A stretch of DNA of 64,000 nucleotides, from positions 46,010-110,009 of the forward strand of contig CAKSBF010000006.1 in NCBI GenBank assembly GCA_934438075.1. The letters are read 5' to 3'. The notes beneath the pieces were generated by a model, which searched no databases, had not been told where the DNA came from, and saw nothing but the letters and a program-made list of their open reading frames with translations. Of this stretch, positions 1 to 64,000 are shown piece by piece. Every line of letters begins with the position of its first letter. The stretch's first letter is position 1. A program made the position numbers and the translations under genes. This DNA is from an uncultured Clostridia bacterium (GTDB lineage: Bacteria > Bacillota > Clostridia > UBA1381 > UBA9506).

Positions 1-864
1 CGGGAACGGCCACAGTGTAATCGGGCGAACCAAACCGGCCTTAATGCCCTGTTTGCGCAGCTCCGCAATCGCATTTTTCGCAATACGCGCAGTGGAACCA
101 TACGCAGTAATCATGAAGTCGGCATCGTCCATTAAATATTCTTCTGCCATTGCCTCATGCTCTTTAATATAATCATATCTCTTATAACGCTCACGAACAC
201 AAGCCTCCAAATCGTCCGGATTCATAATAAGAGAATTAATAATATTATGCTCTCTTTTCATTTCCGTACCCGTTGTTGCCCAAGTTTTTTCAGGCAGCTT
301 ACGGCGCTCGCCAAGATCAAATTCAACCGGTTCCATCATCTGTCCCAGCATACCGTCACCGATAATCATAACCGGCATACGGTATAAGTCTGCCAAATCA
401 AATGCGTCAGCCGTCAGGTGAATAATCTCCTGCACAGAACTCGGCGCCAGTACAATCATCTGGTAATCGCCATGACCATGACCCTTTGTTGCCTGAAAAT
501 AATCAGACTGTGCCGGCTGAATACCACCCAATCCCGGACCCGCGCGGACAATGTTTACCACAACACAGGGCAAATCACAGCCTGCAATATAAGAAAGCGC
601 CTCCGCTTTTAAGCTGATACCGGGGCTGGAGGAGGAAGTCAGCGCACGTGCGCCTGCCCCCGCTGCTCCAAATACCATATTTGCAGCCGCTAATTCACTT
701 TCTGCCTGTAAAAATACGCCGCCGATTTTCGGCATACGCTTCGCCATATATGCGGCAATTTCTGTCTGCGGCGTAATAGGATAACCAAAATAATGCCGGC
801 AGCCGGAAAGAATGGCTGCTTCTGCCAGCGCTTCATTTCCTTTTACCAATACTTTTTCCGCCAT
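1..864 (-). CDS. 2-oxoacid:ferredoxin oxidoreductase alpha subunit (KorA/VorB family); N-terminal 288 codons only, the ORF runs off the left edge
   Basis: My own reverse translation from the ATG at 864 gives [36 protein letters not shown]... It is absent from the ORF track because it has no stop inside the window. It lies 36 nt downstream of a delta-type ferredoxin gene. Confidence 0.8.
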
Positions 865-900
865 TTATTACAACTTCCTTTCCATTCAGATTGTCAAACT

Positions 901-1107
901 TTACCGAAATACCTCAATGACGCAGTCAGGGCACATAGTTGCACACATAGCGCAGCCCAGACATTTGTCCATTTCCAAAACCTCAACAGGACGAAAGCCC
1001 TTTGCGTTCATTCGCTCCTTTGCCACCACAATAATTTTTTTGGGGCAGGCGGTCATGCACAAATAGCAGCCTTTACATTTTTCTTCATCAAATACAACCT
1101 TTGCCAT
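901..1107 (-). CDS. 2x[4Fe-4S] ferredoxin (delta-type subunit of 2-oxoacid:ferredoxin oxidoreductase)
   Basis: 68 aa with two CxxCxxCxxxCP motifs (CKGCYLCMTACP, CLGCAMCATMCP). It sits immediately upstream of the alpha subunit. Confidence 0.85.
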   Translation of the reverse strand: MAKVVFDEEKCKGCYLCMTACPKKIIVVAKERMNAKGFRPVEVLEMDKCLGCAMCATMCPDCVIEVFR

Positions 1108-1131
1108 TTATAACACCTCCAAAACATAAGC

Positions 1132-1797
1132 TTAACAAAATCCTAAATCCAAATATCTTTCTAACGGAAACAACTTTTCCTGATACTTACTATCTATATT
1201 CTCTAAAGCCTCGGGCAAACCCGAAATATAACTTACAGGAACTCCGCACAGCGCCGCTGCCTCTTCCGCAACCCTCTGACCTCTCAGAATATCCTCCGCC
1301 GTAGTCAAATGCTGTAAATTAGAATTATTTACGAGTCCTGTTACAGAAAGCCGGCTCGCCGCTTCAACCTCCGCCAACACTTCACAAACCGACTGCGCAT
1401 CCTTCGTCAGCGGACGAAAGCTGTTTACGACGAACAGCATTTCGTAACCTTCCTCCTCGAACTGCTGATGAAATCTCCCTAAAACCACTGCACCGTCTTC
1501 GTCTCCGCCGACATCCAAAACCACCTCGGAGGATTGGTCGTCAAACAAAGATGCGATATTCGCCGGCAGCGCCGGAATATCCACATTGCTGCCTGCATAA
1601 GGCGAAGCCAAAACAGAAATACCTTTTTGCTTTAACAGTTCTTTTGCATCATTGGTTCTAAAATAAGGGTTGACAATATCTAAATCGGCAATTGTAACCT
1701 TTGCTCCCTTTTCCTTGAGTTTAACAGCATAATTTAAAGCGAACTCGGTTTTACCGCTACCATAATGCCCTACAATAATATGAATTCTTTTTCCCAT
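1132..1797 (-). CDS. P-loop NTPase of unknown role (MinD/ParA/CobQ-like)
   Basis: 221 aa with an N-terminal Walker A motif GHYGSGKTE. No further signature recognised. Confidence 0.6.
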   Translation of the reverse strand: MGKRIHIIVGHYGSGKTEFALNYAVKLKEKGAKVTIADLDIVNPYFRTNDAKELLKQKGISVLASPYAGSNVDIPALPANIASLFDDQSSEVVLDVGGDEDGAVVLGRFHQQFEEEGYEMLFVVNSFRPLTKDAQSVCEVLAEVEAASRLSVTGLVNNSNLQHLTTAEDILRGQRVAEEAAALCGVPVSYISGLPEALENIDSKYQEKLFPLERYLDLGFC

Positions 1798-1982
1798 TCA
1801 TTCACCGCTTTTCTACCTTCTACAATGAATTTATCCATACATCATTCTAAGTATATCACATTATATCAGTTCTGTACAGTACTATTTTGCATTTTACAGC
1901 AATTACCGCCAAAAACGAACATTTTTTCACAGCAAAAAACAGACGGATTATTCCGTCTGTTCCGATCGTTGAAAAAGTAAAT

Positions 1983-2213
1983 CTACTGGACAATTTCAAC
2001 CATAACTTTTTTGTTTTCATGGTTTGCAGCCGCTTTCATCACCGTGCGGATGGATTTTGCAATTCTTCCCTGCTTACCAATCACCTTGCCCATATCGCCG
2101 TCAGCTACACGAAGCTCCAAAAGGATGGAATGTTCATTCTCCTTTTCCGTTACCGCTACTGCATCCGGCTCGTCAACCAAGGCTTTCGCAATTACTTCGA
2201 GTAATTCTTTCAC
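1983..2213 (-). CDS. KH-domain RNA-binding protein (YlqC/UPF0109 family)
   Basis: 76 aa with the GXXG KH motif in GKVIGKQGRIAKSIR. It holds the conserved position after rpsP. Confidence 0.85.
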   Translation of the reverse strand: MKELLEVIAKALVDEPDAVAVTEKENEHSILLELRVADGDMGKVIGKQGRIAKSIRTVMKAAANHENKKVMVEIVQ

Positions 2214-2240
2214 AGTACATACCTCCTCACGCGAAACTTA

Positions 2241-2486
2241 TCAGTCGATAATTCCGCTTTTCTTCAGCAGGCCTTTTACCGTATCTGTCGGCTGTGCACC
2301 GTTTCCAAGCCACTTTTTAGCTTTTTCCGCATCAATTTTGATGTCAGACGGCTTTGTCAGCGGATTATAGGTTCCGATTTCCTCGATAAATCTTCCATCT
2401 CTCGGATATCTGGAATCAGCAACAACCACTCTGTAAAAAGGAGCTTTCTTTGCGCCCATTCTTCTCAATCTGATTTTAACTGCCAC
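2241..2486 (-). CDS. rpsP: 30S ribosomal protein S16
   Basis: 81 aa, [26 protein letters not shown]... is typical of S16. Synteny ffh-rpsP-KH. Confidence 0.95.
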
Positions 2487-2590
2487 TATGTTTCACCTCC
2501 TGTATGTTCACAGCGCTCCATAAATATATGGCACTGTCATTCATGATAGCAAATTCATATAAATAAGCCTTTCGGCTCTATTTAACTCAA

Positions 2591-3937
2591 TTATTTTTTC
2601 TTCTTTTTCTTTCCGATTTTTTTCATGTGTCGTGCAAACCGACCGCCGGTCAATTGTTTCATCATTTGCTGCATCTGTTCAAACTGTTTTAGCAGGTTAT
2701 TCACCGCGTTAACATCATTACCGCTGCCCGCCGCAATTCTGCGTTTACGGCTTGCATTAATGATAGACGGGTCACTGCGTTCTTTCTCCGTCATAGAAGT
2801 AATAATCGCTTCAATACGAAGCAAACGCTTATCGTCTAAGTCAACATTTTCCAGCATTTTAGCATTGACACCCGGCAACATGGTGACCAACTGTGAAAGC
2901 GGACCCATTTTTTTCATCTGTTGCATTTGTGCCAGAAAGTCATTCAAATCAAACTGATTGCGTTTTATTTTTTCCTCCAACGCCGCCGCCGATTTTGCAT
3001 CAATCGCCTGCTCTGCCTTTTCAATCAGCGAAAGCACATCTCCGCTGCCCAAAATACGCGAAGCCATCCGTGCAGGATGAAATTCTTCCAAATCAGAAAG
3101 CTTTTCGCCGGTACCTGCAAATTTAATCGGCTTACCGGTCACCGCTTTTACAGACAGCGCCGCACCGCCGCGCGTGTCGCCGTCAAGTTTTGTCATCACA
3201 ACACCTGTAATCTCCAGGCGGTTATTAAACGTTTCCGCAACGTTCACGGCATCCTGCCCCGTCATGGCGTCAATCACCAACAAAATTTCTTCCGGGTGAA
3301 CTGCCGTCTTGACATCCTCCAGTTCCTGCATCAGATCATCATCTATATGCAGACGACCCGCGGTATCAATAATCACAAAATCATTACCGTGCGCCTTAGC
3401 ATGCTCCACCGCACGCGTTGCAATCTCCACTGCCGAAACCTCTGTCCCCAGCTGAAAAACAGGAACATCAATCTGTTTTCCTACTACCTCCAGCTGCTTG
3501 ATTGCTGCAGGACGGTAAATATCACACGCAACCAGAAGCGGACGCTTATTATGTTTTTTCCGCATATATCCGGCAAGCTTAGCACAAAAAGTTGTCTTAC
3601 CGGCGCCCTGAAGACCAGCCATCATAACTACGGTAGGCGAACCTTTACCAAATTCCAGCCTGCTGTTTTCGCCGCCCATTAAAAGAGTCAATTCATCATT
3701 TACAATCTTAACTATCTGCTGTCCCGGTGTAAGACTTTCCAATACATCCGCGCCCACCGCACGCTCCGACACCTTTGCGACAAAATCTTTTACTACACGG
3801 AAGTTAACATCTGCTTCCAAAAGGGCAAGTTTAATCTCCCTCATTGACTCCTTAATGTCTTTTTCCGTGACCACGCCCTTGCCGCGCAGCTTTTTAAAAG
3901 CCTGAGTCAGTTTTTCCGATAAATTTTCAAAAGCCAC
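2591..3937 (-). CDS. ffh: Signal recognition particle protein Ffh
   Basis: 448 aa with GTPase motifs GLQGAGKTT, DTAGR and TKLDGD, a Met-rich M domain and a basic C-terminal tail. Confidence 0.95.
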   Translation of the reverse strand: MAFENLSEKLTQAFKKLRGKGVVTEKDIKESMREIKLALLEADVNFRVVKDFVAKVSERAVGADVLESLTPGQQIVKIVNDELTLLMGGENSRLEFGKGSPTVVMMAGLQGAGKTTFCAKLAGYMRKKHNKRPLLVACDIYRPAAIKQLEVVGKQIDVPVFQLGTEVSAVEIATRAVEHAKAHGNDFVIIDTAGRLHIDDDLMQELEDVKTAVHPEEILLVIDAMTGQDAVNVAETFNNRLEITGVVMTKLDGDTRGGAALSVKAVTGKPIKFAGTGEKLSDLEEFHPARMASRILGSGDVLSLIEKAEQAIDAKSAAALEEKIKRNQFDLNDFLAQMQQMKKMGPLSQLVTMLPGVNAKMLENVDLDDKRLLRIEAIITSMTEKERSDPSIINASRKRRIAAGSGNDVNAVNNLLKQFEQMQQMMKQLTGGRFARHMKKIGKKKKKK

Positions 3938-3963
3938 GACAATGCGCCTCCCTCAAGTAAAAT

Positions 3964-4332
3964 TTACAGCTCCGCACGAATCTTAGCCAGACGCTCTGAC
4001 AGTTCCTTCATCGCAACTGCCAGTTTATGCGAATGTACATACATATTTTCATACTGCCGCATTGATTCTAAAAGTGCTGTTGAATCGTCCAGTCTTTCGC
4101 CGATTTTCATAAAACGTTTTACCAGACCGAGCTTCTCTTCCAACTCATACAGCTGTTTTTCACCGCGCTTAATGTTATCGCGCACACCCTGGCGGCTGAT
4201 TCCAAGCGGTTCGGCAATCTCGGCAAGTGATAAATCTTCATTATAATAAAGCTCTATCGCTTCGGCCTGCTTTTCCGTCAGCATGTCCCCGTAAAAATCA
4301 TATAACATCGCCACGGTCATATCTTTGCTCAC
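3964..4332 (-). CDS. ylxM: YlxM/UPF0122 putative DNA-binding protein (SRP operon)
   Basis: Contains MLYDFYGDMLTEKQ...LSLAEIAEPLGISRQGVRDNIKRGE. The track ORF extends to 4407. I prefer GTG at 4332 (GGGGTGA RBS 5 nt upstream) or ATG at 4320, so the start is uncertain. Confidence 0.75.
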   Translation of the reverse strand: MSKDMTVAMLYDFYGDMLTEKQAEAIELYYNEDLSLAEIAEPLGISRQGVRDNIKRGEKQLYELEEKLGLVKRFMKIGERLDDSTALLESMRQYENMYVHSHKLAVAMKELSERLAKIRAEL

Positions 4333-4496
4333 GAAAATCACCCCGTCTGTCCGTTTCGGTGTAAAGGCATATGCCTGAACACCTATACTATTGTAAACGA
4401 TTTTCAAAGAAATGTCAAGCCTTTTTTACATTTTATTTTTATTTCATACAAAAAGAACTTCAGCAAAATGGTTATGCTTTGCTGAAGCTCTCTTCT

Positions 4497-7334
<2,838 letters not shown>

Positions 7335-7506
7335 TCAGACTCAAAATAATTGTAGCAGATAAAAAGAAAGGAATACAGAGATGTTTTTGCGCAATTTCTG
7401 GTACAAAATTGCTTTTTTAATTCTATTATATTCAATTTAGCTTGATTTTCTGGTATAAATATGTTATTCTTGCAGTAATACTGTACATATTCCGGAGGGA
7501 ACACTT

Positions 7507-8325
7507 ATGATTTCCATTTACAAATCAGATACCAACCGGCTTACAACCGCCGCTGCACCGTTTTACGCCGCCGAATGCGGCATTTCGGTAATCAACAAAA
7601 GTGACTATTTTTTTGTCCGCCCCCAAGGCCGGACGGATTACCATTTAATTTATTTTACACAGGGCAAGGGCGAGATCTTAACCGCAAACGGGTATGTCCC
7701 ACTCAAAGCAGGCGGCTTTATTCTTTTGCCGCCGCGCCAAAGACATGGTTACCGCATATATCATAAAGATAACGCTGTTTATTATTGGATTCACTTTGAC
7801 GGGCTGTGTGCAGATAAAATTATAAATGATTTTCACTTGCCATATAACACTGCTTTACATGCCGGTATATCATCTGAGATTATACAATTATTTGAAAATA
7901 TTATCTCTGAAATGCAAATACAGCAAAATGCCCATGCCGAAATTTGCAGTGCATATCTTCTGCATATGATTGCGCTTTTTTCAAGAAAATATAATACACC
8001 GCACACAGAACACTCGATAGAAACCGCCGCCCGTTTGATTCGCACAAATCTGCAAAATAATATTACCTCCGCAGAGCTTGCGGAAGCATGCGGCTACAGC
8101 GAATATCACTTTATACGTCTCTTTAAGCAGGTCTTTGGAACAACCCCTTCTGCATACCGCAACCGTCTGCGCATTGAAAATGCCTGTGCACTGATAGCAA
8201 ATTCCCCATATTCTTTCGCAGAAATTTCAGAAACATTGGGATTTTGCGACCCGTCCCATTTTACAAAAATTTTCAAAAAATTTAAAGGGTGTTCACCGCA
8301 AAGCTACCGGAAAAGCCTTCCATAA
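7507..8325 (+). CDS. AraC-family transcriptional regulator (cupin sensor plus HTH)
   Basis: 272 aa with a C-terminal AraC HTH pair (ITSAELAEACGYSEYHFIRLFK, SFAEISETLGFCDPSHFTKIFKK). Divergent from the GH2 gene. Confidence 0.85.
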   Translation: MISIYKSDTNRLTTAAAPFYAAECGISVINKSDYFFVRPQGRTDYHLIYFTQGKGEILTANGYVPLKAGGFILLPPRQRHGYRIYHKDNAVYYWIHFDGLCADKIINDFHLPYNTALHAGISSEIIQLFENIISEMQIQQNAHAEICSAYLLHMIALFSRKYNTPHTEHSIETAARLIRTNLQNNITSAELAEACGYSEYHFIRLFKQVFGTTPSAYRNRLRIENACALIANSPYSFAEISETLGFCDPSHFTKIFKKFKGCSPQSYRKSLP

Positions 8326-8371
8326 GCCCTCGCAAACACCCTTTTACAGCAAATATAAATAAATTTGAAAA

Positions 8372-9181
8372 TTACCGATCCAATTTTTCGTGCGATGCCG
8401 CCACAACCATTTTAGCTGCGCTCTGCTTTTCTATTGCACTTGCCGTCCCTTTTCTCAAATATGCTAAATATTCGATATTGCCCTCCGGTCCCTTTACGGG
8501 CGAAAAGTCAAGACCCATTACACCAAAACCAATTTCCTCCGCTATGCCGCATACACGGCGGACCACCTCTTCGTGCACAGCCGGGTCACGGACAACACCT
8601 TTTTTCCCAACTTTTTCCTTACCCGCTTCAAACTGCGGTTTAATTAACGCCACCGCTTCCCCTTCTTCCCGCAGAAGCGAAAATACCACAGGAAGCACCA
8701 ACCCCAGGGAAATAAACGCTACATCAATGGAAATAAAATCAAGTGCTTCACTAATCTGCTCCGCTGTAACATGCCGGATATTGGTGCGCTCCATATTCAC
8801 TACGCGCTCATCCGTGCGCAGATTCCACGCAAGCTGCCCATAGCCCACATCCACCGCATAGACCCTTTGTGCCCCGTTTTGCAGCATGCAATCTGTAAAG
8901 CCGCCTGTGGAGGCTCCGACATCCATACATACTGCGCCATCTAAAGCAATCGGAAAAGACTGCATCGCCTTTTCAAGCTTTAAACCGCCGCGGCTTACAT
9001 AACGCAGCGTACTGCCCCGCACCTCAACCTTCTGTCCGGGCGCGACCGTCATGCCGGCCTTGTCACATTTCTGCTCATCCACGAATACAATTCCCGACAT
9101 AATAATCGCCTTTGCTTTTTCCCTGCTCGGCGCTAGACCGTGTTCTGTCAAATATACATCCAGACGTACTTTTTCCGTCAA
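8372..9181 (-). CDS. tlyA: TlyA-family 16S/23S rRNA 2'-O-methyltransferase
   Basis: S4 domain (RLDVYLTEHGLAPSREKAKAII) plus an FtsJ-like SAM motif DVGASTGGFTD. The track ORF (to 9280) overlaps nth. TTG at 9181 is preceded by GGGGAG and gives a normal-length protein. Confidence 0.8.
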   Translation of the reverse strand: MTEKVRLDVYLTEHGLAPSREKAKAIIMSGIVFVDEQKCDKAGMTVAPGQKVEVRGSTLRYVSRGGLKLEKAMQSFPIALDGAVCMDVGASTGGFTDCMLQNGAQRVYAVDVGYGQLAWNLRTDERVVNMERTNIRHVTAEQISEALDFISIDVAFISLGLVLPVVFSLLREEGEAVALIKPQFEAGKEKVGKKGVVRDPAVHEEVVRRVCGIAEEIGFGVMGLDFSPVKGPEGNIEYLAYLRKGTASAIEKQSAAKMVVAASHEKLDR

Positions 9182-9195
9182 ACATGCTCTCCCCT

Positions 9196-9840
9196 TTATT
9201 TTTGCTTTTGTTCTTTTATCGCAAAGTCGCACATTGGCGCCAGCGGACACTCCCCGCAGCGAGGACGTCTTGCAACGCACAAATTACGCCCGTGTTCTAC
9301 CATTTGATGGCAAAAAGTCGAAGAATAATCCGGCGGCAAAATCTTTACCAAATCCTTTTCAATCTTTGCAGGATCGGTATTTTTTGTCAAGCCCAGCAAA
9401 TATGTAATGCGTTTGCAGTGCGTATCCACTACCACAGCCGGCTTACCAAACACATCTCCCAAAACCAGATTGGCAATTTTTCTGCCAACCCCCGGCAGCC
9501 GAAGCAAATCCTCCATATTATCCGGCACTTCGCCGCCATATTCTGCACACAAAACCTGTCCGCACTTTTTTAAATTTTTTGCTTTATTATGATAAAATCC
9601 CGTAGAGCGGACTAATTCCTCCAGCTCGCTGACATCTGCCGCCGCAAAGGCCGCTGCATCAGGAAAACGTGCAAACAGTGCCGGCGTCACCATGTTAACC
9701 CGTGCGTCAGTGCATTGTGCGGCAAGCTGTGCCGCAACTACCAGCCGAAACGGATCCTGATAATCTAGCGTGCACGGCGCTTCACCATACAATTTTCCAA
9801 GCTTTTCGCGGTAAAATTCTACTTTTTGTTTTTTGGTCAT
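9196..9840 (-). CDS. nth: Endonuclease III
   Basis: 214 aa with an HhH-GPD region (LPGVGRKIANLVL) and a C-terminal FeS cluster CVARRPRCGECPLAPMC. Confidence 0.9.
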   Translation of the reverse strand: MTKKQKVEFYREKLGKLYGEAPCTLDYQDPFRLVVAAQLAAQCTDARVNMVTPALFARFPDAAAFAAADVSELEELVRSTGFYHNKAKNLKKCGQVLCAEYGGEVPDNMEDLLRLPGVGRKIANLVLGDVFGKPAVVVDTHCKRITYLLGLTKNTDPAKIEKDLVKILPPDYSSTFCHQMVEHGRNLCVARRPRCGECPLAPMCDFAIKEQKQK

Positions 9841-9853
9841 GCTGCGCCTCCCA

Positions 9854-12184
9854 CTATTCTAAAATCTGCCGCATTTCGTAGCTGACCTCTTCACCGTTTA
9901 CCGTTACCTGTACATACTTCACATAAGAAATATTATTTGCCGGCGGTTTTAAACCAATGCTCGGAAATACTCCTGCCGTACCAATGTAACGAACTCCGTT
10001 TTCCATATAGTTTTCATTTTTATATCCGCCGTAAAATACATACACATTTTTTCCCGCCGATGCCGCCTGCTCTACAATTTTGTGAAACTCATTCACTTCT
10101 GTCTCATTGCTTGATATGTTCCCCTTTTGCAGGAAAATAAATGCATTACCGCCAGCCAAGGTATTCATATCATAACGGAATTTTGACCATTGTGCAAAAT
10201 CTCCGCTGCTGATAGTCCCTCCCGAATTATCCAGCGTGATAAAGGTGCTGTTGCCATGGGTAAACTTCTGATAAGACTGTGCCGTAAAATAATTACCCGC
10301 AAGATTGCCAAGCGTTGACGCATCCGTTTCACCGCCGACAAATGCATGCAAAGAGCCATTTTCACTCATCTCCGTTGTTGCACGGTTCATAATAAACAAA
10401 TCAAACAGCTTGGCAGGCGTTCTGGTATTGCCAAACACCGTAAAGCAAAAACCGCCGTCTGTCAGTTCCGCACTTTTATTCTGTGGGTCTGCAATTTGCT
10501 TATTTTCAGGAATACTGATTGTCTCCGCGCCGTCAACCATCAACGCCATATTCGCACTGACCGCTCCAAAATTTGCAGTAATCACCGTAGCTCCGCTGCT
10601 CTTTGCTGTAACGCGGTTGCCATTTTGGTCTGCAATCGGGTTTGCAATTACCAAATCAGTATCCTTCGGATATATTTCAGCCTTTCTGCCGTTCGAATCC
10701 CAGCCGCACAGCCACAGCATTGTCGTTTCGCCGGTACCTATTTTCACCTTTTCATTCGTAAATTTCATACGGTTCGGCGCATCCAGTACATTTAGAGCAA
10801 GCGTTGCCGAAAAATCACCGTATACAGCCTTAATGAACACGTTCCCCGTTTCGGTCGGATAATACATATCTCCCTGCATGCTTCCGTTTCCTTCCGCAAC
10901 ACTCCATTGAATATTCTCCGTGTTAAGTTCTACCTTCTGCCCATATTTATCATAGCCCTCAAGCCATACCCAACGCGATGTATTACGAAATACATTAGTA
11001 TCATCCGTCTTTATTTCAATCCTTGCAAGATCAGAAAGAGGAGTGTCCGCAATAATTCCTATAGAGTTGGTTACTGCACGTCTGCTCCCATCTGAAGGCT
11101 TATTTGCCGCCTGCTGCACTCCATCCTTTTTCACTGCCATTAATGTAGAACCGCCGCCATCCAGGTTTAATGCGCTGTAACAACCCAGATCCCTCATCAA
11201 CTGCCCAAGCTGTGTCTGTGTCATGCCTTTGGCGTCACCTCTTCTGCCATCTACAGCAACCAAGGTAATAATTTTTCCGGTTTCATCGATTCCGACAGCA
11301 CTGCGTGGATTGTATCCCGAAATATTGTGCGAAAATTTAGAGGGTACAACACCTTCTGCTAAAATAATGGCACCGCCGCCGACCGCTGTCTCTATCTTTT
11401 GGTAGTCCGGTGTGGTCACAACATCAATTGTAACTTTGTCTCCTACCTGAAGATTATCATCAATGAAAGTATTTTTTGTAAGATTGGAAGTCAATATGCA
11501 GCCGCCCTGCGGAATATCTGCGGGCTCGCTGTCCCAGCGTTTATCCGTCACGACCCCTTCCGCATTGACCACAATTTCCTGCACAGCGCCATATGCACCC
11601 AAAGATTTACTATTCCATGCATCGGTATACATGACAAGACCATTCATATCATCATATTTGTTCAGCGCAGAAACCTTCTCACTCACACCATTCGGTGCTG
11701 TAACGGTGATATCAAACGAGAAATTATTTAAGTACAGTGCACCGTCTTCCTTAAGCTGATACAGCACATTCATTGCCTCTGCCGTTGCGGAAGTGGATTT
11801 TAATTCACCATCTGAAATTTCCATTCCAACCGGTGAACCACGTCCTGCCGCACCACGCTTTGCCGCAAAGAAATCAGCATTAATCGCCGCTACTGCATCA
11901 TTTGCCTGCGCCGAAGTCAACGTATCTTGTAAAAATGATACACCCCGTGCGTCGCGCAACACTTTAAATTTCAAATGTTCCTCGTTTAAATCCGCGCGCA
12001 CCACATGGATATCCTGCCACCCGGCATCATCCAACCGTTTTATGTGCTGATAGGTCACACCCTTCACCAGTGTGCTTTCCTCTGTAGTCTCTTCAAGATA
12101 GACCTCTGCAGAAATCATCGGCAGCGATCCAATCAACAACACACCTACTGCCAAAATTGATATTATTTGCTTCCATTTCTTCAT
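9854..12184 (-). CDS. Secreted phosphodiester glycosidase (NAGPA/DUF2233) family protein with C-terminal beta-sandwich and other domains
   Basis: 776 aa with a signal peptide MKKWKQIISILAVGVLLIGSLPMISA. Contains INADFF... and NPRSAVGIDETGKIITLVAVDGRR...LNLDGGGST blocks typical of the family. Confidence 0.7.
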   Translation of the reverse strand: MKKWKQIISILAVGVLLIGSLPMISAEVYLEETTEESTLVKGVTYQHIKRLDDAGWQDIHVVRADLNEEHLKFKVLRDARGVSFLQDTLTSAQANDAVAAINADFFAAKRGAAGRGSPVGMEISDGELKSTSATAEAMNVLYQLKEDGALYLNNFSFDITVTAPNGVSEKVSALNKYDDMNGLVMYTDAWNSKSLGAYGAVQEIVVNAEGVVTDKRWDSEPADIPQGGCILTSNLTKNTFIDDNLQVGDKVTIDVVTTPDYQKIETAVGGGAIILAEGVVPSKFSHNISGYNPRSAVGIDETGKIITLVAVDGRRGDAKGMTQTQLGQLMRDLGCYSALNLDGGGSTLMAVKKDGVQQAANKPSDGSRRAVTNSIGIIADTPLSDLARIEIKTDDTNVFRNTSRWVWLEGYDKYGQKVELNTENIQWSVAEGNGSMQGDMYYPTETGNVFIKAVYGDFSATLALNVLDAPNRMKFTNEKVKIGTGETTMLWLCGWDSNGRKAEIYPKDTDLVIANPIADQNGNRVTAKSSGATVITANFGAVSANMALMVDGAETISIPENKQIADPQNKSAELTDGGFCFTVFGNTRTPAKLFDLFIMNRATTEMSENGSLHAFVGGETDASTLGNLAGNYFTAQSYQKFTHGNSTFITLDNSGGTISSGDFAQWSKFRYDMNTLAGGNAFIFLQKGNISSNETEVNEFHKIVEQAASAGKNVYVFYGGYKNENYMENGVRYIGTAGVFPSIGLKPPANNISYVKYVQVTVNGEEVSYEMRQILE

Positions 12185-12199
12185 TTGTTTCTCCTTAGA

Positions 12200-13072
12200 C
12201 TATTTCCTGTTTACAATCTTTTTTAAATATTCCATAAATTCGGCAGAAAGGTCATCCCTTCTCAAGGCATATTCTACCGTTGCTTCTAAAAATCCCATTT
12301 TATTGCCGACGTCATATCTGCGTCCGATAAAGTCATAAGCATACATTGCCTGTTCCTTTGCCAGTGTTTTCAGCGCATCTGTCAGCTGAATTTCCCCACC
12401 GGCACCGGGTTTGGTCTTTTCCAGATGAGCAAATATTTCAGGCGTTATGATATATCTGCCCAAAACCGCCACATTAGTCGGCGCTTCCTCTCTCTTAGGT
12501 TTTTCCACCATGTCATTTACACGCCACATACGCTCTGCAACCTGACTGCCGGAAACAATGCCATACTTACTAACCTCACTTTCCGGTACTGTCTGAACAC
12601 CTAAAATGCTTGCATTGTACTCTTCAAATTTTTCTATCATCTGTGCCAGACACGGTTTTTCCGCATACACCACGTCATCTCCCAAAAGCACCGCAAATGG
12701 TTCGCCTGCCGCAAAGGATTTTGCACATAAAATTGCATGTCCCAAACCTTTCGCTTCTGCCTGGCGCACATATTGAATATTCATCATGGAACGAATGGCG
12801 GTGAGTTCTTCCAGCTGCGCAATTTTCCCGCTCTTCTCCAATTCATTTTCCAATTCATATGACTTGTCAAAATGATCCTCAATCGCCTTTTTTGTGCGGC
12901 TGGTGATAATCAGCAAATCTGTAATCCCCGCTGCCGCCGCCTCCTCTATGATATACTGAATGGTCGGCTTGTCCACAATCGGAAGCATTTCCTTCGGAAC
13001 AGCCTTTGTTGCAGGCAAAAACCGGGTTCCCAACCCTGCCGCCGGTATCACCGCTTTTGTAATCTTTGTCAT
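12200..13072 (-). CDS. galU: UTP--glucose-1-phosphate uridylyltransferase
   Basis: 290 aa with AAGLGTRFLPATKAVPKEMLP at the N-terminus. Confidence 0.9.
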   Translation of the reverse strand: MTKITKAVIPAAGLGTRFLPATKAVPKEMLPIVDKPTIQYIIEEAAAAGITDLLIITSRTKKAIEDHFDKSYELENELEKSGKIAQLEELTAIRSMMNIQYVRQAEAKGLGHAILCAKSFAAGEPFAVLLGDDVVYAEKPCLAQMIEKFEEYNASILGVQTVPESEVSKYGIVSGSQVAERMWRVNDMVEKPKREEAPTNVAVLGRYIITPEIFAHLEKTKPGAGGEIQLTDALKTLAKEQAMYAYDFIGRRYDVGNKMGFLEATVEYALRRDDLSAEFMEYLKKIVNRK

Positions 13073-13099
13073 AATTCTCCCTCCGTCAATAAAAATAAT

Positions 13100-13813
13100 T
13101 TATTTTCTTTCCCAACCGTCAATGCCCGAACGAACCAAGGCCGTAAATGCCCGGTCTTTCAAGCCATGATTTTCCGTGTCCAAGCGATTAATTACTTCTT
13201 TTACATATGCCCTTTTGCTGTTTCCATCCGCCGGACAACTGTTTTCCACAATCGGCAGATCCGCATCATACGCATATTTTTTAATTGCTCTTTCCCGAAC
13301 ATAAATTAACGGGCGAAGCACCGTAATCTCCGATCGGGTTAAATAAGTCACCGGGGAAAAGCAGCCGATTTGCCCCTCAAAAAACAAACTTAGAAAAAAG
13401 GTTTCCACTACATCATCATAATGATGTCCCAGCACCACTTTATTGCAGCCGTTTGACTTTGCAATATTATTTAAAGCACCACGGCGCAAATTAGCACAAA
13501 GCGCACACGGATTCTTTTCCTGTCTGTAATCAAATACAATTTGGCGAATCCCTGTCTGTTCAATGACATACGGAACGTCAAGCTCTCTGCAAAAATCTGC
13601 TACCGGTGAAAAATTCATATCTTTCGCGCCCAAATCGAGAGTAATTGCCATAACTTCAAAAGGCTTTGGATAAAATCTCTGCAAATTTTTCATTGCCGCC
13701 AGCGCCAACAGCGAATCCTTACCGCCCGAGACACCGACCGCTATTTTGTCACCTGCTTCAATCATATGATAATCCTCTACTGCGCGGCGCACACGGCTCA
13801 GTATATGTTTCAT
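13100..13813 (-). CDS. PP-loop ATPase, TtcA-like tRNA thiolation enzyme
   Basis: Has an SGGKDS PP-loop and Cys motifs (NPCALCANLRR, NSCPADG). Start moved to the ATG at 13813, with GGAG 8 nt upstream. Confidence 0.7.
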   Translation of the reverse strand: MKHILSRVRRAVEDYHMIEAGDKIAVGVSGGKDSLLALAAMKNLQRFYPKPFEVMAITLDLGAKDMNFSPVADFCRELDVPYVIEQTGIRQIVFDYRQEKNPCALCANLRRGALNNIAKSNGCNKVVLGHHYDDVVETFFLSLFFEGQIGCFSPVTYLTRSEITVLRPLIYVRERAIKKYAYDADLPIVENSCPADGNSKRAYVKEVINRLDTENHGLKDRAFTALVRSGIDGWERK

Positions 13814-13940
13814 AAACATTTCTCCTCTGTATGTAACACTCATTCTGCCGATTCTGTTTCATTATACAATAAACTGCACTAAATTTCAATGGATTCCTTC
13901 GAATTAACGATATTTTCCGTAAACCTTTACAAAAAGGACA

Positions 13941-13976
13941 TAAAAAACACCGCGGTTATACCAACAACCGCGGTGT
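13941..13976 (-). terminator. Rho-independent terminator closing the polysaccharide operon
   Basis: An 11-bp stem ACACCGCGGTT/AACCGCGGTGT is followed on the minus strand by a run of six T. Confidence 0.75.
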
Positions 13977-14101
13977 AAATATACGAAAATGTTTTAAAAA
14001 AACTATGAACATATCGAATAAAATCATTCCATAGTATATAAGAATTAAGTAACTAGCATCCGAACGTTTTTACAAAATGCTCCTTGTCTCCACAAAAATT
14101 T

Positions 14102-15124
14102 TTACCATCCACATATCTCAACAAATGCCTTCCAACCTTCATTTGCAAAAAAACGATGCTCTCCCTCTCCTACAACAAGTCTACATTTATCGCGATGGCC
14201 CGCCTTTGCATAGATTTTTTTTATGACATCAAATACCTCCCGTGTTCCTTCTATCGGAAAAATAGGGTCATTATTGCCCGCTATAACTATTAACGGACGT
14301 GGAACGATCAAGCAGGAAAGTTCCCCCATATCAAAATATTTTGAAATTTTCGGTATATAATTGCAAACGCAGTGTTCCATTGCACCAATTGATTTTTTAT
14401 AAGCGCAAACACAGCAAGAGGGCATCACAACTTTAATTCTTTTGTCAACACAAGCGCTGTAATAGGTCGCTGTACCTCCACCGGAATTTCCCATACATGC
14501 AATCTTATTATGATCAATTTCCGGAAATGTTTCCAGCACATCAATTGCTCTTGAAACATCCCAAACCCGTTCTCCAATTATCGTTCTGCCAATTAAAAGC
14601 GCATTCATTGCAGGATGATGACAGGTTGTAAGTCCTTCCGTTCTATCGCTTTTTCTTTCACCGAACGCCCGCTGTTCCATACATAAAACGGCATATCCCT
14701 GGGCTAAAGCACTCATTCCAAAATTCTCGTCTACTGCAATCAATCTTTCATCCTCTTGTGAAGCGGCTCTTCCCATCGAAACATGCATGCCGGAAGAATG
14801 TCCCTGCAAGCAAATCACAACCGGACAAGGCTTAGGTACATCATGCGGAATAAGCAAATGGCACGGCACAGTAATAACTGCTTTATTATCAAATTTTTCG
14901 CTAATAAAACGAAAGCGCTTTTCCGTATATCCTTTGTGCTCTTTTTCCCATTCTATAAAAATTTCCGGTTCGGTATATTCCGGCATATCCCCCAACAACT
15001 CAGTCAGTTTCTCTCTGACTGCTTTTTGATACTCTTCGAAGGCACACGACTCGTCAAACGCCATAATCGGTTTTCTCTCCGCTAAGATGGCATCATGTAT
15101 AATATCTGGTGAAAATAAACTCAT
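14102..15124 (-). CDS. Alpha/beta-hydrolase, putative carbohydrate esterase (AXE1/dienelactone-hydrolase-like)
   Basis: Nucleophile elbow MGNSGGG. Start set to the ATG at 15124 (GGGG RBS 8 nt upstream), which overlaps the stop of the upstream gene. Confidence 0.65.
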   Translation of the reverse strand: MSLFSPDIIHDAILAERKPIMAFDESCAFEEYQKAVREKLTELLGDMPEYTEPEIFIEWEKEHKGYTEKRFRFISEKFDNKAVITVPCHLLIPHDVPKPCPVVICLQGHSSGMHVSMGRAASQEDERLIAVDENFGMSALAQGYAVLCMEQRAFGERKSDRTEGLTTCHHPAMNALLIGRTIIGERVWDVSRAIDVLETFPEIDHNKIACMGNSGGGTATYYSACVDKRIKVVMPSCCVCAYKKSIGAMEHCVCNYIPKISKYFDMGELSCLIVPRPLIVIAGNNDPIFPIEGTREVFDVIKKIYAKAGHRDKCRLVVGEGEHRFFANEGWKAFVEICGW

Positions 15125-15125
15125 T

Positions 15126-17573
15126 TTAATATCCCCTCTCATATTTAAAAATTTTAACAGGCTCCTTTAAACCGCCTCCGGCACTTCCATGTTCAAAGGG
15201 TAAAACCAAATCGTGGTATAGCCCCAGTTCCTCTTTTGTAAACTCTTTCATTCCTTCAGAGAATAAATATTGATTTGCTGCAGTATTTGAAACCCGAATC
15301 TCAAGAACATTTTTACCTTTAACCGCATCTGCGATAAACAAAAAAGGATATACAATACAAATTCCCAGCGATTCGTCATTCAGCCACGCTTCACATGAGT
15401 ATTCAACTTCTCCAACATCAATAATAACAGACATCGCTTCCGACATATAGAAAGAAGCTCTGTAAACCACATCTCCTGAAAAATCTCGTCCGAATAACGT
15501 TTTAAAATCAAAACTGTTTGCTTTTATATAATTTTGCCCCGGAATCTGACAAGACACTTTTTTATTTTTCACTTCAAATTGTTTTACCGCTTTTACGTCG
15601 AAATCCGAAATCACAGTAAGTAATTCTTTATTACCCCTTTTTTCTACCTTCATTGGTTTATCACATGATACAAGGATTATTCCATCGCCGCATCTCAATT
15701 TGAACGTAACAAATCCATCTTGATACATCTCGGTATACTTTCCCGTCGTTATGTCCAATCGATATACATTTTGATTTTCGACAATTCTGAGAATTCCCTC
15801 AGATTCAGTCAGCCCTTCATTATAAATAAAATAGATAACGGAATCAAGTGTACGTGTTTTTCTCCCTCGTAAATTTTCGCATCCTTTTATAGCCAGAAAC
15901 ACACTTGCAGAGCAAATATCTGCCTTTTCTCTTAAAACGACCACCATCCCGCCGTTTTTCTTAAAAATATCAAGTCGTTGTTCAACTTCCTCTGATAAAT
16001 CGCTCTGCAACGGTAAATACACGGTATCATATTCAACGTATCCGGCACATATCTTTCCTTCGCTCAACCTTTCTAAATCAGCATTTAAAATGAGATCGTC
16101 ATCCGCAATGTCAAAATATACATTCGCATTTTCCAATAATTCTGCTGCCTCTGTAAACTCTTGTCCGTCCGAATCGGGGTTCATCCAAAAATTTCTGACG
16201 GGATAGTACAGCAGCACTTTAACTTCCGGCACGCCACAGCTCATAATGTAACAAAGTCGTGCAGCATATTGATTCCATTCTGCAATATCATATGCTCCCG
16301 GTCTTTCTTCAATAAAGTGCGGCCTTAACCCCCCAACGAGTTGACCGTCTTTACCTGATGGAATATTCATGACGTTTATTAAATTAATTCCTCGACATAC
16401 TTGAAAATGCAAGACATAGCACATTTGAGAATATGTAAGGCCGCTCCCATAGGCAGAAAAGGACTCGCTCAAGGCATATCTGCTTCCTGTTTGGTGCGCG
16501 GCACTCGAAGCAAAACGTGGGAAACAGCGGTTTTCTCCTTCTGTTACATCTAATTGAATCTCTCGATACTGATAGGAATAACGATGGTAAGTTCCTGGGA
16601 AAATCTGCCTCCATATTACATCTATCCCCGGCACATCAAAACATCTTAGCAGCCGCATAATCTGCCCATGACTTCTCACACTGTCATATATATCATTATC
16701 CTTATCCAAATGGCCGGTAAATAAAATATTGTGTTCTTTGCACCACTGTTTTATTTGTAAAAAATAATTTTGCGCAAATAACTGACTCATAATATCAAAA
16801 TATTGCTCCCGAACTTTTCCGCCATCTTCACCCGACAAAAGTAAGGGGAGGTGGTCCAACAAGTCATATCCAAATCGTTTTTTGAATTCATCTCGAAGAA
16901 CGTCACTCCAACAAGGAAAGTCTATCGACGGTTCGTCAGTAAATATCATACGAACACCATACTGTGGCAAAGTGTTTAATTCGTTTGCATAGCTTTCGTG
17001 CACGAGAGAAAGAAATGCCCGTGTTGTCTGAAGATTTAGCAAATCCGGATAAATCTCATCCTCTTTCGTCCGAAATATTGTAATCTCCCCATTCACCTCA
17101 AACCGATATTTAGGGAATATGCGTGTATTCTCTAAAAAAACTGCCAACACACTTGCATCACATTCTAATATTTCCCCGGCATGCACCATTTGTTTTTCCC
17201 AAACTATTCTTTTTCTTACGAGCTGAGGATGATTCCGAACCAGCCGGCCATTCCCCCCACCGGACGGCCATCCATCTTCATCATATATCCAAGCATACAT
17301 CTCTTTGCTTTTAGCGTATTGCAGCGCAAAACGATACAGCGCAAAATATGTTCCACTCAAATAATCCGGCTCCATTTGATTATTTAAAAAACGTTTTGAG
17401 CAGGGGATAATATAAAAAACCCTTATACCGCACCGATGCATATACTCAATTTGCTTTATAATGCGCTCCTCCGTTATTTCACTGTTCCAAATCCACGAAT
17501 ATACCGGAGAAAATTCTATTGGCGGAGAAAGTAATTTCCCCATCGAAAAATCAATTTCTTCTGTTCCGTACAT
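15126..17573 (-). CDS. Large cytoplasmic glycoside hydrolase, family unverified (N-terminal region resembles GH106-type rhamnosidase-like proteins)
   Basis: No signal peptide. Contains WIWNSEIT...GIRVFYI...EPDYLS...WIYDEDGWPSGGGNG, a pattern I associate with GH106-like enzymes. Start moved to the ATG at 17573 (AGGAG 7 nt upstream). Confidence 0.5.
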   Translation of the reverse strand: MYGTEEIDFSMGKLLSPPIEFSPVYSWIWNSEITEERIIKQIEYMHRCGIRVFYIIPCSKRFLNNQMEPDYLSGTYFALYRFALQYAKSKEMYAWIYDEDGWPSGGGNGRLVRNHPQLVRKRIVWEKQMVHAGEILECDASVLAVFLENTRIFPKYRFEVNGEITIFRTKEDEIYPDLLNLQTTRAFLSLVHESYANELNTLPQYGVRMIFTDEPSIDFPCWSDVLRDEFKKRFGYDLLDHLPLLLSGEDGGKVREQYFDIMSQLFAQNYFLQIKQWCKEHNILFTGHLDKDNDIYDSVRSHGQIMRLLRCFDVPGIDVIWRQIFPGTYHRYSYQYREIQLDVTEGENRCFPRFASSAAHQTGSRYALSESFSAYGSGLTYSQMCYVLHFQVCRGINLINVMNIPSGKDGQLVGGLRPHFIEERPGAYDIAEWNQYAARLCYIMSCGVPEVKVLLYYPVRNFWMNPDSDGQEFTEAAELLENANVYFDIADDDLILNADLERLSEGKICAGYVEYDTVYLPLQSDLSEEVEQRLDIFKKNGGMVVVLREKADICSASVFLAIKGCENLRGRKTRTLDSVIYFIYNEGLTESEGILRIVENQNVYRLDITTGKYTEMYQDGFVTFKLRCGDGIILVSCDKPMKVEKRGNKELLTVISDFDVKAVKQFEVKNKKVSCQIPGQNYIKANSFDFKTLFGRDFSGDVVYRASFYMSEAMSVIIDVGEVEYSCEAWLNDESLGICIVYPFLFIADAVKGKNVLEIRVSNTAANQYLFSEGMKEFTKEELGLYHDLVLPFEHGSAGGGLKEPVKIFKYERGY

Positions 17574-17631
17574 TAACAGACTCCTTTCATAAATTTGGGG
17601 CATTCCACTTTACGTGAAACGCCCCAATTAT

Positions 17632-19692
17632 TTATTGTAGCGCAGAAGGAAATGCAAGCGATTGTAAATAGTCTATTCCATTAATGACAAATGCCTTTGC
17701 TGTATAAAGTCTATCATACAATTCCTCATCCAGGTTGTCTATATCGATATCTGCAACGCACTCAACAGATTGATTTATTCCAACCGAATACGGCTCAATG
17801 CTAGCAGTGATCATGCTGCCTTTTTGATCATAAAGTGCCAGAATAACCACAAGTTTGATTTCCTTTTTCCCCTCATTGCGTACCAAACTTTTAGCTGTTA
17901 ATATTCCCTCCGTAGGCATTTCAACCGGCACAGTTTTATCGCCGGCAATATCATTTACAAATGTCGCTTGTTTTATAAAAGTACGGTCTACATTATTTTT
18001 AATCTCAATATTATCCAGATAGAAACTTTTACTCTTATTTGTACCGATTTTGATTCTGCCAAAATTTGTTGCTGCCTGTGCGAATGTAAAATCTCCGTTT
18101 TTCATACCATCTGTGCATAACTGCGTCCCGTTGAGATAAATCCTGTAAAAAGGAACAGGGGCATCAAAATAGAAAACCATTTTAAGATTAGTCCATTCAC
18201 CGGGTACATAAGAACCGGATAACTTTGTCGAATCCGATAAGCGGAGCACTCCGCCATTTGCCGATATAAATCCGCTCTGCAATTTGCCGGAACTATTATC
18301 ACTGAAAACCGACAAATTAAGTGGTGTGTCATTCGTTGGTATGTAGCAGTCAACCGAAAGCTCTACAGTGCCACCTTGCGGTTTTTTTAGATAGCCATCA
18401 ATATATTGGACAGAACTGCCTTCCGAAAGATCCGACACCTTTAAGACATTGGTTGTATTATGTCCAATTGCACCAGATAGGTCTCTGACTGTCATGGCTT
18501 CAGTGGAACTACCGGCTTTGCTCCCGGCTCTCCAGTCAAACGTAGAGGTGCCCCATGTATCCGGGTTGGAAAAAGACGTACCGGATGGTTTATCATCAAA
18601 ATCATCAAATGTTCTATTCTCCGTACAAACCGTTTGGCTGGTCAGTTCTTCATAACCGGTTGTAGTAACTCTGCAACTTGCCTCCAATTGTCCGTCCACG
18701 GTAACAGCCTTGATGTCAGACACACCCGGCCCAACTGCCCTGATCGTTCCATCGGGTTCTACTGCTACTGCCATAGGATTGGAGCTGTACCACAAAACAT
18801 TCTTCTCTGTCGCATCACCGGGCACAATATTAGGGATTAAGCTGTCCGATCCCCCAATCTCTAGACTTAAGCTCGAACGATCGAGAGACACGCCCGTTAC
18901 ATAAGTTTTCTCTATATTGTTGCATATCTGAATATTATCATAGCAGATCATTCCATTTACCCAGATTTTTGTGCGTGTTCCATGTACATTCTGTGCCGTA
19001 GAGTCAAAAAATGCAAAATCTGTTTTTCCCTCCTGCGTATGTAACAATTTTCCGTTTAAGTAAACTCTATAAAATCTTGTTGATGCATTAAAAAACAGTA
19101 CTGTTTTCAAGTTAAACCATTCACCTACTGGCGGTTTCTCTATCAAATAAGCATCATTCGTGCCATCCTTGCAGTTGATTTCGTTCATAGCAAGACCGAT
19201 ATACACTGCTACCTTTTTGCTTGAATCCCGTATTTCCAGCGCCACGCCACTCTCTCCGTTTAAATAGATATCCCTATCAAATTCTACTGTACCGCTATAA
19301 ACTTTATAGAAGTACATCTCATCAGTGGTTGTTCCTGACACCGGCCCAATCATTCCATACTTACCGGTATTATCTCCAAGTTTTTCATCTGTCAATATGT
19401 GATTCGTACCCGGCCATGATACAATTTTCTGTAGCGTTTCTGCTTCGAAGTCCTCAAACAGTCTGGTATCTGTTATTTCGGCCTGGGTTTCAATTTGACT
19501 ATCCTCATCTCCGGGAACCACTGATTCAAGCCCAATATAGCTCATTTCTGAGATTTCCGTTGCATTTGGCGCTGTAGTGTAAAGCGTCTCAGGCCAGCTT
19601 GTTGATGCGGATGCGTTCCCAACCGGATGTAGGATAGACACCAACATACATACAGTAAATAATAGTGAATAAAACCGTTTACTTTTTCTCAT
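17632..19692 (-). CDS. Secreted protein: two lectin/LamG-like beta-sandwich modules flanking a Big_2 Ig-like domain
   Basis: 686 aa with a signal peptide ...HPVGNASAS. Internal duplication (GEWFNLKTVLFFNASTRFYRVYLNGKLL versus GEWTNLKMVFYFDAPVPFYRIYLNGTQL). Big_2-like segment VTGVSLDRSSLSLEIGGSDSL... Confidence 0.7.
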   Translation of the reverse strand: MRKSKRFYSLLFTVCMLVSILHPVGNASASTSWPETLYTTAPNATEISEMSYIGLESVVPGDEDSQIETQAEITDTRLFEDFEAETLQKIVSWPGTNHILTDEKLGDNTGKYGMIGPVSGTTTDEMYFYKVYSGTVEFDRDIYLNGESGVALEIRDSSKKVAVYIGLAMNEINCKDGTNDAYLIEKPPVGEWFNLKTVLFFNASTRFYRVYLNGKLLHTQEGKTDFAFFDSTAQNVHGTRTKIWVNGMICYDNIQICNNIEKTYVTGVSLDRSSLSLEIGGSDSLIPNIVPGDATEKNVLWYSSNPMAVAVEPDGTIRAVGPGVSDIKAVTVDGQLEASCRVTTTGYEELTSQTVCTENRTFDDFDDKPSGTSFSNPDTWGTSTFDWRAGSKAGSSTEAMTVRDLSGAIGHNTTNVLKVSDLSEGSSVQYIDGYLKKPQGGTVELSVDCYIPTNDTPLNLSVFSDNSSGKLQSGFISANGGVLRLSDSTKLSGSYVPGEWTNLKMVFYFDAPVPFYRIYLNGTQLCTDGMKNGDFTFAQAATNFGRIKIGTNKSKSFYLDNIEIKNNVDRTFIKQATFVNDIAGDKTVPVEMPTEGILTAKSLVRNEGKKEIKLVVILALYDQKGSMITASIEPYSVGINQSVECVADIDIDNLDEELYDRLYTAKAFVINGIDYLQSLAFPSALQ

Positions 19693-19710
19693 AGTAAGCC
19701 TCCTATATTT

Positions 19711-22356
19711 TTATTTGATAACCAAAATTTCTTTTACACGCTGATAACGTTGGCGCAGGAACACCTTAGCTCCTTTTTCAATGTCCCTTATTGAAATTTT
19801 CTGTATTTTGCCGGATGCCTTGTTCAACTCGAATATTGATATACTATCGTCCAGAGTAAAAGTGGTCCCATTTTTTCCATTAAAAGTCAAAAGCAAAGTT
19901 TCTCCATCTGCATAACTGACCGTACCGTAAGACGTGCCGATTTCACAATTTGTCATTTCAACCTCAAAACGGTCAAAGGTCCGCTTTTCCTCGTCAGAAC
20001 CATCAAAAATGATTTTGTAAAGCAGCAAAACTTCTTCCGTTTCATCTTCACTTGCGCATCCCGTCTCCTGTTCATTCATCTCATACTGAATCATATTCCC
20101 TTTGACACAGTCTTTGAGGAAAGAGGCACGCACTGACAAATCAGGATCTACCTTGATTTTAATATATTCACCATTTACCCAGCCCTCAAGAAATGTTCTT
20201 GTATCCCCTTCATCGTTTAACGCTGTTGTCTTTTTATCAATCAGCATAACATTGCTGTTCGCCAAACTAATCTTTGGCGCAAAGACATGCTTTGGAAGTG
20301 TGGTAGTAATTACCACTGCCCCTGCCTTCATATCTTCTTTCAAATCATAAAATGTAACTGCATATTCTTTATCCGTTTCAAAATATTTAAATGGTTTGCC
20401 GGAGGTATTCAGACTGGTATTTTCACCATTTCCCGGAATATAGAACGCCTTTGTCTCCGAATCAACAATGTATTTCTCATCGAATTTTCCTTTGTTATAG
20501 ACCCTTACATCGCGAGCAACATCGCAGGAAAACCTGCTGTTATCTGCCTGGGATGATGCAAGATTTATTTTATAAACCTTTCCGCTTTGATTCAAATCGT
20601 AAGTGATTAATTGCCTTACAATTTTATTGGTGTTACTTGGATCCGGTGTTCTGTCAAAATAATGAGCAACTTGTACTGCATCCATTTGGTTACAAACCAT
20701 AGTCCCGCTTTCTTCACGTTCAAAACGGATTTTATCTGTCAATTTATATCTTACTATTTTATTATCTGCCACCAACAAACGAAAACTAACATTTTCCGAA
20801 ATTCCTTTTTCTATATCATAATCCAAAAGATAACCATATGTTGAGGCGGAGAACGTCTCCGTGTCCGCAGCAGCAATTTTCCCAAAAATGTCAAGATAGA
20901 ATACACCGCTGTCCCCAACATTGATTTCATCCTTATTCTGTATAATAAAATTGTCTGCAAGCTCATATTGCACATCGCCAATCTGCACCCAATACCGACC
21001 ATTTCCTTTTTCACAGGAATTGACTTTGCCTTCTGTTTTTTCACTGCTGACAACAACATCTATTACCTTTCCATCCCTGCTTGCAGCAACACTAAGAATG
21101 TTCCATGACACCAAATCCTCTACTGTGACCCGTTGTCCGTCTTTGGTAATGGCAACTCTCATGTCACGATCATCTGGATTGTATTTTAAAACTTTATTAT
21201 ATTTATCATATAAAGAGATTTCTTTTTTCCCGATATTTTTTCCGTCAAATACATAGTTTTCATATTCCGTAATGAATACGAAAGTGCCCTTTGCATTTTC
21301 CAGTATTTCGACCGTTCCCCCTGATGGCGCTAACAAATCCTTAGTTTTATCGTTGTCACTCAAGCGTTTTTTATTATAAATCCAAACTGCATCTGCCGGG
21401 ATGTCATATCGTTGGTTTTCACACTCTAACTCATAACCGGTCATGTCTGACTGCACATCAACAATATCCTGAGCCGCAATTTTATACAGATTATTGGATT
21501 TCTTTTTTATAATTGCAGCAATTTTTTGTTCACCATCAGGCGCAGTGGTTAGATAATATGATGCATCATACCCCAAAAAGGAATCTGCATTTTCCAAGCC
21601 CGTCTCATAAATTTCCCCGTCAATCATTACTTCGCCCTCGGCAAGCTTTACCGAAACGTTATTACGAATTGAAGTGATGCTGTTTGCCTCAACAAGCCCC
21701 TGTTTTTTTTCCGTATTGAGCACACGAGAAAGTAGCGTCTCTCCAGTCGGCTCAAAACTCTCTGCTCCGTCTGCCGTTGTTACCTCCTCACAGCGTTCAA
21801 CTTCCAGAGCCGAATAAATCATTAATGCAACATCCCCCCTTTTCGCCTCAGCATCCGGTGTATAATCTATACCATCTAGTATCCCTAACCGCGCAGCAAC
21901 ACTAGCATATCCTGTAGGCCATCCCCCAGCATTTTCAGCATGAATACGATATCCTAACGCGCACACCGTCATTTTAATTGCCTGCATATAAGTGACTTTC
22001 ATTTCCGGACAAAAATTGTATTTATCCATTCCGGATACAATATGCATGCCACGAGCAGATGCAATACTGAAAGCCGCCCAGTGCTCATCAGGTACATCTA
22101 AAAAACCACTTGGAATCGCGGCCGTGTTATCTATACCCATAATTCTCATAATCATTGCTGTATATTCCGCTCTGGTAATAGATGCCAGTGGACGAAAACT
22201 TCCGTCTTCATATCCTCTAACGATATTCAATCCAGAAAGAAGTTCCGTTGCATTTTCATATTTCGTATCAACCGTATCTTCAAACACCGCGCTTGCGGTA
22301 AACGGCATCATCATGATCACCGCAAATATGAATATTAATCGCAATATTTTCTTCAT
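19711..22356 (-). CDS. S-layer-homology (3x SLH) cell-wall-anchored protein with a roughly 690-aa uncharacterised C-terminal region
   Basis: Signal peptide followed by three SLH motifs (FEDTVD...ITRAEYTAMIMRIMG; FLDVPDEHWAA...; GWPTGYASVAARLGILDGI...RGDVALMIYSAL). Its start overlaps the upstream stop (ATGA at 22353-22356). Confidence 0.8.
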   Translation of the reverse strand: MKKILRLIFIFAVIMMMPFTASAVFEDTVDTKYENATELLSGLNIVRGYEDGSFRPLASITRAEYTAMIMRIMGIDNTAAIPSGFLDVPDEHWAAFSIASARGMHIVSGMDKYNFCPEMKVTYMQAIKMTVCALGYRIHAENAGGWPTGYASVAARLGILDGIDYTPDAEAKRGDVALMIYSALEVERCEEVTTADGAESFEPTGETLLSRVLNTEKKQGLVEANSITSIRNNVSVKLAEGEVMIDGEIYETGLENADSFLGYDASYYLTTAPDGEQKIAAIIKKKSNNLYKIAAQDIVDVQSDMTGYELECENQRYDIPADAVWIYNKKRLSDNDKTKDLLAPSGGTVEILENAKGTFVFITEYENYVFDGKNIGKKEISLYDKYNKVLKYNPDDRDMRVAITKDGQRVTVEDLVSWNILSVAASRDGKVIDVVVSSEKTEGKVNSCEKGNGRYWVQIGDVQYELADNFIIQNKDEINVGDSGVFYLDIFGKIAAADTETFSASTYGYLLDYDIEKGISENVSFRLLVADNKIVRYKLTDKIRFEREESGTMVCNQMDAVQVAHYFDRTPDPSNTNKIVRQLITYDLNQSGKVYKINLASSQADNSRFSCDVARDVRVYNKGKFDEKYIVDSETKAFYIPGNGENTSLNTSGKPFKYFETDKEYAVTFYDLKEDMKAGAVVITTTLPKHVFAPKISLANSNVMLIDKKTTALNDEGDTRTFLEGWVNGEYIKIKVDPDLSVRASFLKDCVKGNMIQYEMNEQETGCASEDETEEVLLLYKIIFDGSDEEKRTFDRFEVEMTNCEIGTSYGTVSYADGETLLLTFNGKNGTTFTLDDSISIFELNKASGKIQKISIRDIEKGAKVFLRQRYQRVKEILVIK

Positions 22357-25300
22357 TCACTATTCCCTCCATTTTGATGACCCACTGTCACCCTCATTTG
22401 TTCCTCACATTCCGTTTTTTCAACAAACGCTGTGATAAGTACACTGCCAGGAGAATTACCGCGTACTACCCCGTCTGCATCCACTGACGCTATTGATGGA
22501 TTTGAACTCTCATAGATAATGTTTCCTATTGCATCTGAAGGAGTAATAACAGGTTCTATGTTCATTGTTTCTCCCTCGGAAAGATATACATTATCAGGCA
22601 GACTAATCTGCTTTATTTGAACATTCTCAAAAGTTTTAGGCCACAAAAGATCAGTCGTATAAGTTCTCTCTGAATACCCATCCTCATGCAGCCATAAAAA
22701 ATGCAGGGTATCCAGACTGGCTTCATAAGTAGGGACTTCTTCGTAACGTCCTTTAATTGCGGCATCCAATGCCAATAATGCATACGGATAAGGGCTATTA
22801 AAGTTGGCGTATTTATAGTTTTGACCTTCTGTAAAAAATCCATTGTAAAACTTTTCATTTGCGATATTGTTTCCAATTTGTTTCGCCAACTCTAAATAAT
22901 TCGGATTCGGGTATGCATTGTACAATTCAAGCAATGTAAACAAATAAAGTGCATTACTGCAAGAAGTATTAAAGTTCACATCAATATTCTCTCCGCCTGC
23001 TGTTCCCAAATCTCCTAAGCCTGCTGTTTTACCCATATTTCTAATAAACTGCCACGTCCTGTTATCCCCCGTAAGATTATACAACAGCATGTAGCTTAAA
23101 AACATTTCATCAAATGGTTTGTATTGTTTCAGTACAGTTCCCGCCTCACCATAATAACCGTATTCCTTAAATGTATAGTTTGAAAGGTCTGTTCCATCTG
23201 CCCACATAGGTTTTAATAGATTTTTTTCGGGAATATAAGCATACTCTAAAAATGACTCCATCCCAACTTCTGCATTATTTAAAATATTTTTTGTTTTTTC
23301 CGGAAGTATCTTGCATACATTTAACCAGTTAATTGGCGTTTTTCCATAAATCTGTTTTGTCATTCCACCCCACAATGCATAAGGCTCCAATGCCGCATCG
23401 CCGAATTCCTTCCCGAACTGACGCATTGCGCGATCCCCGAAATAGGAAGAAGTTTTATACGGATAATCGCTGTAAGATACCTTGCCAACATGAGAATAGT
23501 GATTAACTCCTAGATTTGTACCCGGGTAGCGCGCTTTTGTAAACAAATCATCTAGGCGTTCTGCCCACAGCCAAGCTGCCTCATCCCCTGTATGCTGATA
23601 CAACTTTGCCGCCGCATGGAAAAGATCCGTACCGGTTGAAGAAAAGGCAAGATTGACCGAAAAATATGGTATCTCCTCTGGTTCAATAAACCTTTGTTGC
23701 CAAATATTTTGAGGTGTTTTCAGACCATAATGTCCGTGACGATTATAATCAAGATTTCTCCAGTCTCTAATATGGCTGTTCCACACTCCCTTGATAATCT
23801 CTTCTGTTCTTTCCGGTTCGGCTTCGAAAAATAGATCCCAATGGAGACAGTTACTTTTAAACTCGTGATACATTCTGATTGACTTATCACCATACATTTT
23901 TAAATTATCAATATCAACCATTCTGTGATCCCCCCAATAGGGTAACCCGCTGACCGGATCTGAATAGTGTTTTAAAACGTACGAAATTTCATCCTTGGCC
24001 GCATCAACATATTTATTATCTCCCGTAATCTGCGAAAGCCCGTCAAATAGTCTGAGCATGTTCTGACGATTGGATAAATTAGAAAAGCTCACTACTTGCC
24101 CTTCTGCTTCGTCAATTTCATCCGACATTCTCCATTGAGCAAATTCCTTGCTGTAGACATTAATTCCATCTGCAAATAACGGCGTAGGGTTCACTCGGCT
24201 GTGCCCATACTTTAATATGTTCTCCGCCTGCGTGACAACCTCGTCAAAACGGCTTTCATCATCCGCGTTATACACCACCTTATTTACGGTAATGCTCTTT
24301 TCTGCATAAATATTCCCATTTGCTTTGCTGACCGCACGTAAGACAAATTTAGCCGGAAGGACGGTATTCCCGTCAACAGTAACCACACCGTCATCGTTGA
24401 TAGCAATTCCTTCTCTTTCGCCAGAAGAAATACTCCATCTAACCCCCCCAATAGATGCCTCTCTTCCAAACTGATCATAAACCTTCGCGTGAAATGTTTT
24501 TTCCGCCGCATTTCCGTTAACAGAGTGGATATAGCCGGGACCTGTTATTTCAACATTATCAATGGATTCCGATAAAAGAGATACTTCTATGGATTTTGTT
24601 ACATTTGGATTAGAGATTGCCGTAGTCTTCAGTGTAATTTTATCTGCCGTGACACCTGCTTTAACCGTTAAGTCTCCATTTTCATCCAAAGCAACGCCGT
24701 CCGGTAACATATCTGCGCTCCATACTGCCGTATCCTCTGTGTTCAGTCTATCATCCGGGTTTAAAACACCAGCTCGGTAAGCGTAAATCTTTTCCCCTGT
24801 CATCGGAATCGCAATCTGGTTGGGACCGGTAATTTCAATATCCGCCGCTTCATTAGGGGGAAGCAAAAAATCTACCCGAAAATCATCAAAATACATTTCA
24901 CCAGGATTTCCATAGCGGTAAAATGCTGTTCTCACCCTCGACACGTGAGAAAATTCCGTGTCAAAACACAGCTTTACGCCAGATAATATAACTTTACCAT
25001 CAATCAAATAATTAGCTGTGCGATTTTCGAGGTTTACATCCATACGAATATCATACCATCGATCTGCCTCATATGTGCAAGCAGTAACCGACGTCGTTCC
25101 GTTATACACGGAAAACACACCATTGCTAATATCAAGTCGTGCTCCATAATAAGACGTTTCATTGTCTAAAAAAACATAAGAAGTCGCATCTGTTTGTTTC
25201 AATAAAATCTTAAAACTTACACTGATAATCCCATATTCCTGGTCAAAAAACTGAAGATAGGAGTCTCTTTGCTGATTATCCGTCGGGTCAGCATATTTTT

Positions 25301-26876
25301 TACTGCATACCATCTTTCCATAGTTCTCGCCAATTCCGTTCTCACTATCTTGAGCAACTCGGAAAGTCCAATTATTCTCGTCTTCAATCTTCCACATCCA
25401 TGTTTCATAATCTTCTACGGTTTGCAGAGTCTGATCCGGTTCTGTTTCTGTCGGTATTCGACGATGAGGCGGTTGCTTTCCAACCGTATAACTCTCAAAA
25501 TCATCAAAGCAGCTACGTTCTAATCGACAGTTCTCCAAAGGATCCGGAAGAATAACCTCTTTTCGTTTCGTCTGGACGTTATCCAGATAAATACCATCTT
25601 CTCCAACAACGCCCAGTTTAATTCGTTTCAAATCTACTCCAAAGCCACCGGAGGCTGTATCGAACGGAATATTATAGCCCTGAGAACTCTCTATTGGCAC
25701 ATCATCAATATAAATATTATAGTAAGGCTCCGCCGCATCAAAATACATTACAAATTTATAATTATACCATGTGTCCAGACGATAATCTGCAATTGTCTCT
25801 CTAATCACCGCCGTATCTAGCATGACACTTCCATCTGCCATATACCCTAAACAAGAAATACGCTTATTATTTGAGCTGTATAACTGGACGAATCTCGGAC
25901 CTGTTTGTTTCGGAAAACAAATATCATATTCCAGCATAGCAGTACCTGAAACCACTCCTGAACTAACGAGCTTATAGTTAGCATGGTGAAGTGCGCCATT
26001 GCCCGTATGTTCCGAAATAACGGCAAATCTCGATTGGTTTCCCGCAAAATCCGCTTTTGAAGTAATGCTCATATCATTATTCTGCCATCCATCCCATCCC
26101 CCAAATCGATTGGGCAGCGAACCATCAGCGGTATATTCAAAATCTTCATTCATAAAATCAGAGAAATTTTCTTTTCTCCAATCAGGAATTTCTTTTACCT
26201 CCTCAATGCTTTTTATTGTAATATTATCAAGCGCTATCCCACATTGTTCCGTCAGACCAAACTTTAAACGGGCAATGTTCGTTCCGACCATGCTGTTCTC
26301 GTTTGTGTCAAGCGGACATCGAGATGCTGTTTCCACGTCATTTATCCAAAAATTATATGTGCCTGTTTTAAAGCTGACGTCGAACATCAAATCATACCAA
26401 CACCCCGCTTCATATTGTCCGATTTCTCCAGTGTATGTATTTGTATCTACTGCTATAACACCATCAGCCGAAAAGTTCAAATTTGTTAGACGCACACCGT
26501 TCGCATCATAAATTTGTATGCTCCGAAAAGCCATTTTATCAGTGAAATACGCTTGAAACGAAAGCACCAGTCTTTCGTCGGACTGATAAGATTCATTGAA
26601 AGACCAATTACAATATCTGGTTCCCTTTCGCGAAAAATTATCCTTAAGCAACAAAAATTTTGTATTATTTCCGTACTGAGCCTGTTGTGTTTCAACAATA
26701 ACACGTTGACCAGAAAAACCATCAAAGCTCCCTACACCAACTGGAACCACTCCAACCGTTTCTTGCTCAAAATTTTCGTCATACAATTGCTGCTCTTCAA
26801 AATTCTGGGCATCGATAATAGGCATTGTCATCATAAGCATTACCATCATCATTAAAAAAGAAATATATTTCTTCAT
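22353..26876 (-). CDS. 1507-aa secreted multidomain protein: 3 lectin/LamG-like modules, 2 Ig-like domains, a roughly 550-aa helix-rich putative catalytic region and a C-terminal Big_2
   Basis: True start is the ATG at 26876 (MKKYISFLMMMVMLMMTMPIIDAQ signal peptide), which overlaps the GH105 stop (ATGA). Domain boundaries were read from internal repeats in the translation. Confidence 0.8.
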   Translation of the reverse strand: MKKYISFLMMMVMLMMTMPIIDAQNFEEQQLYDENFEQETVGVVPVGVGSFDGFSGQRVIVETQQAQYGNNTKFLLLKDNFSRKGTRYCNWSFNESYQSDERLVLSFQAYFTDKMAFRSIQIYDANGVRLTNLNFSADGVIAVDTNTYTGEIGQYEAGCWYDLMFDVSFKTGTYNFWINDVETASRCPLDTNENSMVGTNIARLKFGLTEQCGIALDNITIKSIEEVKEIPDWRKENFSDFMNEDFEYTADGSLPNRFGGWDGWQNNDMSITSKADFAGNQSRFAVISEHTGNGALHHANYKLVSSGVVSGTAMLEYDICFPKQTGPRFVQLYSSNNKRISCLGYMADGSVMLDTAVIRETIADYRLDTWYNYKFVMYFDAAEPYYNIYIDDVPIESSQGYNIPFDTASGGFGVDLKRIKLGVVGEDGIYLDNVQTKRKEVILPDPLENCRLERSCFDDFESYTVGKQPPHRRIPTETEPDQTLQTVEDYETWMWKIEDENNWTFRVAQDSENGIGENYGKMVCSKKYADPTDNQQRDSYLQFFDQEYGIISVSFKILLKQTDATSYVFLDNETSYYGARLDISNGVFSVYNGTTSVTACTYEADRWYDIRMDVNLENRTANYLIDGKVILSGVKLCFDTEFSHVSRVRTAFYRYGNPGEMYFDDFRVDFLLPPNEAADIEITGPNQIAIPMTGEKIYAYRAGVLNPDDRLNTEDTAVWSADMLPDGVALDENGDLTVKAGVTADKITLKTTAISNPNVTKSIEVSLLSESIDNVEITGPGYIHSVNGNAAEKTFHAKVYDQFGREASIGGVRWSISSGEREGIAINDDGVVTVDGNTVLPAKFVLRAVSKANGNIYAEKSITVNKVVYNADDESRFDEVVTQAENILKYGHSRVNPTPLFADGINVYSKEFAQWRMSDEIDEAEGQVVSFSNLSNRQNMLRLFDGLSQITGDNKYVDAAKDEISYVLKHYSDPVSGLPYWGDHRMVDIDNLKMYGDKSIRMYHEFKSNCLHWDLFFEAEPERTEEIIKGVWNSHIRDWRNLDYNRHGHYGLKTPQNIWQQRFIEPEEIPYFSVNLAFSSTGTDLFHAAAKLYQHTGDEAAWLWAERLDDLFTKARYPGTNLGVNHYSHVGKVSYSDYPYKTSSYFGDRAMRQFGKEFGDAALEPYALWGGMTKQIYGKTPINWLNVCKILPEKTKNILNNAEVGMESFLEYAYIPEKNLLKPMWADGTDLSNYTFKEYGYYGEAGTVLKQYKPFDEMFLSYMLLYNLTGDNRTWQFIRNMGKTAGLGDLGTAGGENIDVNFNTSCSNALYLFTLLELYNAYPNPNYLELAKQIGNNIANEKFYNGFFTEGQNYKYANFNSPYPYALLALDAAIKGRYEEVPTYEASLDTLHFLWLHEDGYSERTYTTDLLWPKTFENVQIKQISLPDNVYLSEGETMNIEPVITPSDAIGNIIYESSNPSIASVDADGVVRGNSPGSVLITAFVEKTECEEQMRVTVGHQNGGNSE

Positions 26877-27901
26877 GATATATGTTGCTCCCCCCTTTTC
26901 CACACATCCAATTCTACAAGCATTAATAATGCTAACCCCTGACCCCATGGCATAATTTCTGACCGATCTATTTCATAATACATTTGCACCGTTTCCTGAA
27001 TACCCGTTCCGCAAGATACATCCGTAACCGTTCCATCATCTGCTATTTTTGCAATAACTGCCTCTGCCCCTTTTTTTGCACACTCCTTAAATTCCTCACC
27101 CAAAAGCCCCATACGCATACCCTTCAGGATTCCACATACAAATCCCTCCGATGCCGACACTTCACAATAAGAGTTTTTGTCTGTTAAAACAGTATGCCAG
27201 AGTCCATTATTATCCTGACATTCTTTTACTGCCCGCACCTGATTCTGAAATCCTTTTATGATATCCTCATCTTTAATCTTTGAAAATTCAACAATTTCAG
27301 GTACACTTACCGTAAACCACGCATTACCCCTACCCCAAAGAACTGAGGATAAGTGATTTTTCAGCTTATAATCATAACCGTGATAAAAAAGCCCGCTTGA
27401 TTCCTGAATCGCATCTATATGTAATCGAACCTGTTTCAGTCCTTCCTCAACATATTCGGTACGTCCCGTGACAGTTCCGATACGTGTAAGGAATACGCCG
27501 GCCATAAACACGGTATCAATCCACGCTTGAGCTGTCCAATGTAACCCAACACCACTGTGTTCCAGTATCCCATTCTCCGTTCTCGGCGCAGCATCCATCA
27601 ACCAATCAGCAAATTCTGTGCAAATGTCAAGATATTTTGTATCTCCGGTCTCTCTATAAAGCATCAGCACAGAACAAAGAGGTGCTGTTGTATTGACTGT
27701 TTTCGGGATTTGTGTTTGTTCCATAGAAATATCCACAAAATATTGAATAAAATCAAAAATCTCTTGATCTCGCGTATATTCAAACGCCCGTGAAAGGCCA
27801 TACAAAGCGACACCTGCACCCCAGTCCCATGCTCCTCGCTTGTCAACGTTTAAGTCCATTTGCATTGTTCTTTTTGCCACCTTAATGATTAATTCATTCA
27901 T
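26873..27901 (-). CDS. GH105 unsaturated rhamnogalacturonyl/uronyl hydrolase (YteR/YesR-like)
   Basis: 342 aa with WIDTVFMAG (catalytic Asp context), WGRGNAWF and PWGQG motifs typical of GH105/GH88. No signal peptide. Confidence 0.8.
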   Translation of the reverse strand: MNELIIKVAKRTMQMDLNVDKRGAWDWGAGVALYGLSRAFEYTRDQEIFDFIQYFVDISMEQTQIPKTVNTTAPLCSVLMLYRETGDTKYLDICTEFADWLMDAAPRTENGILEHSGVGLHWTAQAWIDTVFMAGVFLTRIGTVTGRTEYVEEGLKQVRLHIDAIQESSGLFYHGYDYKLKNHLSSVLWGRGNAWFTVSVPEIVEFSKIKDEDIIKGFQNQVRAVKECQDNNGLWHTVLTDKNSYCEVSASEGFVCGILKGMRMGLLGEEFKECAKKGAEAVIAKIADDGTVTDVSCGTGIQETVQMYYEIDRSEIMPWGQGLALLMLVELDVWKRGEQHIS

Positions 27902-27936
27902 CTAATTCATATCCTTTCTATTTGTTGCACAATTGT

Positions 27937-30234
27937 TCATTGCTCTCTACAATTTTTTCTATACTCTCCCGGTGTAATACCAATCATTTTAAGAAAACAC
28001 CGGTTAAAGGTTTTTGTGTTTGTGTATCCAGTCTGTTGACATACCTCTTCCACTGTGAGTTCAGTTCTTTCAAATAATTGTTTTGCGTGTTGAATCCGAA
28101 GCGTGTTAACATATTCCAGAATTCCCATACCTGCCTGTTCGCGGAAACGCTTAGAAATATATTTTGAGTTCATATTAAATCTGTTTGCAACTGCAGAAAC
28201 ATTAATACTCGAATCCGTATAATTTTCATTAATATATTGCTGTATTTTGTCTTTTAAAACAGTATTTGTCTTTTGATTAATATCATGAATATCCCGACAG
28301 ATTGACTCAAGAAGTTGAACAATTTCCGATTTCATTTTCATGACGGTATCACAACCAGATAGTCTTTCTAAAACAGTCGATTCCTCAAGCAAAATATGCT
28401 CTTCTCCTCGATTTGCCTCGCTTACCGTCTTTATCATGGTGCTAATTAAATCATACATGAGAATACGTGCCATCGAAAGCGGTAATGTGTTCTGGTCAAA
28501 ATTGATCCGAAAGATTTCCTCAATGATTTCTTTTCCACGTTTAAAATCACCACATTTTACACAATTCATTAGCTGTTGCTCTTTTTCGACAGGATAATAA
28601 AATGAATTATGAGGGCGGGCGATGATCTCATCATAGCAAATAACCTCTGAATCAGACATGATCGTATAATATTCCATCGCCTCGACTGCTTCGCTGAAAC
28701 AATCCGGAATATACGCCAGACCTTTATGCACACCACTGACAGCCGCTAAGACCTCTACATTAAAATTCGCCTTTATAAAATCATGAACTTTGGTGGCAAT
28801 ACCGCATATGGCAACATCAACATTTTCGAGCTGGTGCTCTCCCGGATTGCATAAACATACAATCATATTGTCTACGCTTGTAGTAAGCGTATAAAATTGC
28901 TCATTAAGCAGCTCATATGCTACATTATTAATAATAAATTCTGCAAATTCCGCATTTTTAGCAGTATTACATGATTCCTTTTCAAAAAATATCCCATCTA
29001 TATCTTCCGGATAAAACAAGGCTACCACATAATTTTCCGAAACAAAGTGAATGTCTAAGGTCTCATAAACATCTTCCAATTTCAGGGTGCCTACACTTCC
29101 TGTTTTTAAGAGCTTGGCTATAATTTCTGCTCGGAAAAGCATGCTTTGGTTATAGATTTGATGGTTCATATATCGGTTTTCCGTTAATGTTTTTTGAATC
29201 ATTCCCAGTATTAACTGATACTCATTCGGTTCATCAACTGTTTGTATACCTAAGGAACTAAGCAGTCTCTTAAGCGGGATATATTGTTTTTTTATCATAA
29301 TACAAATTGCAGCCAACCCACCCAGAATACACAGCAAATAACATATTGTACTTACCGCTCTAATATACCGCATCTTATGCCAAAAACTACTTTTTGGCAT
29401 AACCGAAACATATTTCCATTGCGCAACCTTTGATTCCACATAGCTTACCACATAGTCACTAACTGTTATTAACTCATCTGCATCCCGCAGATCAGCATAA
29501 CCAAGCGGTATCGAATCCTGCAATGTTCCTGCAGAAGCAATAATTGCATCTGTTTTATCCAAAATAAAGAAACTACCATTCTCTTCAGCAAATGTAAACT
29601 GCCCTGTTAGATCATCTTCTTTTATCATGATCATAACATTTATGTAAAAATTCGGTCGGTTAATGTCATTATATGTTCTTTTAAACACAGTCTTTTTTTG
29701 CGTACGAATTCCATCACCTTCCTCATAAAGATAAATATAATTTCCATTATTATCTGTGTCCAACAATACGTTAAACAAATTACGCGGTAATTTTTTTTCC
29801 AAATTTTCTTTATAGAACACATCATAATGGCTGCTAGTAGTAGTGGAAATAAACATTCCACTATTGGGTAGATAAATAAATATCTCGTCTACTGATTTAT
29901 TTGCGACTTTGAGCCGCGAAAGCTCCTTACTTAAATTATAAAAATCAAAAATTCTCTCATCTGCCTCCTGTGAGCTGAGAAATTTAACAGCTCCCAACCG
30001 CGCATTGTAATGCACCTCTGTGGTCAGTCTTTCCATATCAAGAAGTAAATTATCGGTCTCTTGACACGTGGCCTTTAATATAGTCTTATTTTGAGAATTA
30101 ATCTCTTCACGTACAATATGATTTGTGACCGCTGTAAGAAAAAATGAAAAGATTAATGGAATACACAACACCAGTGCGTAAGAAATAAACCACGTTATAA
30201 CAATACTTTTCGATTCAAGTACTCTGTTGAGCAT
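27937..30234 (-). CDS. Membrane-spanning AraC-family one-component regulator (TM, roughly 270-aa extracytoplasmic domain, TM, cytoplasmic linker, AraC HTH)
   Basis: 765 aa with hydrophobic segments ITWFISYALVLCIPLIFSFFLTAV and AVSTICYLLCILGGLAAICIMI. C-terminal AraC HTH (VSAVANRFNMNSKYISKRFRE...VCQQTGYTNTKTFNRCFLK). No kinase or receiver motifs seen. Confidence 0.75.
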   Translation of the reverse strand: MLNRVLESKSIVITWFISYALVLCIPLIFSFFLTAVTNHIVREEINSQNKTILKATCQETDNLLLDMERLTTEVHYNARLGAVKFLSSQEADERIFDFYNLSKELSRLKVANKSVDEIFIYLPNSGMFISTTTSSHYDVFYKENLEKKLPRNLFNVLLDTDNNGNYIYLYEEGDGIRTQKKTVFKRTYNDINRPNFYINVMIMIKEDDLTGQFTFAEENGSFFILDKTDAIIASAGTLQDSIPLGYADLRDADELITVSDYVVSYVESKVAQWKYVSVMPKSSFWHKMRYIRAVSTICYLLCILGGLAAICIMIKKQYIPLKRLLSSLGIQTVDEPNEYQLILGMIQKTLTENRYMNHQIYNQSMLFRAEIIAKLLKTGSVGTLKLEDVYETLDIHFVSENYVVALFYPEDIDGIFFEKESCNTAKNAEFAEFIINNVAYELLNEQFYTLTTSVDNMIVCLCNPGEHQLENVDVAICGIATKVHDFIKANFNVEVLAAVSGVHKGLAYIPDCFSEAVEAMEYYTIMSDSEVICYDEIIARPHNSFYYPVEKEQQLMNCVKCGDFKRGKEIIEEIFRINFDQNTLPLSMARILMYDLISTMIKTVSEANRGEEHILLEESTVLERLSGCDTVMKMKSEIVQLLESICRDIHDINQKTNTVLKDKIQQYINENYTDSSINVSAVANRFNMNSKYISKRFREQAGMGILEYVNTLRIQHAKQLFERTELTVEEVCQQTGYTNTKTFNRCFLKMIGITPGEYRKNCREQ

Positions 30235-30378
30235 AAAATCCCCCCATAAATTACGATAATATCATTATAACACAGCTATAAGACAAAATCACATGTCAAG
30301 AATTTCCATGTTTGACTTTACCATTGAAATGCGGCTACAAATCTCACTGTATAATTGTACAACCAGGCATCTCACTTT

Positions 30379-31260
30379 CTACCCTTTCACAGCACCAATC
30401 ATAAGCCCTTTAACAAAATACTTTTGTAAAAATGGATAAACCATAACAATTGGAAGCATCGTGACAACAATAACGGCATATTTTACAGTTTCTCCAGCCG
30501 CCTCCTGATCTACCGCACCTACACCTGCAGTCATAGATAAAGTTTCATTTTGCAATAAAATTTCTCTTAAAATTAGCTGCAACGGATAAAGCTGCCGATC
30601 CTGTAAAAAAATCATTGCATAAAACCACGCATTCCAGTGAGCAACTCCGTAATAAAGCACCATAACTGCAACCACAGGTAACGATAGCGGCAAAATCATG
30701 CCCACTAAAATTCTAAAATGACCTGCGCCGTCAAGTTTTGCCGACTCTTCAATACTATCCGGAATGCCCTCAAAAGAAGTCCTCATAATAATCAGGTTAA
30801 ATGTATTAATTGCATTCGGTAATACAAGAGCCCAAAGACTGTTATATAAACCCAAATCTCTCACGGTAAAGTAAAACGGTATTAAACCACCAGAGAAGAA
30901 CATTGTAAACACAATTAAAAAATTAATAATCTTTTTAAAATATACATTTTTTCTGGAAAGAAAGTATGCTCCTATCGATGTCATAGTAATATTAATCATG
31001 AGACCTACAATAACAACAAAAAGAGTATTCCCATAACCTCGCAAAATCATAGGATTTTTAAATACCATTTTATATGCGGCAAGGGTAAAGCCTTTCGGGC
31101 TTAGCAAAAAACCCTGATGTGACATAATCTCATACGAGCCGCTCATAGAAGCAAAGACCACATGAACAACTGGATACAATGCTATGAGGCATAGCAAAAA
31201 CATAACAACGTTATTGATTATTTGAAATATTGTACTTTTTACACTATTTTCTCCTACCAT
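30379..31260 (-). CDS. Carbohydrate ABC transporter permease (LplC-like)
   Basis: Six predicted TM segments and the EAA-type loop IEESAKLDGAGHFRIL. Start moved to the ATG at 31260 (GGGGGAG RBS). Confidence 0.85.
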   Translation of the reverse strand: MVGENSVKSTIFQIINNVVMFLLCLIALYPVVHVVFASMSGSYEIMSHQGFLLSPKGFTLAAYKMVFKNPMILRGYGNTLFVVIVGLMINITMTSIGAYFLSRKNVYFKKIINFLIVFTMFFSGGLIPFYFTVRDLGLYNSLWALVLPNAINTFNLIIMRTSFEGIPDSIEESAKLDGAGHFRILVGMILPLSLPVVAVMVLYYGVAHWNAWFYAMIFLQDRQLYPLQLILREILLQNETLSMTAGVGAVDQEAAGETVKYAVIVVTMLPIVMVYPFLQKYFVKGLMIGAVKG

Positions 31261-31273
31261 TTTTCTCCCCCGT

Positions 31274-32233
31274 TCACCATAAACCATTTCCGTTAATTGA
31301 CTTACTTGCTGTATTTGCTACGATCAACAACATAAAATTAATAACAGAATTAAATAAACCAACGGCCGCCCCGTAGCTCCAGCCAAATTCCTGCAGACCC
31401 TTTCTATATACAAAGGTGGATATGACATCTGCAGTATCATATATTACTGCATTATACAGTAATATAATCTTTTCAAAACCAACATTTAAAATATTACCAA
31501 TCCGAAGCAACAACATAATCATAATGGTAGGAAGAATCCCCGGCAACGTAACATGAAGGGTTTGCCTCATACGACCGGCGCCATCCAGACAACTTGCCTC
31601 ATAAAGCTGCGGATCAATCGTCGTAAACGCAGAAAGATATATAATTGTCCCCCAACCCACTTCTTGCCAGATATCTGATATAACATAAATCGGAACAAAA
31701 AATTCCGGTTTTGTAAGCATATCTACGCGAGTACCGCCAAAAAAAGCAATAACGTCATTGATCACACCATCTTCTGCCGTAAAATCCTTTACAATACTTG
31801 CCACAACTACCAATGAAATAAAATGAGGCAAATATGTAATTGTTTGTACACATTTTTTAAAGCGCATATTTTTCATCTCATTAAGCAAAAGGGCAAGAAT
31901 AATTGGAGCAGGAAAACCAAAAACCAAATTGTTTAAACTAATTACAATGGTATTTTTCAAAACTCTCCAAAAAGTATGACTTTGAAAAAAATTGTTAAAG
32001 TGTAAAAATCCAACAAAATCACTGCCCATAATACCTTTTGTCGGGTCAAAATTTTTAAATGCAATAATAGCTCCATACATGGGTTTGTAACAAAACAGCG
32101 CATAAAACAGAAGGACCGGAAGTACTAATAGGTATAGACCTCTATTACGTCTTAAATCGTTTTTAATAGTATATAATGTCTCAAAGCAGCGGCCAGATTG
32201 CACGCCGCTTTGAGTCTTGTACATTGAATTCAT
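31274..32233 (-). CDS. Carbohydrate ABC transporter permease (LplB-like)
   Basis: 319 aa with YEASCLDGAGRMRQ in the EAA loop and an N-terminal LRRNRGLYLLVLPVLLFYALFCYKPMYG typical of LplB. Confidence 0.85.
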   Translation of the reverse strand: MNSMYKTQSGVQSGRCFETLYTIKNDLRRNRGLYLLVLPVLLFYALFCYKPMYGAIIAFKNFDPTKGIMGSDFVGFLHFNNFFQSHTFWRVLKNTIVISLNNLVFGFPAPIILALLLNEMKNMRFKKCVQTITYLPHFISLVVVASIVKDFTAEDGVINDVIAFFGGTRVDMLTKPEFFVPIYVISDIWQEVGWGTIIYLSAFTTIDPQLYEASCLDGAGRMRQTLHVTLPGILPTIMIMLLLRIGNILNVGFEKIILLYNAVIYDTADVISTFVYRKGLQEFGWSYGAAVGLFNSVINFMLLIVANTASKSINGNGLW

Positions 32234-32251
32234 AGTATCCCCTTCCAGTTA

Positions 32252-33808
32252 TTATCTATTATTGAACCTTTCAAGAGCTGACTGTTTAATTTCTAGCGCC
32301 CTTTGCAGCCCTAAAGATTCTATAGTTTTTACATATTCTTCAAACTTTTCGATACTCTCTACACCCATAATAAACTTAGCAATCATTTCATCTTGGTATG
32401 TAGTAATGTCTGTCGTGATTGTTGCCAATTCGCTCGTCTCATCCTGGAGCACATAAACTAGCGGCATGGCATGTTCTATCGCATCAGTGTCGGGCCAGAT
32501 TTTGAGGGCTTCCTTTTGTTCCGGAAGCTGTGCATACTGCTCCATATACCGCTTATCCTGCACAAACGGTCCGGATTCATATGCCTTAAGATATTTTGCC
32601 ATAGCAGCTGTTATAGATAACCCATCGGGGTTATTCATAATCTCATCTGTGTATGTAGGATATCCATCGACCATTTTAAAGCTTTTTCCTTCAATTCCAA
32701 AATTATTAAGAATGTGCCCTTCTTCACCATATCCATAATCAAGCAGTTTAGCCGCAGTTTCATAAGATTTGCATTTCGTCGTAATGGCAGCACCAATTCC
32801 ATTGATAGGAAGTGAAACCTGCCCAAATTTTGGACGCTCTCCCTTTTTTAATGTAGGATATTTTGCCGGCACAAGCTTAAATCCATCTACTTTTCCTTTT
32901 GCAGCAGCAGAAATTCTTCCGATACCGCCACCAATCGTCAGCGGTGTAGCACCACAATTACCATTTAAAATTTTAGAATCCAGGGTTGTACTGTCGTTCG
33001 TCATAAAACTACGATCAATCAATCCCTCATTGTACCACTTATTAAATGTTTTTAAAAATTCGAGAAAACCTGGTTCCGTACCACCAAATTTAACAACATC
33101 TCCATCAACATAAAATGATTTTGTGGCTCCATACGCACCAGAAAAAAGACCCCAATCCAATACGTTAGACAAAGTGAAACTCAGCGGTGCAGTAGCATTT
33201 TTCTTTTCTTTAAATGCTTTTAAAACGTTATACCATTCATCAATTGTTTCCGGGATATCAAGTTTTAACTCCTCAAGCCAATCCCCGCGAAGAGCAATTC
33301 CTGCGGCTGTCAGCAAAGAATCATCACCCCGAATAAACGGGTAGCAAAAATATTGTCCCGAATCGGTCTTAAGATCAGATTTATATTGAGGATTCGCCTC
33401 AAGAAAATTTTTAAGGTTGGGAGAATCTTTCTCCATAATATCGTTTAAGTTTATAATATAACCATCATTTATTGCTTTTTCAGGTCCTCCCGGGAATTCA
33501 CTCCAATTACACTCGACAATATCCGGAAGTTCTTTTGATGCAATCATTAGGTTAAATTGTTCTTTTTCTTGTGAAACAGGAGGGTGGATGTAGTTAACCC
33601 GCACACCCGTCCTTTCCATTAACGTTTTACCATATTCCGATTCCCCCAATGTAGTTGTCGTAGAGCTTAAATTTGGGTCAATTCTCACCCAGTAAGTCAG
33701 TGTCTCTTCATTGTTTGCTTTTTTCGCCTTCTTTTCACCTGTACAACCGGATAAGATACTAACGGCAACAGTCACTGATAATAACCCGCATAACATCTTC
33801 TTCGTCAT
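32252..33808 (-). CDS. Extracellular solute-binding lipoprotein (LplA-like, large family-1 SBP)
   Basis: 518 aa with a lipobox ILSGC after the signal peptide. First gene of the SBP-permease-permease set. No ATPase gene in the locus. Confidence 0.85.
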   Translation of the reverse strand: MTKKMLCGLLSVTVAVSILSGCTGEKKAKKANNEETLTYWVRIDPNLSSTTTTLGESEYGKTLMERTGVRVNYIHPPVSQEKEQFNLMIASKELPDIVECNWSEFPGGPEKAINDGYIINLNDIMEKDSPNLKNFLEANPQYKSDLKTDSGQYFCYPFIRGDDSLLTAAGIALRGDWLEELKLDIPETIDEWYNVLKAFKEKKNATAPLSFTLSNVLDWGLFSGAYGATKSFYVDGDVVKFGGTEPGFLEFLKTFNKWYNEGLIDRSFMTNDSTTLDSKILNGNCGATPLTIGGGIGRISAAAKGKVDGFKLVPAKYPTLKKGERPKFGQVSLPINGIGAAITTKCKSYETAAKLLDYGYGEEGHILNNFGIEGKSFKMVDGYPTYTDEIMNNPDGLSITAAMAKYLKAYESGPFVQDKRYMEQYAQLPEQKEALKIWPDTDAIEHAMPLVYVLQDETSELATITTDITTYQDEMIAKFIMGVESIEKFEEYVKTIESLGLQRALEIKQSALERFNNR

Positions 33809-34780
33809 AGATATCCCTTACCTTTCTGTTTATAATAATATAATTGTTATACCGCGCTGCGAACAATTGCAACAGTATTGATTAATTTCATTTTAAAAAA
33901 AAATCCATAATAATTCAAGAGACAAAATGTCATCCCCCACAGACAAAAGTACTGTTTCAGCTGATTTTTTAATCTTAATTCTTTCCGGAAAGCTTTTTTA
34001 TTTTTACCTTCTCTTTTTGTTGCGCATACGTATATCTTTCAATTATCACTCTCGAATACAAAAGGGTAAAGAAAAGCATGAATTATAAATGAAATGCAAA
34101 AAATTAAAAAACATTATTTGAAAAAACAAAACACAATATCTTGAGCATTCAAAAAGTTAACTTTATTAACCCTTATGAAATATTCAAAAATAAATATGGC
34201 ACATTTAACCTAAAGCACTTTGTAAAGTTCCACAATATAAGACTCATATATAGAATGAGAACCACTTTTGAATATAAAGAGCTTAATATGCAAAATATTA
34301 TGAAGAAACTCCTTGCCGTTATAAAGGTGACATGACGTATCTCTTGGGCGAAATTTACCCAAAATAAGTCATTGAAAACTTGGATGTTCTTGGTGTCCTT
34401 GGGGGATACTAAACAAAATATTTATTTACGCCGCGAATCCACTCGCAAAAAGGCGGCAGTGACAGTAAACAAGTAAGTCGAGTGTGCCTTAAAGGACACG
34501 CATGCGAAAGAGAAGGAGTATTAAACAAAATGGACAAAAACAAGGCTCCCGCAAAACCTATAAGATTTTGTGGGATAAAGAAGTGGCAGCTGATAAAGCG
34601 TAACCGTGTTTTTACAAAAACACGGCAATGCCAAACCACAGAGATATTTGCGCCGCGAGTATATTCGCAGGTTGGTAGTGAGCCAAAGGCGTTATGAGTG
34701 CGCTTGCAAGCGAACAGCCGATGCGAACGCAACCTTTTGCGAAAGAGGAAGAGCAAAGAAGTGGGCAGGTTTTTTCTGCA

Positions 34781-34811
34781 TAGAAAAACGGAGCAAAGCG
34801 AACTTTGCTCC
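34781..34811 (-). terminator. Rho-independent terminator directly after tRNA-Val
   Basis: Minus strand reads GGAGCAAAG-TTCG-CTTTGCTCC followed by GTTTTTCT. Confidence 0.8.
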
Positions 34812-34815
34812 GACG

Positions 34816-34892
34816 TGGTAGAGACAGTAGGACTTGAACCTACGACCTCTCGCATGTGAAGCGAGCGCTCTAACCAACTGAGCTATGCCTCC
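34816..34892 (-). tRNA. tRNA-Val (anticodon CAC), CCA encoded
   Basis: 77 nt, folded by hand: acceptor GGAGGCA/TGTCTCT (two G-U pairs), D arm GCTC/GAGC, anticodon stem CTCGC/GCGAG with loop TTCACAT, T arm GTAGG-TTCAAGT-CCTAC, then ACCA. Confidence 0.9.
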
Positions 34893-34983
34893 ATATAATT
34901 CAATCTTTATTTTTATTATATCACACTTCATAAGGCAATGCAAGAGGCAATCAACTTTTTTAGCTATCAAACGAAAACAAAAA

Positions 34984-35030
34984 TCAAAAAACGGGCCTAC
35001 AGCCGAAATAAAATTTCGCTGCAAGCCCGT
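34984..35030 (-). terminator. Rho-independent terminator closing the mdh...ferredoxin operon
   Basis: Minus strand reads ACGGGCTTGCAGCGAAAT-TTT-ATTTCGGCTGTAGGCCCGT followed by TTTTTTGATTTTTG. Confidence 0.75.
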
Positions 35031-35036
35031 TTGTCT

Positions 35037-35276
35037 CTAAATTTTTCCTAAAACATTTTCCTCAAAAAAAGTATTTACCCCATCAGTACTTACCGAATGG
35101 AGCACGCCATCTGCCTCCACACATACGCCCTGCTGACACTTTCCCATGCAAAAAGTTCCTGCAAGTTCAATTTTATCGCTCAGACCATGTGCACAAATAA
35201 GCTGCTGAAGCTGCTCCACAACTTGCCGAGACCCTTTAATATGGCAAGATGAGCCAATACAAACATTAATTTTCAT
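35037..35276 (-). CDS. Thioredoxin-like [2Fe-2S] ferredoxin
   Basis: 79 aa with four Cys arranged CIGSSC ... CMGKC, as in NuoE-type or small [2Fe-2S] ferredoxin domains. Confidence 0.7.
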   Translation of the reverse strand: MKINVCIGSSCHIKGSRQVVEQLQQLICAHGLSDKIELAGTFCMGKCQQGVCVEADGVLHSVSTDGVNTFFEENVLGKI

Positions 35277-35294
35277 AAAAAGTCCCTTTCCGAT

Positions 35295-35618
35295 TTAAAG
35301 ACTCATCGCCGCTGCATCAGCCGCTCGGTCAAGCTTTTTATTTCTGAAATATAAACTGATATCTGTTGCAATTTCGATAAAGTTCAAGACATAAAAGAAA
35401 AAGCTAAGATAGAATATAAAACCGGAGCTTCCGCCACTTACCTGAATAATTTTCCTGATAATACCAAAGGCATAGCCTATCAGCAAAAATACCTCAAAGA
35501 AAAGGCTCTTTCCCTTTGCCGTACGCGACACGATAGATTTGTGAATTGAAATCGGCCAGGAGAGTCCGAAGCAAAATATTGTTAAAGCTTCCAATAAATC
35601 TGTAATCATCTTATTCAA
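35295..35618 (-). CDS. Small 3-TM membrane protein (PQ-loop/SemiSWEET-like size and topology, family unverified)
   Basis: 107 aa with three hydrophobic helices. No motif I can assign with certainty. Confidence 0.5.
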   Translation of the reverse strand: MNKMITDLLEALTIFCFGLSWPISIHKSIVSRTAKGKSLFFEVFLLIGYAFGIIRKIIQVSGGSSGFIFYLSFFFYVLNFIEIATDISLYFRNKKLDRAADAAAMSL

Positions 35619-35640
35619 CCCTTTATCTTATTATTTTATG

Positions 35641-37236
35641 TTATTTTCTTCTGTAATCAGGCAACAGCTTAGGCGATACAGCCTCTGTCTCTATCCCCGC
35701 TGCCTCACGTTCTGCATCAAACTGCGCAATATGTGCAAGCGTCAGTTTGCCGACGGTAACGCCCTTGGCACAAGCTGAAGCATTTTGTCCGGCATTTCTG
35801 CCAAATACAATAATATCCAACAAAGAATTCCCCATCAAGCGATTACGACCGTGGATTCCTCCGACCGCTTCACCTGCTACGAAAAGATTTTCTACATTAG
35901 TTGTCATGCCATTGACATCGATATCTAAACCACCATTTTGATAATGCAAAGTAGGATACACCAAAATTGGTTCTTTACGAATATCTATGCCATAACTTCC
36001 AAACATGCGCATCATGGCAGGAATCCGTTTTTCAATTGTCCCTTCACCGCCGATGGCCTCAATCATCGGAGTATCCAGCCAAACCGCTTCACCGCTGCCC
36101 GTTGCGACACCTTCGCCGCGGTCGGAACACTCTCGGATAATGGATGCCGCCGCCACGTCACGGGTTTCCAGCGGATGCATAAATACTTTTCCATCACGGT
36201 TAACCAGTTTGGCACCCAAGGAGCGAACCTTTTCTGTTACGAGTGCACCAAATATCTGTTGCGGAAATGCCGCACCCGTCGGGTGATACTGAAGTGTTTC
36301 CGCATATAAAAGCTTTGCACCCACTCGATAACCCAATACCAGGCCATCTGCCGTAGCACCATAGTGGTTGGAAGTTGGGAATCCCTGATAGTGCATACGA
36401 CCTGCACCGCCCGTTGCAATAATCACCGTCTTGGCGCGCGCAACCATCAGCTCATGCGTTTCCATATTCATTAAAACCGCACCGGCCGCCCTGCCGTTTT
36501 CATCTAAAATCAGCTCGATTGCTGAAGTAAAATCTACCACAGGAATCTTACGGTTTAATACCTCATCACGCAGAGTACGCATGATTTCAGCGCCGGAATA
36601 GTCCTTTGCCGCATGCATACGCTTGCGGGAGGTTCCTCCGCCATGCGTGGTAATCATGGTGCCGTCCGCTTCCTTATCAAACTCCACACCCAAATCATTC
36701 AACCACTGAATCGCCTCCGGTGCATCGCAGACAAGTTTTGCCAAAAGCTCGCGTTTTGCCGCATAATGCCCACCGCCAAAGGCGTCTACAAAATGGATTG
36801 CAGGCGAATCATTTGGTTTGTCCGCTGCCTGAATACCGCCCTCCGCCATCATTGTATTGGCATCACCCATACGCAATTTCGTAACAATCATGGTTTTGGC
36901 ACCGGCCTTATCCGCCTCAATCGCAGCAGAAGTACCCGCTCCGCCGCCGCCGATGATCAGCACATCTACGTCATATTTCACATCATCAAGATTTACATCA
37001 GAGGCAGAAATGCGGCTGTGTGCCTGCAGCAACTCACAAAGCTCGTGCGGCACCTCTTCCCCTTTATTCGGTCCTATCTTTAAAACAGAAAACTCACTTT
37101 TCTTATAATCCGGATGGTAAGCTTTCAGCAAATTCTCTTTTTCCTGCGCTGTCATACGTGCCGGCTCATAAGCAATGTTTGCCTCTCGCGCCGCTTCTAC
37201 CTTTTTCAGCGACTCTTCAAATTCCTTTGCGTACAT
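35641..37236 (-). CDS. Soluble fumarate-reductase-like flavoprotein (Sdh/Frd/NadB superfamily, TfrA-like)
   Basis: 531 aa with the FAD fold DVLIIGGGGAGTSAA and substrate-site motifs YHPTG, TEKVR, HYQNGG and IHGRNRLMGNSL. Asn replaces the covalent-FAD His (GDANTMMAEGG). Confidence 0.75.
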   Translation of the reverse strand: MYAKEFEESLKKVEAAREANIAYEPARMTAQEKENLLKAYHPDYKKSEFSVLKIGPNKGEEVPHELCELLQAHSRISASDVNLDDVKYDVDVLIIGGGGAGTSAAIEADKAGAKTMIVTKLRMGDANTMMAEGGIQAADKPNDSPAIHFVDAFGGGHYAAKRELLAKLVCDAPEAIQWLNDLGVEFDKEADGTMITTHGGGTSRKRMHAAKDYSGAEIMRTLRDEVLNRKIPVVDFTSAIELILDENGRAAGAVLMNMETHELMVARAKTVIIATGGAGRMHYQGFPTSNHYGATADGLVLGYRVGAKLLYAETLQYHPTGAAFPQQIFGALVTEKVRSLGAKLVNRDGKVFMHPLETRDVAAASIIRECSDRGEGVATGSGEAVWLDTPMIEAIGGEGTIEKRIPAMMRMFGSYGIDIRKEPILVYPTLHYQNGGLDIDVNGMTTNVENLFVAGEAVGGIHGRNRLMGNSLLDIIVFGRNAGQNASACAKGVTVGKLTLAHIAQFDAEREAAGIETEAVSPKLLPDYRRK

Positions 37237-37247
37237 GTTATCCCTCC

Positions 37248-37922
37248 TTACTTCTCAATTTCCCGGTTGTTATAAAGCTCTTTCAATTCCTCAATCGGTT
37301 TGCCCATCAGACCTTCAATCAGCTCTGTGAAAGTGCCGTCTTTAATTTCCTGTACACGGTTTGCCAAATGCTCCGACTTCGGCGCCAAATATTTTCCGTT
37401 CAGCCTTCTCGCAAGCATTGCAACCTGCGGATGAGAAATACCGGCAGGACAGCGCGAGGAGCAAACGCCGCACATTACGCAGTCAAAGGATTCTTCCGCA
37501 CACTTCTCAAACTCGCCGCGCTGCGCATAAGCAATATACTGCATTACATTTAAACTCTGCGTACAGCTTTTCGTACAGGCATTGCAACCAACGCAGGCGT
37601 AAATTTCAGGATAAAGCTGCATCATAATCTGTTCGGTTGGCTTCACCGTCTCAATATCATAAACCTGCTTCACAAGAGGAAAAAACGGAAGCGTTGCGAC
37701 ATACATATCATTTTCAACCTTTGTCTGGCAAGCAAGACAAGTTTTCAGCTCTCTGTCACCTTTAATGCGGTAAATGGTCGCACATGCGCCGCAAAAACCA
37801 TTACGGCAGCCACAGCCGCGAACCAGTTGATAACCCGCATATTCCATAGCGCGCATAATCGTCAGATTATCGGGAACACTGTACTGCTTGCCGAACAGGT
37901 AAACATTAACCATATTTTCCAT
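37248..37922 (-). CDS. SdhB/FrdB-like iron-sulfur protein
   Basis: [2Fe-2S] signature CRNGFCGAC...C plus CVGCNACTKSC and CVMCGVCSSRCP. Start set to the ATG at 37922 (AAGGAG 9 nt upstream); the track ORF starts at 37952. Confidence 0.75.
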   Translation of the reverse strand: MENMVNVYLFGKQYSVPDNLTIMRAMEYAGYQLVRGCGCRNGFCGACATIYRIKGDRELKTCLACQTKVENDMYVATLPFFPLVKQVYDIETVKPTEQIMMQLYPEIYACVGCNACTKSCTQSLNVMQYIAYAQRGEFEKCAEESFDCVMCGVCSSRCPAGISHPQVAMLARRLNGKYLAPKSEHLANRVQEIKDGTFTELIEGLMGKPIEELKELYNNREIEK

Positions 37923-38031
37923 ATTCATATTCTCCTTATAACAAGATTTCATCGAAAACTTCTGCGCAGCAAAAGTCTCCTGTCAATAGCATTTCAACCT
38001 CACACCAAAAGGGGATATCTCAGCAAGGTTA

Positions 38032-38865
38032 TTAATATTCATCAGGAAGCTCATCAATCTCATCACAGCGGAACACAGGACCGTCTTTGCAGACATATTT
38101 AGAACCGATATTGCACCGGCCGCATTTTCCGATTCCGCACTTCATGCGAAGCTCCATTGTTGTATATACCTGTGTTTTATCAAACCCAAGCTCTATCAAG
38201 CCTGCAAGCGTAAACTTGATCATAATCGGCGGACCGCAAAGAATAGCAATCTTATCAGTTGAAAAACCAAGTTCCTTCACGTAGTTGGGAACAAATCCCA
38301 CGTGGCCATCCCATTCCGGCTGCTCGCGGTCAATTGTCAGATAAACGTTAACCCCCGCATCCTTTGACCACTCCTCAATAATTTCCCGATAATCCACCAA
38401 ATCCTGCATACTGCGTGAGCCATACACAATATCAATTTTTCCGTAGCGGTCGCGATAGTGGCGGCAGTAATTAATCACCGACCGAAGCGGTGCAAGACCG
38501 ATACCCCCGGCAATAAACAACATATCATGACCTGCAAACTCCGTATCCACCGGAAAGGCATTGCCATAAGGTCCGCGAATAGTAATCTGCTGACCGACCT
38601 CCATAGAATGAAGCCATTCGGTCACACAACCGCATTTTTTAATCGAAAACTCCATAAATTCTGTATTGGTCGGAGAGGAGGTAATGGAAAACATTGCCTC
38701 GCCAACACCCGGTATGGAAAGCATGGCACACTGCCCCGGCTTATGCTCAAACGCTTTTTTACCGTCCGGCGTTACCACGCGGAACGTTTTGACATCCGGT
38801 GTATCAATGCGAATGTCGGTAACCACACCCACAACAGGTATCAACGGTTCTTTCATATCAACCAT
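38032..38865 (-). CDS. flxA: FAD/NAD(P)H-binding [2Fe-2S] oxidoreductase (FlxA / AsrB / PyrK-like)
   Basis: Ferredoxin-reductase-type fold (AMFSITSSP, MLFIAGGIGLAPLRS) and a C-terminal CGIGKCGRCNIG...C cluster. Its start overlaps the flxB stop by 8 nt. Confidence 0.7.
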   Translation of the reverse strand: MVDMKEPLIPVVGVVTDIRIDTPDVKTFRVVTPDGKKAFEHKPGQCAMLSIPGVGEAMFSITSSPTNTEFMEFSIKKCGCVTEWLHSMEVGQQITIRGPYGNAFPVDTEFAGHDMLFIAGGIGLAPLRSVINYCRHYRDRYGKIDIVYGSRSMQDLVDYREIIEEWSKDAGVNVYLTIDREQPEWDGHVGFVPNYVKELGFSTDKIAILCGPPIMIKFTLAGLIELGFDKTQVYTTMELRMKCGIGKCGRCNIGSKYVCKDGPVFRCDEIDELPDEY

Positions 38866-39883
38866 TTTCACACCCTCCTAACTTTTTCATAACCTTTACG
38901 ATATTCATCTGAATCGGGCATTTTGCCATGCAGCGGCCGCAGCCGACACAGGAAAACAGTCCGTCGTTATTGGTAGGATAATACACCAGCTTGTGCATAA
39001 AACGCTGACGAAAGCGTTCCATTTGCGTTAAGCGTGGCTGCCCTGCAGACATTTTTGTGAATTCGGAATACATACAGGAATCCCAGCAGCGAAAACGTTT
39101 CACTCCGTGTCCTGTATTAAAATCCTTAATATCATAACACTGACAAGTCGGGCAGATAAATGTGCAGGTTCCGCATCCTAAACAAGACTCGGAAAGTTCT
39201 TTCCATTCCGGTGCATCAAAAAATTCTGAGGTCTTTCCATCTCCAAAAGCGTCCGCCGAAAGATTTGATAACGGAAGCTTTTTCAAGCGCTGTGCAATCA
39301 GCTTCTGCTGTGCTTCAGCCGCCGCACTGTTCGCCTCTTCCGTTACATCTGTCAGGCTCTCCAATAGTTTTGCACCCTTATCCGTTTTTGCCTCCATATA
39401 AAGCGCATCTTCTGTCTGCAAACAGACAACATCACCCTCAGGACTCGATGCGTCTATGCCAAAGGTACCGCAAAAACAAGTCTCCACAGGCTTATTGCAG
39501 GCAAGAGACATAACAACCCCATGCTCTCTTCGGTTTTTATAATAGCTATCCACAGGTTCTGCCAAGAACACACGGTCCAGTATCTCAAAGCTTTTCACGT
39601 CACAGGCACGAACGCCAAATAAAACAAAGTTCTCACATTCCTTGCGTGTATCAATAATCTCAATATTTTTTCCTTCCATCTGAAAATCCATCAAATTTTC
39701 CGTCTGGGGGAAGAAGAAATCCTTTGCACTTCTTACTGTATTCAGATTTTTAGAAAGCGTTTTTCCGCTTTCCCACTTTTCAAATTTTGCACCCGCTGCC
39801 GTATCTATCGGCAAGTACAGTGTGCTTGCAACAGAAATGGCTGCAAACAATTTATCAAGCTCATTAAGCGAAATCTTACGCAT
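38858..39883 (-). CDS. flxB: 4Fe-4S dicluster protein (FlxB / AsrA-like)
   Basis: Contains CLGCGTCTFICPTCQC and CVGCGRCMAKCP. Start moved to the ATG at 39883 (AGAGGTGA RBS), overlapping the flxC stop by 8 nt. Confidence 0.65.
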   Translation of the reverse strand: MRKISLNELDKLFAAISVASTLYLPIDTAAGAKFEKWESGKTLSKNLNTVRSAKDFFFPQTENLMDFQMEGKNIEIIDTRKECENFVLFGVRACDVKSFEILDRVFLAEPVDSYYKNRREHGVVMSLACNKPVETCFCGTFGIDASSPEGDVVCLQTEDALYMEAKTDKGAKLLESLTDVTEEANSAAAEAQQKLIAQRLKKLPLSNLSADAFGDGKTSEFFDAPEWKELSESCLGCGTCTFICPTCQCYDIKDFNTGHGVKRFRCWDSCMYSEFTKMSAGQPRLTQMERFRQRFMHKLVYYPTNNDGLFSCVGCGRCMAKCPIQMNIVKVMKKLGGCENG

Positions 39884-40868
39884 TTTCGTCACCTCTTTCC
39901 ACTGCCTCACCGGGTTCAATATCCTCCGTAGTGTAGTTTACAATCGGTGCACGGCTGCCGACCTCAGCCCCAGCCTGATACTCTCCGTAAAAGGTATCAA
40001 TATCCTTAATAAATTTGCGGTTTAAAAGATGCAGCGGAATGTGCTGCGGACAAACGCGCGAACATTCGCCGCAATCCGTACAACGCCCTACCACGTGAAA
40101 AGCACGGATAATATGAAACATTTTTTCCTCAAAAGAGTTTGCCGCCGCCTTATTTTCAACACCGGAATTTGGATTGTCAAACACACATTTTTCGCAGGTA
40201 CACGCCGGACAAACATCCCGACAGGCATTGCAGCGAATACAGCGCGAAAGCTCATTTTGCCAAAAAGCAAAGCGCTCATCGGGTGTCATTTTCTCCAATT
40301 TTTCCACTTCGTCAAACCTTGCGGAATCAAGTATCTCGCCGTCAGCACCCAAAAGCTCATCATAGACAACATGTTTTTTTGATTTACAATTGATGCATCT
40401 GTCCGGCAAGAGGGATGCACGTTCAAGCGCCAGAGTGCCATCATACAGAGTATCAACTGCAATTTTTTCGCCCTCTTCGCGAACGGCGGCAATGCCATCA
40501 GCACAATCTCTTATCTTTCCGGCGTCCAGCATACCGCTGCAGGGAACCCCTACTGCATAAACCTTTTCACGGTCAAAGCGATGCTCTGTGAGCAGCTGAT
40601 TAAAGCTGTAGGTATCGCACGGCTTTAAAAAAACAAGTACCTTGCTTTCACTTTTTGCTGTTTCCTTTATCAGATATTTTGAAAAGTTTGCACCACAGAA
40701 ATCATTCCAGACAAAGGACTTTTCCAGTTCTTCCACCGTACGAAAAACAGCCGGCGTCACGTCATAATCAAATTCTCCCGCTTTCCAGCCGAGAACACGG
40801 TCTGCCGCACCATTGCTAAGCAGCTCGCAAGCTTTTGAAACGAGAATTTCGCGTTTTATTTCTTGCAT
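39876..40868 (-). CDS. flxC: 4Fe-4S dicluster protein (FlxC-like)
   Basis: 330 aa with CIRCNACRDVCPACTC and CTDCGECSRVCP. Overlaps the flxD stop by 13 nt. Confidence 0.6.
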   Translation of the reverse strand: MQEIKREILVSKACELLSNGAADRVLGWKAGEFDYDVTPAVFRTVEELEKSFVWNDFCGANFSKYLIKETAKSESKVLVFLKPCDTYSFNQLLTEHRFDREKVYAVGVPCSGMLDAGKIRDCADGIAAVREEGEKIAVDTLYDGTLALERASLLPDRCINCKSKKHVVYDELLGADGEILDSARFDEVEKLEKMTPDERFAFWQNELSRCIRCNACRDVCPACTCEKCVFDNPNSGVENKAAANSFEEKMFHIIRAFHVVGRCTDCGECSRVCPQHIPLHLLNRKFIKDIDTFYGEYQAGAEVGSRAPIVNYTTEDIEPGEAVERGDENA

Positions 40869-41290
40869 CGCAAATCCTCCAATCTCTTATTTTCACCCAA
40901 CGCGGCAACCTTTTGTGCAAAATCGTTCATGGTTGCAGCAAACTTTGCTCCCTCAGCCGCACTGACCCATTCCACACGGGTACGTTCCTTTTCAATACCA
41001 AGGTAATCCAACATAGAAAACAGCAGCGCCATGCGGCGACGTGTATAATAATTTCCGGAGGTATAATGACAGTCACCCGGATGACAGCCGCAGATAATCA
41101 CTCCATCCGCACCGCGCTGAAACGCACGAAGAATAAACATCGGATTAACTCTGCACGAACAGGGCACGCGAATAATCTTTACATCTGCAGGATAATTTAA
41201 ACGGTTATTCCCTGCCAAATCAGCGCCGGCATAAGAACACCAATTACAGCAGAAAGCCACGATAAGCGGTTTATATTCTTTTATTTGCAT
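40856..41290 (-). CDS. flxD: MvhD-like hydrogenase iron-sulfur subunit (FlxD)
   Basis: Contains IVAFCCNWCSYAGADLAG...RVPCSCRVNP...CHPGDCHY, typical of MvhD. Start at the ATG at 41290 (GGAGG 10 nt upstream), overlapping the hdrA stop. Confidence 0.8.
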   Translation of the reverse strand: MQIKEYKPLIVAFCCNWCSYAGADLAGNNRLNYPADVKIIRVPCSCRVNPMFILRAFQRGADGVIICGCHPGDCHYTSGNYYTRRRMALLFSMLDYLGIEKERTRVEWVSAAEGAKFAATMNDFAQKVAALGENKRLEDLRCKK

Positions 41291-43275
41291 ATTGCATCTA
41301 CCTCCGCCATAATTTGTTTGCTTGTAAAGCCGCGTAAATCCATTGCGCCGGACATACAGGCCACTGTACAAGCGCCGCAGCCCTGACATACCGCTTCATT
41401 TACCACAGCAATACGGCGAAGCTTTGTCGTTCTGTCCGGCATTCTGAATTCTTTTTCCTGATAGCTGATCGCGCCGTAAGGACATACTTTTTCACAGGTG
41501 GAACAGCCGTTACACATCATTTCGTCCGAATGGGCAATACATGGGTTGCCTGTTAATTTATCCTTACAAAGCAGGCCAATCACCTTAGATGCAGCAGCAC
41601 CCGCCTGCGATACCGTTTCCGGAATATCCTTCGGACCCTGGCAGGCACCGGAAAGGAATACCCCGGCTGTCGGGCTTTCCACAGGTCGAAGTTTGGGATG
41701 TGCCTCGGTGAAAAAGTCGTTGGTATCCATACTGGCTGTCAACATGGTGGCCAAAGGTCTTGCAGATTTATCCGGTTCAATTGCAGCGGCAAGCACAACC
41801 AAATCAGCATCGATATGAAGCTGCTTACCGTCCAGTAAATCAGACGCCTGAACCTTCAGCGTGCCATTTTCCGGTGATACCTTTCCGACCATCCCCTTGA
41901 TATAATGCACGCCATATTCTTCTACTGCGCGGCGATAAAATTCATCAAAATTCTTACCCGGAGTACGAACATCAATATAAAAGACGTAAACATCAGTATC
42001 CGGATATTTATCACGAATCAGCATAGCATGCTTTGCCGTATACATACAGCAGATTTTTGAGCAATATTCCTTTCCCTTCTGCGCACAAGCTTCACAACGC
42101 GAGCCAACGCACTGCACAAAAACAATGGTGTGCGGATGCTCTCCGTCGGACGGACGAAGCAGCGTTCCACCCGTAGGTCCTGCCGCATTCATCAGACGCT
42201 CCAGTTCCAGCGAAGTAATAACATCCTTCGACTGCGAGTAAGCAAATTCATCAAACGGCTCCATAGAAATCGGATTAAATCCAGTCGCCGCAACAATCGC
42301 GCCATATTTTTCCTCAATAAATTCATCTTTGGCCTGATAATCAATCGCGCCGGCGCTGCACACCTTGGAGCAAACCCCGCATTTTCCCGTTTTCAGCATC
42401 ATACAATGATTTGGGTCAATAGTTGCCACCTTTGGCACTGCCTGCGCAAACGGAATATAAATTGCGCGGCGGTTATCCATCCCCAGGTTAAATTCATTCG
42501 GAATCTTCTTCTGCGGGCACTTTTCCGTACACAGTCCGCAGCCGGTGCAAATATCCTCTTTTACATATCTTGCCTTTTTCTTAATGGTTACATCAAAGTT
42601 GCCGACAAAACCTTTAATATCTGTTACCTCAGAATAAGAGAAAATACGAATTTTCTCATTTTGTGCCACATCCACCATTTTCGGCGTAAGGATACAGGCA
42701 GCACAATCCAAAGTCGGAAAGGTTTTATCCAGTTGAGCCATTTTTCCGCCGATAGTCGGTTTCGTCTCCACAATATCCACCGGAAATCCTGCGTCCGCAA
42801 TATCCAGCGCTGTCTGGATACCGGCAATCCCCCCGCCGATGACCAGTGCACGCTTGGTAACAGGACTTTCGCCCGGCGTAAGCGGTGCATTCAAATTTAC
42901 TTTTGCAACGGCTGCTTTGGCGAGAATAATCGCCTTTTCCGTACCAACCGGCATTTCCTTGTGCACCCAGGAGCATTGCTCCCGAATATTCGCAATTTCC
43001 ACCATATAAGGATTCAGCCCCGCAGCAGCAGCCGTTTTACGGAAGGTTGCCTCATGCATACGCGGCGAACAGGAACAGACCACTATTCCTGTCAGTTTGT
43101 GCTCTGCAACTGCCTCTTTAATCATATTTTGCCCTGCTTGAGAACACATATATTGATAATCGGTGGAGAATACAACACCCGGCTCATTTTTTAACGCTTC
43201 CGCCACCGCTGCCACATCTACCGTTCCGGCGATGTTGGTACCGCAGTGACAGACAAAAACTCCAATTCTCTGCAT
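41281..43275 (-). CDS. hdrA: Heterodisulfide reductase subunit A-like flavoprotein
   Basis: 664 aa with an N-terminal Cys cluster VFVCHCGTNIAG, the FAD fold VIGGGIAGIQTALD, inserted ferredoxin domains (CTGCGLCTEKCP, CGVCSKVC) and C-terminal CNGCSTCEKVCP/CQGCGACTVAC. No in-frame stop. Confidence 0.9.
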   Translation of the reverse strand: MQRIGVFVCHCGTNIAGTVDVAAVAEALKNEPGVVFSTDYQYMCSQAGQNMIKEAVAEHKLTGIVVCSCSPRMHEATFRKTAAAAGLNPYMVEIANIREQCSWVHKEMPVGTEKAIILAKAAVAKVNLNAPLTPGESPVTKRALVIGGGIAGIQTALDIADAGFPVDIVETKPTIGGKMAQLDKTFPTLDCAACILTPKMVDVAQNEKIRIFSYSEVTDIKGFVGNFDVTIKKKARYVKEDICTGCGLCTEKCPQKKIPNEFNLGMDNRRAIYIPFAQAVPKVATIDPNHCMMLKTGKCGVCSKVCSAGAIDYQAKDEFIEEKYGAIVAATGFNPISMEPFDEFAYSQSKDVITSLELERLMNAAGPTGGTLLRPSDGEHPHTIVFVQCVGSRCEACAQKGKEYCSKICCMYTAKHAMLIRDKYPDTDVYVFYIDVRTPGKNFDEFYRRAVEEYGVHYIKGMVGKVSPENGTLKVQASDLLDGKQLHIDADLVVLAAAIEPDKSARPLATMLTASMDTNDFFTEAHPKLRPVESPTAGVFLSGACQGPKDIPETVSQAGAAASKVIGLLCKDKLTGNPCIAHSDEMMCNGCSTCEKVCPYGAISYQEKEFRMPDRTTKLRRIAVVNEAVCQGCGACTVACMSGAMDLRGFTSKQIMAEVDAICK

Positions 43276-43292
43276 GGATTGCTTCTCCTTTC

Positions 43293-43685
43293 TTATTTCG
43301 AATACTTTCGCATAGCGCTCATAAGCGCCTGCTGCGGCAGTTCATCATCAATCAGCGCCGGAATATCATTTGCTGTCAAATGATTTGCGCCTTTTTGGCG
43401 AATCACGCAAAGTCTCAGCGCCTCCACCAGTTTTGCCGGCTCGACTCCTCTCGGACAACGATCCACGCACGCAAAACAGGAAAGACATTTGTATATAGAG
43501 TCGGACTTCATCAGTGCTTCCAGTTCACCGTTTTCCACCATGTAAACAAACTGATGCGGATGATATTCCATAGCATCATAGGAGGGACAAGTGCCCGAAC
43601 ATTTTCCGCAGCGCATACACTTGCGCGGATTTACGCCGCTCATGCGAAGAATCTGTTCCTTTTGCCGTTCATTTTTATTCAGCAT
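43293..43685 (-). CDS. hdrC: Heterodisulfide reductase subunit C-like
   Basis: 130 aa with CMRCGKCSGTCP and CLSCFACVDRCP. Confidence 0.85.
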   Translation of the reverse strand: MLNKNERQKEQILRMSGVNPRKCMRCGKCSGTCPSYDAMEYHPHQFVYMVENGELEALMKSDSIYKCLSCFACVDRCPRGVEPAKLVEALRLCVIRQKGANHLTANDIPALIDDELPQQALMSAMRKYSK

Positions 43686-44481
43686 GTGAATCCTCCTTTA
43701 CGCCAAATGCCTCAGCCAGTAGCTCCGTAAAATATACCACAGGCACGGAACTTTCGCCTCTTTCTAAATTATATTTGCACAGCGGACAGGCTGTCACAAT
43801 CATTTCTGCTCCAGCATTTGCTGCGCTGTCGCTGACTGCATTTGATTTTTTCTTTGCCAGCGCCGCGTCCTCCAACACTGCATAACCTCCGCAGCATTCG
43901 TTTCTCTGCGGATAAATAACAGGTTCAGCGCCGAGCGCTTCTATCAGTCTCTCCATTATACGCGGATTTTCCACATCATCAAAATTCATTACCTTGCCGG
44001 GTCGCAGAAGCATGCAGCCATAATACGCCGCAATTTTCCTGCCTGCAAGCGGCTTGACAACCGCTTCACGGATTTTATCAAAACCAACTTTCTGCTCCAG
44101 CAGTTCCAGATAGTGATAAACCTCCGTCTCGCCATGGTACGGCTCCGACGGTTCCTTGTCCTGCTGCATGTAAAGATTTACCTTCGCAGCAAAATTCTCC
44201 TCTGTCTGCATAGCATGATTGGTTTGTTTTATTACATTATGACAGGCTGAACATACCGTCACCAACGGCTGTCCGCAGGCTTTCGCAGCGGTAAGCGCAC
44301 GAACGCTTGAAAGCTTGGAGGCTATCTCGTCCTTTGCGCTGACAAAAACACCGCCGCAGCATTGCCAATTTTCAATTTCACAAAGCTCAACGCCGAGAAT
44401 CTCTGCACATTTACGCGCATAATAATCAAGCTTTTTTGCCTTGGTACGGAGGGTGCAGCCTGGAAAATAACTAACCTTCAT
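43675..44481 (-). CDS. hdrB: Heterodisulfide reductase subunit B-like (two CCG domains)
   Basis: 268 aa with two CCG signatures (WQCCGG...CSACHN and NECCGG...CPLCKYN). Confidence 0.85.
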   Translation of the reverse strand: MKVSYFPGCTLRTKAKKLDYYARKCAEILGVELCEIENWQCCGGVFVSAKDEIASKLSSVRALTAAKACGQPLVTVCSACHNVIKQTNHAMQTEENFAAKVNLYMQQDKEPSEPYHGETEVYHYLELLEQKVGFDKIREAVVKPLAGRKIAAYYGCMLLRPGKVMNFDDVENPRIMERLIEALGAEPVIYPQRNECCGGYAVLEDAALAKKKSNAVSDSAANAGAEMIVTACPLCKYNLERGESSVPVVYFTELLAEAFGVKEDSHAE

Positions 44482-44498
44482 TGTTTACCTCCCATACA

Positions 44499-45875
44499 TT
44501 AAACCATTTGTTCGGGGTGAAATACCTCATCAAATTTTTCCTCTGTTAAAAAGCCAAGTGCAACGCAGGCTTCTTTCAAGGATATATTATCTTTATATGC
44601 TTTCTTCGCTGTTTTTGCAGCGTTTTCATACCCGATATACGGATTCAGCGCTGTAACCAGCATGAGAGAATTGTGCAAGTTATGATACATTTTTTCTTTA
44701 TTCGCCGTAATGCCGACCGCACAGTTATTATTAAAAGAAACAATCGCTTCTGCCAGCAAGCGCGCCGACTGCAGGAAGTTATAAGCAGCCACAGGCATGA
44801 ACACATTTAATTCAAAATTCCCCTGAGACGCTGCCATACCGACTGCAACATCATTTCCCATAACCTGGACCGCAACCATGGTAACTGCCTCACACTGTGT
44901 CGGATTGACCTTGCCCGGCATAATAGAAGAACCCGGTTCATTCTCCGGAATATGAATCTCACCGAGGCCGTCACGCGGTCCGGATGCCAGCCAGCGAACA
45001 TCGTTAGCAATCTTCATCATGTCACAGGCTGTTGCTTTTATCGCCCCGTGCGCAAAGACAAGTTCGTCCTTCGAGGTGAGCGCATGAAATTTATTTTCCG
45101 CCGTAACAAAAGGCTTGCCGGTTAGCTCAGCTACCTTTGCCGCAACCAGCTCCGAAAAACCGGCAGGTGCATTCAACCCTGTGCCAACGGCTGTTCCGCC
45201 AAGCGCCAACTCATGCAACGGTTTTACAGCCAGCTTTAAAAGTTCTGCATCTCTTTCCAGACTGGAACGCCAACCGGAAATCTCCTGACTGAATTTAATC
45301 GGCGTTGCATCCTGCAAATGCGTACGTCCCGATTTGACAATTCCTTCATTCTCCTGCTCCAAACGCCGGAGGGTTGCAATCAGCATTTCAATTGCCGGAA
45401 GCAGTTTATCCTCAATAGCAACCACGGCCGAAATATGCATCGCCGTCGGGAAGGTATCATTGGAAGACTGGCTCATATTAATGTCATCATTCGGATGACA
45501 AAGTTTCTTATCAGCAAGCTGATTAGCACGGTTTGCAATTACTTCATTTGCATTCATGTTCGACTGCGTACCGGAGCCGGTTTGCCATACTACAAGCGGG
45601 AAATGTTCATTCAATTTTCCGGAAATAACCTCATCACAAGCAGCAGAAATCGCAGCAAGTTTCTCTGCCGTCATTTTCTCGGGTTTCAGCTCTGCATTGG
45701 CAAGAGCCGCCGCTTTTTTCAAGATTCCGAAAGCGTGCGTTATCTCCCTTGGCATCGTTTCAATATCTACGCCGATTTTAAAATTTTCACGGCTTCTTTG
45801 TGTCTGCGCTGCCCAAAGACGGTCCGCGCGGACTTTCATCTCACCCATGGAATCATGTTCTGTACGGTATTCCAT
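44499..45875 (-). CDS. fumC: Class II fumarate hydratase
   Basis: 458 aa with the signature GSSIMPGKVNPTQ. Confidence 0.95.
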   Translation of the reverse strand: MEYRTEHDSMGEMKVRADRLWAAQTQRSRENFKIGVDIETMPREITHAFGILKKAAALANAELKPEKMTAEKLAAISAACDEVISGKLNEHFPLVVWQTGSGTQSNMNANEVIANRANQLADKKLCHPNDDINMSQSSNDTFPTAMHISAVVAIEDKLLPAIEMLIATLRRLEQENEGIVKSGRTHLQDATPIKFSQEISGWRSSLERDAELLKLAVKPLHELALGGTAVGTGLNAPAGFSELVAAKVAELTGKPFVTAENKFHALTSKDELVFAHGAIKATACDMMKIANDVRWLASGPRDGLGEIHIPENEPGSSIMPGKVNPTQCEAVTMVAVQVMGNDVAVGMAASQGNFELNVFMPVAAYNFLQSARLLAEAIVSFNNNCAVGITANKEKMYHNLHNSLMLVTALNPYIGYENAAKTAKKAYKDNISLKEACVALGFLTEEKFDEVFHPEQMV

Positions 45876-45892
45876 TTCATTTCCACCTTCCC

Positions 45893-46837
45893 TTATATTT
45901 CAAGACTATTAATAACATCCTTCAGTGTATCTGCGCTATGGCGCAGTTTAGCAATTTCATCATCAGTCAGCGGAACATTGACCTTGCCGCGCACGCCATT
46001 ATGACCAATCATGTTCAGCGTGCTGAGACATACGTCCTTAATGCCATACTCACCGTGCATCATAGCCGAAACGGTCATCGTAGTGTCAATGCCGCTCAAA
46101 ATGCATTTGCATATGTGACAGACAGAAACCGAGACAGCATAAAAGGTCGCACCCTTGCGCGCAATAACCCTTCCGCCCGATTTTTTCACATATTGTTCAA
46201 TTTCCTCGAAATTTAATTCTGGACTCTCCAGTCCCGGTGTAATAATTAATTTACGGCATTCGTTGATCGGAACATTAGAAATGTTGGCAACAGACCACGG
46301 AATAAATGAAGAATCTCCATGTTCTCCAAATACATAAGCATGGACATTGCTTTGATTAATATTATAATACTCCGCCAATCTTGCACGCAGGCGCGATGTG
46401 TCCAAAATAGTGCCCGAACCGATAATACGATTTTCCGGAATGCCCGATAATTTGATGAAGGTGTAGGTCAGAATATCAACCGGATTACTGACGATGATAT
46501 ACACGGCATCCGGAGCATATTTGGTGATTTCGGGAATAATCGTTTTGGTGATATTCACGTTTGTCTGCGCAAGCTCCAGTCTGGTTTGACCCGCTTTTCT
46601 GGCGATACCCGAGGTCAGGATAACGATGTCAGAATTAACGGCATCGCGATAATCACCTGCATAAACAGAACATGCCCCGCAAAACGGAGTACCCTGTCTG
46701 ATATCAAGCGCTTCGCCGAGCGCCTTCTCATTGTTGATATCAATCATAACAATTTCTGACGCTATGCCCATCACAGTCAGTGTGTAAGCAATCGTGGAGC
46801 CGACGCTGCCGGTTCCGATAATGGATATTTTGTTCAT
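45893..46837 (-). CDS. mdh: LDH-family 2-hydroxyacid dehydrogenase, predicted malate dehydrogenase
   Basis: 314 aa with GTGSVGS NAD fold, catalytic GEHGDS and DTSRLR. The specificity loop SGIARKAGQTR carries Arg where lactate dehydrogenases have Gln. Confidence 0.75.
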   Translation of the reverse strand: MNKISIIGTGSVGSTIAYTLTVMGIASEIVMIDINNEKALGEALDIRQGTPFCGACSVYAGDYRDAVNSDIVILTSGIARKAGQTRLELAQTNVNITKTIIPEITKYAPDAVYIIVSNPVDILTYTFIKLSGIPENRIIGSGTILDTSRLRARLAEYYNINQSNVHAYVFGEHGDSSFIPWSVANISNVPINECRKLIITPGLESPELNFEEIEQYVKKSGGRVIARKGATFYAVSVSVCHICKCILSGIDTTMTVSAMMHGEYGIKDVCLSTLNMIGHNGVRGKVNVPLTDDEIAKLRHSADTLKDVINSLEI

Positions 46838-47057
46838 AATGCACCTCTCATTTCAACATTGTCTGCTATATTGTATCATCCTTCGAGTAAAATAGGAATT
46901 GTCAAATCTGTATAGCCATAAGATAATTGACGATATAAGTCCTCATAATGTTTCCGCGTTGCAGAAATCATCATAAATGACTGTGTTATAAAAACACCCT
47001 TCCCCGTCAAGCATATCGAAACCCCATTATTACTCTATTTTATTATAGCTTAATGCT

Positions 47058-47086
47058 ATTATACTACTTTGTTAAAAAAAAATCAA
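47058..47086 (-). promoter_or_regulatory. Candidate sigma-70 promoter of the mdh operon
   Basis: Minus strand reads TTGATT, a 17-nt spacer, then TATAAT. This implies a leader of roughly 210 nt before the mdh ATG. Confidence 0.4.
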
Positions 47087-47154
47087 TGTGCGTTTTAGAC
47101 AAAATTCGTCTTAATATGACAACAAATATTTCCGTTATTTGTCTTTCTGCATAA

Positions 47155-47240
47155 AATAAAAACAAAGCGCGCCAATAAAGTGCTCGTCATCCAGCGTTTT
47201 ATTAGCGCACAAAAGAGGCTGCAGCAAAAGCCACAGCCTC
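47155..47240 (-). terminator. Tandem Rho-independent terminator hairpins after pckA
   Basis: First hairpin GAGGCTGTGGC-TTTT-GCTGCAGCCTC plus TTTTGTG. Second hairpin is an 11-bp stem GCGCTAATAAA/TTTATTGGCGC followed by GCTTTGTTTTTATTTT. Confidence 0.7.
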
Positions 47241-47275
47241 AAACAGTTTTTCTTTATTATTGTTATTAAAGGAAA

Positions 47276-48883
47276 TTATTTACGCGGACCGGCAGAAACC
47301 AAAGCCTTACCTGCCGCATTTCCCTCATACTTTGCAAAGTTTTTGATGAATCTGTCTGCCAAATCCTTTGCCTTTGCCTCCCATTCGGAAGCGTCTGCAT
47401 AAGTATCACGCGGATCCAAAATGCCCGCATCAACACCCGGCAGTTCTGTCGGAACCTCGAAATCAAAATACGGAATCTTTTTAGTCGGTGCATTTGCAAT
47501 GTCACCGTTTAAGATAGCATCAATAATTCCACGCGTGTCACGGATGGAAATACGCTTTCCAGTACCGTTCCAGCCCGTGTTAACCAAATAAGCCTTTGCA
47601 CCGCTCTTCTGCATCTTTTTCACAAGCTCTTCTGCATATTTAGTCGGGTGCAGTTCCAAAAATGCCTGACCAAAGCAAGCTGAGAAGGTCGGCGTTGGTT
47701 CAGTAATGCCGCGCTCGGTACCTGCAAGTTTTGCTGTAAAACCGGACAGGAAATAGTACTGAGTTTGTTCCGGAGTCAAAATAGATACCGGAGGAAGTAC
47801 GCCGAAAGCATCGGCAGACAAGAAGATAACGTTCTTCGCATCAGGCGCTGCCGAAACCGGACGAACAATATTCTTAATATGATTAATCGGGTAAGATACA
47901 CGTGTATTTTCTGTGACGCTCTTATCGTCAAAATCAATTTTACCGTTTTCGTCAAGCGTTACATTTTCAAGCAGTGCATCACGCTTAATAGCATTATAAA
48001 TATCAGGCTCAGACTCTTTGTCCAGGTTAATAACCTTTGCATAGCAGCCACCCTCAAAGTTAAATACACCGTTGTCATCCCAACCGTGTTCATCATCGCC
48101 GATGAGCAAACGCTTCGGATCTGTAGACAGAGTGGTTTTACCCGTTCCGGAAAGGCCAAAGAAAATAGCCGTATTTTTGCCGTCCATATCAGTATTTGCA
48201 GAACAATGCATAGAAGCAATGCCCTTCAGCGGCAGGTAGTAGTTCATCATGGAGAACATACCTTTTTTCATTTCTCCGCCATACCAAGTATTTACAATAA
48301 CCTGCTCACGGCTGGTGATGTTAAACATAACCGCTGTCTCAGAATTAAGTCCCAGCTCTTTATAATTTTCAACCTTTGCCTTGGAAGCGTTATACACAAC
48401 AAAATCAGGCTCAAAGTTTTCCAGTTCTTCTGCGGTCGGCTGAATAAACATATTGGTAACAAAATGTGCCTGCCAAGCAACCTCAACGATAAAGCGGATT
48501 GCCATACGGGTATCCTTATTGGTTCCGCAGAACGCATCAACAACAAACAATCTCTTGTTAGACAGTTCTTTCAGAGCAATATCTTTTACTGCATTCCATG
48601 CCTTTTCAGATGCAGGATGGTTATCATTTTTATATTCATCCGAAGTCCACCATACAGTATCTTTTGAGTTTTCATCCTCCACAATAAATTTGTCCTTAGG
48701 AGAACGTCCTGTATAAACGCCTGTCATGACGTTAACAGCACCCAGTTCACTTACCTGACCTTTTTCAAAACCCTCCAGACCCGGTTTGGTTTCTTCTTCA
48801 AACAGCATGTCGTAAGACGGATTGTGCACAATCTCCGTTGTTCCGGCAATGCCATACTTTGTTAAATCGATTTTACTCATCAC
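47276..48883 (-). CDS. pckA: Phosphoenolpyruvate carboxykinase (ATP)
   Basis: 535 aa with the kinase-1a loop [13 protein letters not shown]. Length and N-terminus are typical of ATP-dependent PckA. Confidence 0.95.
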
Positions 48884-49244
48884 ACACTACCTCTTTTCTT
48901 TACTTTTACCTCATTGCAACCCAATATTAAAAAATAATGAATCAGCAATTTTCGATTTGTATTCTATTATAATTAATTTTTCTGCAAAAATCAATAGATT
49001 TCACATTAATTTCTTAAAATGTTAAAAATTTGACTATATTTTATAGAGATATCCAAAAATAAAAATTCTCTTCATTTTCTCAATTTTCGCCTTTTAGTAT
49101 CATTTGTTGTTTTATTGCGGAATATGTATCAAACTTTTCACCACAGATTAATAATATAAAAGCTTTAACTAAAAGGAACTTTTTTCCTTGCCTACCGTCT
49201 ATAGCAATGAGGACCTCAAAAAATAAAAAAGAAGGATGATTAAA

Positions 49245-49871
49245 ATGATGAAAAAGACAGCAGCTTTCATGCTCGCATGTACTATGATGTTCGGCAGTAC
49301 GGCTTTTGCCGAAACCGCTCCGCCGGCATCGCCAGTTAATACAAACGTTGTTACCAGCGAGACAGGTACAAAAATTCTTTCCGATGCCCTGTCTGCCGGT
49401 ATCATCGACAGCATGGATAAGGATTGGTCAGAAAGTATCACACGTGAACAATTTTGCGAGTATGCCTACAATGCTCTCAATAGTGTAAAAGAACTTCCGC
49501 AAGCCAAACTTGACCGCAATCCGTTTGATGATGTGATCAATTATAAAATTAATGCATTATCGTTTGTTAAAATCGTCTCCGGAAAAGGAGAGTATATTTT
49601 CGCTCCCAATGATAAAATTACCCGCGAGGAAGCAGCAACCATACTCTGCCGCATGGCGGAATATGCCGGAGCAGAGCTTCCCAAAGCAAAGGTAGACGTA
49701 TCATATTCCGATAACGACGACATCTCTCCTTGGGCTCTATCTGCCGTATACAGTTTAAAAATATTAGATATCTTTGGCAATGCAACAAAAGAATTTCAGC
49801 CCAAAGCAGAGGTTTCTGCTGAAGAAGCTGTTTCTTCACTGTTGAGCCTGCACAATTATATTAAAAAATAA
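49245..49871 (+). CDS. Small secreted SLH-domain protein
   Basis: Signal peptide ...GSTAFAE followed by SLH-like repeats (ITREQFCEYAYNAL; FDDV...KITREEAATILCRMAEY; YSDNDDISPWALSAVYSLKILDI). Start set to the ATG at 49245 (GAAGGA RBS). Confidence 0.7.
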   Translation: MMKKTAAFMLACTMMFGSTAFAETAPPASPVNTNVVTSETGTKILSDALSAGIIDSMDKDWSESITREQFCEYAYNALNSVKELPQAKLDRNPFDDVINYKINALSFVKIVSGKGEYIFAPNDKITREEAATILCRMAEYAGAELPKAKVDVSYSDNDDISPWALSAVYSLKILDIFGNATKEFQPKAEVSAEEAVSSLLSLHNYIKK

Positions 49872-49895
49872 TTAAGAGTAAATACATACAAATAG

Positions 49896-49947
49896 AGTCT
49901 GCCGTGAAATATATTTTCAAAAAATTTACGGCAGACTTTAATTTATG
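49896..49947 (+). terminator. Rho-independent terminator after the SLH gene
   Basis: Stem AGTCTGCCGT/ACGGCAGACT followed by TTTAATTT. Confidence 0.6.
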
Positions 49948-49965
49948 CGCATGACCGATTTTCTG

Positions 49966-49999
49966 CAAAAAAAATGCGGCAAGCCAAAAAGCTTGCCGC
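49966..49999 (-). terminator. Rho-independent terminator after tRNA-Arg
   Basis: Minus strand reads GCGGCAAGC-TTTTTG-GCTTGCCGC followed by ATTTTTTTT. Confidence 0.8.
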
Positions 50000-50003
50000 G
50001 ACG

Positions 50004-50078
50004 TGGCACCCCCGGCGTGAGTCGAACACGCGACTAACCCTTAGGAGGGGTTTGTTATATCCACTTAACTACGGGGGC
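50004..50078 (-). tRNA. tRNA-Arg (anticodon CCT), CCA encoded
   Basis: 75 nt, folded by hand: acceptor GCCCCCG/CGGGGGT, D arm GTTA/TAAC, anticodon stem AACCC/GGGTT with loop CTCCTAA, T arm GCGTG-TTCGACT-CACGC, then GCCA. Confidence 0.9.
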
Positions 50079-50170
50079 CGGTAATACACAAAAACTTTCC
50101 ATTGCAGAACCTTTATTATTGTATCACGTTTTTTATTTTTTGTAAAGATATTTCTTGTTTTCAAAATGCA

Positions 50171-51541
50171 TTATGCGTGCAAATTTTCAAAATATCCCTG
50201 AACAAAAACGAACAAAATAATGAGCGGCAACATATATCTCACATAATTTTTCAACCATTTTGGAAATTTCATTCCTTTTCCCATATTGGCCTCCTGCAAA
50301 AAATTTTCCCATCCCCATCCATTTTTTGAAACACAAAAAGCCAGATATACCAGCGAACCAAGCGGCAGTAAATTGTTGCTGACGATAAAGTCCTCCAAAT
50401 CCATAATATTGCTGCCTGCTCCAAGCGGACAAAATCCGCTCCATACATTAAAGCCAAAAATGCATGGCAACGATAAGATAAGCACCAAAATAAGATTTGC
50501 AATTACAGCTTTCTTTCTCTCCCAGTTCCACAAATCCATCGCAAATGACAATAAATTTTCAAATACCGCAACAATTGTTGACATAGCGGCAAACGACATG
50601 AAAAGGAAGAACAAAGCCCCCCATATTCTTCCTCCTCCCATGGCGTTAAACACATTCGGCAGAGTAATAAACACCAGGGAAACTCCGCTGTCAGGTTTAA
50701 CACCAAAAGCAAAACATGCTGGAAAAATAATCAGCCCTGACATTACTGCAACAAAGGTATCCAGCAGCATAATATGCAGTGATTCACCGGTTAAAGATCG
50801 CTCCTTACCAATATAGCTGCCAAAAACCGTCATAGAACCGATGCCAATACTTAAAGTAAAAAAAGCCTGACCCATGGCGGCAAAAACCGTATGAAAAATA
50901 CCCTGCTGCTCCATCTTTGTAAAATCAGGTTTTAAATAAAAAAGCAAGCCCTCCTTAGCCGTTGAAAGTGAAAGTACACGTACTGTTAAGATAAGCATGA
51001 TAAATAAAAGCCCGGACATCATAAACTTTGTAATTTTCTCAACACCCTTTTGCAAACCTAGAGAACAGATTCCAAAGCTGATGAATACAACACACGACAT
51101 CCAAAAAATCATTTCTAACGGCTGCGCCGTCAAGTCCTGAAAAATATTTGCACATTCGCGCACCGACACATCTAAAAATTTTCCTTGTATCATCTTTACA
51201 AAATAAGCGAGCATCCAACCGCCAATTGTCGTATAAAACATCATTAAAAGATAATTTCCCGCAACAAAAATATAGCTAAACCTATGCCAGTGGCTTCCTT
51301 TTCTCTCTAAAACACGAAATGCAGTTGCAGCACTCTGCCTGCTGCTTCTTCCGACTGCGAATTCCATCACCATAATCGGCAGTCCCAGCAGTATTAAAAA
51401 CACCAAATAAATCAATACAAAGGCTGCACCGCCATATTTTCCGACAACATAAGGAAAGCGCCATACATTTCCCAAACCAATGGCGCAACCCGCAGATATC
51501 AGAATAAACCCTACCCTTGATGAAAATTTTTCACGTTTCAA
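50171..51541 (-). CDS. Sodium-dependent transporter, NSS (SNF) family
   Basis: 456 aa with the signature GLGNVWRFPY and about 11-12 hydrophobic segments. Confidence 0.9.
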   Translation of the reverse strand: MKREKFSSRVGFILISAGCAIGLGNVWRFPYVVGKYGGAAFVLIYLVFLILLGLPIMVMEFAVGRSSRQSAATAFRVLERKGSHWHRFSYIFVAGNYLLMMFYTTIGGWMLAYFVKMIQGKFLDVSVRECANIFQDLTAQPLEMIFWMSCVVFISFGICSLGLQKGVEKITKFMMSGLLFIMLILTVRVLSLSTAKEGLLFYLKPDFTKMEQQGIFHTVFAAMGQAFFTLSIGIGSMTVFGSYIGKERSLTGESLHIMLLDTFVAVMSGLIIFPACFAFGVKPDSGVSLVFITLPNVFNAMGGGRIWGALFFLFMSFAAMSTIVAVFENLLSFAMDLWNWERKKAVIANLILVLILSLPCIFGFNVWSGFCPLGAGSNIMDLEDFIVSNNLLPLGSLVYLAFCVSKNGWGWENFLQEANMGKGMKFPKWLKNYVRYMLPLIILFVFVQGYFENLHA

Positions 51542-51707
51542 ATGTACTTCTCCCCACTCTTTTATAATCTGTCAATACCAATACACAACTAATAAAGCAG
51601 TATTTTATTTTTCCCAAATTTTATAATTTTAAACAACTTTCCTTTGCGCAGGAGCTTTTATTATGGTAAAATAAAAGAGTTATTATAAAATGTTGCAGGT
51701 GAAATAT

Positions 51708-52610
51708 ATGAAAAAATCTTTATTAACTTCATGTCGTCTTTGCCCCCGACAATGCGGTGCCAACCGCGCAGCCGGAGAGCGTGGTTTTTGCGGCAGCACC
51801 TATCAATTGCGTGCAGCACGTGCAGCGCTGCATTTTTGGGAGGAACCGTGTATTTCAGGCGAACAAGGATCGGGTGCAGTCTTTTTTTCAGGCTGCCCGT
51901 TGCGTTGCATTTACTGTCAAAATCATAATATTGCCGCCGCCACGGCCGGAAAGGAAATTTCTGTCAGCCGTCTTGCAGACATTTTTTTGGAATTGGAACA
52001 AAAGGGTGCTCTAAACATCAATCTCGTTACGCCTACTCACTATGTACCTCAAATACTGTCCGCTTTAAATGCCGCCAGATGCAAAGGGCTTAATTTGCCA
52101 ATTGTATATAATTGCGGCGGCTATGAATCAGTCAGCACGCTAAAGCTCCTTGAAGGGTATATTGACATTTATCTGCCCGATTTTAAATATTTAAACGAAG
52201 ATACCGCAAGGCGCTATTCTAATGCCAAAAATTATCCTGAAGTTGCCAAAGCGGCTATTAAAGAAATGGTGCGTCAAACAGGCGCTGTGTATTTCAACGA
52301 TGCCGGTATTGCGCAGCACGGCACCATCGTGAGGCACTTGGTCTTGCCCGGGCATATAGAAGAGTCTAAACAAATTATTCACTATCTCCATAAGACTTAT
52401 GGAAATACAATATTTATGAGCATCATGAATCAGTACACACCTATGCCGGCTGTGGAAAATATACCGTCCCTCAATCGCAGATTGACGTCCGCAGAATATG
52501 ATGATGTGCTCGACTACGCCATCGCCATCGGGGTGGAAAATGCCTTTATTCAAGAGGAGGGCACCGCGGAAGAAAGCTTCATCCCGGAATTTGATTTGGA
52601 AGGAGTCTGA
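51708..52610 (+). CDS. Radical SAM protein (PflX-like activase family)
   Basis: Contains CRLCPRQCGANR...FCG and the CxxxCxxC motif GCPLRCIYCQN. Start set to the ATG at 51708 (AGGTGA RBS). Confidence 0.8.
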   Translation: MKKSLLTSCRLCPRQCGANRAAGERGFCGSTYQLRAARAALHFWEEPCISGEQGSGAVFFSGCPLRCIYCQNHNIAAATAGKEISVSRLADIFLELEQKGALNINLVTPTHYVPQILSALNAARCKGLNLPIVYNCGGYESVSTLKLLEGYIDIYLPDFKYLNEDTARRYSNAKNYPEVAKAAIKEMVRQTGAVYFNDAGIAQHGTIVRHLVLPGHIEESKQIIHYLHKTYGNTIFMSIMNQYTPMPAVENIPSLNRRLTSAEYDDVLDYAIAIGVENAFIQEEGTAEESFIPEFDLEGV

Positions 52611-52618
52611 TATTGTAA

Positions 52619-52678
52619 ATAAAAAAGGCTGTAAATAAAGACAGAGTGTCTGCTCTGCACAATTTTTACAGCCTCTTA
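52619..52678. terminator. Two-tier hairpin between convergent genes, probably a bidirectional terminator
   Basis: Outer stem AGGCTGTAAA/TTTACAGCCT and inner stem CAGAG/CTCTG. A-run on one side and T-rich sequence on the other. Confidence 0.6.
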
Positions 52679-52720
52679 ATATTTATCCCCTATGCCGTAA
52701 AACACGACATCAATTATATC

Positions 52721-52840
52721 TTATTTAAAAACTTTATTCATGATTTTTATCACCAGGTAAATGATGAAAATAACCAGAAAAATTCCAAACATGCCTTTTG
52801 CCATCATCGGCAAAGTCTGCATAAATGCACTTATATTCAT
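52721..52840 (-). CDS. Untracked 39-aa single-TM protein downstream of oadB (possibly OadG-like)
   Basis: My translation: MNISAFMQTLPMMAKGMFGIFLVIFIIYLVIKIMNKVFK. GGAGG lies 9 nt upstream of the ATG, and the ORF starts 24 nt after the oadB stop. It is below the ORF-track size cut-off. Confidence 0.5.
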   Translation of the reverse strand: MNISAFMQTLPMMAKGMFGIFLVIFIIYLVIKIMNKVFK

Positions 52841-52864
52841 TGTAATCATCCTCCCCTACTTAGT

Positions 52865-53986
52865 CTAGCCAATCAGTGCAATAATTAAGCCGCCTGCAAT
52901 AACCGATGCAATCTGTCCCGAAACATTTGCTCCTGCAGCGTGCATCAAAAGGAAATTTTGGTTATCCTCTGCCAAACCCATCTTATGCACTACGCGCGAG
53001 GACATCGGAAAAGCGGAGATTCCCGCTGCACCAATCATGGGATTTACCTTGTTCTTTGTAAATAAATTAATGATTTTTGCAAAGCACACGCCGCCAACTG
53101 TGTCAAAAACAAACGCAACCAAACCAAGACATAAAATCATCAGCGTCTGCAAATTTAAAAACAGTTCTGCCTGCATTTTTGTTGCAACTGAAATGCCCAA
53201 AAGGATAGTAATCAGGTTTGCAAGCTCCTTTTGCGCCGTCTGCGAAAGCATATTCAAAACGCCGCATTCCCGAATCAGGTTGCCGAACATCAAAAAACCA
53301 ACCAACGCAACCGAACGCGGTGCAACCACACCTGCGGCAATGGTGACAATAATCGGAAATAAAATTTTCGTAGTTTTCGACACCGTGTTTTGTTTATATT
53401 CCATTTTTATTTGTCGCTCTTTTTTTGTTGTAATCAGCCTAATAACCGGCGGCTGAATAATCGGCACGAGCGCCATGTAAGAATATGCCGCAACAATTAT
53501 TGCTCCGGTATAGTGCGAATTAAAATAGTTAGCCACAAAGATAGAAGTCGGACCGTCAGCCGCACCGATGATAGCAATAGATGCCGCATCTCTTAAGTCA
53601 AACCCAAGCAGTGCGGCAAGACTTAAAGTAAAGAAGATTCCAAACTGCGCAAACACTCCGAAAAACATCAGCTTCGGGTTTGTCAGAAGCGGCTCAAAAT
53701 CAATCATTGCGCCAATACCGATAAACAGGAGCAACGGAAATAACTCGTTCGCAATACCGGCGTTAAACAAAAGATCAACCACGCCGGGTTCCGTACTGCC
53801 GTTGATTACCTGATCAATGGCACCCGACATGGGCAGGTTTACTAAAATAGCTCCAAAACCAAGCGGTAACAGCAGCGTAGGCTCCATATCCTTTTTAATC
53901 GCAAGATAGATTAACACGCCGCCGATTATCCACATGACCACCTGGGGAATTGTTATGTTCTGAAAATTTTCTAAAATCTCTAACAT
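52865..53986 (-). CDS. Sodium-ion-translocating decarboxylase beta subunit (OadB/GcdB/MmdB family)
   Basis: 373 aa polytopic membrane protein. The N-terminus ...IPQVVMWIIGGVLIYLAIKKDMEPTLLLPLGFGAILVNLP is characteristic of the family. Confidence 0.8.
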   Translation of the reverse strand: MLEILENFQNITIPQVVMWIIGGVLIYLAIKKDMEPTLLLPLGFGAILVNLPMSGAIDQVINGSTEPGVVDLLFNAGIANELFPLLLFIGIGAMIDFEPLLTNPKLMFFGVFAQFGIFFTLSLAALLGFDLRDAASIAIIGAADGPTSIFVANYFNSHYTGAIIVAAYSYMALVPIIQPPVIRLITTKKERQIKMEYKQNTVSKTTKILFPIIVTIAAGVVAPRSVALVGFLMFGNLIRECGVLNMLSQTAQKELANLITILLGISVATKMQAELFLNLQTLMILCLGLVAFVFDTVGGVCFAKIINLFTKNKVNPMIGAAGISAFPMSSRVVHKMGLAEDNQNFLLMHAAGANVSGQIASVIAGGLIIALIG

Positions 53987-54091
53987 TCGTCATTTCCTCT
54001 CTTTAGTTCGTTTTTACATAAATCGTAAACAGTATACCATATTTATCCTATAAGTGCAAATCTTTTTTCAGCCAATAACAGAAAAATTTGC

Positions 54092-54129
54092 ATAATAAAA
54101 GGAGCGGTACAGATATTTTGCACCGCCCC
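54092..54129 (-). terminator. Rho-independent terminator after ispH-S1
   Basis: Minus strand reads GGGGCGGT...ACCGCTCC followed by TTTTATTAT. Confidence 0.6.
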
Positions 54130-54142
54130 CAAAATTTCATGC

Positions 54143-56269
54143 TTATTCTTCTGTTTTTTCTGCTTCTTCCGCAACTTCTTCAATTTCTTCCGTCACTTCA
54201 GCAACCTGCTCAGCAGCTTCGTCAGCAGCCTCTTCTACAGCTTCTTTCACTTCCTCGTCATTAGCAACAGGAATATCAAGCGCCTCACCGATTGTCGCAC
54301 CAAGCTCTTCTTTGTGGACCGGAACTTCTTCCTCAACCTTTTTTTCTTCAGCGGCTTCCTCGGCAACCGGAGCTTCCTCAGGAAGGAGAGCACGGATAGA
54401 AAGACCGATTTTCTTATTCTCCCAGTCAATCTCAACAATCTTAGCATCCACAGTCTGTCCGATCTCCAGCTCATCCTGCGGTTTAGCAATTCTCTTATTT
54501 GCAATCTGCGAAATGTGGATCAAACCGTCAATTCCCGGCAAAATTTCAGCAAATGCGCCAAACGGGAGCATTCTGACGATTTTAACCGGAACAACATCGT
54601 CAACAGCCAAGGTTCTCTTTGCAATCTCCCAAGGATTGTCCTCAGCCTTTTTAAAGCCAAGCGAAATCTTTTTGGTTTCCTCATTAATATCCTTAATATA
54701 AACCTCAATGGTATCGCCTACATTTACAACCTCGGACGGATGCTTAATTCTCTGCCAGCTCAGCTCAGAAATATGAACCAAACCGTCAACACCGCCCAAA
54801 TCAACAAACGCACCGAAATTTGTCAGAGATTTTACAATACCGTTGTACTTGCGGCCAACCTCTGCACTCTCCCAGAATTTTGCTTCCAATTCTGCTTTCT
54901 GTGCCATTAAAATAGCTTTAACGCTTCCAACAACACGATGGCGTCTTTCATTCAAATCAATCAGTTTGAACTCAACTTCTTTGCCCATCAGTTCGTTCAA
55001 ATCACTCAGATAGCGATCGCTTGCCTGTGATGCGGGAATAAACACCTTAACACCCTTGTGTATTGCAATTACTCCGCCGTTTACCACACTGGTAACTTTG
55101 CCGGAGAGAATATCGCCGTTTTCATATGCTTTTACAACATTGTCCCAGGTTTTCGCGGAATCAAGCTTTCTCTTAGAAAGCATGATATAACCCTCAGCAT
55201 CGTTTACACGAACTACAAAGGTTTCAATCTCATCGCCAACCTTAACTACCTGCTCCGGCGTAACGTTCGGGTCATCCGAAATTTCCGATGCCGGAATGTA
55301 TGCAGCATGCTTAACGCCCAAATCAACAGTGACCTCAGTCGGTCCCACTCCAATTACAGTACCCTTAACCACATCACCTGTATTTAAAGTTTTGAGGGAT
55401 TCCTCCATAAGTGCTGCAAAGCTTAATTCTTGATTTTCCATTTTATCTATTGCCTCCTTTATTATAACCGCCGGTGTTGATGCCCCGGCAGTAATGCCAA
55501 CTCGTTTACCCAGAAACACCTGCATATCGTCCAATTCGCGGATGGACTCAAGACCGTATGTATCAGGACAGGCGCCTTTACAAATATCATAAAGCTTTTG
55601 TGTGTTTGAGCTGTTTCTGCCGCCTAACACAATCATAGCATCCATTTTCTGCGCCAACTGCAATGCTTCCTCTTGTCTTTTATGAGTTGCACTACATATT
55701 GTATCAAAAAGTACAGTGTTTTTGCAAGTTTTTTTTAAAAAAAATATTATTTTTTTATAAATATTGCGATTAAATGTAGTTTGCGCCACGATGCAGGTAG
55801 GAATTTCACTTTCTTCAAGGGCCTCTGCCTCTTCTTGCGAACCGATAATAACGGCATTTCCGCCAGCCCAGCCGTTAATTCCTATCACCTCAGGATGATT
55901 GCGGTCACCAATGATCAAAATCCGTTTCCCGGCATCGTGATGTTCCTTTACAATTTGGTGAATCTTCTTTACAAACGGGCAAGTTGCATCAACATACTTC
56001 ACACCTCGCCGTTTCATTTCTTCATATATATACGGTCCCACTCCGTGGGTACGTATAATAATCACAGCGTCTTGTTCTGCCTCATCAATCGACTCCACAG
56101 AAACAATGCCCTTTTCCGCAAGATCAGAAACCACCTGCGGATTATGAATAATAGGACCTAATGTATAGTATTTGTGTTCCTTATCCTTCGCACTTTGATA
56201 AACCATATCCATCGCACGCGCGACGCCGAAACAAAAACCGGCCGTTTTTGCCAAAACATAATTCATCAA
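54143..56269 (-). CDS. ispH: Bifunctional IspH (4-hydroxy-3-methylbut-2-enyl diphosphate reductase) / ribosomal protein S1 fusion
   Basis: 708 aa. N-terminal LytB region (AKTAGFCFGVARA, ...DATCPFV...), then four S1 OB-fold repeats and an acidic tail. Confidence 0.9.
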   Translation of the reverse strand: MMNYVLAKTAGFCFGVARAMDMVYQSAKDKEHKYYTLGPIIHNPQVVSDLAEKGIVSVESIDEAEQDAVIIIRTHGVGPYIYEEMKRRGVKYVDATCPFVKKIHQIVKEHHDAGKRILIIGDRNHPEVIGINGWAGGNAVIIGSQEEAEALEESEIPTCIVAQTTFNRNIYKKIIFFLKKTCKNTVLFDTICSATHKRQEEALQLAQKMDAMIVLGGRNSSNTQKLYDICKGACPDTYGLESIRELDDMQVFLGKRVGITAGASTPAVIIKEAIDKMENQELSFAALMEESLKTLNTGDVVKGTVIGVGPTEVTVDLGVKHAAYIPASEISDDPNVTPEQVVKVGDEIETFVVRVNDAEGYIMLSKRKLDSAKTWDNVVKAYENGDILSGKVTSVVNGGVIAIHKGVKVFIPASQASDRYLSDLNELMGKEVEFKLIDLNERRHRVVGSVKAILMAQKAELEAKFWESAEVGRKYNGIVKSLTNFGAFVDLGGVDGLVHISELSWQRIKHPSEVVNVGDTIEVYIKDINEETKKISLGFKKAEDNPWEIAKRTLAVDDVVPVKIVRMLPFGAFAEILPGIDGLIHISQIANKRIAKPQDELEIGQTVDAKIVEIDWENKKIGLSIRALLPEEAPVAEEAAEEKKVEEEVPVHKEELGATIGEALDIPVANDEEVKEAVEEAADEAAEQVAEVTEEIEEVAEEAEKTEE

Positions 56270-56850
56270 CGTCCACCTGCCAGCTCTAAAATATTCTGCA
56301 CAAGTCTGCCGCTGATTTCCTTCAGCTCTTCTGTAGAAAGGTGAGCATTATCAGGAGCTTTTACCCAAATTGGCTCACCAATTACAATTGGTATTTTTGA
56401 AAACAATCGGTATTTACCGCCAATGGCTACCGGCAAAATTGGTGCACCACTCTTTTCCGCAATCAAGGCAACACCCGGCTTTGCGGTATGTGACATCCCT
56501 TTTAAGACTCTGCGCCCCTCCGGAAAGATAGCAATAACTTTATCTTCTGCCAGCGCAGACAACGCGGTACGTATTGCACCAATATCACCCTTACCCCGTG
56601 ACACAGGAAAAGCCCCCGCCCATTTAATCAAAGCTCCCAGGAGCGGAATATCAAACAAATCTCTTTTCGCCATATAATGCAGCTTGCGCGGCATCATTGA
56701 TGCAACCAGAGGAACATCCCAATAACTGGTATGGTTAATGCTAACTATAACAGGCCCTTCTAAAGGAAACCTTTCTTTATTGATTACCTTCACCCGAAAC
56801 ACAATGTGCATAAAAATACGTACCAAAAATTTTGCTATTTGATAGAGCAT
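56266..56850 (-). CDS. plsC: 1-acyl-sn-glycerol-3-phosphate acyltransferase
   Basis: 194 aa with the HxxxxD motif NHTSYWD and the FPEGRR block. Confidence 0.85.
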   Translation of the reverse strand: MLYQIAKFLVRIFMHIVFRVKVINKERFPLEGPVIVSINHTSYWDVPLVASMMPRKLHYMAKRDLFDIPLLGALIKWAGAFPVSRGKGDIGAIRTALSALAEDKVIAIFPEGRRVLKGMSHTAKPGVALIAEKSGAPILPVAIGGKYRLFSKIPIVIGEPIWVKAPDNAHLSTEELKEISGRLVQNILELAGGR

Positions 56851-57524
56851 ATCTTCTCCAGCCTCTCCTTGATAATACCCAGCACTTTCTGCACAACCTC
56901 CTCAAAGGTTAGCCCATCTGTAATCAGCTGTATGCTGTCCTCTGCCGGAACCAAAGGCGCGAATTCGCGCGAAGAATCATTTTCATCACGATAGCGCATA
57001 TCACTTAACACATCGTCAAAACTGCATTCTTGTCCTTTTTCCCGAAGCTCTGCAAATCTTCGGCGAGCCCTCTCCTCTGCTGACGCCGTCAAAAAAATCT
57101 TAACCTCAGCGTTCGGAAAAACATAGGTGCCAATATCTCGGCCATCCATAATAACATTGTTTTTCTCGCCGAGCTTGCGCTGAATCTCCACCAATTTCAG
57201 CCGCACCTCCGGAATTTTTGAAATATCCGACGCCGCAATGGAAACCTCGGGTGTACGGATGTGATCCGTTATGTTCTCTCGGTCCAGATAGATAAGCTGC
57301 GTACCGTCCTCGCCGTACTTAATATCAATGTTCATAAAAGAAACCATTTCCGCTGCAGTTTTTGCATCATTTTTGATATCAATTCCGCCGCAAAGACAGC
57401 CAAGCGCTGCGGCCCGGTACATAGCTCCCGTATCCACATAAATATATCCCAGCTCTTTTGCTGCTGCTTTGGACACTGTGCTCTTCCCTGCTCCGGAAGG
57501 ACCATCTATAGCAATTTTAATCAT
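56835..57524 (-). CDS. cmk: Cytidylate kinase
   Basis: P-loop IAIDGPSGAGKST. Start is either the ATG at 57524 or the GTG at 57533. Confidence 0.9.
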   Translation of the reverse strand: MIKIAIDGPSGAGKSTVSKAAAKELGYIYVDTGAMYRAAALGCLCGGIDIKNDAKTAAEMVSFMNIDIKYGEDGTQLIYLDRENITDHIRTPEVSIAASDISKIPEVRLKLVEIQRKLGEKNNVIMDGRDIGTYVFPNAEVKIFLTASAEERARRRFAELREKGQECSFDDVLSDMRYRDENDSSREFAPLVPAEDSIQLITDGLTFEEVVQKVLGIIKERLEKICSIK

Positions 57525-57689
57525 CTTATCCACCCTTTCAAAAGGTACAACGTGTTAATTTTATCACAACAATAATAGTTTTTCAAGGCTTTCCAACAAA
57601 AATTTGGCTTTTTAGTTGCTTTTTCTTTCAATTCATAGTAAAATAATAGAATGAACAGTTTACTATTTTCTTTCGGGAGGATTTTACGA

Positions 57690-59000
57690 ATGAAAAAAGC
57701 GATTAGTTGGATTAGTATCTTTCTGCTCTTAATGCAGCTTTCAGCAATTACATTTGCTGAAGAAAATAAAAAGCAGCCGGAGATAAAGGCAGCAGCAGCA
57801 ATATTGGCTGACCGTGCAAGCGGACGTATTTTATACGAAAAGGAAGTAAATGCAAAGTGTTACCCTGCCAGCACCACAAAAATTATGACAGGATTACTTG
57901 CGATTGAAAACCTAAACTTCGGCGATATGGTTACTGCAAGCGCTACGGCCGTAGATGTTGACCGCGATGGCAGCAATATGGGAATTTTAGAAGGCGAACA
58001 GCTGACTGTCGAACAGCTGCTTTACGGACTAATGGTCCATTCGGCGAATGACGCGGCAAATGTTTTGGCGGAATCGGTTGCCGGTTCTATCACTTCCTTT
58101 GTTGATAAAATGAATTCCCGAGCTGCAGAGATTGGTATGAAAAATACACATTTCGCAAACCCGCATGGCTATCACGATGATAATCATTACACAACCGCTT
58201 ATGATTTATATCTTCTCGCCAACATTGCCATGCAAAATGAGGAATTTTCAAAAATTGTTTCTACCCCAACCTACGAGATTCCTCCGACAAACAAGTACAA
58301 AGAAATCCGCTCCCTTTCTAATAACAATGCATTAATCAATCCGATGAAAGGGCGAAGATATCTATACAGTGCCGCAACGGGCATTAAAACCGGACATACC
58401 TCAAAAGCAGGAAACTGTCTTGTTTCTTCTGCAGAGAAAAATGGTTCTTCCTTTATTTGTGTTGTCTTAAATGCCCCAAATGAAAATGGCACGAACTACT
58501 CTTTTGCTGATACAATTACATTGTTCAACTATGGCTTTGAAAATTTTAAAACCCAAATGATATCTGATACCGAAGAAATTTTAGCAACCAAAGAGGTGAA
58601 ATGGGCAGCAGGCAATGCGCAGGCTATTTTGACGGCCAAAGAGCCTTTTACCGCCCTCCTTCCGGCAGATTTTAACAAATCGGCGCTTGAAAAAACTCTT
58701 ACGGTTGATGACGTGATAAAGGCACCTCTTGCGGAGGGTGAAACCGTTGGTACCATTACATATTTCTATGATGGCACCGTAATTGGCGAGGCGGAGCTAA
58801 TTAATAAAAAAGCAATCAAACGAAGCTATACGCGGATGATTTTCGGCACACTTCTGCACTGGCTTCTAAGTATTTGGGTTATGGTTCCTCTCGGTATCAT
58901 TGTGGCAGTGCTTTTGGTTTTACGCTGGCTAGAAATCAAACGGCAGCAAAAACGCCGCCAGCAGCGTAAATATACAAGCCGTCGCAATTTTTATCAATAA
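57690..59000 (+). CDS. D-alanyl-D-alanine carboxypeptidase (PBP5-type, S11)
   Basis: Motifs SxxK (ASTTK), SxN (HSAND) and KTG (IKTGHT), plus a C-terminal membrane anchor. Start set to the ATG at 57690 (GGGAGG RBS). Confidence 0.85.
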   Translation: MKKAISWISIFLLLMQLSAITFAEENKKQPEIKAAAAILADRASGRILYEKEVNAKCYPASTTKIMTGLLAIENLNFGDMVTASATAVDVDRDGSNMGILEGEQLTVEQLLYGLMVHSANDAANVLAESVAGSITSFVDKMNSRAAEIGMKNTHFANPHGYHDDNHYTTAYDLYLLANIAMQNEEFSKIVSTPTYEIPPTNKYKEIRSLSNNNALINPMKGRRYLYSAATGIKTGHTSKAGNCLVSSAEKNGSSFICVVLNAPNENGTNYSFADTITLFNYGFENFKTQMISDTEEILATKEVKWAAGNAQAILTAKEPFTALLPADFNKSALEKTLTVDDVIKAPLAEGETVGTITYFYDGTVIGEAELINKKAIKRSYTRMIFGTLLHWLLSIWVMVPLGIIVAVLLVLRWLEIKRQQKRRQQRKYTSRRNFYQ

Positions 59001-59029
59001 AATGCAGCTAATTTAACAGGAGGCAAAAC

Positions 59030-60025
59030 ATGGCTACCAGAAACGATGTTGCCCGTCTGGCAGGCGTTTCCACAGCCACAGTGTCACGGGTTGTAAATGG
59101 GAGAGACAGTGTAACGGAAGAAACGCGCGATGCCGTACTAAAGGCAATCCGGGAATTAAACTATGTTCCCAATGTAATCGCACGCAGTCTCCGTACACGC
59201 TTGTCATATACACTGGCATTTGTTGTAAATGATGTAACAAATCCCTTTTTCTCAGAGCTGTACCGCGGCATTTGTGACGAAGCAAACGAGCATGGTTATG
59301 CAGCTTTCATCTATCAGTATGAAGATGACGTCAAACATATGTCTCGTTTATTGGAACGCAACGTAGATGGCATTATTACTTTTCTTCGGTTTTCAGAAGA
59401 AATCTTAGAACTGATTGCTCACAGCCGGACGCCGGTTTTTTACATTGGTAAAGAGAGAGAAGAAACAGGAGAGGCAGGCGCCTTGCGTTTTGATTTTGCA
59501 GAAGCCGGCTACGATATGATGCATTACCTGCACCGCAAAGGGCACCGTAATATTGGCCTTATTGCACGCAGCACCAGAAAATATCAGGATATTCACGCCG
59601 GATATGTGCGGGCCTGCGGCGAATTGGGACTAACTTATGACGAACGGCGAATTGCATGGTTTGATAGCAATAAATTTATTATTGAAGCAGGCAGCAACGC
59701 CATGAATGACCTGCTCGGCCGCAATCTTGGGTTAACGGCGGTTGTCTGCAACAGCGATTGGATTGCTGTTGGCGCACTCAGTGCCGCACAGGCAGCAGGT
59801 TTACAAGTACCGGAGGATATTTCCGTTGTTGGGTTTGATGATCTGCTGATCTCCTCCTACACAACCCCTCCCTTGACTACCGTAAAAACAGAAGGATATG
59901 AAGAGGGTCGTCTCGGCTGCCGTATGCTCATCAGTCATCTCCAGGGAAAAAGTCTGCCAGTCCAGGACTTAAAGGGTGTTTTAGTGGAACGCAGTTCTGT
60001 AAAAGATATCAATCACCTATTATAA
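59030..60025 (+). CDS. LacI-family transcriptional regulator
   Basis: 331 aa with the N-terminal HTH ATRNDVARLAGVSTATVSRVVNG and a periplasmic-binding-protein-like core. Confidence 0.9.
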   Translation: MATRNDVARLAGVSTATVSRVVNGRDSVTEETRDAVLKAIRELNYVPNVIARSLRTRLSYTLAFVVNDVTNPFFSELYRGICDEANEHGYAAFIYQYEDDVKHMSRLLERNVDGIITFLRFSEEILELIAHSRTPVFYIGKEREETGEAGALRFDFAEAGYDMMHYLHRKGHRNIGLIARSTRKYQDIHAGYVRACGELGLTYDERRIAWFDSNKFIIEAGSNAMNDLLGRNLGLTAVVCNSDWIAVGALSAAQAAGLQVPEDISVVGFDDLLISSYTTPPLTTVKTEGYEEGRLGCRMLISHLQGKSLPVQDLKGVLVERSSVKDINHLL

Positions 60026-60071
60026 AACTAACCTGTGCCCCGGCAACAGGCAATTAAAAGGAGACTCAAAC

Positions 60072-60659
60072 ATGAATTATCTCCCGGTAAATCTGAAGCA
60101 TTACAGAAAGCGCAGCGGCCGCACGCAAGCGGAGCTTGCCAAATATATTAATAAACGCAAAAGCACAATATGCAATTATGAGAATGGTTATACCGAACCA
60201 TCTTACGAACTGTTACAGCAAATTGCCGAATTTCTCCATGTTTCAGTTTCTGATTTGCTTAAAAAACCCGCGCCAAGTGTAAGGGAAACAGAAATCAGTC
60301 AGAATATTATCCCTATATTGTCCTGCACTACAGGAAAGCCAACGAAAGAATTTCTTACTTTACCATCTTCCTATCTTAAAGGTGACAATTTTGTTGCTTT
60401 TTATATGCCAAACGACACGCTGCAAAACATGAACCTGCATCGAGGCGATTTAATAATCTGCAAACAACACGGAACATTGCGCAACGGTGACCTTGTAGCA
60501 TTTTTTGAAAAGCCGGATGGCATTTCGATTCGATATTATTATAATGAAAATGATTGCATCAGCCTAACTGCTTTGGGTAAATCAGCGCCGATTCAAAAGA
60601 AAAAAAATGAAATTAACATCTTGGGCAAGGTAATAAAAGCGGCGGTCAGCTTCAGCTGA
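60072..60659 (+). CDS. XRE-family HTH protein with a degenerate S24 (LexA/CI-like) C-terminal domain
   Basis: HTH LKHYRKRSGRTQAELAKYINKRKSTICNYENG. The C-terminal fold aligns to LexA by eye around RGDLIICKQ...RNGDLVAFF. Confidence 0.75.
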   Translation: MNYLPVNLKHYRKRSGRTQAELAKYINKRKSTICNYENGYTEPSYELLQQIAEFLHVSVSDLLKKPAPSVRETEISQNIIPILSCTTGKPTKEFLTLPSSYLKGDNFVAFYMPNDTLQNMNLHRGDLIICKQHGTLRNGDLVAFFEKPDGISIRYYYNENDCISLTALGKSAPIQKKKNEINILGKVIKAAVSFS

Positions 60660-60707
60660 CCGCCGCTTTTCATAAAATCTATCTACCGCTCAATACTTTA
60701 TCATTCA

Positions 60708-62489
60708 TTAAAATTTCTTTTTGCCATAAACCGGACCGAGAGCTGAGCATGCACGATAATCGGCGCCCTCTGTGTCCTTCGTGCCAAATGCGCTCCACGT
60801 ACTCGGACGGAAAAGTTTAGTATCGCATACATTATGCATTGCCACAGGGATTCGAAGCATGGATGCCAATGTAATTAAATCAGCGCCAATGTGACCATAA
60901 GACAGCGCACAGTGGTTAGCTCCCCAGTTTGCCATTACACTGTAGGTATCACGAAATGCATCTGTCCCTGTCAAGCGCGGCACAAACCATGTTGTCGGCC
61001 ATGTACGGTCCGTTCTGTCATCAATCACTCTCCAAACCTCTTCCGGCATATCAATGCTGTAACCCTCAGCAATCTGAAGCATTGGTCCGAGGCCCTCAAC
61101 AATATTGACTCTGCACATGGTCATCGGCATTCCGCCTTTAGAATAGAAATTGGAACTGAAACCACCCCCGCGGAAATATCCGTAATTGGCTGCACTCCAA
61201 ACCGTTGCGTCAAGACAATCTTTTACTTCTTTGTCTGTTATCTTCCAGAAAGGCTTAATAACCGGCTTGCCATCTTCAGTCTGACATCCTGTACCATCGA
61301 GTGCTGCAGCACCGGAATTTACCAAGTGAATAAATCCATCCTTTGCACTCTCAGGCAGCTTTCCGGTAACACGCTGAATTGCCTCCGGACTCCAGTATGT
61401 ACGTACATCACAGAACACCTGCGCCGTATTGGTCAGCAAATAACCAAACAGCATAGCCACGCCGTTTAAGCTGTCATTTTCAGTTGCCAGCACACGCGGT
61501 GCGCGCTTGCCGTTCCAGTCAAACGAAGAGTTTGAAATTGCCTCGGTAAAGTCTCCGTTTGGCATAAAGTCTGTCCAGTTTCTCTGACCTTGAAAGCCGC
61601 TCAAAATTGCGTTATGTCCATTACTTTCTTCTACATAACCCATTTCCGCAAGTTTTTCATTTCCCTCAATTAAATCGCGGGAAATGATTGTCATTTTAAC
61701 AATGGTCTCCCACTCTTTGTCTTTCTCTTCTTTGGAACGTTTCCATTCTTCAATGTTAGTGTCAATGCCTTCCTTGCAGTTTTCTTTTGTCCAAGCCAAA
61801 GCTTTTTCAAATTCATCATGATCGTAAATGCCAAGGTTTAAGCGTCGAATAATTTCGCTCATATCCACATACTCTGTGCGCATGCCGAGATATTTCTGGA
61901 AAAAGTCACTATTTACCACAGAACCGCCAATTCCCATCGCTACGTTACCCATTGAAAGATAGGATTTATCCTTCATTTCTCCGACCGCAATTGCAGCACG
62001 TGCAAACCGCAAAATCTTTTCACTGACATCTGCCGGTATTGTCTTATCGTCCGCATCCTGTACATCGTGGCCATATATTCCAAATGCCGGTAACCCTTTC
62101 TGACTATGTGCTGCCAGGACGGCCGCTAAATATACAGCGCCCGGACGTTCTGTTCCGTTAAAACCCCAAACTGCCTTTTGGGTCAACGGATCCATATCCA
62201 TCGTTTCCGTTCCATAGCACCAACAAGGCGTAACAGTCAAAGTTGCGCAAACGTTCTCGTGGTCAAATTTTTCTTTACAACGTGCCGACTCCGCAACACC
62301 GCCAATAGTAGTGTCAGCAATAACACACTCTACCGGTGTACCGTCCATATAGCACAGATTTGCGCTAATCAAAGTTGCAGCACTAGTCGCCATTTGCATG
62401 GTCTGCTCTTCCAAACTTTCTCTGATTCCCTTGCGGCGTCCGTCAATGGCCGGACGGATTCCGATTTTTGGTTTAACAAATTTTAACAT
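60708..62489 (-). CDS. fucI: L-fucose isomerase
   Basis: About 593 aa and near-collinear with E. coli FucI as I recall it ([24 protein letters not shown]..., [22 protein letters not shown]). Start set to the ATG at 62489 (GGAGG 7 nt upstream). Confidence 0.9.
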
Positions 62490-62506
62490 AATCATACCTC
62501 CGTTTA

Positions 62507-62520
62507 TGCAAACGATTGCA
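62507..62520. promoter_or_regulatory. LacI-type operator half-palindrome TGCAAACGATTGCA just upstream of the fucI RBS
   Basis: The same 14-mer, as its reverse complement, recurs at 63596-63609 upstream of the adjacent LacI gene. Confidence 0.6.
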
Positions 62521-62585
62521 TAATAAATTAAAAATTAAAGCGGCATACAATCTGAAAAACAAATTAAGCCGCATAATTTCCCGTT

Positions 62586-63581
62586 TTACTGCTGTTTTCG
62601 ATGAATCCACTCCACATCGAAACGGCTCACTAAAGGAAAGGAATCACAATCACCGGACATGCGTCGATATAAAAGCCTTGCAGCTTCGCTCCCAATGGCT
62701 ACCATCGGCTGTGCCGCAACCACGTCTGTAAAGCGAAACAGCGGTGATGCTTCCATGTCATCAAAACCTACCACAGTAATTATATTTTCCCGGCCTTTCT
62801 GATATTCCTGCAAATATCGTTCTGCACCAACCTGCATAAAATAGTTGGAAATAAAAAAGTTCTCCGGCGGACATTCCATTTCGCAAAAATCCTTCATAAT
62901 ATCATATCCGCTTTGTAAATAAAAATCACCAAAACGGATTAAATTCGGATCAACCGCAATATTATTTTCTTTTAATGCCTTTAAATAACCGGAAAACCGT
63001 TCTTTTGCCGATGTAATAAGTTCATTACCGCCAACAAAGGCAATGCGGCGTTTTCCTCTGCGAATCAAATCCTCTGTCAGGGAAAAACTTGCAGCCTCGT
63101 TGTTAACCAATACCGCATCCGTTTTCACACCATCAACTAAACGATCGGCAAGAACAACAGGGCATACATTTTCGCATAATTCGCGAATATGCTCGCCCTC
63201 ATTGGAGCACGGAATCATAATAATGCCATCTACGCATTTTTCCAGTAACACTCGCAAACTTTTTTGTTCATCCTCTACGTTTTCGTTGGAATTACAAATA
63301 ATCATACTATAACCGTTTCTCTTCAGTTCCTGCTCTACACCTTTTGCTATTTTCATAAAAAACTCATTGGTGATTTCAGGGCAAATAAATCCAACGGTAA
63401 ACGTCTTGTTCATTTTCAAACTTCGGGCCACAGTATTCACCCGGTAGCCCATTTTCCGAGCCGCGCGGCGCACCAATTTTTGCGTTTTAGCACTGATTGA
63501 GCCATCTCCGCTTAAAACTCTCGACACAGTCGAAACAGATACGCCCGTTTCTTTTGCAATATCTTTTAAAGTAACAGACAT
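62586..63581 (-). CDS. LacI-family transcriptional regulator (probable fucI regulator)
   Basis: HTH VTLKDIAKETGVSVSTVSRVLSG. Start set to the ATG at 63581 (GGAGG RBS), because the track start at 63641 lies inside the predicted -35 box. Confidence 0.85.
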   Translation of the reverse strand: MSVTLKDIAKETGVSVSTVSRVLSGDGSISAKTQKLVRRAARKMGYRVNTVARSLKMNKTFTVGFICPEITNEFFMKIAKGVEQELKRNGYSMIICNSNENVEDEQKSLRVLLEKCVDGIIMIPCSNEGEHIRELCENVCPVVLADRLVDGVKTDAVLVNNEAASFSLTEDLIRRGKRRIAFVGGNELITSAKERFSGYLKALKENNIAVDPNLIRFGDFYLQSGYDIMKDFCEMECPPENFFISNYFMQVGAERYLQEYQKGRENIITVVGFDDMEASPLFRFTDVVAAQPMVAIGSEAARLLYRRMSGDCDSFPLVSRFDVEWIHRKQQ

Positions 63582-63595
63582 ACCTTTGCCTCCTG

Positions 63596-63609
63596 TGCAA
63601 TCGTTTGCA
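63596..63609. promoter_or_regulatory. Second copy of the 14-bp operator (TGCAATCGTTTGCA), between the -10 box and the RBS of the LacI gene
   Basis: Exact reverse complement of 62507-62520. Its position fits autoregulation. Confidence 0.6.
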
Positions 63610-63612
63610 TTC

Positions 63613-63641
63613 ATTTTATCACAAAAAAAATATATTGTCAA
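63613..63641 (-). promoter_or_regulatory. Sigma-70 promoter of the LacI gene
   Basis: Minus strand reads TTGACA, a 17-nt spacer ending in TGA (extended -10 TG), then TAAAAT. Confidence 0.65.
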
Positions 63642-63671
63642 TTTCTTTTAATGGATTTTAAAATATTTCTT

Positions 63672-64000
63672 TTAAACCTCTAAAAAGTATGTATCCGGTC
63701 TCTCGGGATCAAAGCATTCGTTGCACCACATAATAGTTACCATATCACTTTCTCCCAAATTTTCAATGTTGTGCGTATATCCGGTCGGGATGTCCACAAT
63801 TTCTATTTTATCGCCGGAGACAAAATATTCTATCACATCGCTGCTGTCCGGCTTACGGAAGCGAATTACGCCTTTCCCGCTTACCACTACAAACTTCTCG
63901 TTTTTACTGTGATGCCAATGGTTACCCTTGGTAATGCCCGGTTTTGAAATATTTACACTCACCTGTCCGCGCTCTGCTGTCTTAAACAATACCGTAAATG
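63672..64000 (-). CDS. Cupin-fold protein (WbuC / sugar-epimerase-associated cupin-like); N-terminus may lie beyond the right edge
   Basis: Contains GNHWHHSKNEKFVVVSGKG...IPTGYTHNIEN, a cupin metal motif. The reading frame stays open up to position 64000, so the track start (TTG at 63989) is unreliable. Confidence 0.6.
   Translation of the reverse strand, partial: FTVLFKTAERGQVSVNISKPGITKGNHWHHSKNEKFVVVSGKGVIRFRKPDSSDVIEYFVSGDKIEIVDIPTGYTHNIENLGESDMVTIMWCNECFDPERPDTYFLEV

Follow-up and report, generated by a model that had tools for sequence, protein, structure and literature searches.

A 64,000-nucleotide stretch of Clostridia DNA (the window) encodes a very large, putatively secreted protein whose helix-rich centre raises a simple question: what kind of enzyme, if any, is it? 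The initial annotation had placed this core of about 550 residues between Ig-like domains and a C-terminal Big_2 domain, and had proposed it as a candidate new catalytic module, a polysaccharide lyase or glycosidase of an undescribed or poorly sampled family. We find that the core, residues ~895-1445, is the catalytic domain of a CAZy PL2 enzyme with an (alpha/alpha)7 barrel.

The frame that encodes the protein is open from 22353 to 26948 (-) and comprises 1531 codons. The true start is likely to be M25, the ATG at 26876, judging from its sequence context: it is preceded by the ribosome binding site AAGGGGGGAG, lies in an ATGA overlap with the stop codon of a GH105 gene, and gives a product of 1507 residues (22353..26876 (-), the frame staying open as far as 26948) that begins with a putative Sec signal peptide, read by eye as MKKYISFLMMMVMLMMTMPIIDA followed by Q (26808..26876 (-)). 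The stop codon of the PL2 gene in turn overlaps the start of the gene for an SLH protein, also as ATGA. Plus-strand ORFs across the PL2 gene were set aside as shadow frames, none of at least 100 residues lying within 22614-24266. In a word-index search limited to long proteins the product matched only itself, which we do not take as uniqueness because many multidomain PL2s turned up when the search was run exhaustively with HMMER.

The assignment to PL2 comes from profile, sequence and structure comparisons alike. Pfam PF06917 (Pectate_lyase_2, CAZy PL2) scores 493 bits on the core, where 26.6 would suffice (E=1.2e-147), over profile positions 1-484 of 491, with an envelope at nt 22716-24185 (-), residues 922-1411, and in a six-frame search of the genome the same profile gave the core 496.8 bits. 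Searched with phmmer against the PDB, the core retrieved the YePL2A structures 6OJK, 6OJL, 2V8I and 2V8J at E~1e-107 to 1e-108 and the VvPL2 structure 5A29 at E=9e-75. All 128 word-index homologues carry PF06917, several bearing the name pectate lyase, and a fusion of a CE8 pectinesterase with PL2 (P0136) links the family to pectin. The AF2 model of the core (pLDDT 94.2, pTM 0.94) is helix-dominated, with 14 long helices, and Foldseek superposes it on 2V8I with TM 0.94/0.96 and an rmsd of 1.6 Å over 547 columns, and on 5A29 with TM 0.92. Much of the initial description is borne out by these results: the core occupies nt 22614-24266 (-), exactly residues 895-1445, with every quoted peptide present; its helix-forming, aromatic character is real (15.4% aromatic residues); and the guess of an (alpha/alpha) toroid lyase feeding the cytoplasmic GH105 agrees with the PL2 profile and fold. 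What falls is the undescribed family, because the core has a confident profile match to a known CAZy family, the very outcome that the initial annotation had itself named as fatal to the idea. That the core could nevertheless found a new CAZy family, or be an (alpha/alpha)6 toroid glycoside hydrolase or epimerase, is barely credible: the sub-threshold Pfam matches to GH88, GH127 and GlcNAc 2-epimerase (E=0.0035-0.08), which we dismiss as reflecting only the toroid architecture in common, and the next Foldseek fold class, the AGE-type epimerases at TM ~0.44, stand against E=1e-147 for PF06917, TM 0.94-0.96 to the PL2 structures and a core that keeps the PL2 catalytic residues. Since the core belongs to a described family that cuts pectin, the result is of use as annotation rather than as the discovery of a new enzyme type, and a false lead to a new enzyme family is removed.

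The other half of the proposal, poor sampling, holds in part: the family is described, but it is small (searching 1.84 billion representatives gave 214 clusters at E<=1e-30), and the branch that contains the core has no characterised member among the libraries searched. Over the full domain the core shares at most 41% identity with any other protein in these libraries, a 379-residue fragment reaching 50%. In the tree, the core and a fragment, P0061, form a clade of their own (SH-aLRT 100) with a stem of 1.1, which joins the tree at an unresolved polytomy and lies outside both the endo (YePL2A) and the exo (PelW) clades.

Is the core an active enzyme? Residue conservation was read from a MAFFT alignment of 121 sequences, the codons of residues 1029, 1031, 1070 and 1071 being checked, and the roles of His109, Glu130, Lys132, Arg171, His172 and Arg272 of YePL2A are those summarised in PMC10992409. 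His1008 (23925..23927 (-)) corresponds to the metal ligand His109, in a column that is His in 117 of 121 sequences; Glu1029 and Lys1031 (23856..23864 (-)) align with Glu130, which serves the metal and the +1 subsite, and with Lys132 of the +1 subsite; Arg1070 and His1071 (23736..23741 (-)) align with the Bronsted base Arg171 (Arg in 120/121) and the metal ligand His172 (His in 118/121); and Arg1173, which with Tyr1169 lies at 23430..23444 (-), aligns with Arg272 in a column that is Arg throughout (121/121). The core keeps the metal ligands H1008, E1029 and H1071, the base R1070, R1173 and K1031. Degenerate enzyme folds often occur in the large surface proteins of such loci, and by that analogy the core might be a catalytically dead, PL2-derived module whose sole role is to keep pectin at the cell surface; we think this very improbable, because this copy and the genome's two PL2 paralogues alike retain the base, the two metal-binding histidines, the glutamate and the pair of arginines.

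By homology, the enzyme would carry out a metal-assisted beta-elimination of alpha-1,4-polygalacturonate, the de-esterified pectin backbone. His1008, His1071 and Glu1029 would hold a divalent, probably transition, metal, which would neutralise the carboxylate at C6 of the galacturonate in subsite +1; the C5 proton would be abstracted by Arg1070, with Arg1173 and Lys1031 holding the substrate, and the expected products would be 4,5-unsaturated oligogalacturonides.

The characterised PL2s are, to our knowledge, single-domain enzymes, mostly from Proteobacteria. Among the closest in kind is YePL2A of Yersinia enterocolitica (PL2 subfamily 1; 2V8I/2V8J/2V8K, 6OJK, 6OJL), which is 35-37% identical to the core over the whole domain and shares with it the Pfam family, the (alpha/alpha)7 barrel, the metal ligands, the catalytic Arg, the second Arg and the Lys; like the 1507-residue protein it is exported. 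However, YePL2A is a single-domain periplasmic endo-pectate lyase of ~570 residues from a Gram-negative bacterium, whereas the PL2 core described here is one part of a multidomain protein made by a Gram-positive anaerobe of the gut. Two YePL2A residues are replaced: K291 by Tyr (Tyr1169, at the position also numbered Lys268) and Glu515 by His (His1416), the latter being the commonest residue in its column (70/121), with K1031 conserved at the Lys132 position. The exo-polygalacturonate (disaccharide) lyases PelW, YePL2B and VvPL2 (5A29), of PL2 subfamily 2 or transitional, have the same family and fold, but they are cytoplasmic, while the 1507-residue lyase has a putative signal peptide; PelW resembles the core in having His at the Glu515 position and differs at the exo-determining position, Trp in PelW and Tyr in the core. 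The core thus sits with neither subfamily. It lies outside the YePL2A clade and has Tyr instead of Lys at position 291, unlike the endo subfamily 1; it scores 292.6 bits with the NCBIfam PelW equivalog, whose cut-off is 1000, has Tyr and not Trp at 291, and carries the putative signal peptide, unlike the exo subfamily 2. One PDB entry is titled 'YePL2A K291W', and this column is Trp in PelW; work by Jones in J Struct Biol in 2019 reportedly found that K291W gives exo character. Since the core has Tyr where YePL2A has Lys and PelW has Trp, an endo or exo mode cannot be read from this residue.

The modules around the core resemble those of another large PL2 protein. Following the signal peptide are three tandem concanavalin/CBM-like beta-sandwich modules of ~210 residues (24849..26807 (-); residues 48-257, 258-473 and 474-700), matched by PF22585 (Sialidase-like_CBM) at E=6.6e-19 with the whole protein and, when the modules were searched singly against Pfam, at 4e-8 for module 1 and 3e-8 for module 3, with no hit for module 2. 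Two tandem repeats of ~95 residues come next (24273..24848 (-); residues ~701-892), 27% identical to one another (E=6e-5) and Big_2-like in sequence pattern; Pfam and PDB sequence searches returned no match for them, and the Ig-like domains of the initial annotation are a plausible label. The Big_2 domain that it placed after the core is confirmed (22410..22598 (-); residues 1451-1513; PF02368, E=1.4e-9). The CBM-like region has its homologues in the N-terminal modules of P0137, a metagenomic, Clostridia-type PL2 protein of 2237 residues composed of CBM-like, Ig, PL2, Big_2 and three SLH modules, and the two proteins are collinear over 911 residues at 33% identity, a span that takes in the last CBM-like module, the ~95-residue repeats, PL2 and Big_2.

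A wall anchor is absent from the 1507-residue lyase itself. In P0137, P0154, P0161 and P0149, all uncharacterised cell-surface PL2s of Gram-positive type, PL2 is fused straight to C-terminal or internal SLH repeats. Here, in contrast, the SLH repeats are on the translationally coupled gene downstream (19711..22356 (-)), a conserved partner of Clostridia PL2 genes, whose 881-residue product combines a signal peptide and three SLH repeats with a beta-rich remainder of ~700 residues. For this partner, Pfam gave nothing beyond SLH, a PDB profile search matched SLH only, and the AF2 model (pLDDT 66) had a Foldseek match for the SLH part only; the claim that the lyase core was the only uncharacterised secreted domain of the locus was thus not quite right, as these ~700 residues and a 686-residue protein are likewise unassigned. 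A full-length SLH homologue of ~890 residues lies directly downstream of PL2 in all nine Clostridia loci examined (9/9), and such a partner follows the PL2 gene in G057, the genome locus that matches the P0137 type. From this gene order we infer that the anchor-less lyase may work at the cell surface together with its co-translated, SLH-anchored neighbour, and that the two proteins may interact.

The rest of the locus offers a route for the products. Upstream and translationally coupled is a cytoplasmic unsaturated uronyl hydrolase of GH88/GH105 type (26873..27901 (-); PF07470, E=3e-78) that has PDB matches 3PMM, 3QWT and 4XUV and no signal peptide, and further on is an ABC sugar importer consisting of a lipoprotein solute-binding protein and two permeases (30379..33808 (-); PF01547, two PF00528, lipobox LSGC). 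Unsaturated oligomers would enter through this importer and be trimmed by the GH105 enzyme, and the freed unsaturated uronate would pass to KduI, which is found in the genome. Taken as a whole, the explanation that a secreted PL2 polygalacturonate lyase acts at the surface with its SLH partner and feeds the importer, GH105 and KduI seems to us probable. With a PL2 lyase as its outer enzyme, the locus now has a coherent annotation as one for pectin/uronate utilisation in a Gram-positive bacterium.

The alternative that survives best concerns the substrate: a beta-eliminating lyase of PL2 fold whose natural target is not homogalacturonan, and hence a new specificity inside PL2. Homogalacturonan use is usually accompanied by PL1, GH28 and CE8, and none of the three was found in searches of this genome (87% complete), where GH88/105 accounts for 14 hits and heparinase II/III-like proteins for seven. 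The locus also encodes a relative of GH106-like rhamnosidases and a CE15/Abhydrolase_7-like esterase, and therefore the true substrate could be a rhamnose-containing or other uronate-containing glycan; candidates are rhamnogalacturonan-type, gum/arabinogalactan-type, algal, host or microbial acidic glycans. The deep, long-stem lineage of the core, with no more than 41% identity to full-length relatives, points the same way, as does a GH105 enzyme nearer to the 3PMM/3QWT/4XUV group and the NCBIfam 'BglB' model than to YteR. Against this, the described metal-site residues and, apart from His at the Glu515 position, those of the +1 galacturonate subsite are conserved; the predicted backbone stays within 1.6 Å of YePL2A; the paralogous PL2 loci have GDSL-type esterases, like pectin acetyl-esterase systems; the genome is only 87% complete; and galacturonan is the substrate on which every characterised PL2 acts (PMC10992409). 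On balance we regard another substrate as unlikely, and give a low probability to the broader proposal that the Clostridia PL2s supply the catalysis in a surface machine built from two proteins, in which the SLH protein tethers or presents the lyase, and that their deep branch cuts an acidic glycan other than homogalacturonan, with a new PL2 specificity.

Returning to the polygalacturonate lyase that we favour, a parallel comes from Monoglobus pectinilyticus, a human-gut pectin specialist that reportedly (in work by Kim et al. in ISME J in 2019) has SLH-anchored pectinolytic enzymes. Both are small-genome gut Clostridia, and both would display large multimodular pectin lyases on the wall via SLH, but the Monoglobus enzymes are reportedly PL1, PL9, GH28 and CE8, whereas the lyase here is PL2 and no PL1, GH28 or CE8 was found. 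The PL2-SLH pairing, and a Tyr that is ambiguous as an endo/exo switch residue, raise testable questions on how lyases are displayed in Gram-positive gut bacteria and what this branch targets. PL2 is rare in Clostridia, occurring in 9 of 400 genomes sampled, and a Hadza-associated, 2.4-Mb human-gut Clostridia MAG with three PL2 genes, divergent and multidomain, is of some value to CAZyme specialists. The identical 1507-residue protein is present on three ENA metagenome contigs, one of which is from a Hadza human-gut assembly.

The core of the giant secreted protein is a full-length PL2 (polysaccharide lyase family 2) catalytic domain. It is encoded by nucleotides 22614-24266, in exact correspondence with residues 895-1445 of ORF 22353..26948 on the minus strand. 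Residues 922-1411 match the Pfam profile PF06917 (Pectate_lyase_2, 'periplasmic pectate lyase') at 493 bits (E=1.2e-147; cut-off, 26.6 bits), covering profile positions 1-484 of 491. A phmmer comparison of the core with the PDB sequences gave significant matches to two enzymes only: Yersinia enterocolitica YePL2A (6OJK, 6OJL, 2V8I and 2V8J; E~1e-107 to 1e-108) and Vibrio vulnificus VvPL2 (5A29; E=9e-75). The AlphaFold2 model, with 66 homologues as input (mean pLDDT 94.2, pTM 0.94), is a toroid, and Foldseek placed 2V8I at the top (TM 0.94/0.96, rmsd 1.6 Å across 547 columns), with 5A29 reaching TM 0.92; among other folds the nearest class, the AGE-type (alpha/alpha)6 epimerases, had a TM of only ~0.44. 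Matches to GH88, GH127 and epimerase Pfam profiles inside the core are weak (E 0.0035-0.08) and reflect the shared toroid architecture only. The initial annotation, which had proposed this modelling, put the core forward as a candidate enzyme of an undescribed or poorly sampled family. The claim of an undescribed family is refuted by the annotation's own criterion, a confident profile match to a known CAZy family (here PF06917): the protein belongs to a known family, of which it is a new multidomain member with a divergent sequence. Its functional guess was right, the core being a lyase with an alpha/alpha toroid, which would feed the GH105 of the locus.

In YePL2A, His109, His172 and Glu130 are metal ligands, Arg171 is the Brønsted base, Arg272 is catalytic, and the +1 subsite is made up of Glu130, Lys132 and Glu515 (PMC10992409). 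We aligned 121 sequences (the query and its homologues) and read the columns against YePL2A: H1008 (His109; metal ligand), E1029 (Glu130; metal and +1 subsite), K1031 (Lys132; +1 subsite), R1070 (Arg171; Brønsted base), H1071 (His172; metal ligand) and R1173 (Arg272) are all conserved. With these six residues, the core would have the full set for PL2-type metal-assisted beta-elimination. The position of Glu515 is occupied by H1416; His is the majority state here (70/121) and is also present in the PL2 enzyme PelW.

Against the NCBIfam equivalog for exo-acting PelW the protein scores 292.6 bits (cut-off, 1000). In a 75-sequence ML tree its sole partner is P0061, a 379-aa metagenomic fragment (PL2+Big_2, 50% identity), and the pair, on a long stem (1.1) attached to an unresolved polytomy, lies outside both the YePL2A-containing clade and the PelW clade. 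PDB entry 6OJK is entitled 'YePL2A K291W'; this substitution, reportedly the work of Jones et al. in 2019, is said to bring in a tryptophan from the exo-acting PL2B and to give exo character. The column is very variable (Gln in the closest relative): whereas YePL2A has Lys and PelW has Trp, the PL2 protein carries Tyr1169, an aromatic residue that could favour exo-like binding.

The ORF is open across 1531 codons and contains all the peptide strings and the core coordinates originally reported. Public gene calls begin the protein at M37 (1495 aa), but M25 (ATG at 26876, within positions 26840-26948 of the window) is the most probable start, because the RBS AAGGGGGGAG precedes this ATG, which shares an ATGA overlap with the stop of the GH105 gene upstream. 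Starting at M25, the protein has 1507 aa and a classic Sec signal peptide (MKK-hydrophobic-IDA|Q) with its n-region restored; the stop of the gene overlaps the start of the next one, also as ATGA. The protein comprises: (i) three N-terminal modules of ~210 aa, of which modules 1 and 3 match PF22585 (Sialidase-like CBM); (ii) two tandem repeats of ~95 aa each, 27% identical to each other, which have no match in Pfam or among PDB sequences and look Ig-like; (iii) the core; and (iv) a C-terminal Big_2 domain (residues 1451-1513, E=1.4e-9), as had been proposed.

The PL2 family is small: when 1.84 billion cluster representatives were searched exhaustively with HMMER, 721 matched at E≤1e-3 and 214 at the stricter E≤1e-30. 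The best full-length non-self match to the core had 41% identity, and a word-index search gave a maximum of ~40-41%. Multidomain proteins are not rare among the HMMER matches, lengths of 800-2400 aa being common, and include fusions to SLH repeats (P0154, P0161 and P0149), HEAT repeats (P0131, 902 aa) and a CE8 pectinesterase (P0136, 891 aa), the last of which would be a Rosetta-stone link from PL2 to methyl-esterified pectin. P0137 (2237 aa) is collinear with the PL2 protein across 911 aa at 33% identity (CBM-like, Ig, Ig, PL2, Big_2) but extends past Big_2 into three SLH repeats. This architecture is therefore already represented among known sequences, although we know of no biochemically characterised example. 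Related single-domain PL2 proteins occur in Yersinia, Paenibacillus, Opitutaceae, Acidobacteriota, Planctomycetota, Bacteroidota and Bacillota MAGs.

All genes of the locus share the minus strand and are separated by -17 to 144 nt, in the order lipoprotein SBP, two permeases, membrane AraC-type regulator, GH105 (no signal peptide), PL2 protein, SLH protein and 686-aa Big_2 protein (all three with signal peptides), and finally a GH106-like protein and an Abhydrolase_7/CE15-like esterase, both cytoplasmic. The obvious reading of this parts list is that the PL2 enzyme would cleave the polymer extracellularly, the ABC system would take up the unsaturated oligomers, GH105 would remove the unsaturated uronate and KduI would pass it to central metabolism. 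The GH105 (26873-27901 (-)) is nearer to the 3PMM/3QWT/4XUV group than to the YteR-type unsaturated rhamnogalacturonyl hydrolases (64 bits), and scores 281 bits against NCBIfam 'beta-galactosidase BglB', under the cut-off of 420. The 825-aa cytoplasmic protein at 15126-17603 (-) weakly matches GH106 alpha-L-rhamnosidases (65 bits; 83 bits against the NCBIfam BT4145 model, cut-off 1300) and is a divergent relative of uncertain activity.

A homologue of the SLH partner (window 19711-22356 (-)) directly follows the PL2 gene in all nine Clostridia loci opened: the window, the two paralogous loci of the same genome (L012 3293-6028; L013 3861-6539), one congener and five from other families of the class (the remaining coordinates being L014 3797-6493; L097 6085-8778; L098 5934-8621; L099 5603-8302; L100 6263-8926; L101 8275-10899). 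These ~890-aa homologues are full-length (874-911 aa, 27-31% identity, E 1e-81 to 1e-105), and in the genome G057 the partner is present although the PL2 protein bears its own SLH anchor. At least three of the nine loci have a GH105-like gene directly upstream of PL2. Besides SLH, the partner has a ~700-aa beta-rich region (AF2 pLDDT 66), and among known structures the SLH trimer alone found a match. Outside SLH, the partner's sequence is that of a wide family: 137 of the 400 class genomes encode it, and copy numbers per genome are high (the window's own genome has 34 first-look candidates). Members next to PL2 stand apart as a subgroup scoring 560-930 bits, versus ≤320 bits for all others, and within those 400 they are confined to PL2-bearing genomes. 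From gene order, the partner would plausibly serve the lyase, which has no anchor, as a subunit that holds it to the wall or presents its substrate.

The window's genome (G000) is a 2.43-Mb MAG of 25 contigs, 87% complete; three ENA metagenome contigs encode the identical PL2 protein, and one of these belongs to a Hadza human-gut assembly. PL2 is present in 4/8 species of the genus, in 0/33 other genomes searched from the family and order, and, across the class, over the cut-off in 9 of a sample of 400 genomes, where most of the ORFs concerned measure 1100-2250 aa. Three PL2 genes (ORFs of 1531, 1103 and 1107 aa) are present in the window's genome, all with intact catalytic residues, the domains of the two multidomain paralogues (C1:509333-510817, L012 5992-9303; C1:98894-100528, L013 6553-9876) being only ~30% identical to the window's. 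Upstream of each paralogue, a protein of ~1000-1100 aa with a GDSL esterase domain is encoded; downstream come the SLH partner and then a giant ORF (>1100 aa), and a GH88/105 gene lies 10-17 kb away.

We consider homogalacturonan the most likely substrate, with good confidence. A different acidic glycan is given a small, though real, chance, since PL1 (PF00544), GH28 and CE8 were not found in the 87%-complete genome and the PL2 domain is on a deep branch; a PL11 N-domain search gave no match in the genome but none in 14 control genomes either, and is thus uninformative. The wider repertoire points to a specialist in acidic glycans degraded by lyases rather than a classical pectin degrader, because PL1, GH28 and CE8 went undetected alongside 14 GH88/GH105 matches, KduI, and seven heparinase II/III-like and eight beta-helix matches (these two mostly in ORFs >1000 aa). 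One GH88/105 match (C4:75423-76364) has an in-frame TAA stop, which could mark a pseudogene or come from misassembly.

Follow-up and report, generated by a model that had tools for sequence, protein, structure and literature searches.

A conserved "succinate operon" that may encode a soluble fumarate reductase wired through HdrBC

From where would a soluble fumarate reductase draw its electrons? The question is raised by a locus in an uncultured gut Clostridia bacterium, lying in a 64,000-nucleotide stretch of DNA (the window), where genes for a fumarate reductase-like pair, FrdBA, share a cluster with mdh, fumC and a set of hdr and flx genes. The preliminary description of this DNA implied that the arrangement was new. 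It is not. The same "succinate operon", with the same hypothesis attached, was published for Pseudoclostridium thermosuccinogenes in 2019/2020 (PMC7282089, with a 2019 preprint by Koendjbiharie and van Kranenburg as cited there). P. thermosuccinogenes is a succinate producer with the same operon layout, and its equivalent operon is co-regulated, rising ~4-fold under CO2 limitation. Its authors also noted that the loss of succinate formation under 85% H2, known from earlier physiological work, fits ferredoxin-coupled fumarate reduction. Other cultured carriers include Yeguia hominis and Ruminococcus flavefaciens. A related kor-tfr-flx-hdr cluster was published in 2019 and 2024 for tubeworm symbionts and is found in Thioflavicoccus as well (PMC6315080, PMC11636981, PMC13147460); in Endoriftia, expression of tfrAB is out of step with the rest of the cluster (PMC11636981). 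We found no report in the literature of a purified enzyme, or of biochemical data, for any family member.

The operon and its relatives

Thirteen co-directional genes occupy the minus strand from 46837 to 35037 (Table 1), both in the ORF list and in independent gene calls on the identical public contig. Their order is mdh, fumC, hdrBCA, flxDCBA, frdBA and then two small genes, for a membrane protein and a [2Fe-2S] ferredoxin. It was these last two that the preliminary description left out when it counted twelve genes and named 11 products. Its 12 junctions (+17, +17, -11, +17, -10, -13, -8, -8, +109, +11, +22 and +18 nt) match exactly, and its motifs CRNGFCGAC, YHPTG, TEKVR, HYQNGG and HGRNRLMGNSL are all found in the sequence.

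Table 1 Features of the succinate operon and of the adjacent pckA unit (window coordinates)
Feature	Coordinates	Strand	Basis
pckA, ATP-dependent PEP carboxykinase, separate upstream unit	47276..48883	-	PF01293, E = 5.5e-206
Intrinsic terminator of pckA	47215..47240	-	11-pair stem then T-run; -20.8 kcal/mol, z = -4.7
Distal promoter-like site TTGATT-17-TATAAT	47058..47086	-	pattern scan
Proximal conserved leader block	46870..46937	-	alignment of upstream regions
mdh-like, LDH-clade malate dehydrogenase	45893..46837	-	PF00056 + PF02866 (Ldh_1_N/C)
fumC, class II fumarate hydratase	44499..45875	-	Lyase_1 + FumaraseC_C; TIGR00979
hdrB, two CCG domains	43675..44481	-	PF02754, 2 matched stretches
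hdrC, 2x[4Fe-4S]	43293..43685	-	Fer4 dicluster families; best NCBIfam match TIGR03290 HdrC
hdrA, candidate bifurcating flavoprotein	41281..43275	-	NF040770 HdrA2, 797 bits
flxD, MvhD-like [2Fe-2S] protein	40856..41290	-	PF02662 FlpD, E = 1.3e-55
flxC, poly-FeS protein	39876..40868	-	Fer4 dicluster families
flxB, FeS protein resembling sulfhydrogenase beta / AsrA	38858..39883	-	PF17179; NF040829 ShyB 180 bits
flxA, NAD(P)H / FAD / [2Fe-2S] entry subunit	38032..38865	-	FAD_binding_6, NAD_binding_1, DHODB_Fe-S_bind
frdB-like FeS subunit, no CCG domain	37248..37922	-	Fer2, Fer2_4, Fer4 families (Fer2 + 2x4Fe-4S)
frdA-like flavoprotein, 531 aa	35641..37236	-	PF00890 (FAD_binding_2)
Small hydrophobic membrane protein, 107 aa, apparently ~3-TM	35295..35618	-	no Pfam, NCBIfam or PDB match
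Thioredoxin-like [2Fe-2S] ferredoxin, 79 aa, similar to NuoE C-terminus	35037..35276	-	PF01257, E = 8e-06
Closing terminator of operon	about 34981..35032	-	hairpin -28.3 kcal/mol, z = -6.7, then U-run

This gene order is genuine and has been strongly conserved. Of the loci in the 80 best species-level genomes that extend far enough upstream, all but one (L064) keep fumC-hdrBCA-flxDCBA-frdBA, and frdBA adjoins flx-hdr almost invariantly. The 109-nt gap between flxA and frdB had been raised as a possible operon boundary. Across 75 loci its median length is 17 nt, so the spacing in the window is an outlier rather than a conserved boundary, and folding of the gap revealed no terminator-like hairpin.

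The distal site previously taken as the promoter is indeed present, ~220 nt 5' of the mdh ATG, but is kept in just 1 of 11 aligned relatives (L004). What is conserved upstream of mdh is instead a proximal block, which holds an extended -10, TGATACAAT (46878-46870), and a diverged copy, with 9 mismatches, of a 26-nt operator-like element (46937-46912). Of 47 loci, 8 carry the consensus of this element 5' of mdh; a search of both strands of about 1.4 Mb of DNA (2.9 Mb of strand sequence) gave just one further match, for a total of 9. At the far end, the strong terminator described earlier is there, a hairpin followed by UUUUUUGAUUUUU that a pattern scan overlooked. Directly upstream, pckA is its own unit, as proposed, with a promoter-like site (48994-48966, pattern scan) and a terminator; for this reason the statement that the operon encodes the whole PEP-to-succinate branch was slightly overstated. 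Relatives also have pckA genes nearby.

Around this core, relatives keep a succinate-pathway setting. The mdh product passes NCBIfam cutoffs for L-lactate dehydrogenase and carries Arg at the Gln102 specificity position (GIARKAGQTR), the malate-type residue noted before, invariant in 48/48 informative orthologues. FumC scores 698.8 bits against TIGR00979 (cutoff 664.75). The 107-aa membrane protein has no match in Pfam, NCBIfam or the PDB. In relatives, the slot after frdA is mostly taken by an AAE (Asp-Al_Ex) transporter (51/79 loci); a 107-aa-type protein has it in 19/79, the two being mutually exclusive, and a CitMHS-type dicarboxylate transporter is also among the genes after frdA; the 107-aa protein is a candidate succinate exporter. 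The 79-aa ferredoxin, with weak NCBIfam ferredoxin and NuoE matches, is at the same position in only a few relatives.

The probable fumarate reductase and its partners

FrdA aligns motif by motif with the active-site positions of Escherichia coli FrdA. All fumarate-site residues are kept, namely the His/Arg/His/Arg dicarboxylate site that had been recognized earlier, the proton-shuttle Arg359 and Glu335; none of H318, E335, R338, R359, H431 and R466 varies among family members, even in those of 39% identity. Its AF2 model has a pLDDT of 94.7, and the best fold matches of the protein are fumarate reductases, with E. coli FrdA (1kf6_A) at the top. Among curated proteins, the FrdA of the operon stands closest to TfrA and Frd/Sdh rather than to AprA or urocanate reductase, and it falls under the cutoff of every curated NCBIfam family (best match TfrA, 326.7 bits vs 718; NadB, 272 vs 452.75). 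The clade is distinct, with a family-specific ~88-aa N-terminal extension and without the C-terminal domain. Where covalent-FAD enzymes have His, FrdA has Asn127, and the family has Asn there invariably. Enzymes of this fold with non-covalent FAD reduce fumarate and do not oxidize succinate efficiently.

FrdB carries, by motif, one [2Fe-2S] cluster and two full 4-Cys [4Fe-4S] motifs, and its 12 Cys are invariant, even in a natural FrdB::FrdA fusion protein of 38% identity found among the relatives. Its single-chain structure model has a pLDDT of 49.5. It matches SdhB and the N-terminus of TfrB weakly, and a domain search found no CCG domain in it, unlike TfrB, where that domain is the thiol-oxidizing site. 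The TfrB model is instead covered piecewise, by FrdB (positions 19-94), HdrC (121-220) and HdrB (377-473), and in distant relatives hdrC-hdrB lies immediately beside frdB-frdA. Other relatives have different partners. A gammaproteobacterial branch has frdB-frdA-nuoF-like and no CCG protein, L064 has frdBA with no flx-hdr nearby, and some other family members, with FrdBA paired with a NuoF-like subunit or alone, are without Hdr entirely, so FrdBA is not strictly dependent on Hdr. Domain searches of the operon products found no FrdC/D-type anchor, in line with the preliminary description.

In the Hdr-Flx module, HdrB, with both CCG motifs intact, matches methanogen HdrB structures over its full length (E = 1.6e-38) and scores near-equally for SdhE of methylmenaquinol:fumarate reductase (153 vs 158.8 bits). 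HdrA matches the HdrA of 5odc_A over residues 3-661 (E = 1e-208) and is, by homology, a full-length counterpart of a structurally defined bifurcating HdrA; FlxD resembles the MvhD portion at the C-terminal end of HdrA2. These seven extra subunits, including HdrA with MvhD, are 72-97% identical across 80 loci.

How electrons may reach fumarate

We consider it reasonably likely that the operon encodes an NADH:fumarate reductase of the cytoplasm that is wired directly through HdrBC and that probably reduces ferredoxin at the same time. In one alternative, FlxABCD-HdrABC would bifurcate NADH electrons to ferredoxin and a disulfide (of a small thiol or a DsrC-like protein), the thiol being re-oxidized by the fumarate reductase, as with methanogen TfrAB. 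This is one of two models for the symbiont cluster (PMC6315080 supplementary Note 3; PMC11636981); the complete CCG motifs of HdrB form the heterodisulfide site in methanogens, and TfrA is the closest curated family of FrdA. The preliminary description had offered the shuttle too, but we now find it unlikely. FrdB lacks TfrB's thiol-oxidizing site, domain searches found neither a thiol carrier nor DsrC among the operon products, the stand-alone and NuoF-paired FrdBA of relatives imply direct protein-to-protein electron transfer, and a free shuttle leaves strict gene adjacency unexplained. It is similarly doubtful that Flx/Hdr is an NADH-oxidizing module and wire that leaves ferredoxin unreduced. 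A soluble, five-subunit, irreversible NADH-fumarate reductase has been characterized in Hydrogenobacter thermophilus and works without bifurcation being reported in that account (Miura 2008, as described in PMC13147460), and the gammaproteobacterial operon shows that a simple NADH module can feed FrdBA. Against this, a complete, conserved HdrA with MvhD is costly for a mere wire, the H2 inhibition of succinate formation in P. thermosuccinogenes fits ferredoxin coupling (PMC7282089), and about 350 mV would go to waste in fermenters that have no respiratory chain.

Might the enzyme run backward, oxidizing succinate and confurcating with reduced ferredoxin to make NADH in an oxidative TCA branch? 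Hdr-type complexes are reversible in principle, but we give this very little credence: efficient succinate oxidation needs covalent FAD, which the invariant Asn argues against, and the gene neighborhood, with pckA, the LDH-type malate dehydrogenase and AAE transporters of the export type, suits a fermentative branch that runs in the reductive direction. Also improbable, to a marked degree, is that FrdBA is no fumarate reductase at all (an L-aspartate oxidase-like or other enoate/dicarboxylate reductase) or is independent of Flx-Hdr, with adjacency a convenience of co-regulation. The sub-cutoff scores and distinct clade would allow it, as would NadB, whose active-site residues are the same and whose covalent-His position is likewise occupied by Asn or Ser, and the missing Hdr neighbors of L064 and several distant members. 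Yet FrdBA shares its operon with fumC and mdh, sits beside pckA and has dicarboxylate transporters (AAE-type or CitMHS) encoded after it; a dedicated FeS partner and the natural fusion set it apart from NadB; and P. thermosuccinogenes, with the same layout, makes succinate (PMC7282089).

With direct wiring through HdrBC, the route would run as follows. PckA, from the adjacent unit, would supply oxaloacetate, which the LDH-clade malate dehydrogenase and class II fumarase would turn into fumarate. NADH would enter at FlxA, and FlxB, FlxC and FlxD would hand its electrons on to the flavin of HdrA. The one pointer to bifurcation is the presence of HdrA; there, the low-potential electron would go to ferredoxin and the high-potential electron through HdrC and the non-cubane clusters of HdrB to FrdB, the FrdA FAD and fumarate. 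With potentials of -320 mV for NADH, +33 mV for fumarate and about -450 mV for ferredoxin, bifurcation would be exergonic, as it is for Bcd-Etf. The net equation would then read 2 NADH + Fd(ox) + fumarate -> 2 NAD+ + Fd(red) + succinate. FrdAB, with non-covalent FAD in FrdA and one [2Fe-2S] and two [4Fe-4S] clusters in FrdB, would have no quinol site and would take its electrons by direct iron-sulfur contact in a complex with FlxABCD-HdrABC. FrdB, HdrC, HdrB and FrdA would together amount to a "split" thiol:fumarate reductase, whose CCG protein serves as a wire or docking subunit and not as a thiol oxidase. Succinate would then leave through the transporter encoded 3' of frdA, the product of what is probably a fermentative succinate operon.

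Organization of the operon

The most likely product of the operon running from mdh and fumC through hdrBCA and flxDCBA to frdBA is a cytoplasmic NADH:fumarate oxidoreductase. Every gene assignment made in the preliminary description was upheld by Pfam and NCBIfam, and the gene starts in our ORF lists are the same as those of independent gene calls on the identical public contig. All twelve junctions lie exactly where they had been listed, but the count of twelve genes becomes thirteen. A strong terminator (-28.3 kcal/mol, z = -6.7, then a U-run) closes the operon, as had been claimed, and pckA is indeed its own unit, with a terminator at 47240-47215 found by pattern scan. A tRNA-Val gene comes after the operon.

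Genes of the fumarate reductase operon and the adjacent pckA unit
Gene	Position	Strand	Basis or remark
LDH-family gene (mdh)	45893-46837	minus	Pfam/NCBIfam
fumC	44499-45875	minus	Pfam/NCBIfam
hdrB	43675-44481	minus	Pfam/NCBIfam
hdrC	43293-43685	minus	Pfam/NCBIfam
hdrA	41281-43275	minus	Pfam/NCBIfam
flxD	40856-41290	minus	Pfam/NCBIfam
flxC	39876-40868	minus	Pfam/NCBIfam
flxB	38858-39883	minus	Pfam/NCBIfam
flxA	38032-38865	minus	Pfam/NCBIfam
frdB	37248-37922	minus	Pfam/NCBIfam; 11 nt upstream of frdA
frdA	35641-37236	minus	Pfam/NCBIfam
107-aa membrane protein gene	35295-35618	minus	ORF list, no family match
79-aa thioredoxin-like [2Fe-2S] ferredoxin gene	35037-35276	minus	last operon gene
pckA	47276-48883		separate unit from operon

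The promoter-like site that had been proposed for the operon (47086-47058, some 220 nt ahead of the mdh start) was recovered by our scan, but only one of 11 aligned relatives, L004, keeps it. Upstream of mdh, these relatives conserve a block closer to the gene, which includes an extended -10, TGATACAAT, at 46878-46870 of the window. The closest relatives also have in this block a 26-nt element, TATATCGATAAATACAATACCGATAT, whose inverted ATATCG/CGATAT arms are operator-like and after which the extended -10 promoter comes. Eight of 47 loci (L002, L003, L005, L007, L014, L018, L035 and L071) have the element, roughly 100-190 nt ahead of mdh, and these copies account for all but one of the nine matches that both strands of about 1.4 Mb of DNA (2.9 Mb of strand sequence) yielded. 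The window's own copy, in the leader block 46937-46870, has diverged, with 9 mismatches. A Rex operator at the distal promoter was considered and rejected: the site overlaps a weak match to TTGTTAANNNNTTAACAA with 3 mismatches, and matches of this quality number 9 in the window, where chance alone would give 8.5. Rfam, at its gathering threshold, gave no riboswitch or known RNA in the 220-nt leader, its sole matches being two tRNAs. The promoter-like sites of pckA (48966-48994) and of the mdh operon (47058-47086) have identical hexamers and spacing, TTGATT-17-TATAAT.

FrdA and FrdB

FrdA is a protein of 531 aa with one FAD_binding_2 domain, and it scores far under the cutoff of every curated family. 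The best of these is TfrA (NF004900; 326.7 bits against a cutoff of 718, with model positions 5-409 of 546 matched), followed by an Sdh/Frd subfamily (276) and NadB (TIGR00551; 272.2 against 452.75), and the match is confined to the first ~410 model positions. The C-terminal domain is missing, the AF2 model having only two short helices beyond residue 470, and at the other end a family-specific extension, in which HPDY and GPNKGE motifs occur, adds about 88 residues. The model (pLDDT 94.7) matches E. coli FrdA, flavocytochrome c3 fumarate reductases, Sdh and NadB (TM ~0.7). A search of 1.8 billion representatives places proteins of this architecture in a small, distinct group.

The dicarboxylate site recognized in the preliminary description is in place: H318, E335, R338, R359, H431 and R466 align to the dicarboxylate/proton-shuttle positions of E. 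coli FrdA and, together with Asn127, do not vary in the family alignments, even at 39% identity. Asn127 falls on His44, the covalent-FAD residue of E. coli FrdA, and FrdA does not carry the histidine of an 8-alpha-histidyl FAD. This Asn is invariant in one family alignment (A1) and occurs in nearly all scorable N-extended members of a phylogenetic tree. The tree, a crude neighbour-joining placement of the kind that had been proposed, sets the FrdA family apart from a short family of ~400 aa, from NadB and from the Sdh/Frd/TfrA group, whose members have His or Gly at the covalent-FAD position and possess the C-terminal domain. Outside the family, the nearest full-length neighbours of FrdA are TfrA-like, and one of them exceeds the TfrA cutoff.

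FrdB (224 aa) consists of Fer2 and Fer4 domains only, with an SdhB-type [2Fe-2S] motif and two complete CxxCxxCxxxCP motifs; 12 of its 12 Cys are invariant. It matches SdhB and the N terminus of TfrB weakly, and its AF2 model, built from a shallow alignment, has a pLDDT of 49.5. Pfam finds no CCG domain in FrdB, these cysteine-rich domains being on the separate HdrB. We consider FrdB and FrdA functionally tied because nature has fused them: P0123 (L083, 5250-7433) is a 727-aa protein in which an N-terminal FrdB runs into a FrdA that is 54% identical to the window's. No hdr or flx genes occur in the 5 kb upstream of the fusion gene. In a profile search with alignment A4, the matches came chiefly through the fusion's FrdA portion and so do not bear on FrdB. 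The fusion, the dedicated FeS subunit adjoining FrdA and a score under the equivalog cutoff all set FrdA outside NadB. As had been observed, the operon encodes no membrane anchor, neither FrdC/D nor an Sdh_cyt domain being found within it.

The Flx-Hdr module

Between fumC and frdB lie, contiguously, genes for HdrA, HdrB (with two CCG motifs), HdrC, the MvhD-like FlxD, FlxA, FlxB and FlxC, which is the gene content of FlxABCD-HdrABC. HdrA aligns over its entire length with the bifurcating HdrA of known structure (E = 1e-208), and HdrA and FlxD together cover the model of Methanosarcina HdrA2. FlxA has domains for FAD, NAD and [2Fe-2S], and both FlxB and FlxC are FeS proteins. HdrB shows PDB homology over its full length (E = 1.6e-38) and has the two CCG motifs; its scores against the HdrB model and against SdhE of methylmenaquinol:fumarate reductase are near-equal (158.8 and 153 bits, respectively). 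The TfrB model is matched in pieces, by FrdB at positions 19-94, by HdrC at 121-220 and by HdrB at 377-473, and the three therefore look like a split TfrB. No DsrC or ADH domain occurs in the 13 operon genes; the partner of Flx-Hdr here is FrdBA.

Conservation in near and distant relatives

Our scan of relatives used one genome per GTDB species and returned at least 590 related stretches, the best 80 of which (73-92% identity) were kept. Yeguia hominis NSJ-40, Acutalibacteraceae, Congzhengia, Avoscillospira and Ruminococcus flavefaciens MAGs are among these 80. By tblastn with every window protein as query, the best 80 of at least 590 keep fumC-hdrBCA-flxDCBA-frdBA in the same order and on the same strand wherever the upstream DNA suffices, with a single exception, and most retain mdh as well. 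The adjacency of frdBA to flx-hdr, which the preliminary description had proposed to look for in other genomes, is thus near-invariant in this set. The exception, from a Congzhengia sp. MAG (L064, 8079-11967), is the sole locus of the 80 with ample upstream DNA but without flx-hdr; a CitMHS-family transporter gene is followed there by frdB-frdA and then the small membrane protein. In gut and rumen metagenomes, FrdA forms more than 120 clusters at 87-93% identity.

The 109-nt gap between flxA and frdB had been named as a place where the operon might really end, with the adjacency not conserved. As a conserved boundary it is not borne out, the gap being short and the adjacency kept in relatives: over 75 loci from the best 80 of at least 590, the spacer has a median of 17 nt, measures 10-35 nt in most and is 100 nt or longer in only 4. 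As an internal terminator the gap was also rejected (z = -1.96, no U-run, no terminator-like hairpin).

Distant relatives place FrdBA in other company. At L082 (811-9771), genes for four OFOR (kor-like) subunits precede hdrA-mvhD-hdrC-hdrB-frdB-frdA, the last encoding a 54%-identical FrdA; no flxCBA follows mvhD, although flx genes may lie past the contig end, which is only about 0.8 kb upstream. Loci of marine Gammaproteobacteria (L084-L086, 9366-12891) have overlapping frdB, frdA and nuoF-like (Complex1_51K/NADH_4Fe-4S) genes and no CCG protein, from which one would predict a soluble NADH:fumarate reductase of minimal composition, with its FrdBA from the same family. The pair stands alone in Prochlorococcus (sp. 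MIT 1201, frdA-frdB, L087) and other lineages. Given such varied neighbours, FrdBA is, to judge by its gene neighbourhoods, a soluble acceptor module fed by various protein partners.

Malate dehydrogenase, the slot after frdA and the surrounding genes

The enzyme encoded at the head of the operon exceeds the NCBIfam L-LDH equivalog cutoffs, and annotation pipelines will therefore call it lactate dehydrogenase, yet it has Arg at the Gln102 specificity position. A Q102R change turns LDH into MDH. Because this Arg, already described as malate-type, is invariant in 48 of 48 informative orthologues, the enzyme is by sequence an LDH-clade malate dehydrogenase. It is a member of the true L-LDH clade in which Arg173 and His188 of the fructose-bisphosphate site are retained. 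ATP- or GTP-type PEPCK genes adjoin several of the best 80 of at least 590 loci.

What follows frdA could be scored in 79 of these best 80 of at least 590 loci. Directly after it, 51 have a transporter gene of the AAE (Asp-Al_Ex) family, which includes the Corynebacterium succinate exporter. A membrane protein of about 105 aa takes its place in 19, the window included, 9 have neither and none has both. The shared slot and mutual exclusivity suggest that the ~105-aa protein is a functional substitute for the AAE transporter, possibly a candidate new family of small succinate exporters. It is hydrophobic, apparently with about three TM segments, and has the motifs FCFGLSWPISIRKS and LYFRN; its lone match is a sub-threshold DUF2304. 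Neither a SemiSWEET/PQ-loop protein nor a FrdC/D-like anchor found support in Pfam, NCBIfam or the PDB.

The 79-aa ferredoxin resembles the C terminus of NuoE, with Cys spacing C-x4-C-x31-C-x3-C; its gene is at the operon end in few relatives and within 1-4 kb in several others. Immediately downstream of the operon is a large pectin/rhamnogalacturonan utilisation locus (14102-33808) that encodes a GH88, a 1531-aa pectate lyase with CBM and Big_2 domains, an SLH-domain protein, a GH106-like rhamnosidase, an esterase, an AraC-type regulator and an ABC sugar transporter. Elsewhere in the window, 52865-53986 is a stand-alone gene for the beta subunit of a Na+-transporting oxaloacetate decarboxylase (OAD_beta, E = 8.9e-154). 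A scan of the adjacent ORFs of 150 aa or more gave no alpha or gamma subunit to go with it; the gene may be connected with the decarboxylation of oxaloacetate or methylmalonyl-CoA, close to the succinate pathway. At 54143-56269, IspH/LytB is fused to four S1 RNA-binding domains (708 aa), and acyltransferase and cytidylate kinase genes follow.

Precedents

The core idea is not new. The preliminary description was accurate in its observations and reasonable in its interpretation, which is the same as an already published hypothesis. Its statement that no characterised bacterial enzyme of this composition was known holds in that our full-text literature search found no purification or assay of a Flx-Hdr-Frd complex, but the layout and the hypothesis were already in print (PMC7282089). 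That paper, citing a 2019 preprint by Koendjbiharie and van Kranenburg, describes a 'succinate operon' in Pseudoclostridium (Hungateiclostridium) thermosuccinogenes (CDQ83_RS03365-03315) with genes for fumarate hydratase, seven Flx-Hdr proteins, two fumarate reductase subunits and a hypothetical membrane protein suggested to be a succinate transporter. It proposes explicitly that NADH-driven fumarate reduction is coupled to ferredoxin reduction, and reports that the operon goes up about 4-fold under CO2 limitation (PMC7282089). Judged on the published locus description, gene count and order match those of the window, and the order is kept in relatives. Unlike that operon, ours has the LDH-clade mdh in front and the small [2Fe-2S] ferredoxin at the end, and its host is a mesophilic gut organism of the Oscillospirales type.

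A soluble two-subunit Frd also sits beside HdrBC, HdrA and FlxABCD in the frdBA(tfrAB)-hdrCB-korDABC-hdrA-flxDCBA rTCA cluster of tubeworm symbionts (Ca. Endoriftia, Escarpia symbiont) and Thioflavicoccus mobilis (PMC6315080; PMC11636981; PMC13147460), where one bifurcating complex reducing fumarate and ferredoxin has been proposed; the 54%-identical FrdA of L082 is encoded in a kor-hdrA-mvhD-hdrC-hdrB-frdB-frdA locus. Co-expression later gave the cluster support, tfrAB excepted (PMC11636981; reviewed in PMC13147460). It differs from the window in serving autotrophic CO2 fixation in Gammaproteobacteria, with interspersed 2-oxoglutarate:ferredoxin oxidoreductase genes and another gene order, whereas the window version is fermentative and comes with mdh, fumC and pckA. 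The seven-gene module itself has the domain set of Desulfovibrio vulgaris FlxABCD-HdrABC (Ramos et al. 2015). There, according to the PMC6315080 supplement, the module is linked to alcohol dehydrogenase and the DsrC disulfide is the proposed high-potential acceptor; here it is linked to fumarate reductase, in an operon without DsrC.

Methanothermobacter TfrAB (Heim et al. 1998) resembles the window's proteins in that TfrA is the top curated family of FrdA, the covalent-FAD His is absent from both, and pieces of TfrB match FrdB, HdrC and HdrB. Unlike TfrAB, FrdA has the N-terminal extension and no C-terminal domain, FrdB is unfused to CCG domains, neither the TfrA nor the TfrB cutoff is reached, and the host is a bacterium. 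In type E SdhABEF and in Wolinella methylmenaquinol:fumarate reductase SdhABE, a CCG-domain, HdrB-like subunit partners SdhAB directly, a likeness echoed in the SdhE score of the window's HdrB; those enzymes are membrane-associated and quinone-linked, whereas our CCG protein is in a cytoplasmic HdrABC set. Hydrogenobacter thermophilus FrdABCDE (Miura et al. 2008) has been purified and, as summarized in PMC13147460, is a soluble, five-subunit, NADH-dependent enzyme that is irreversible in the reductive direction. No other purified soluble multi-subunit bacterial NADH:fumarate reductase is mentioned in the literature searched. Unlike the window's system, it lacks HdrA, MvhD and FlxABC, its genes lie scattered around the genome, and no bifurcation has been reported for it. 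Two of its extra subunits are reportedly HdrB/C-like.

Proposed electron flow and its alternatives

Beyond the gene content, active-site residues, synteny and modular partners, which are shown, we infer a physical complex in which electrons would enter at FlxA and pass through FlxB, FlxC and FlxD to the HdrA flavin. From there, they would run by way of HdrC, HdrB and FrdB to the FAD of FrdA and on to fumarate, the second electron of the HdrA flavin going to ferredoxin. A thiol shuttle is a less likely alternative; for the tubeworm-symbiont cluster thiol-mediated and direct-complex models have both been proposed (PMC6315080 and supplement). That FrdBA occurs with different protein partners argues for direct FeS-to-FeS wiring over a diffusible thiol, and use of CoM/CoB by the window system is not expected. 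Also less likely is a non-bifurcating NADH-fumarate reductase, which would resemble the Hydrogenobacter enzyme; against it stands a complete, conserved HdrA.

A substrate other than fumarate is unlikely: FrdA does fall short of every curated family, but it shares its operon with fumC and mdh. Reverse operation, with fumarate as product, is very unlikely, given the Asn at the covalent-FAD position and surrounding genes that fit a reductive branch. The bifurcating NADH:fumarate oxidoreductase can be taken further, into a joint reading to which we give a little less than an even chance. FlxABCD, HdrABC and FrdBA would be hard-wired into a single cytoplasmic machine and divide the electrons of NADH between ferredoxin and a C=C bond, the non-cubane clusters of HdrB serving as the wire to FrdB and not as a disulfide-reducing site. 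This machine would be the main route of fumarate reduction in many quinone-independent gut and rumen Oscillospirales, with the ~105-aa membrane protein family replacing the AAE-type succinate exporter.

Possible energy conservation in succinate-producing Clostridia

To the published hypothesis we add near-invariant synteny in the best 80 of at least 590 species-level loci, the modularity of FrdBA, with several alternative donor modules, and the dicarboxylate-type exporter gene that usually comes after frdA. With cultured carriers identified, the hypothesis is directly testable by biochemistry. The joint reading, if true, would make this the first Hdr-type bifurcase whose high-potential acceptor is not a sulfur compound, extending Hdr-type electron bifurcation to a carbon acceptor. 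If the mechanism holds, many strictly fermentative gut and rumen Clostridia would conserve energy in fumarate reduction without quinones or a membrane-bound reductase. The drop of about 350 mV from NADH to fumarate would be spent on reduced ferredoxin and so on Rnf-dependent ion pumping or H2 formation. This extra energy conservation, via Rnf or hydrogenase, would on the joint reading extend to classical succinate producers such as Ruminococcus flavefaciens. For the gut and rumen bacteria that produce succinate, which is both a propionate precursor and a metabolite with signalling functions in the host, the balance sheets of redox and ATP would change, and their output of succinate and of H2 would be linked.
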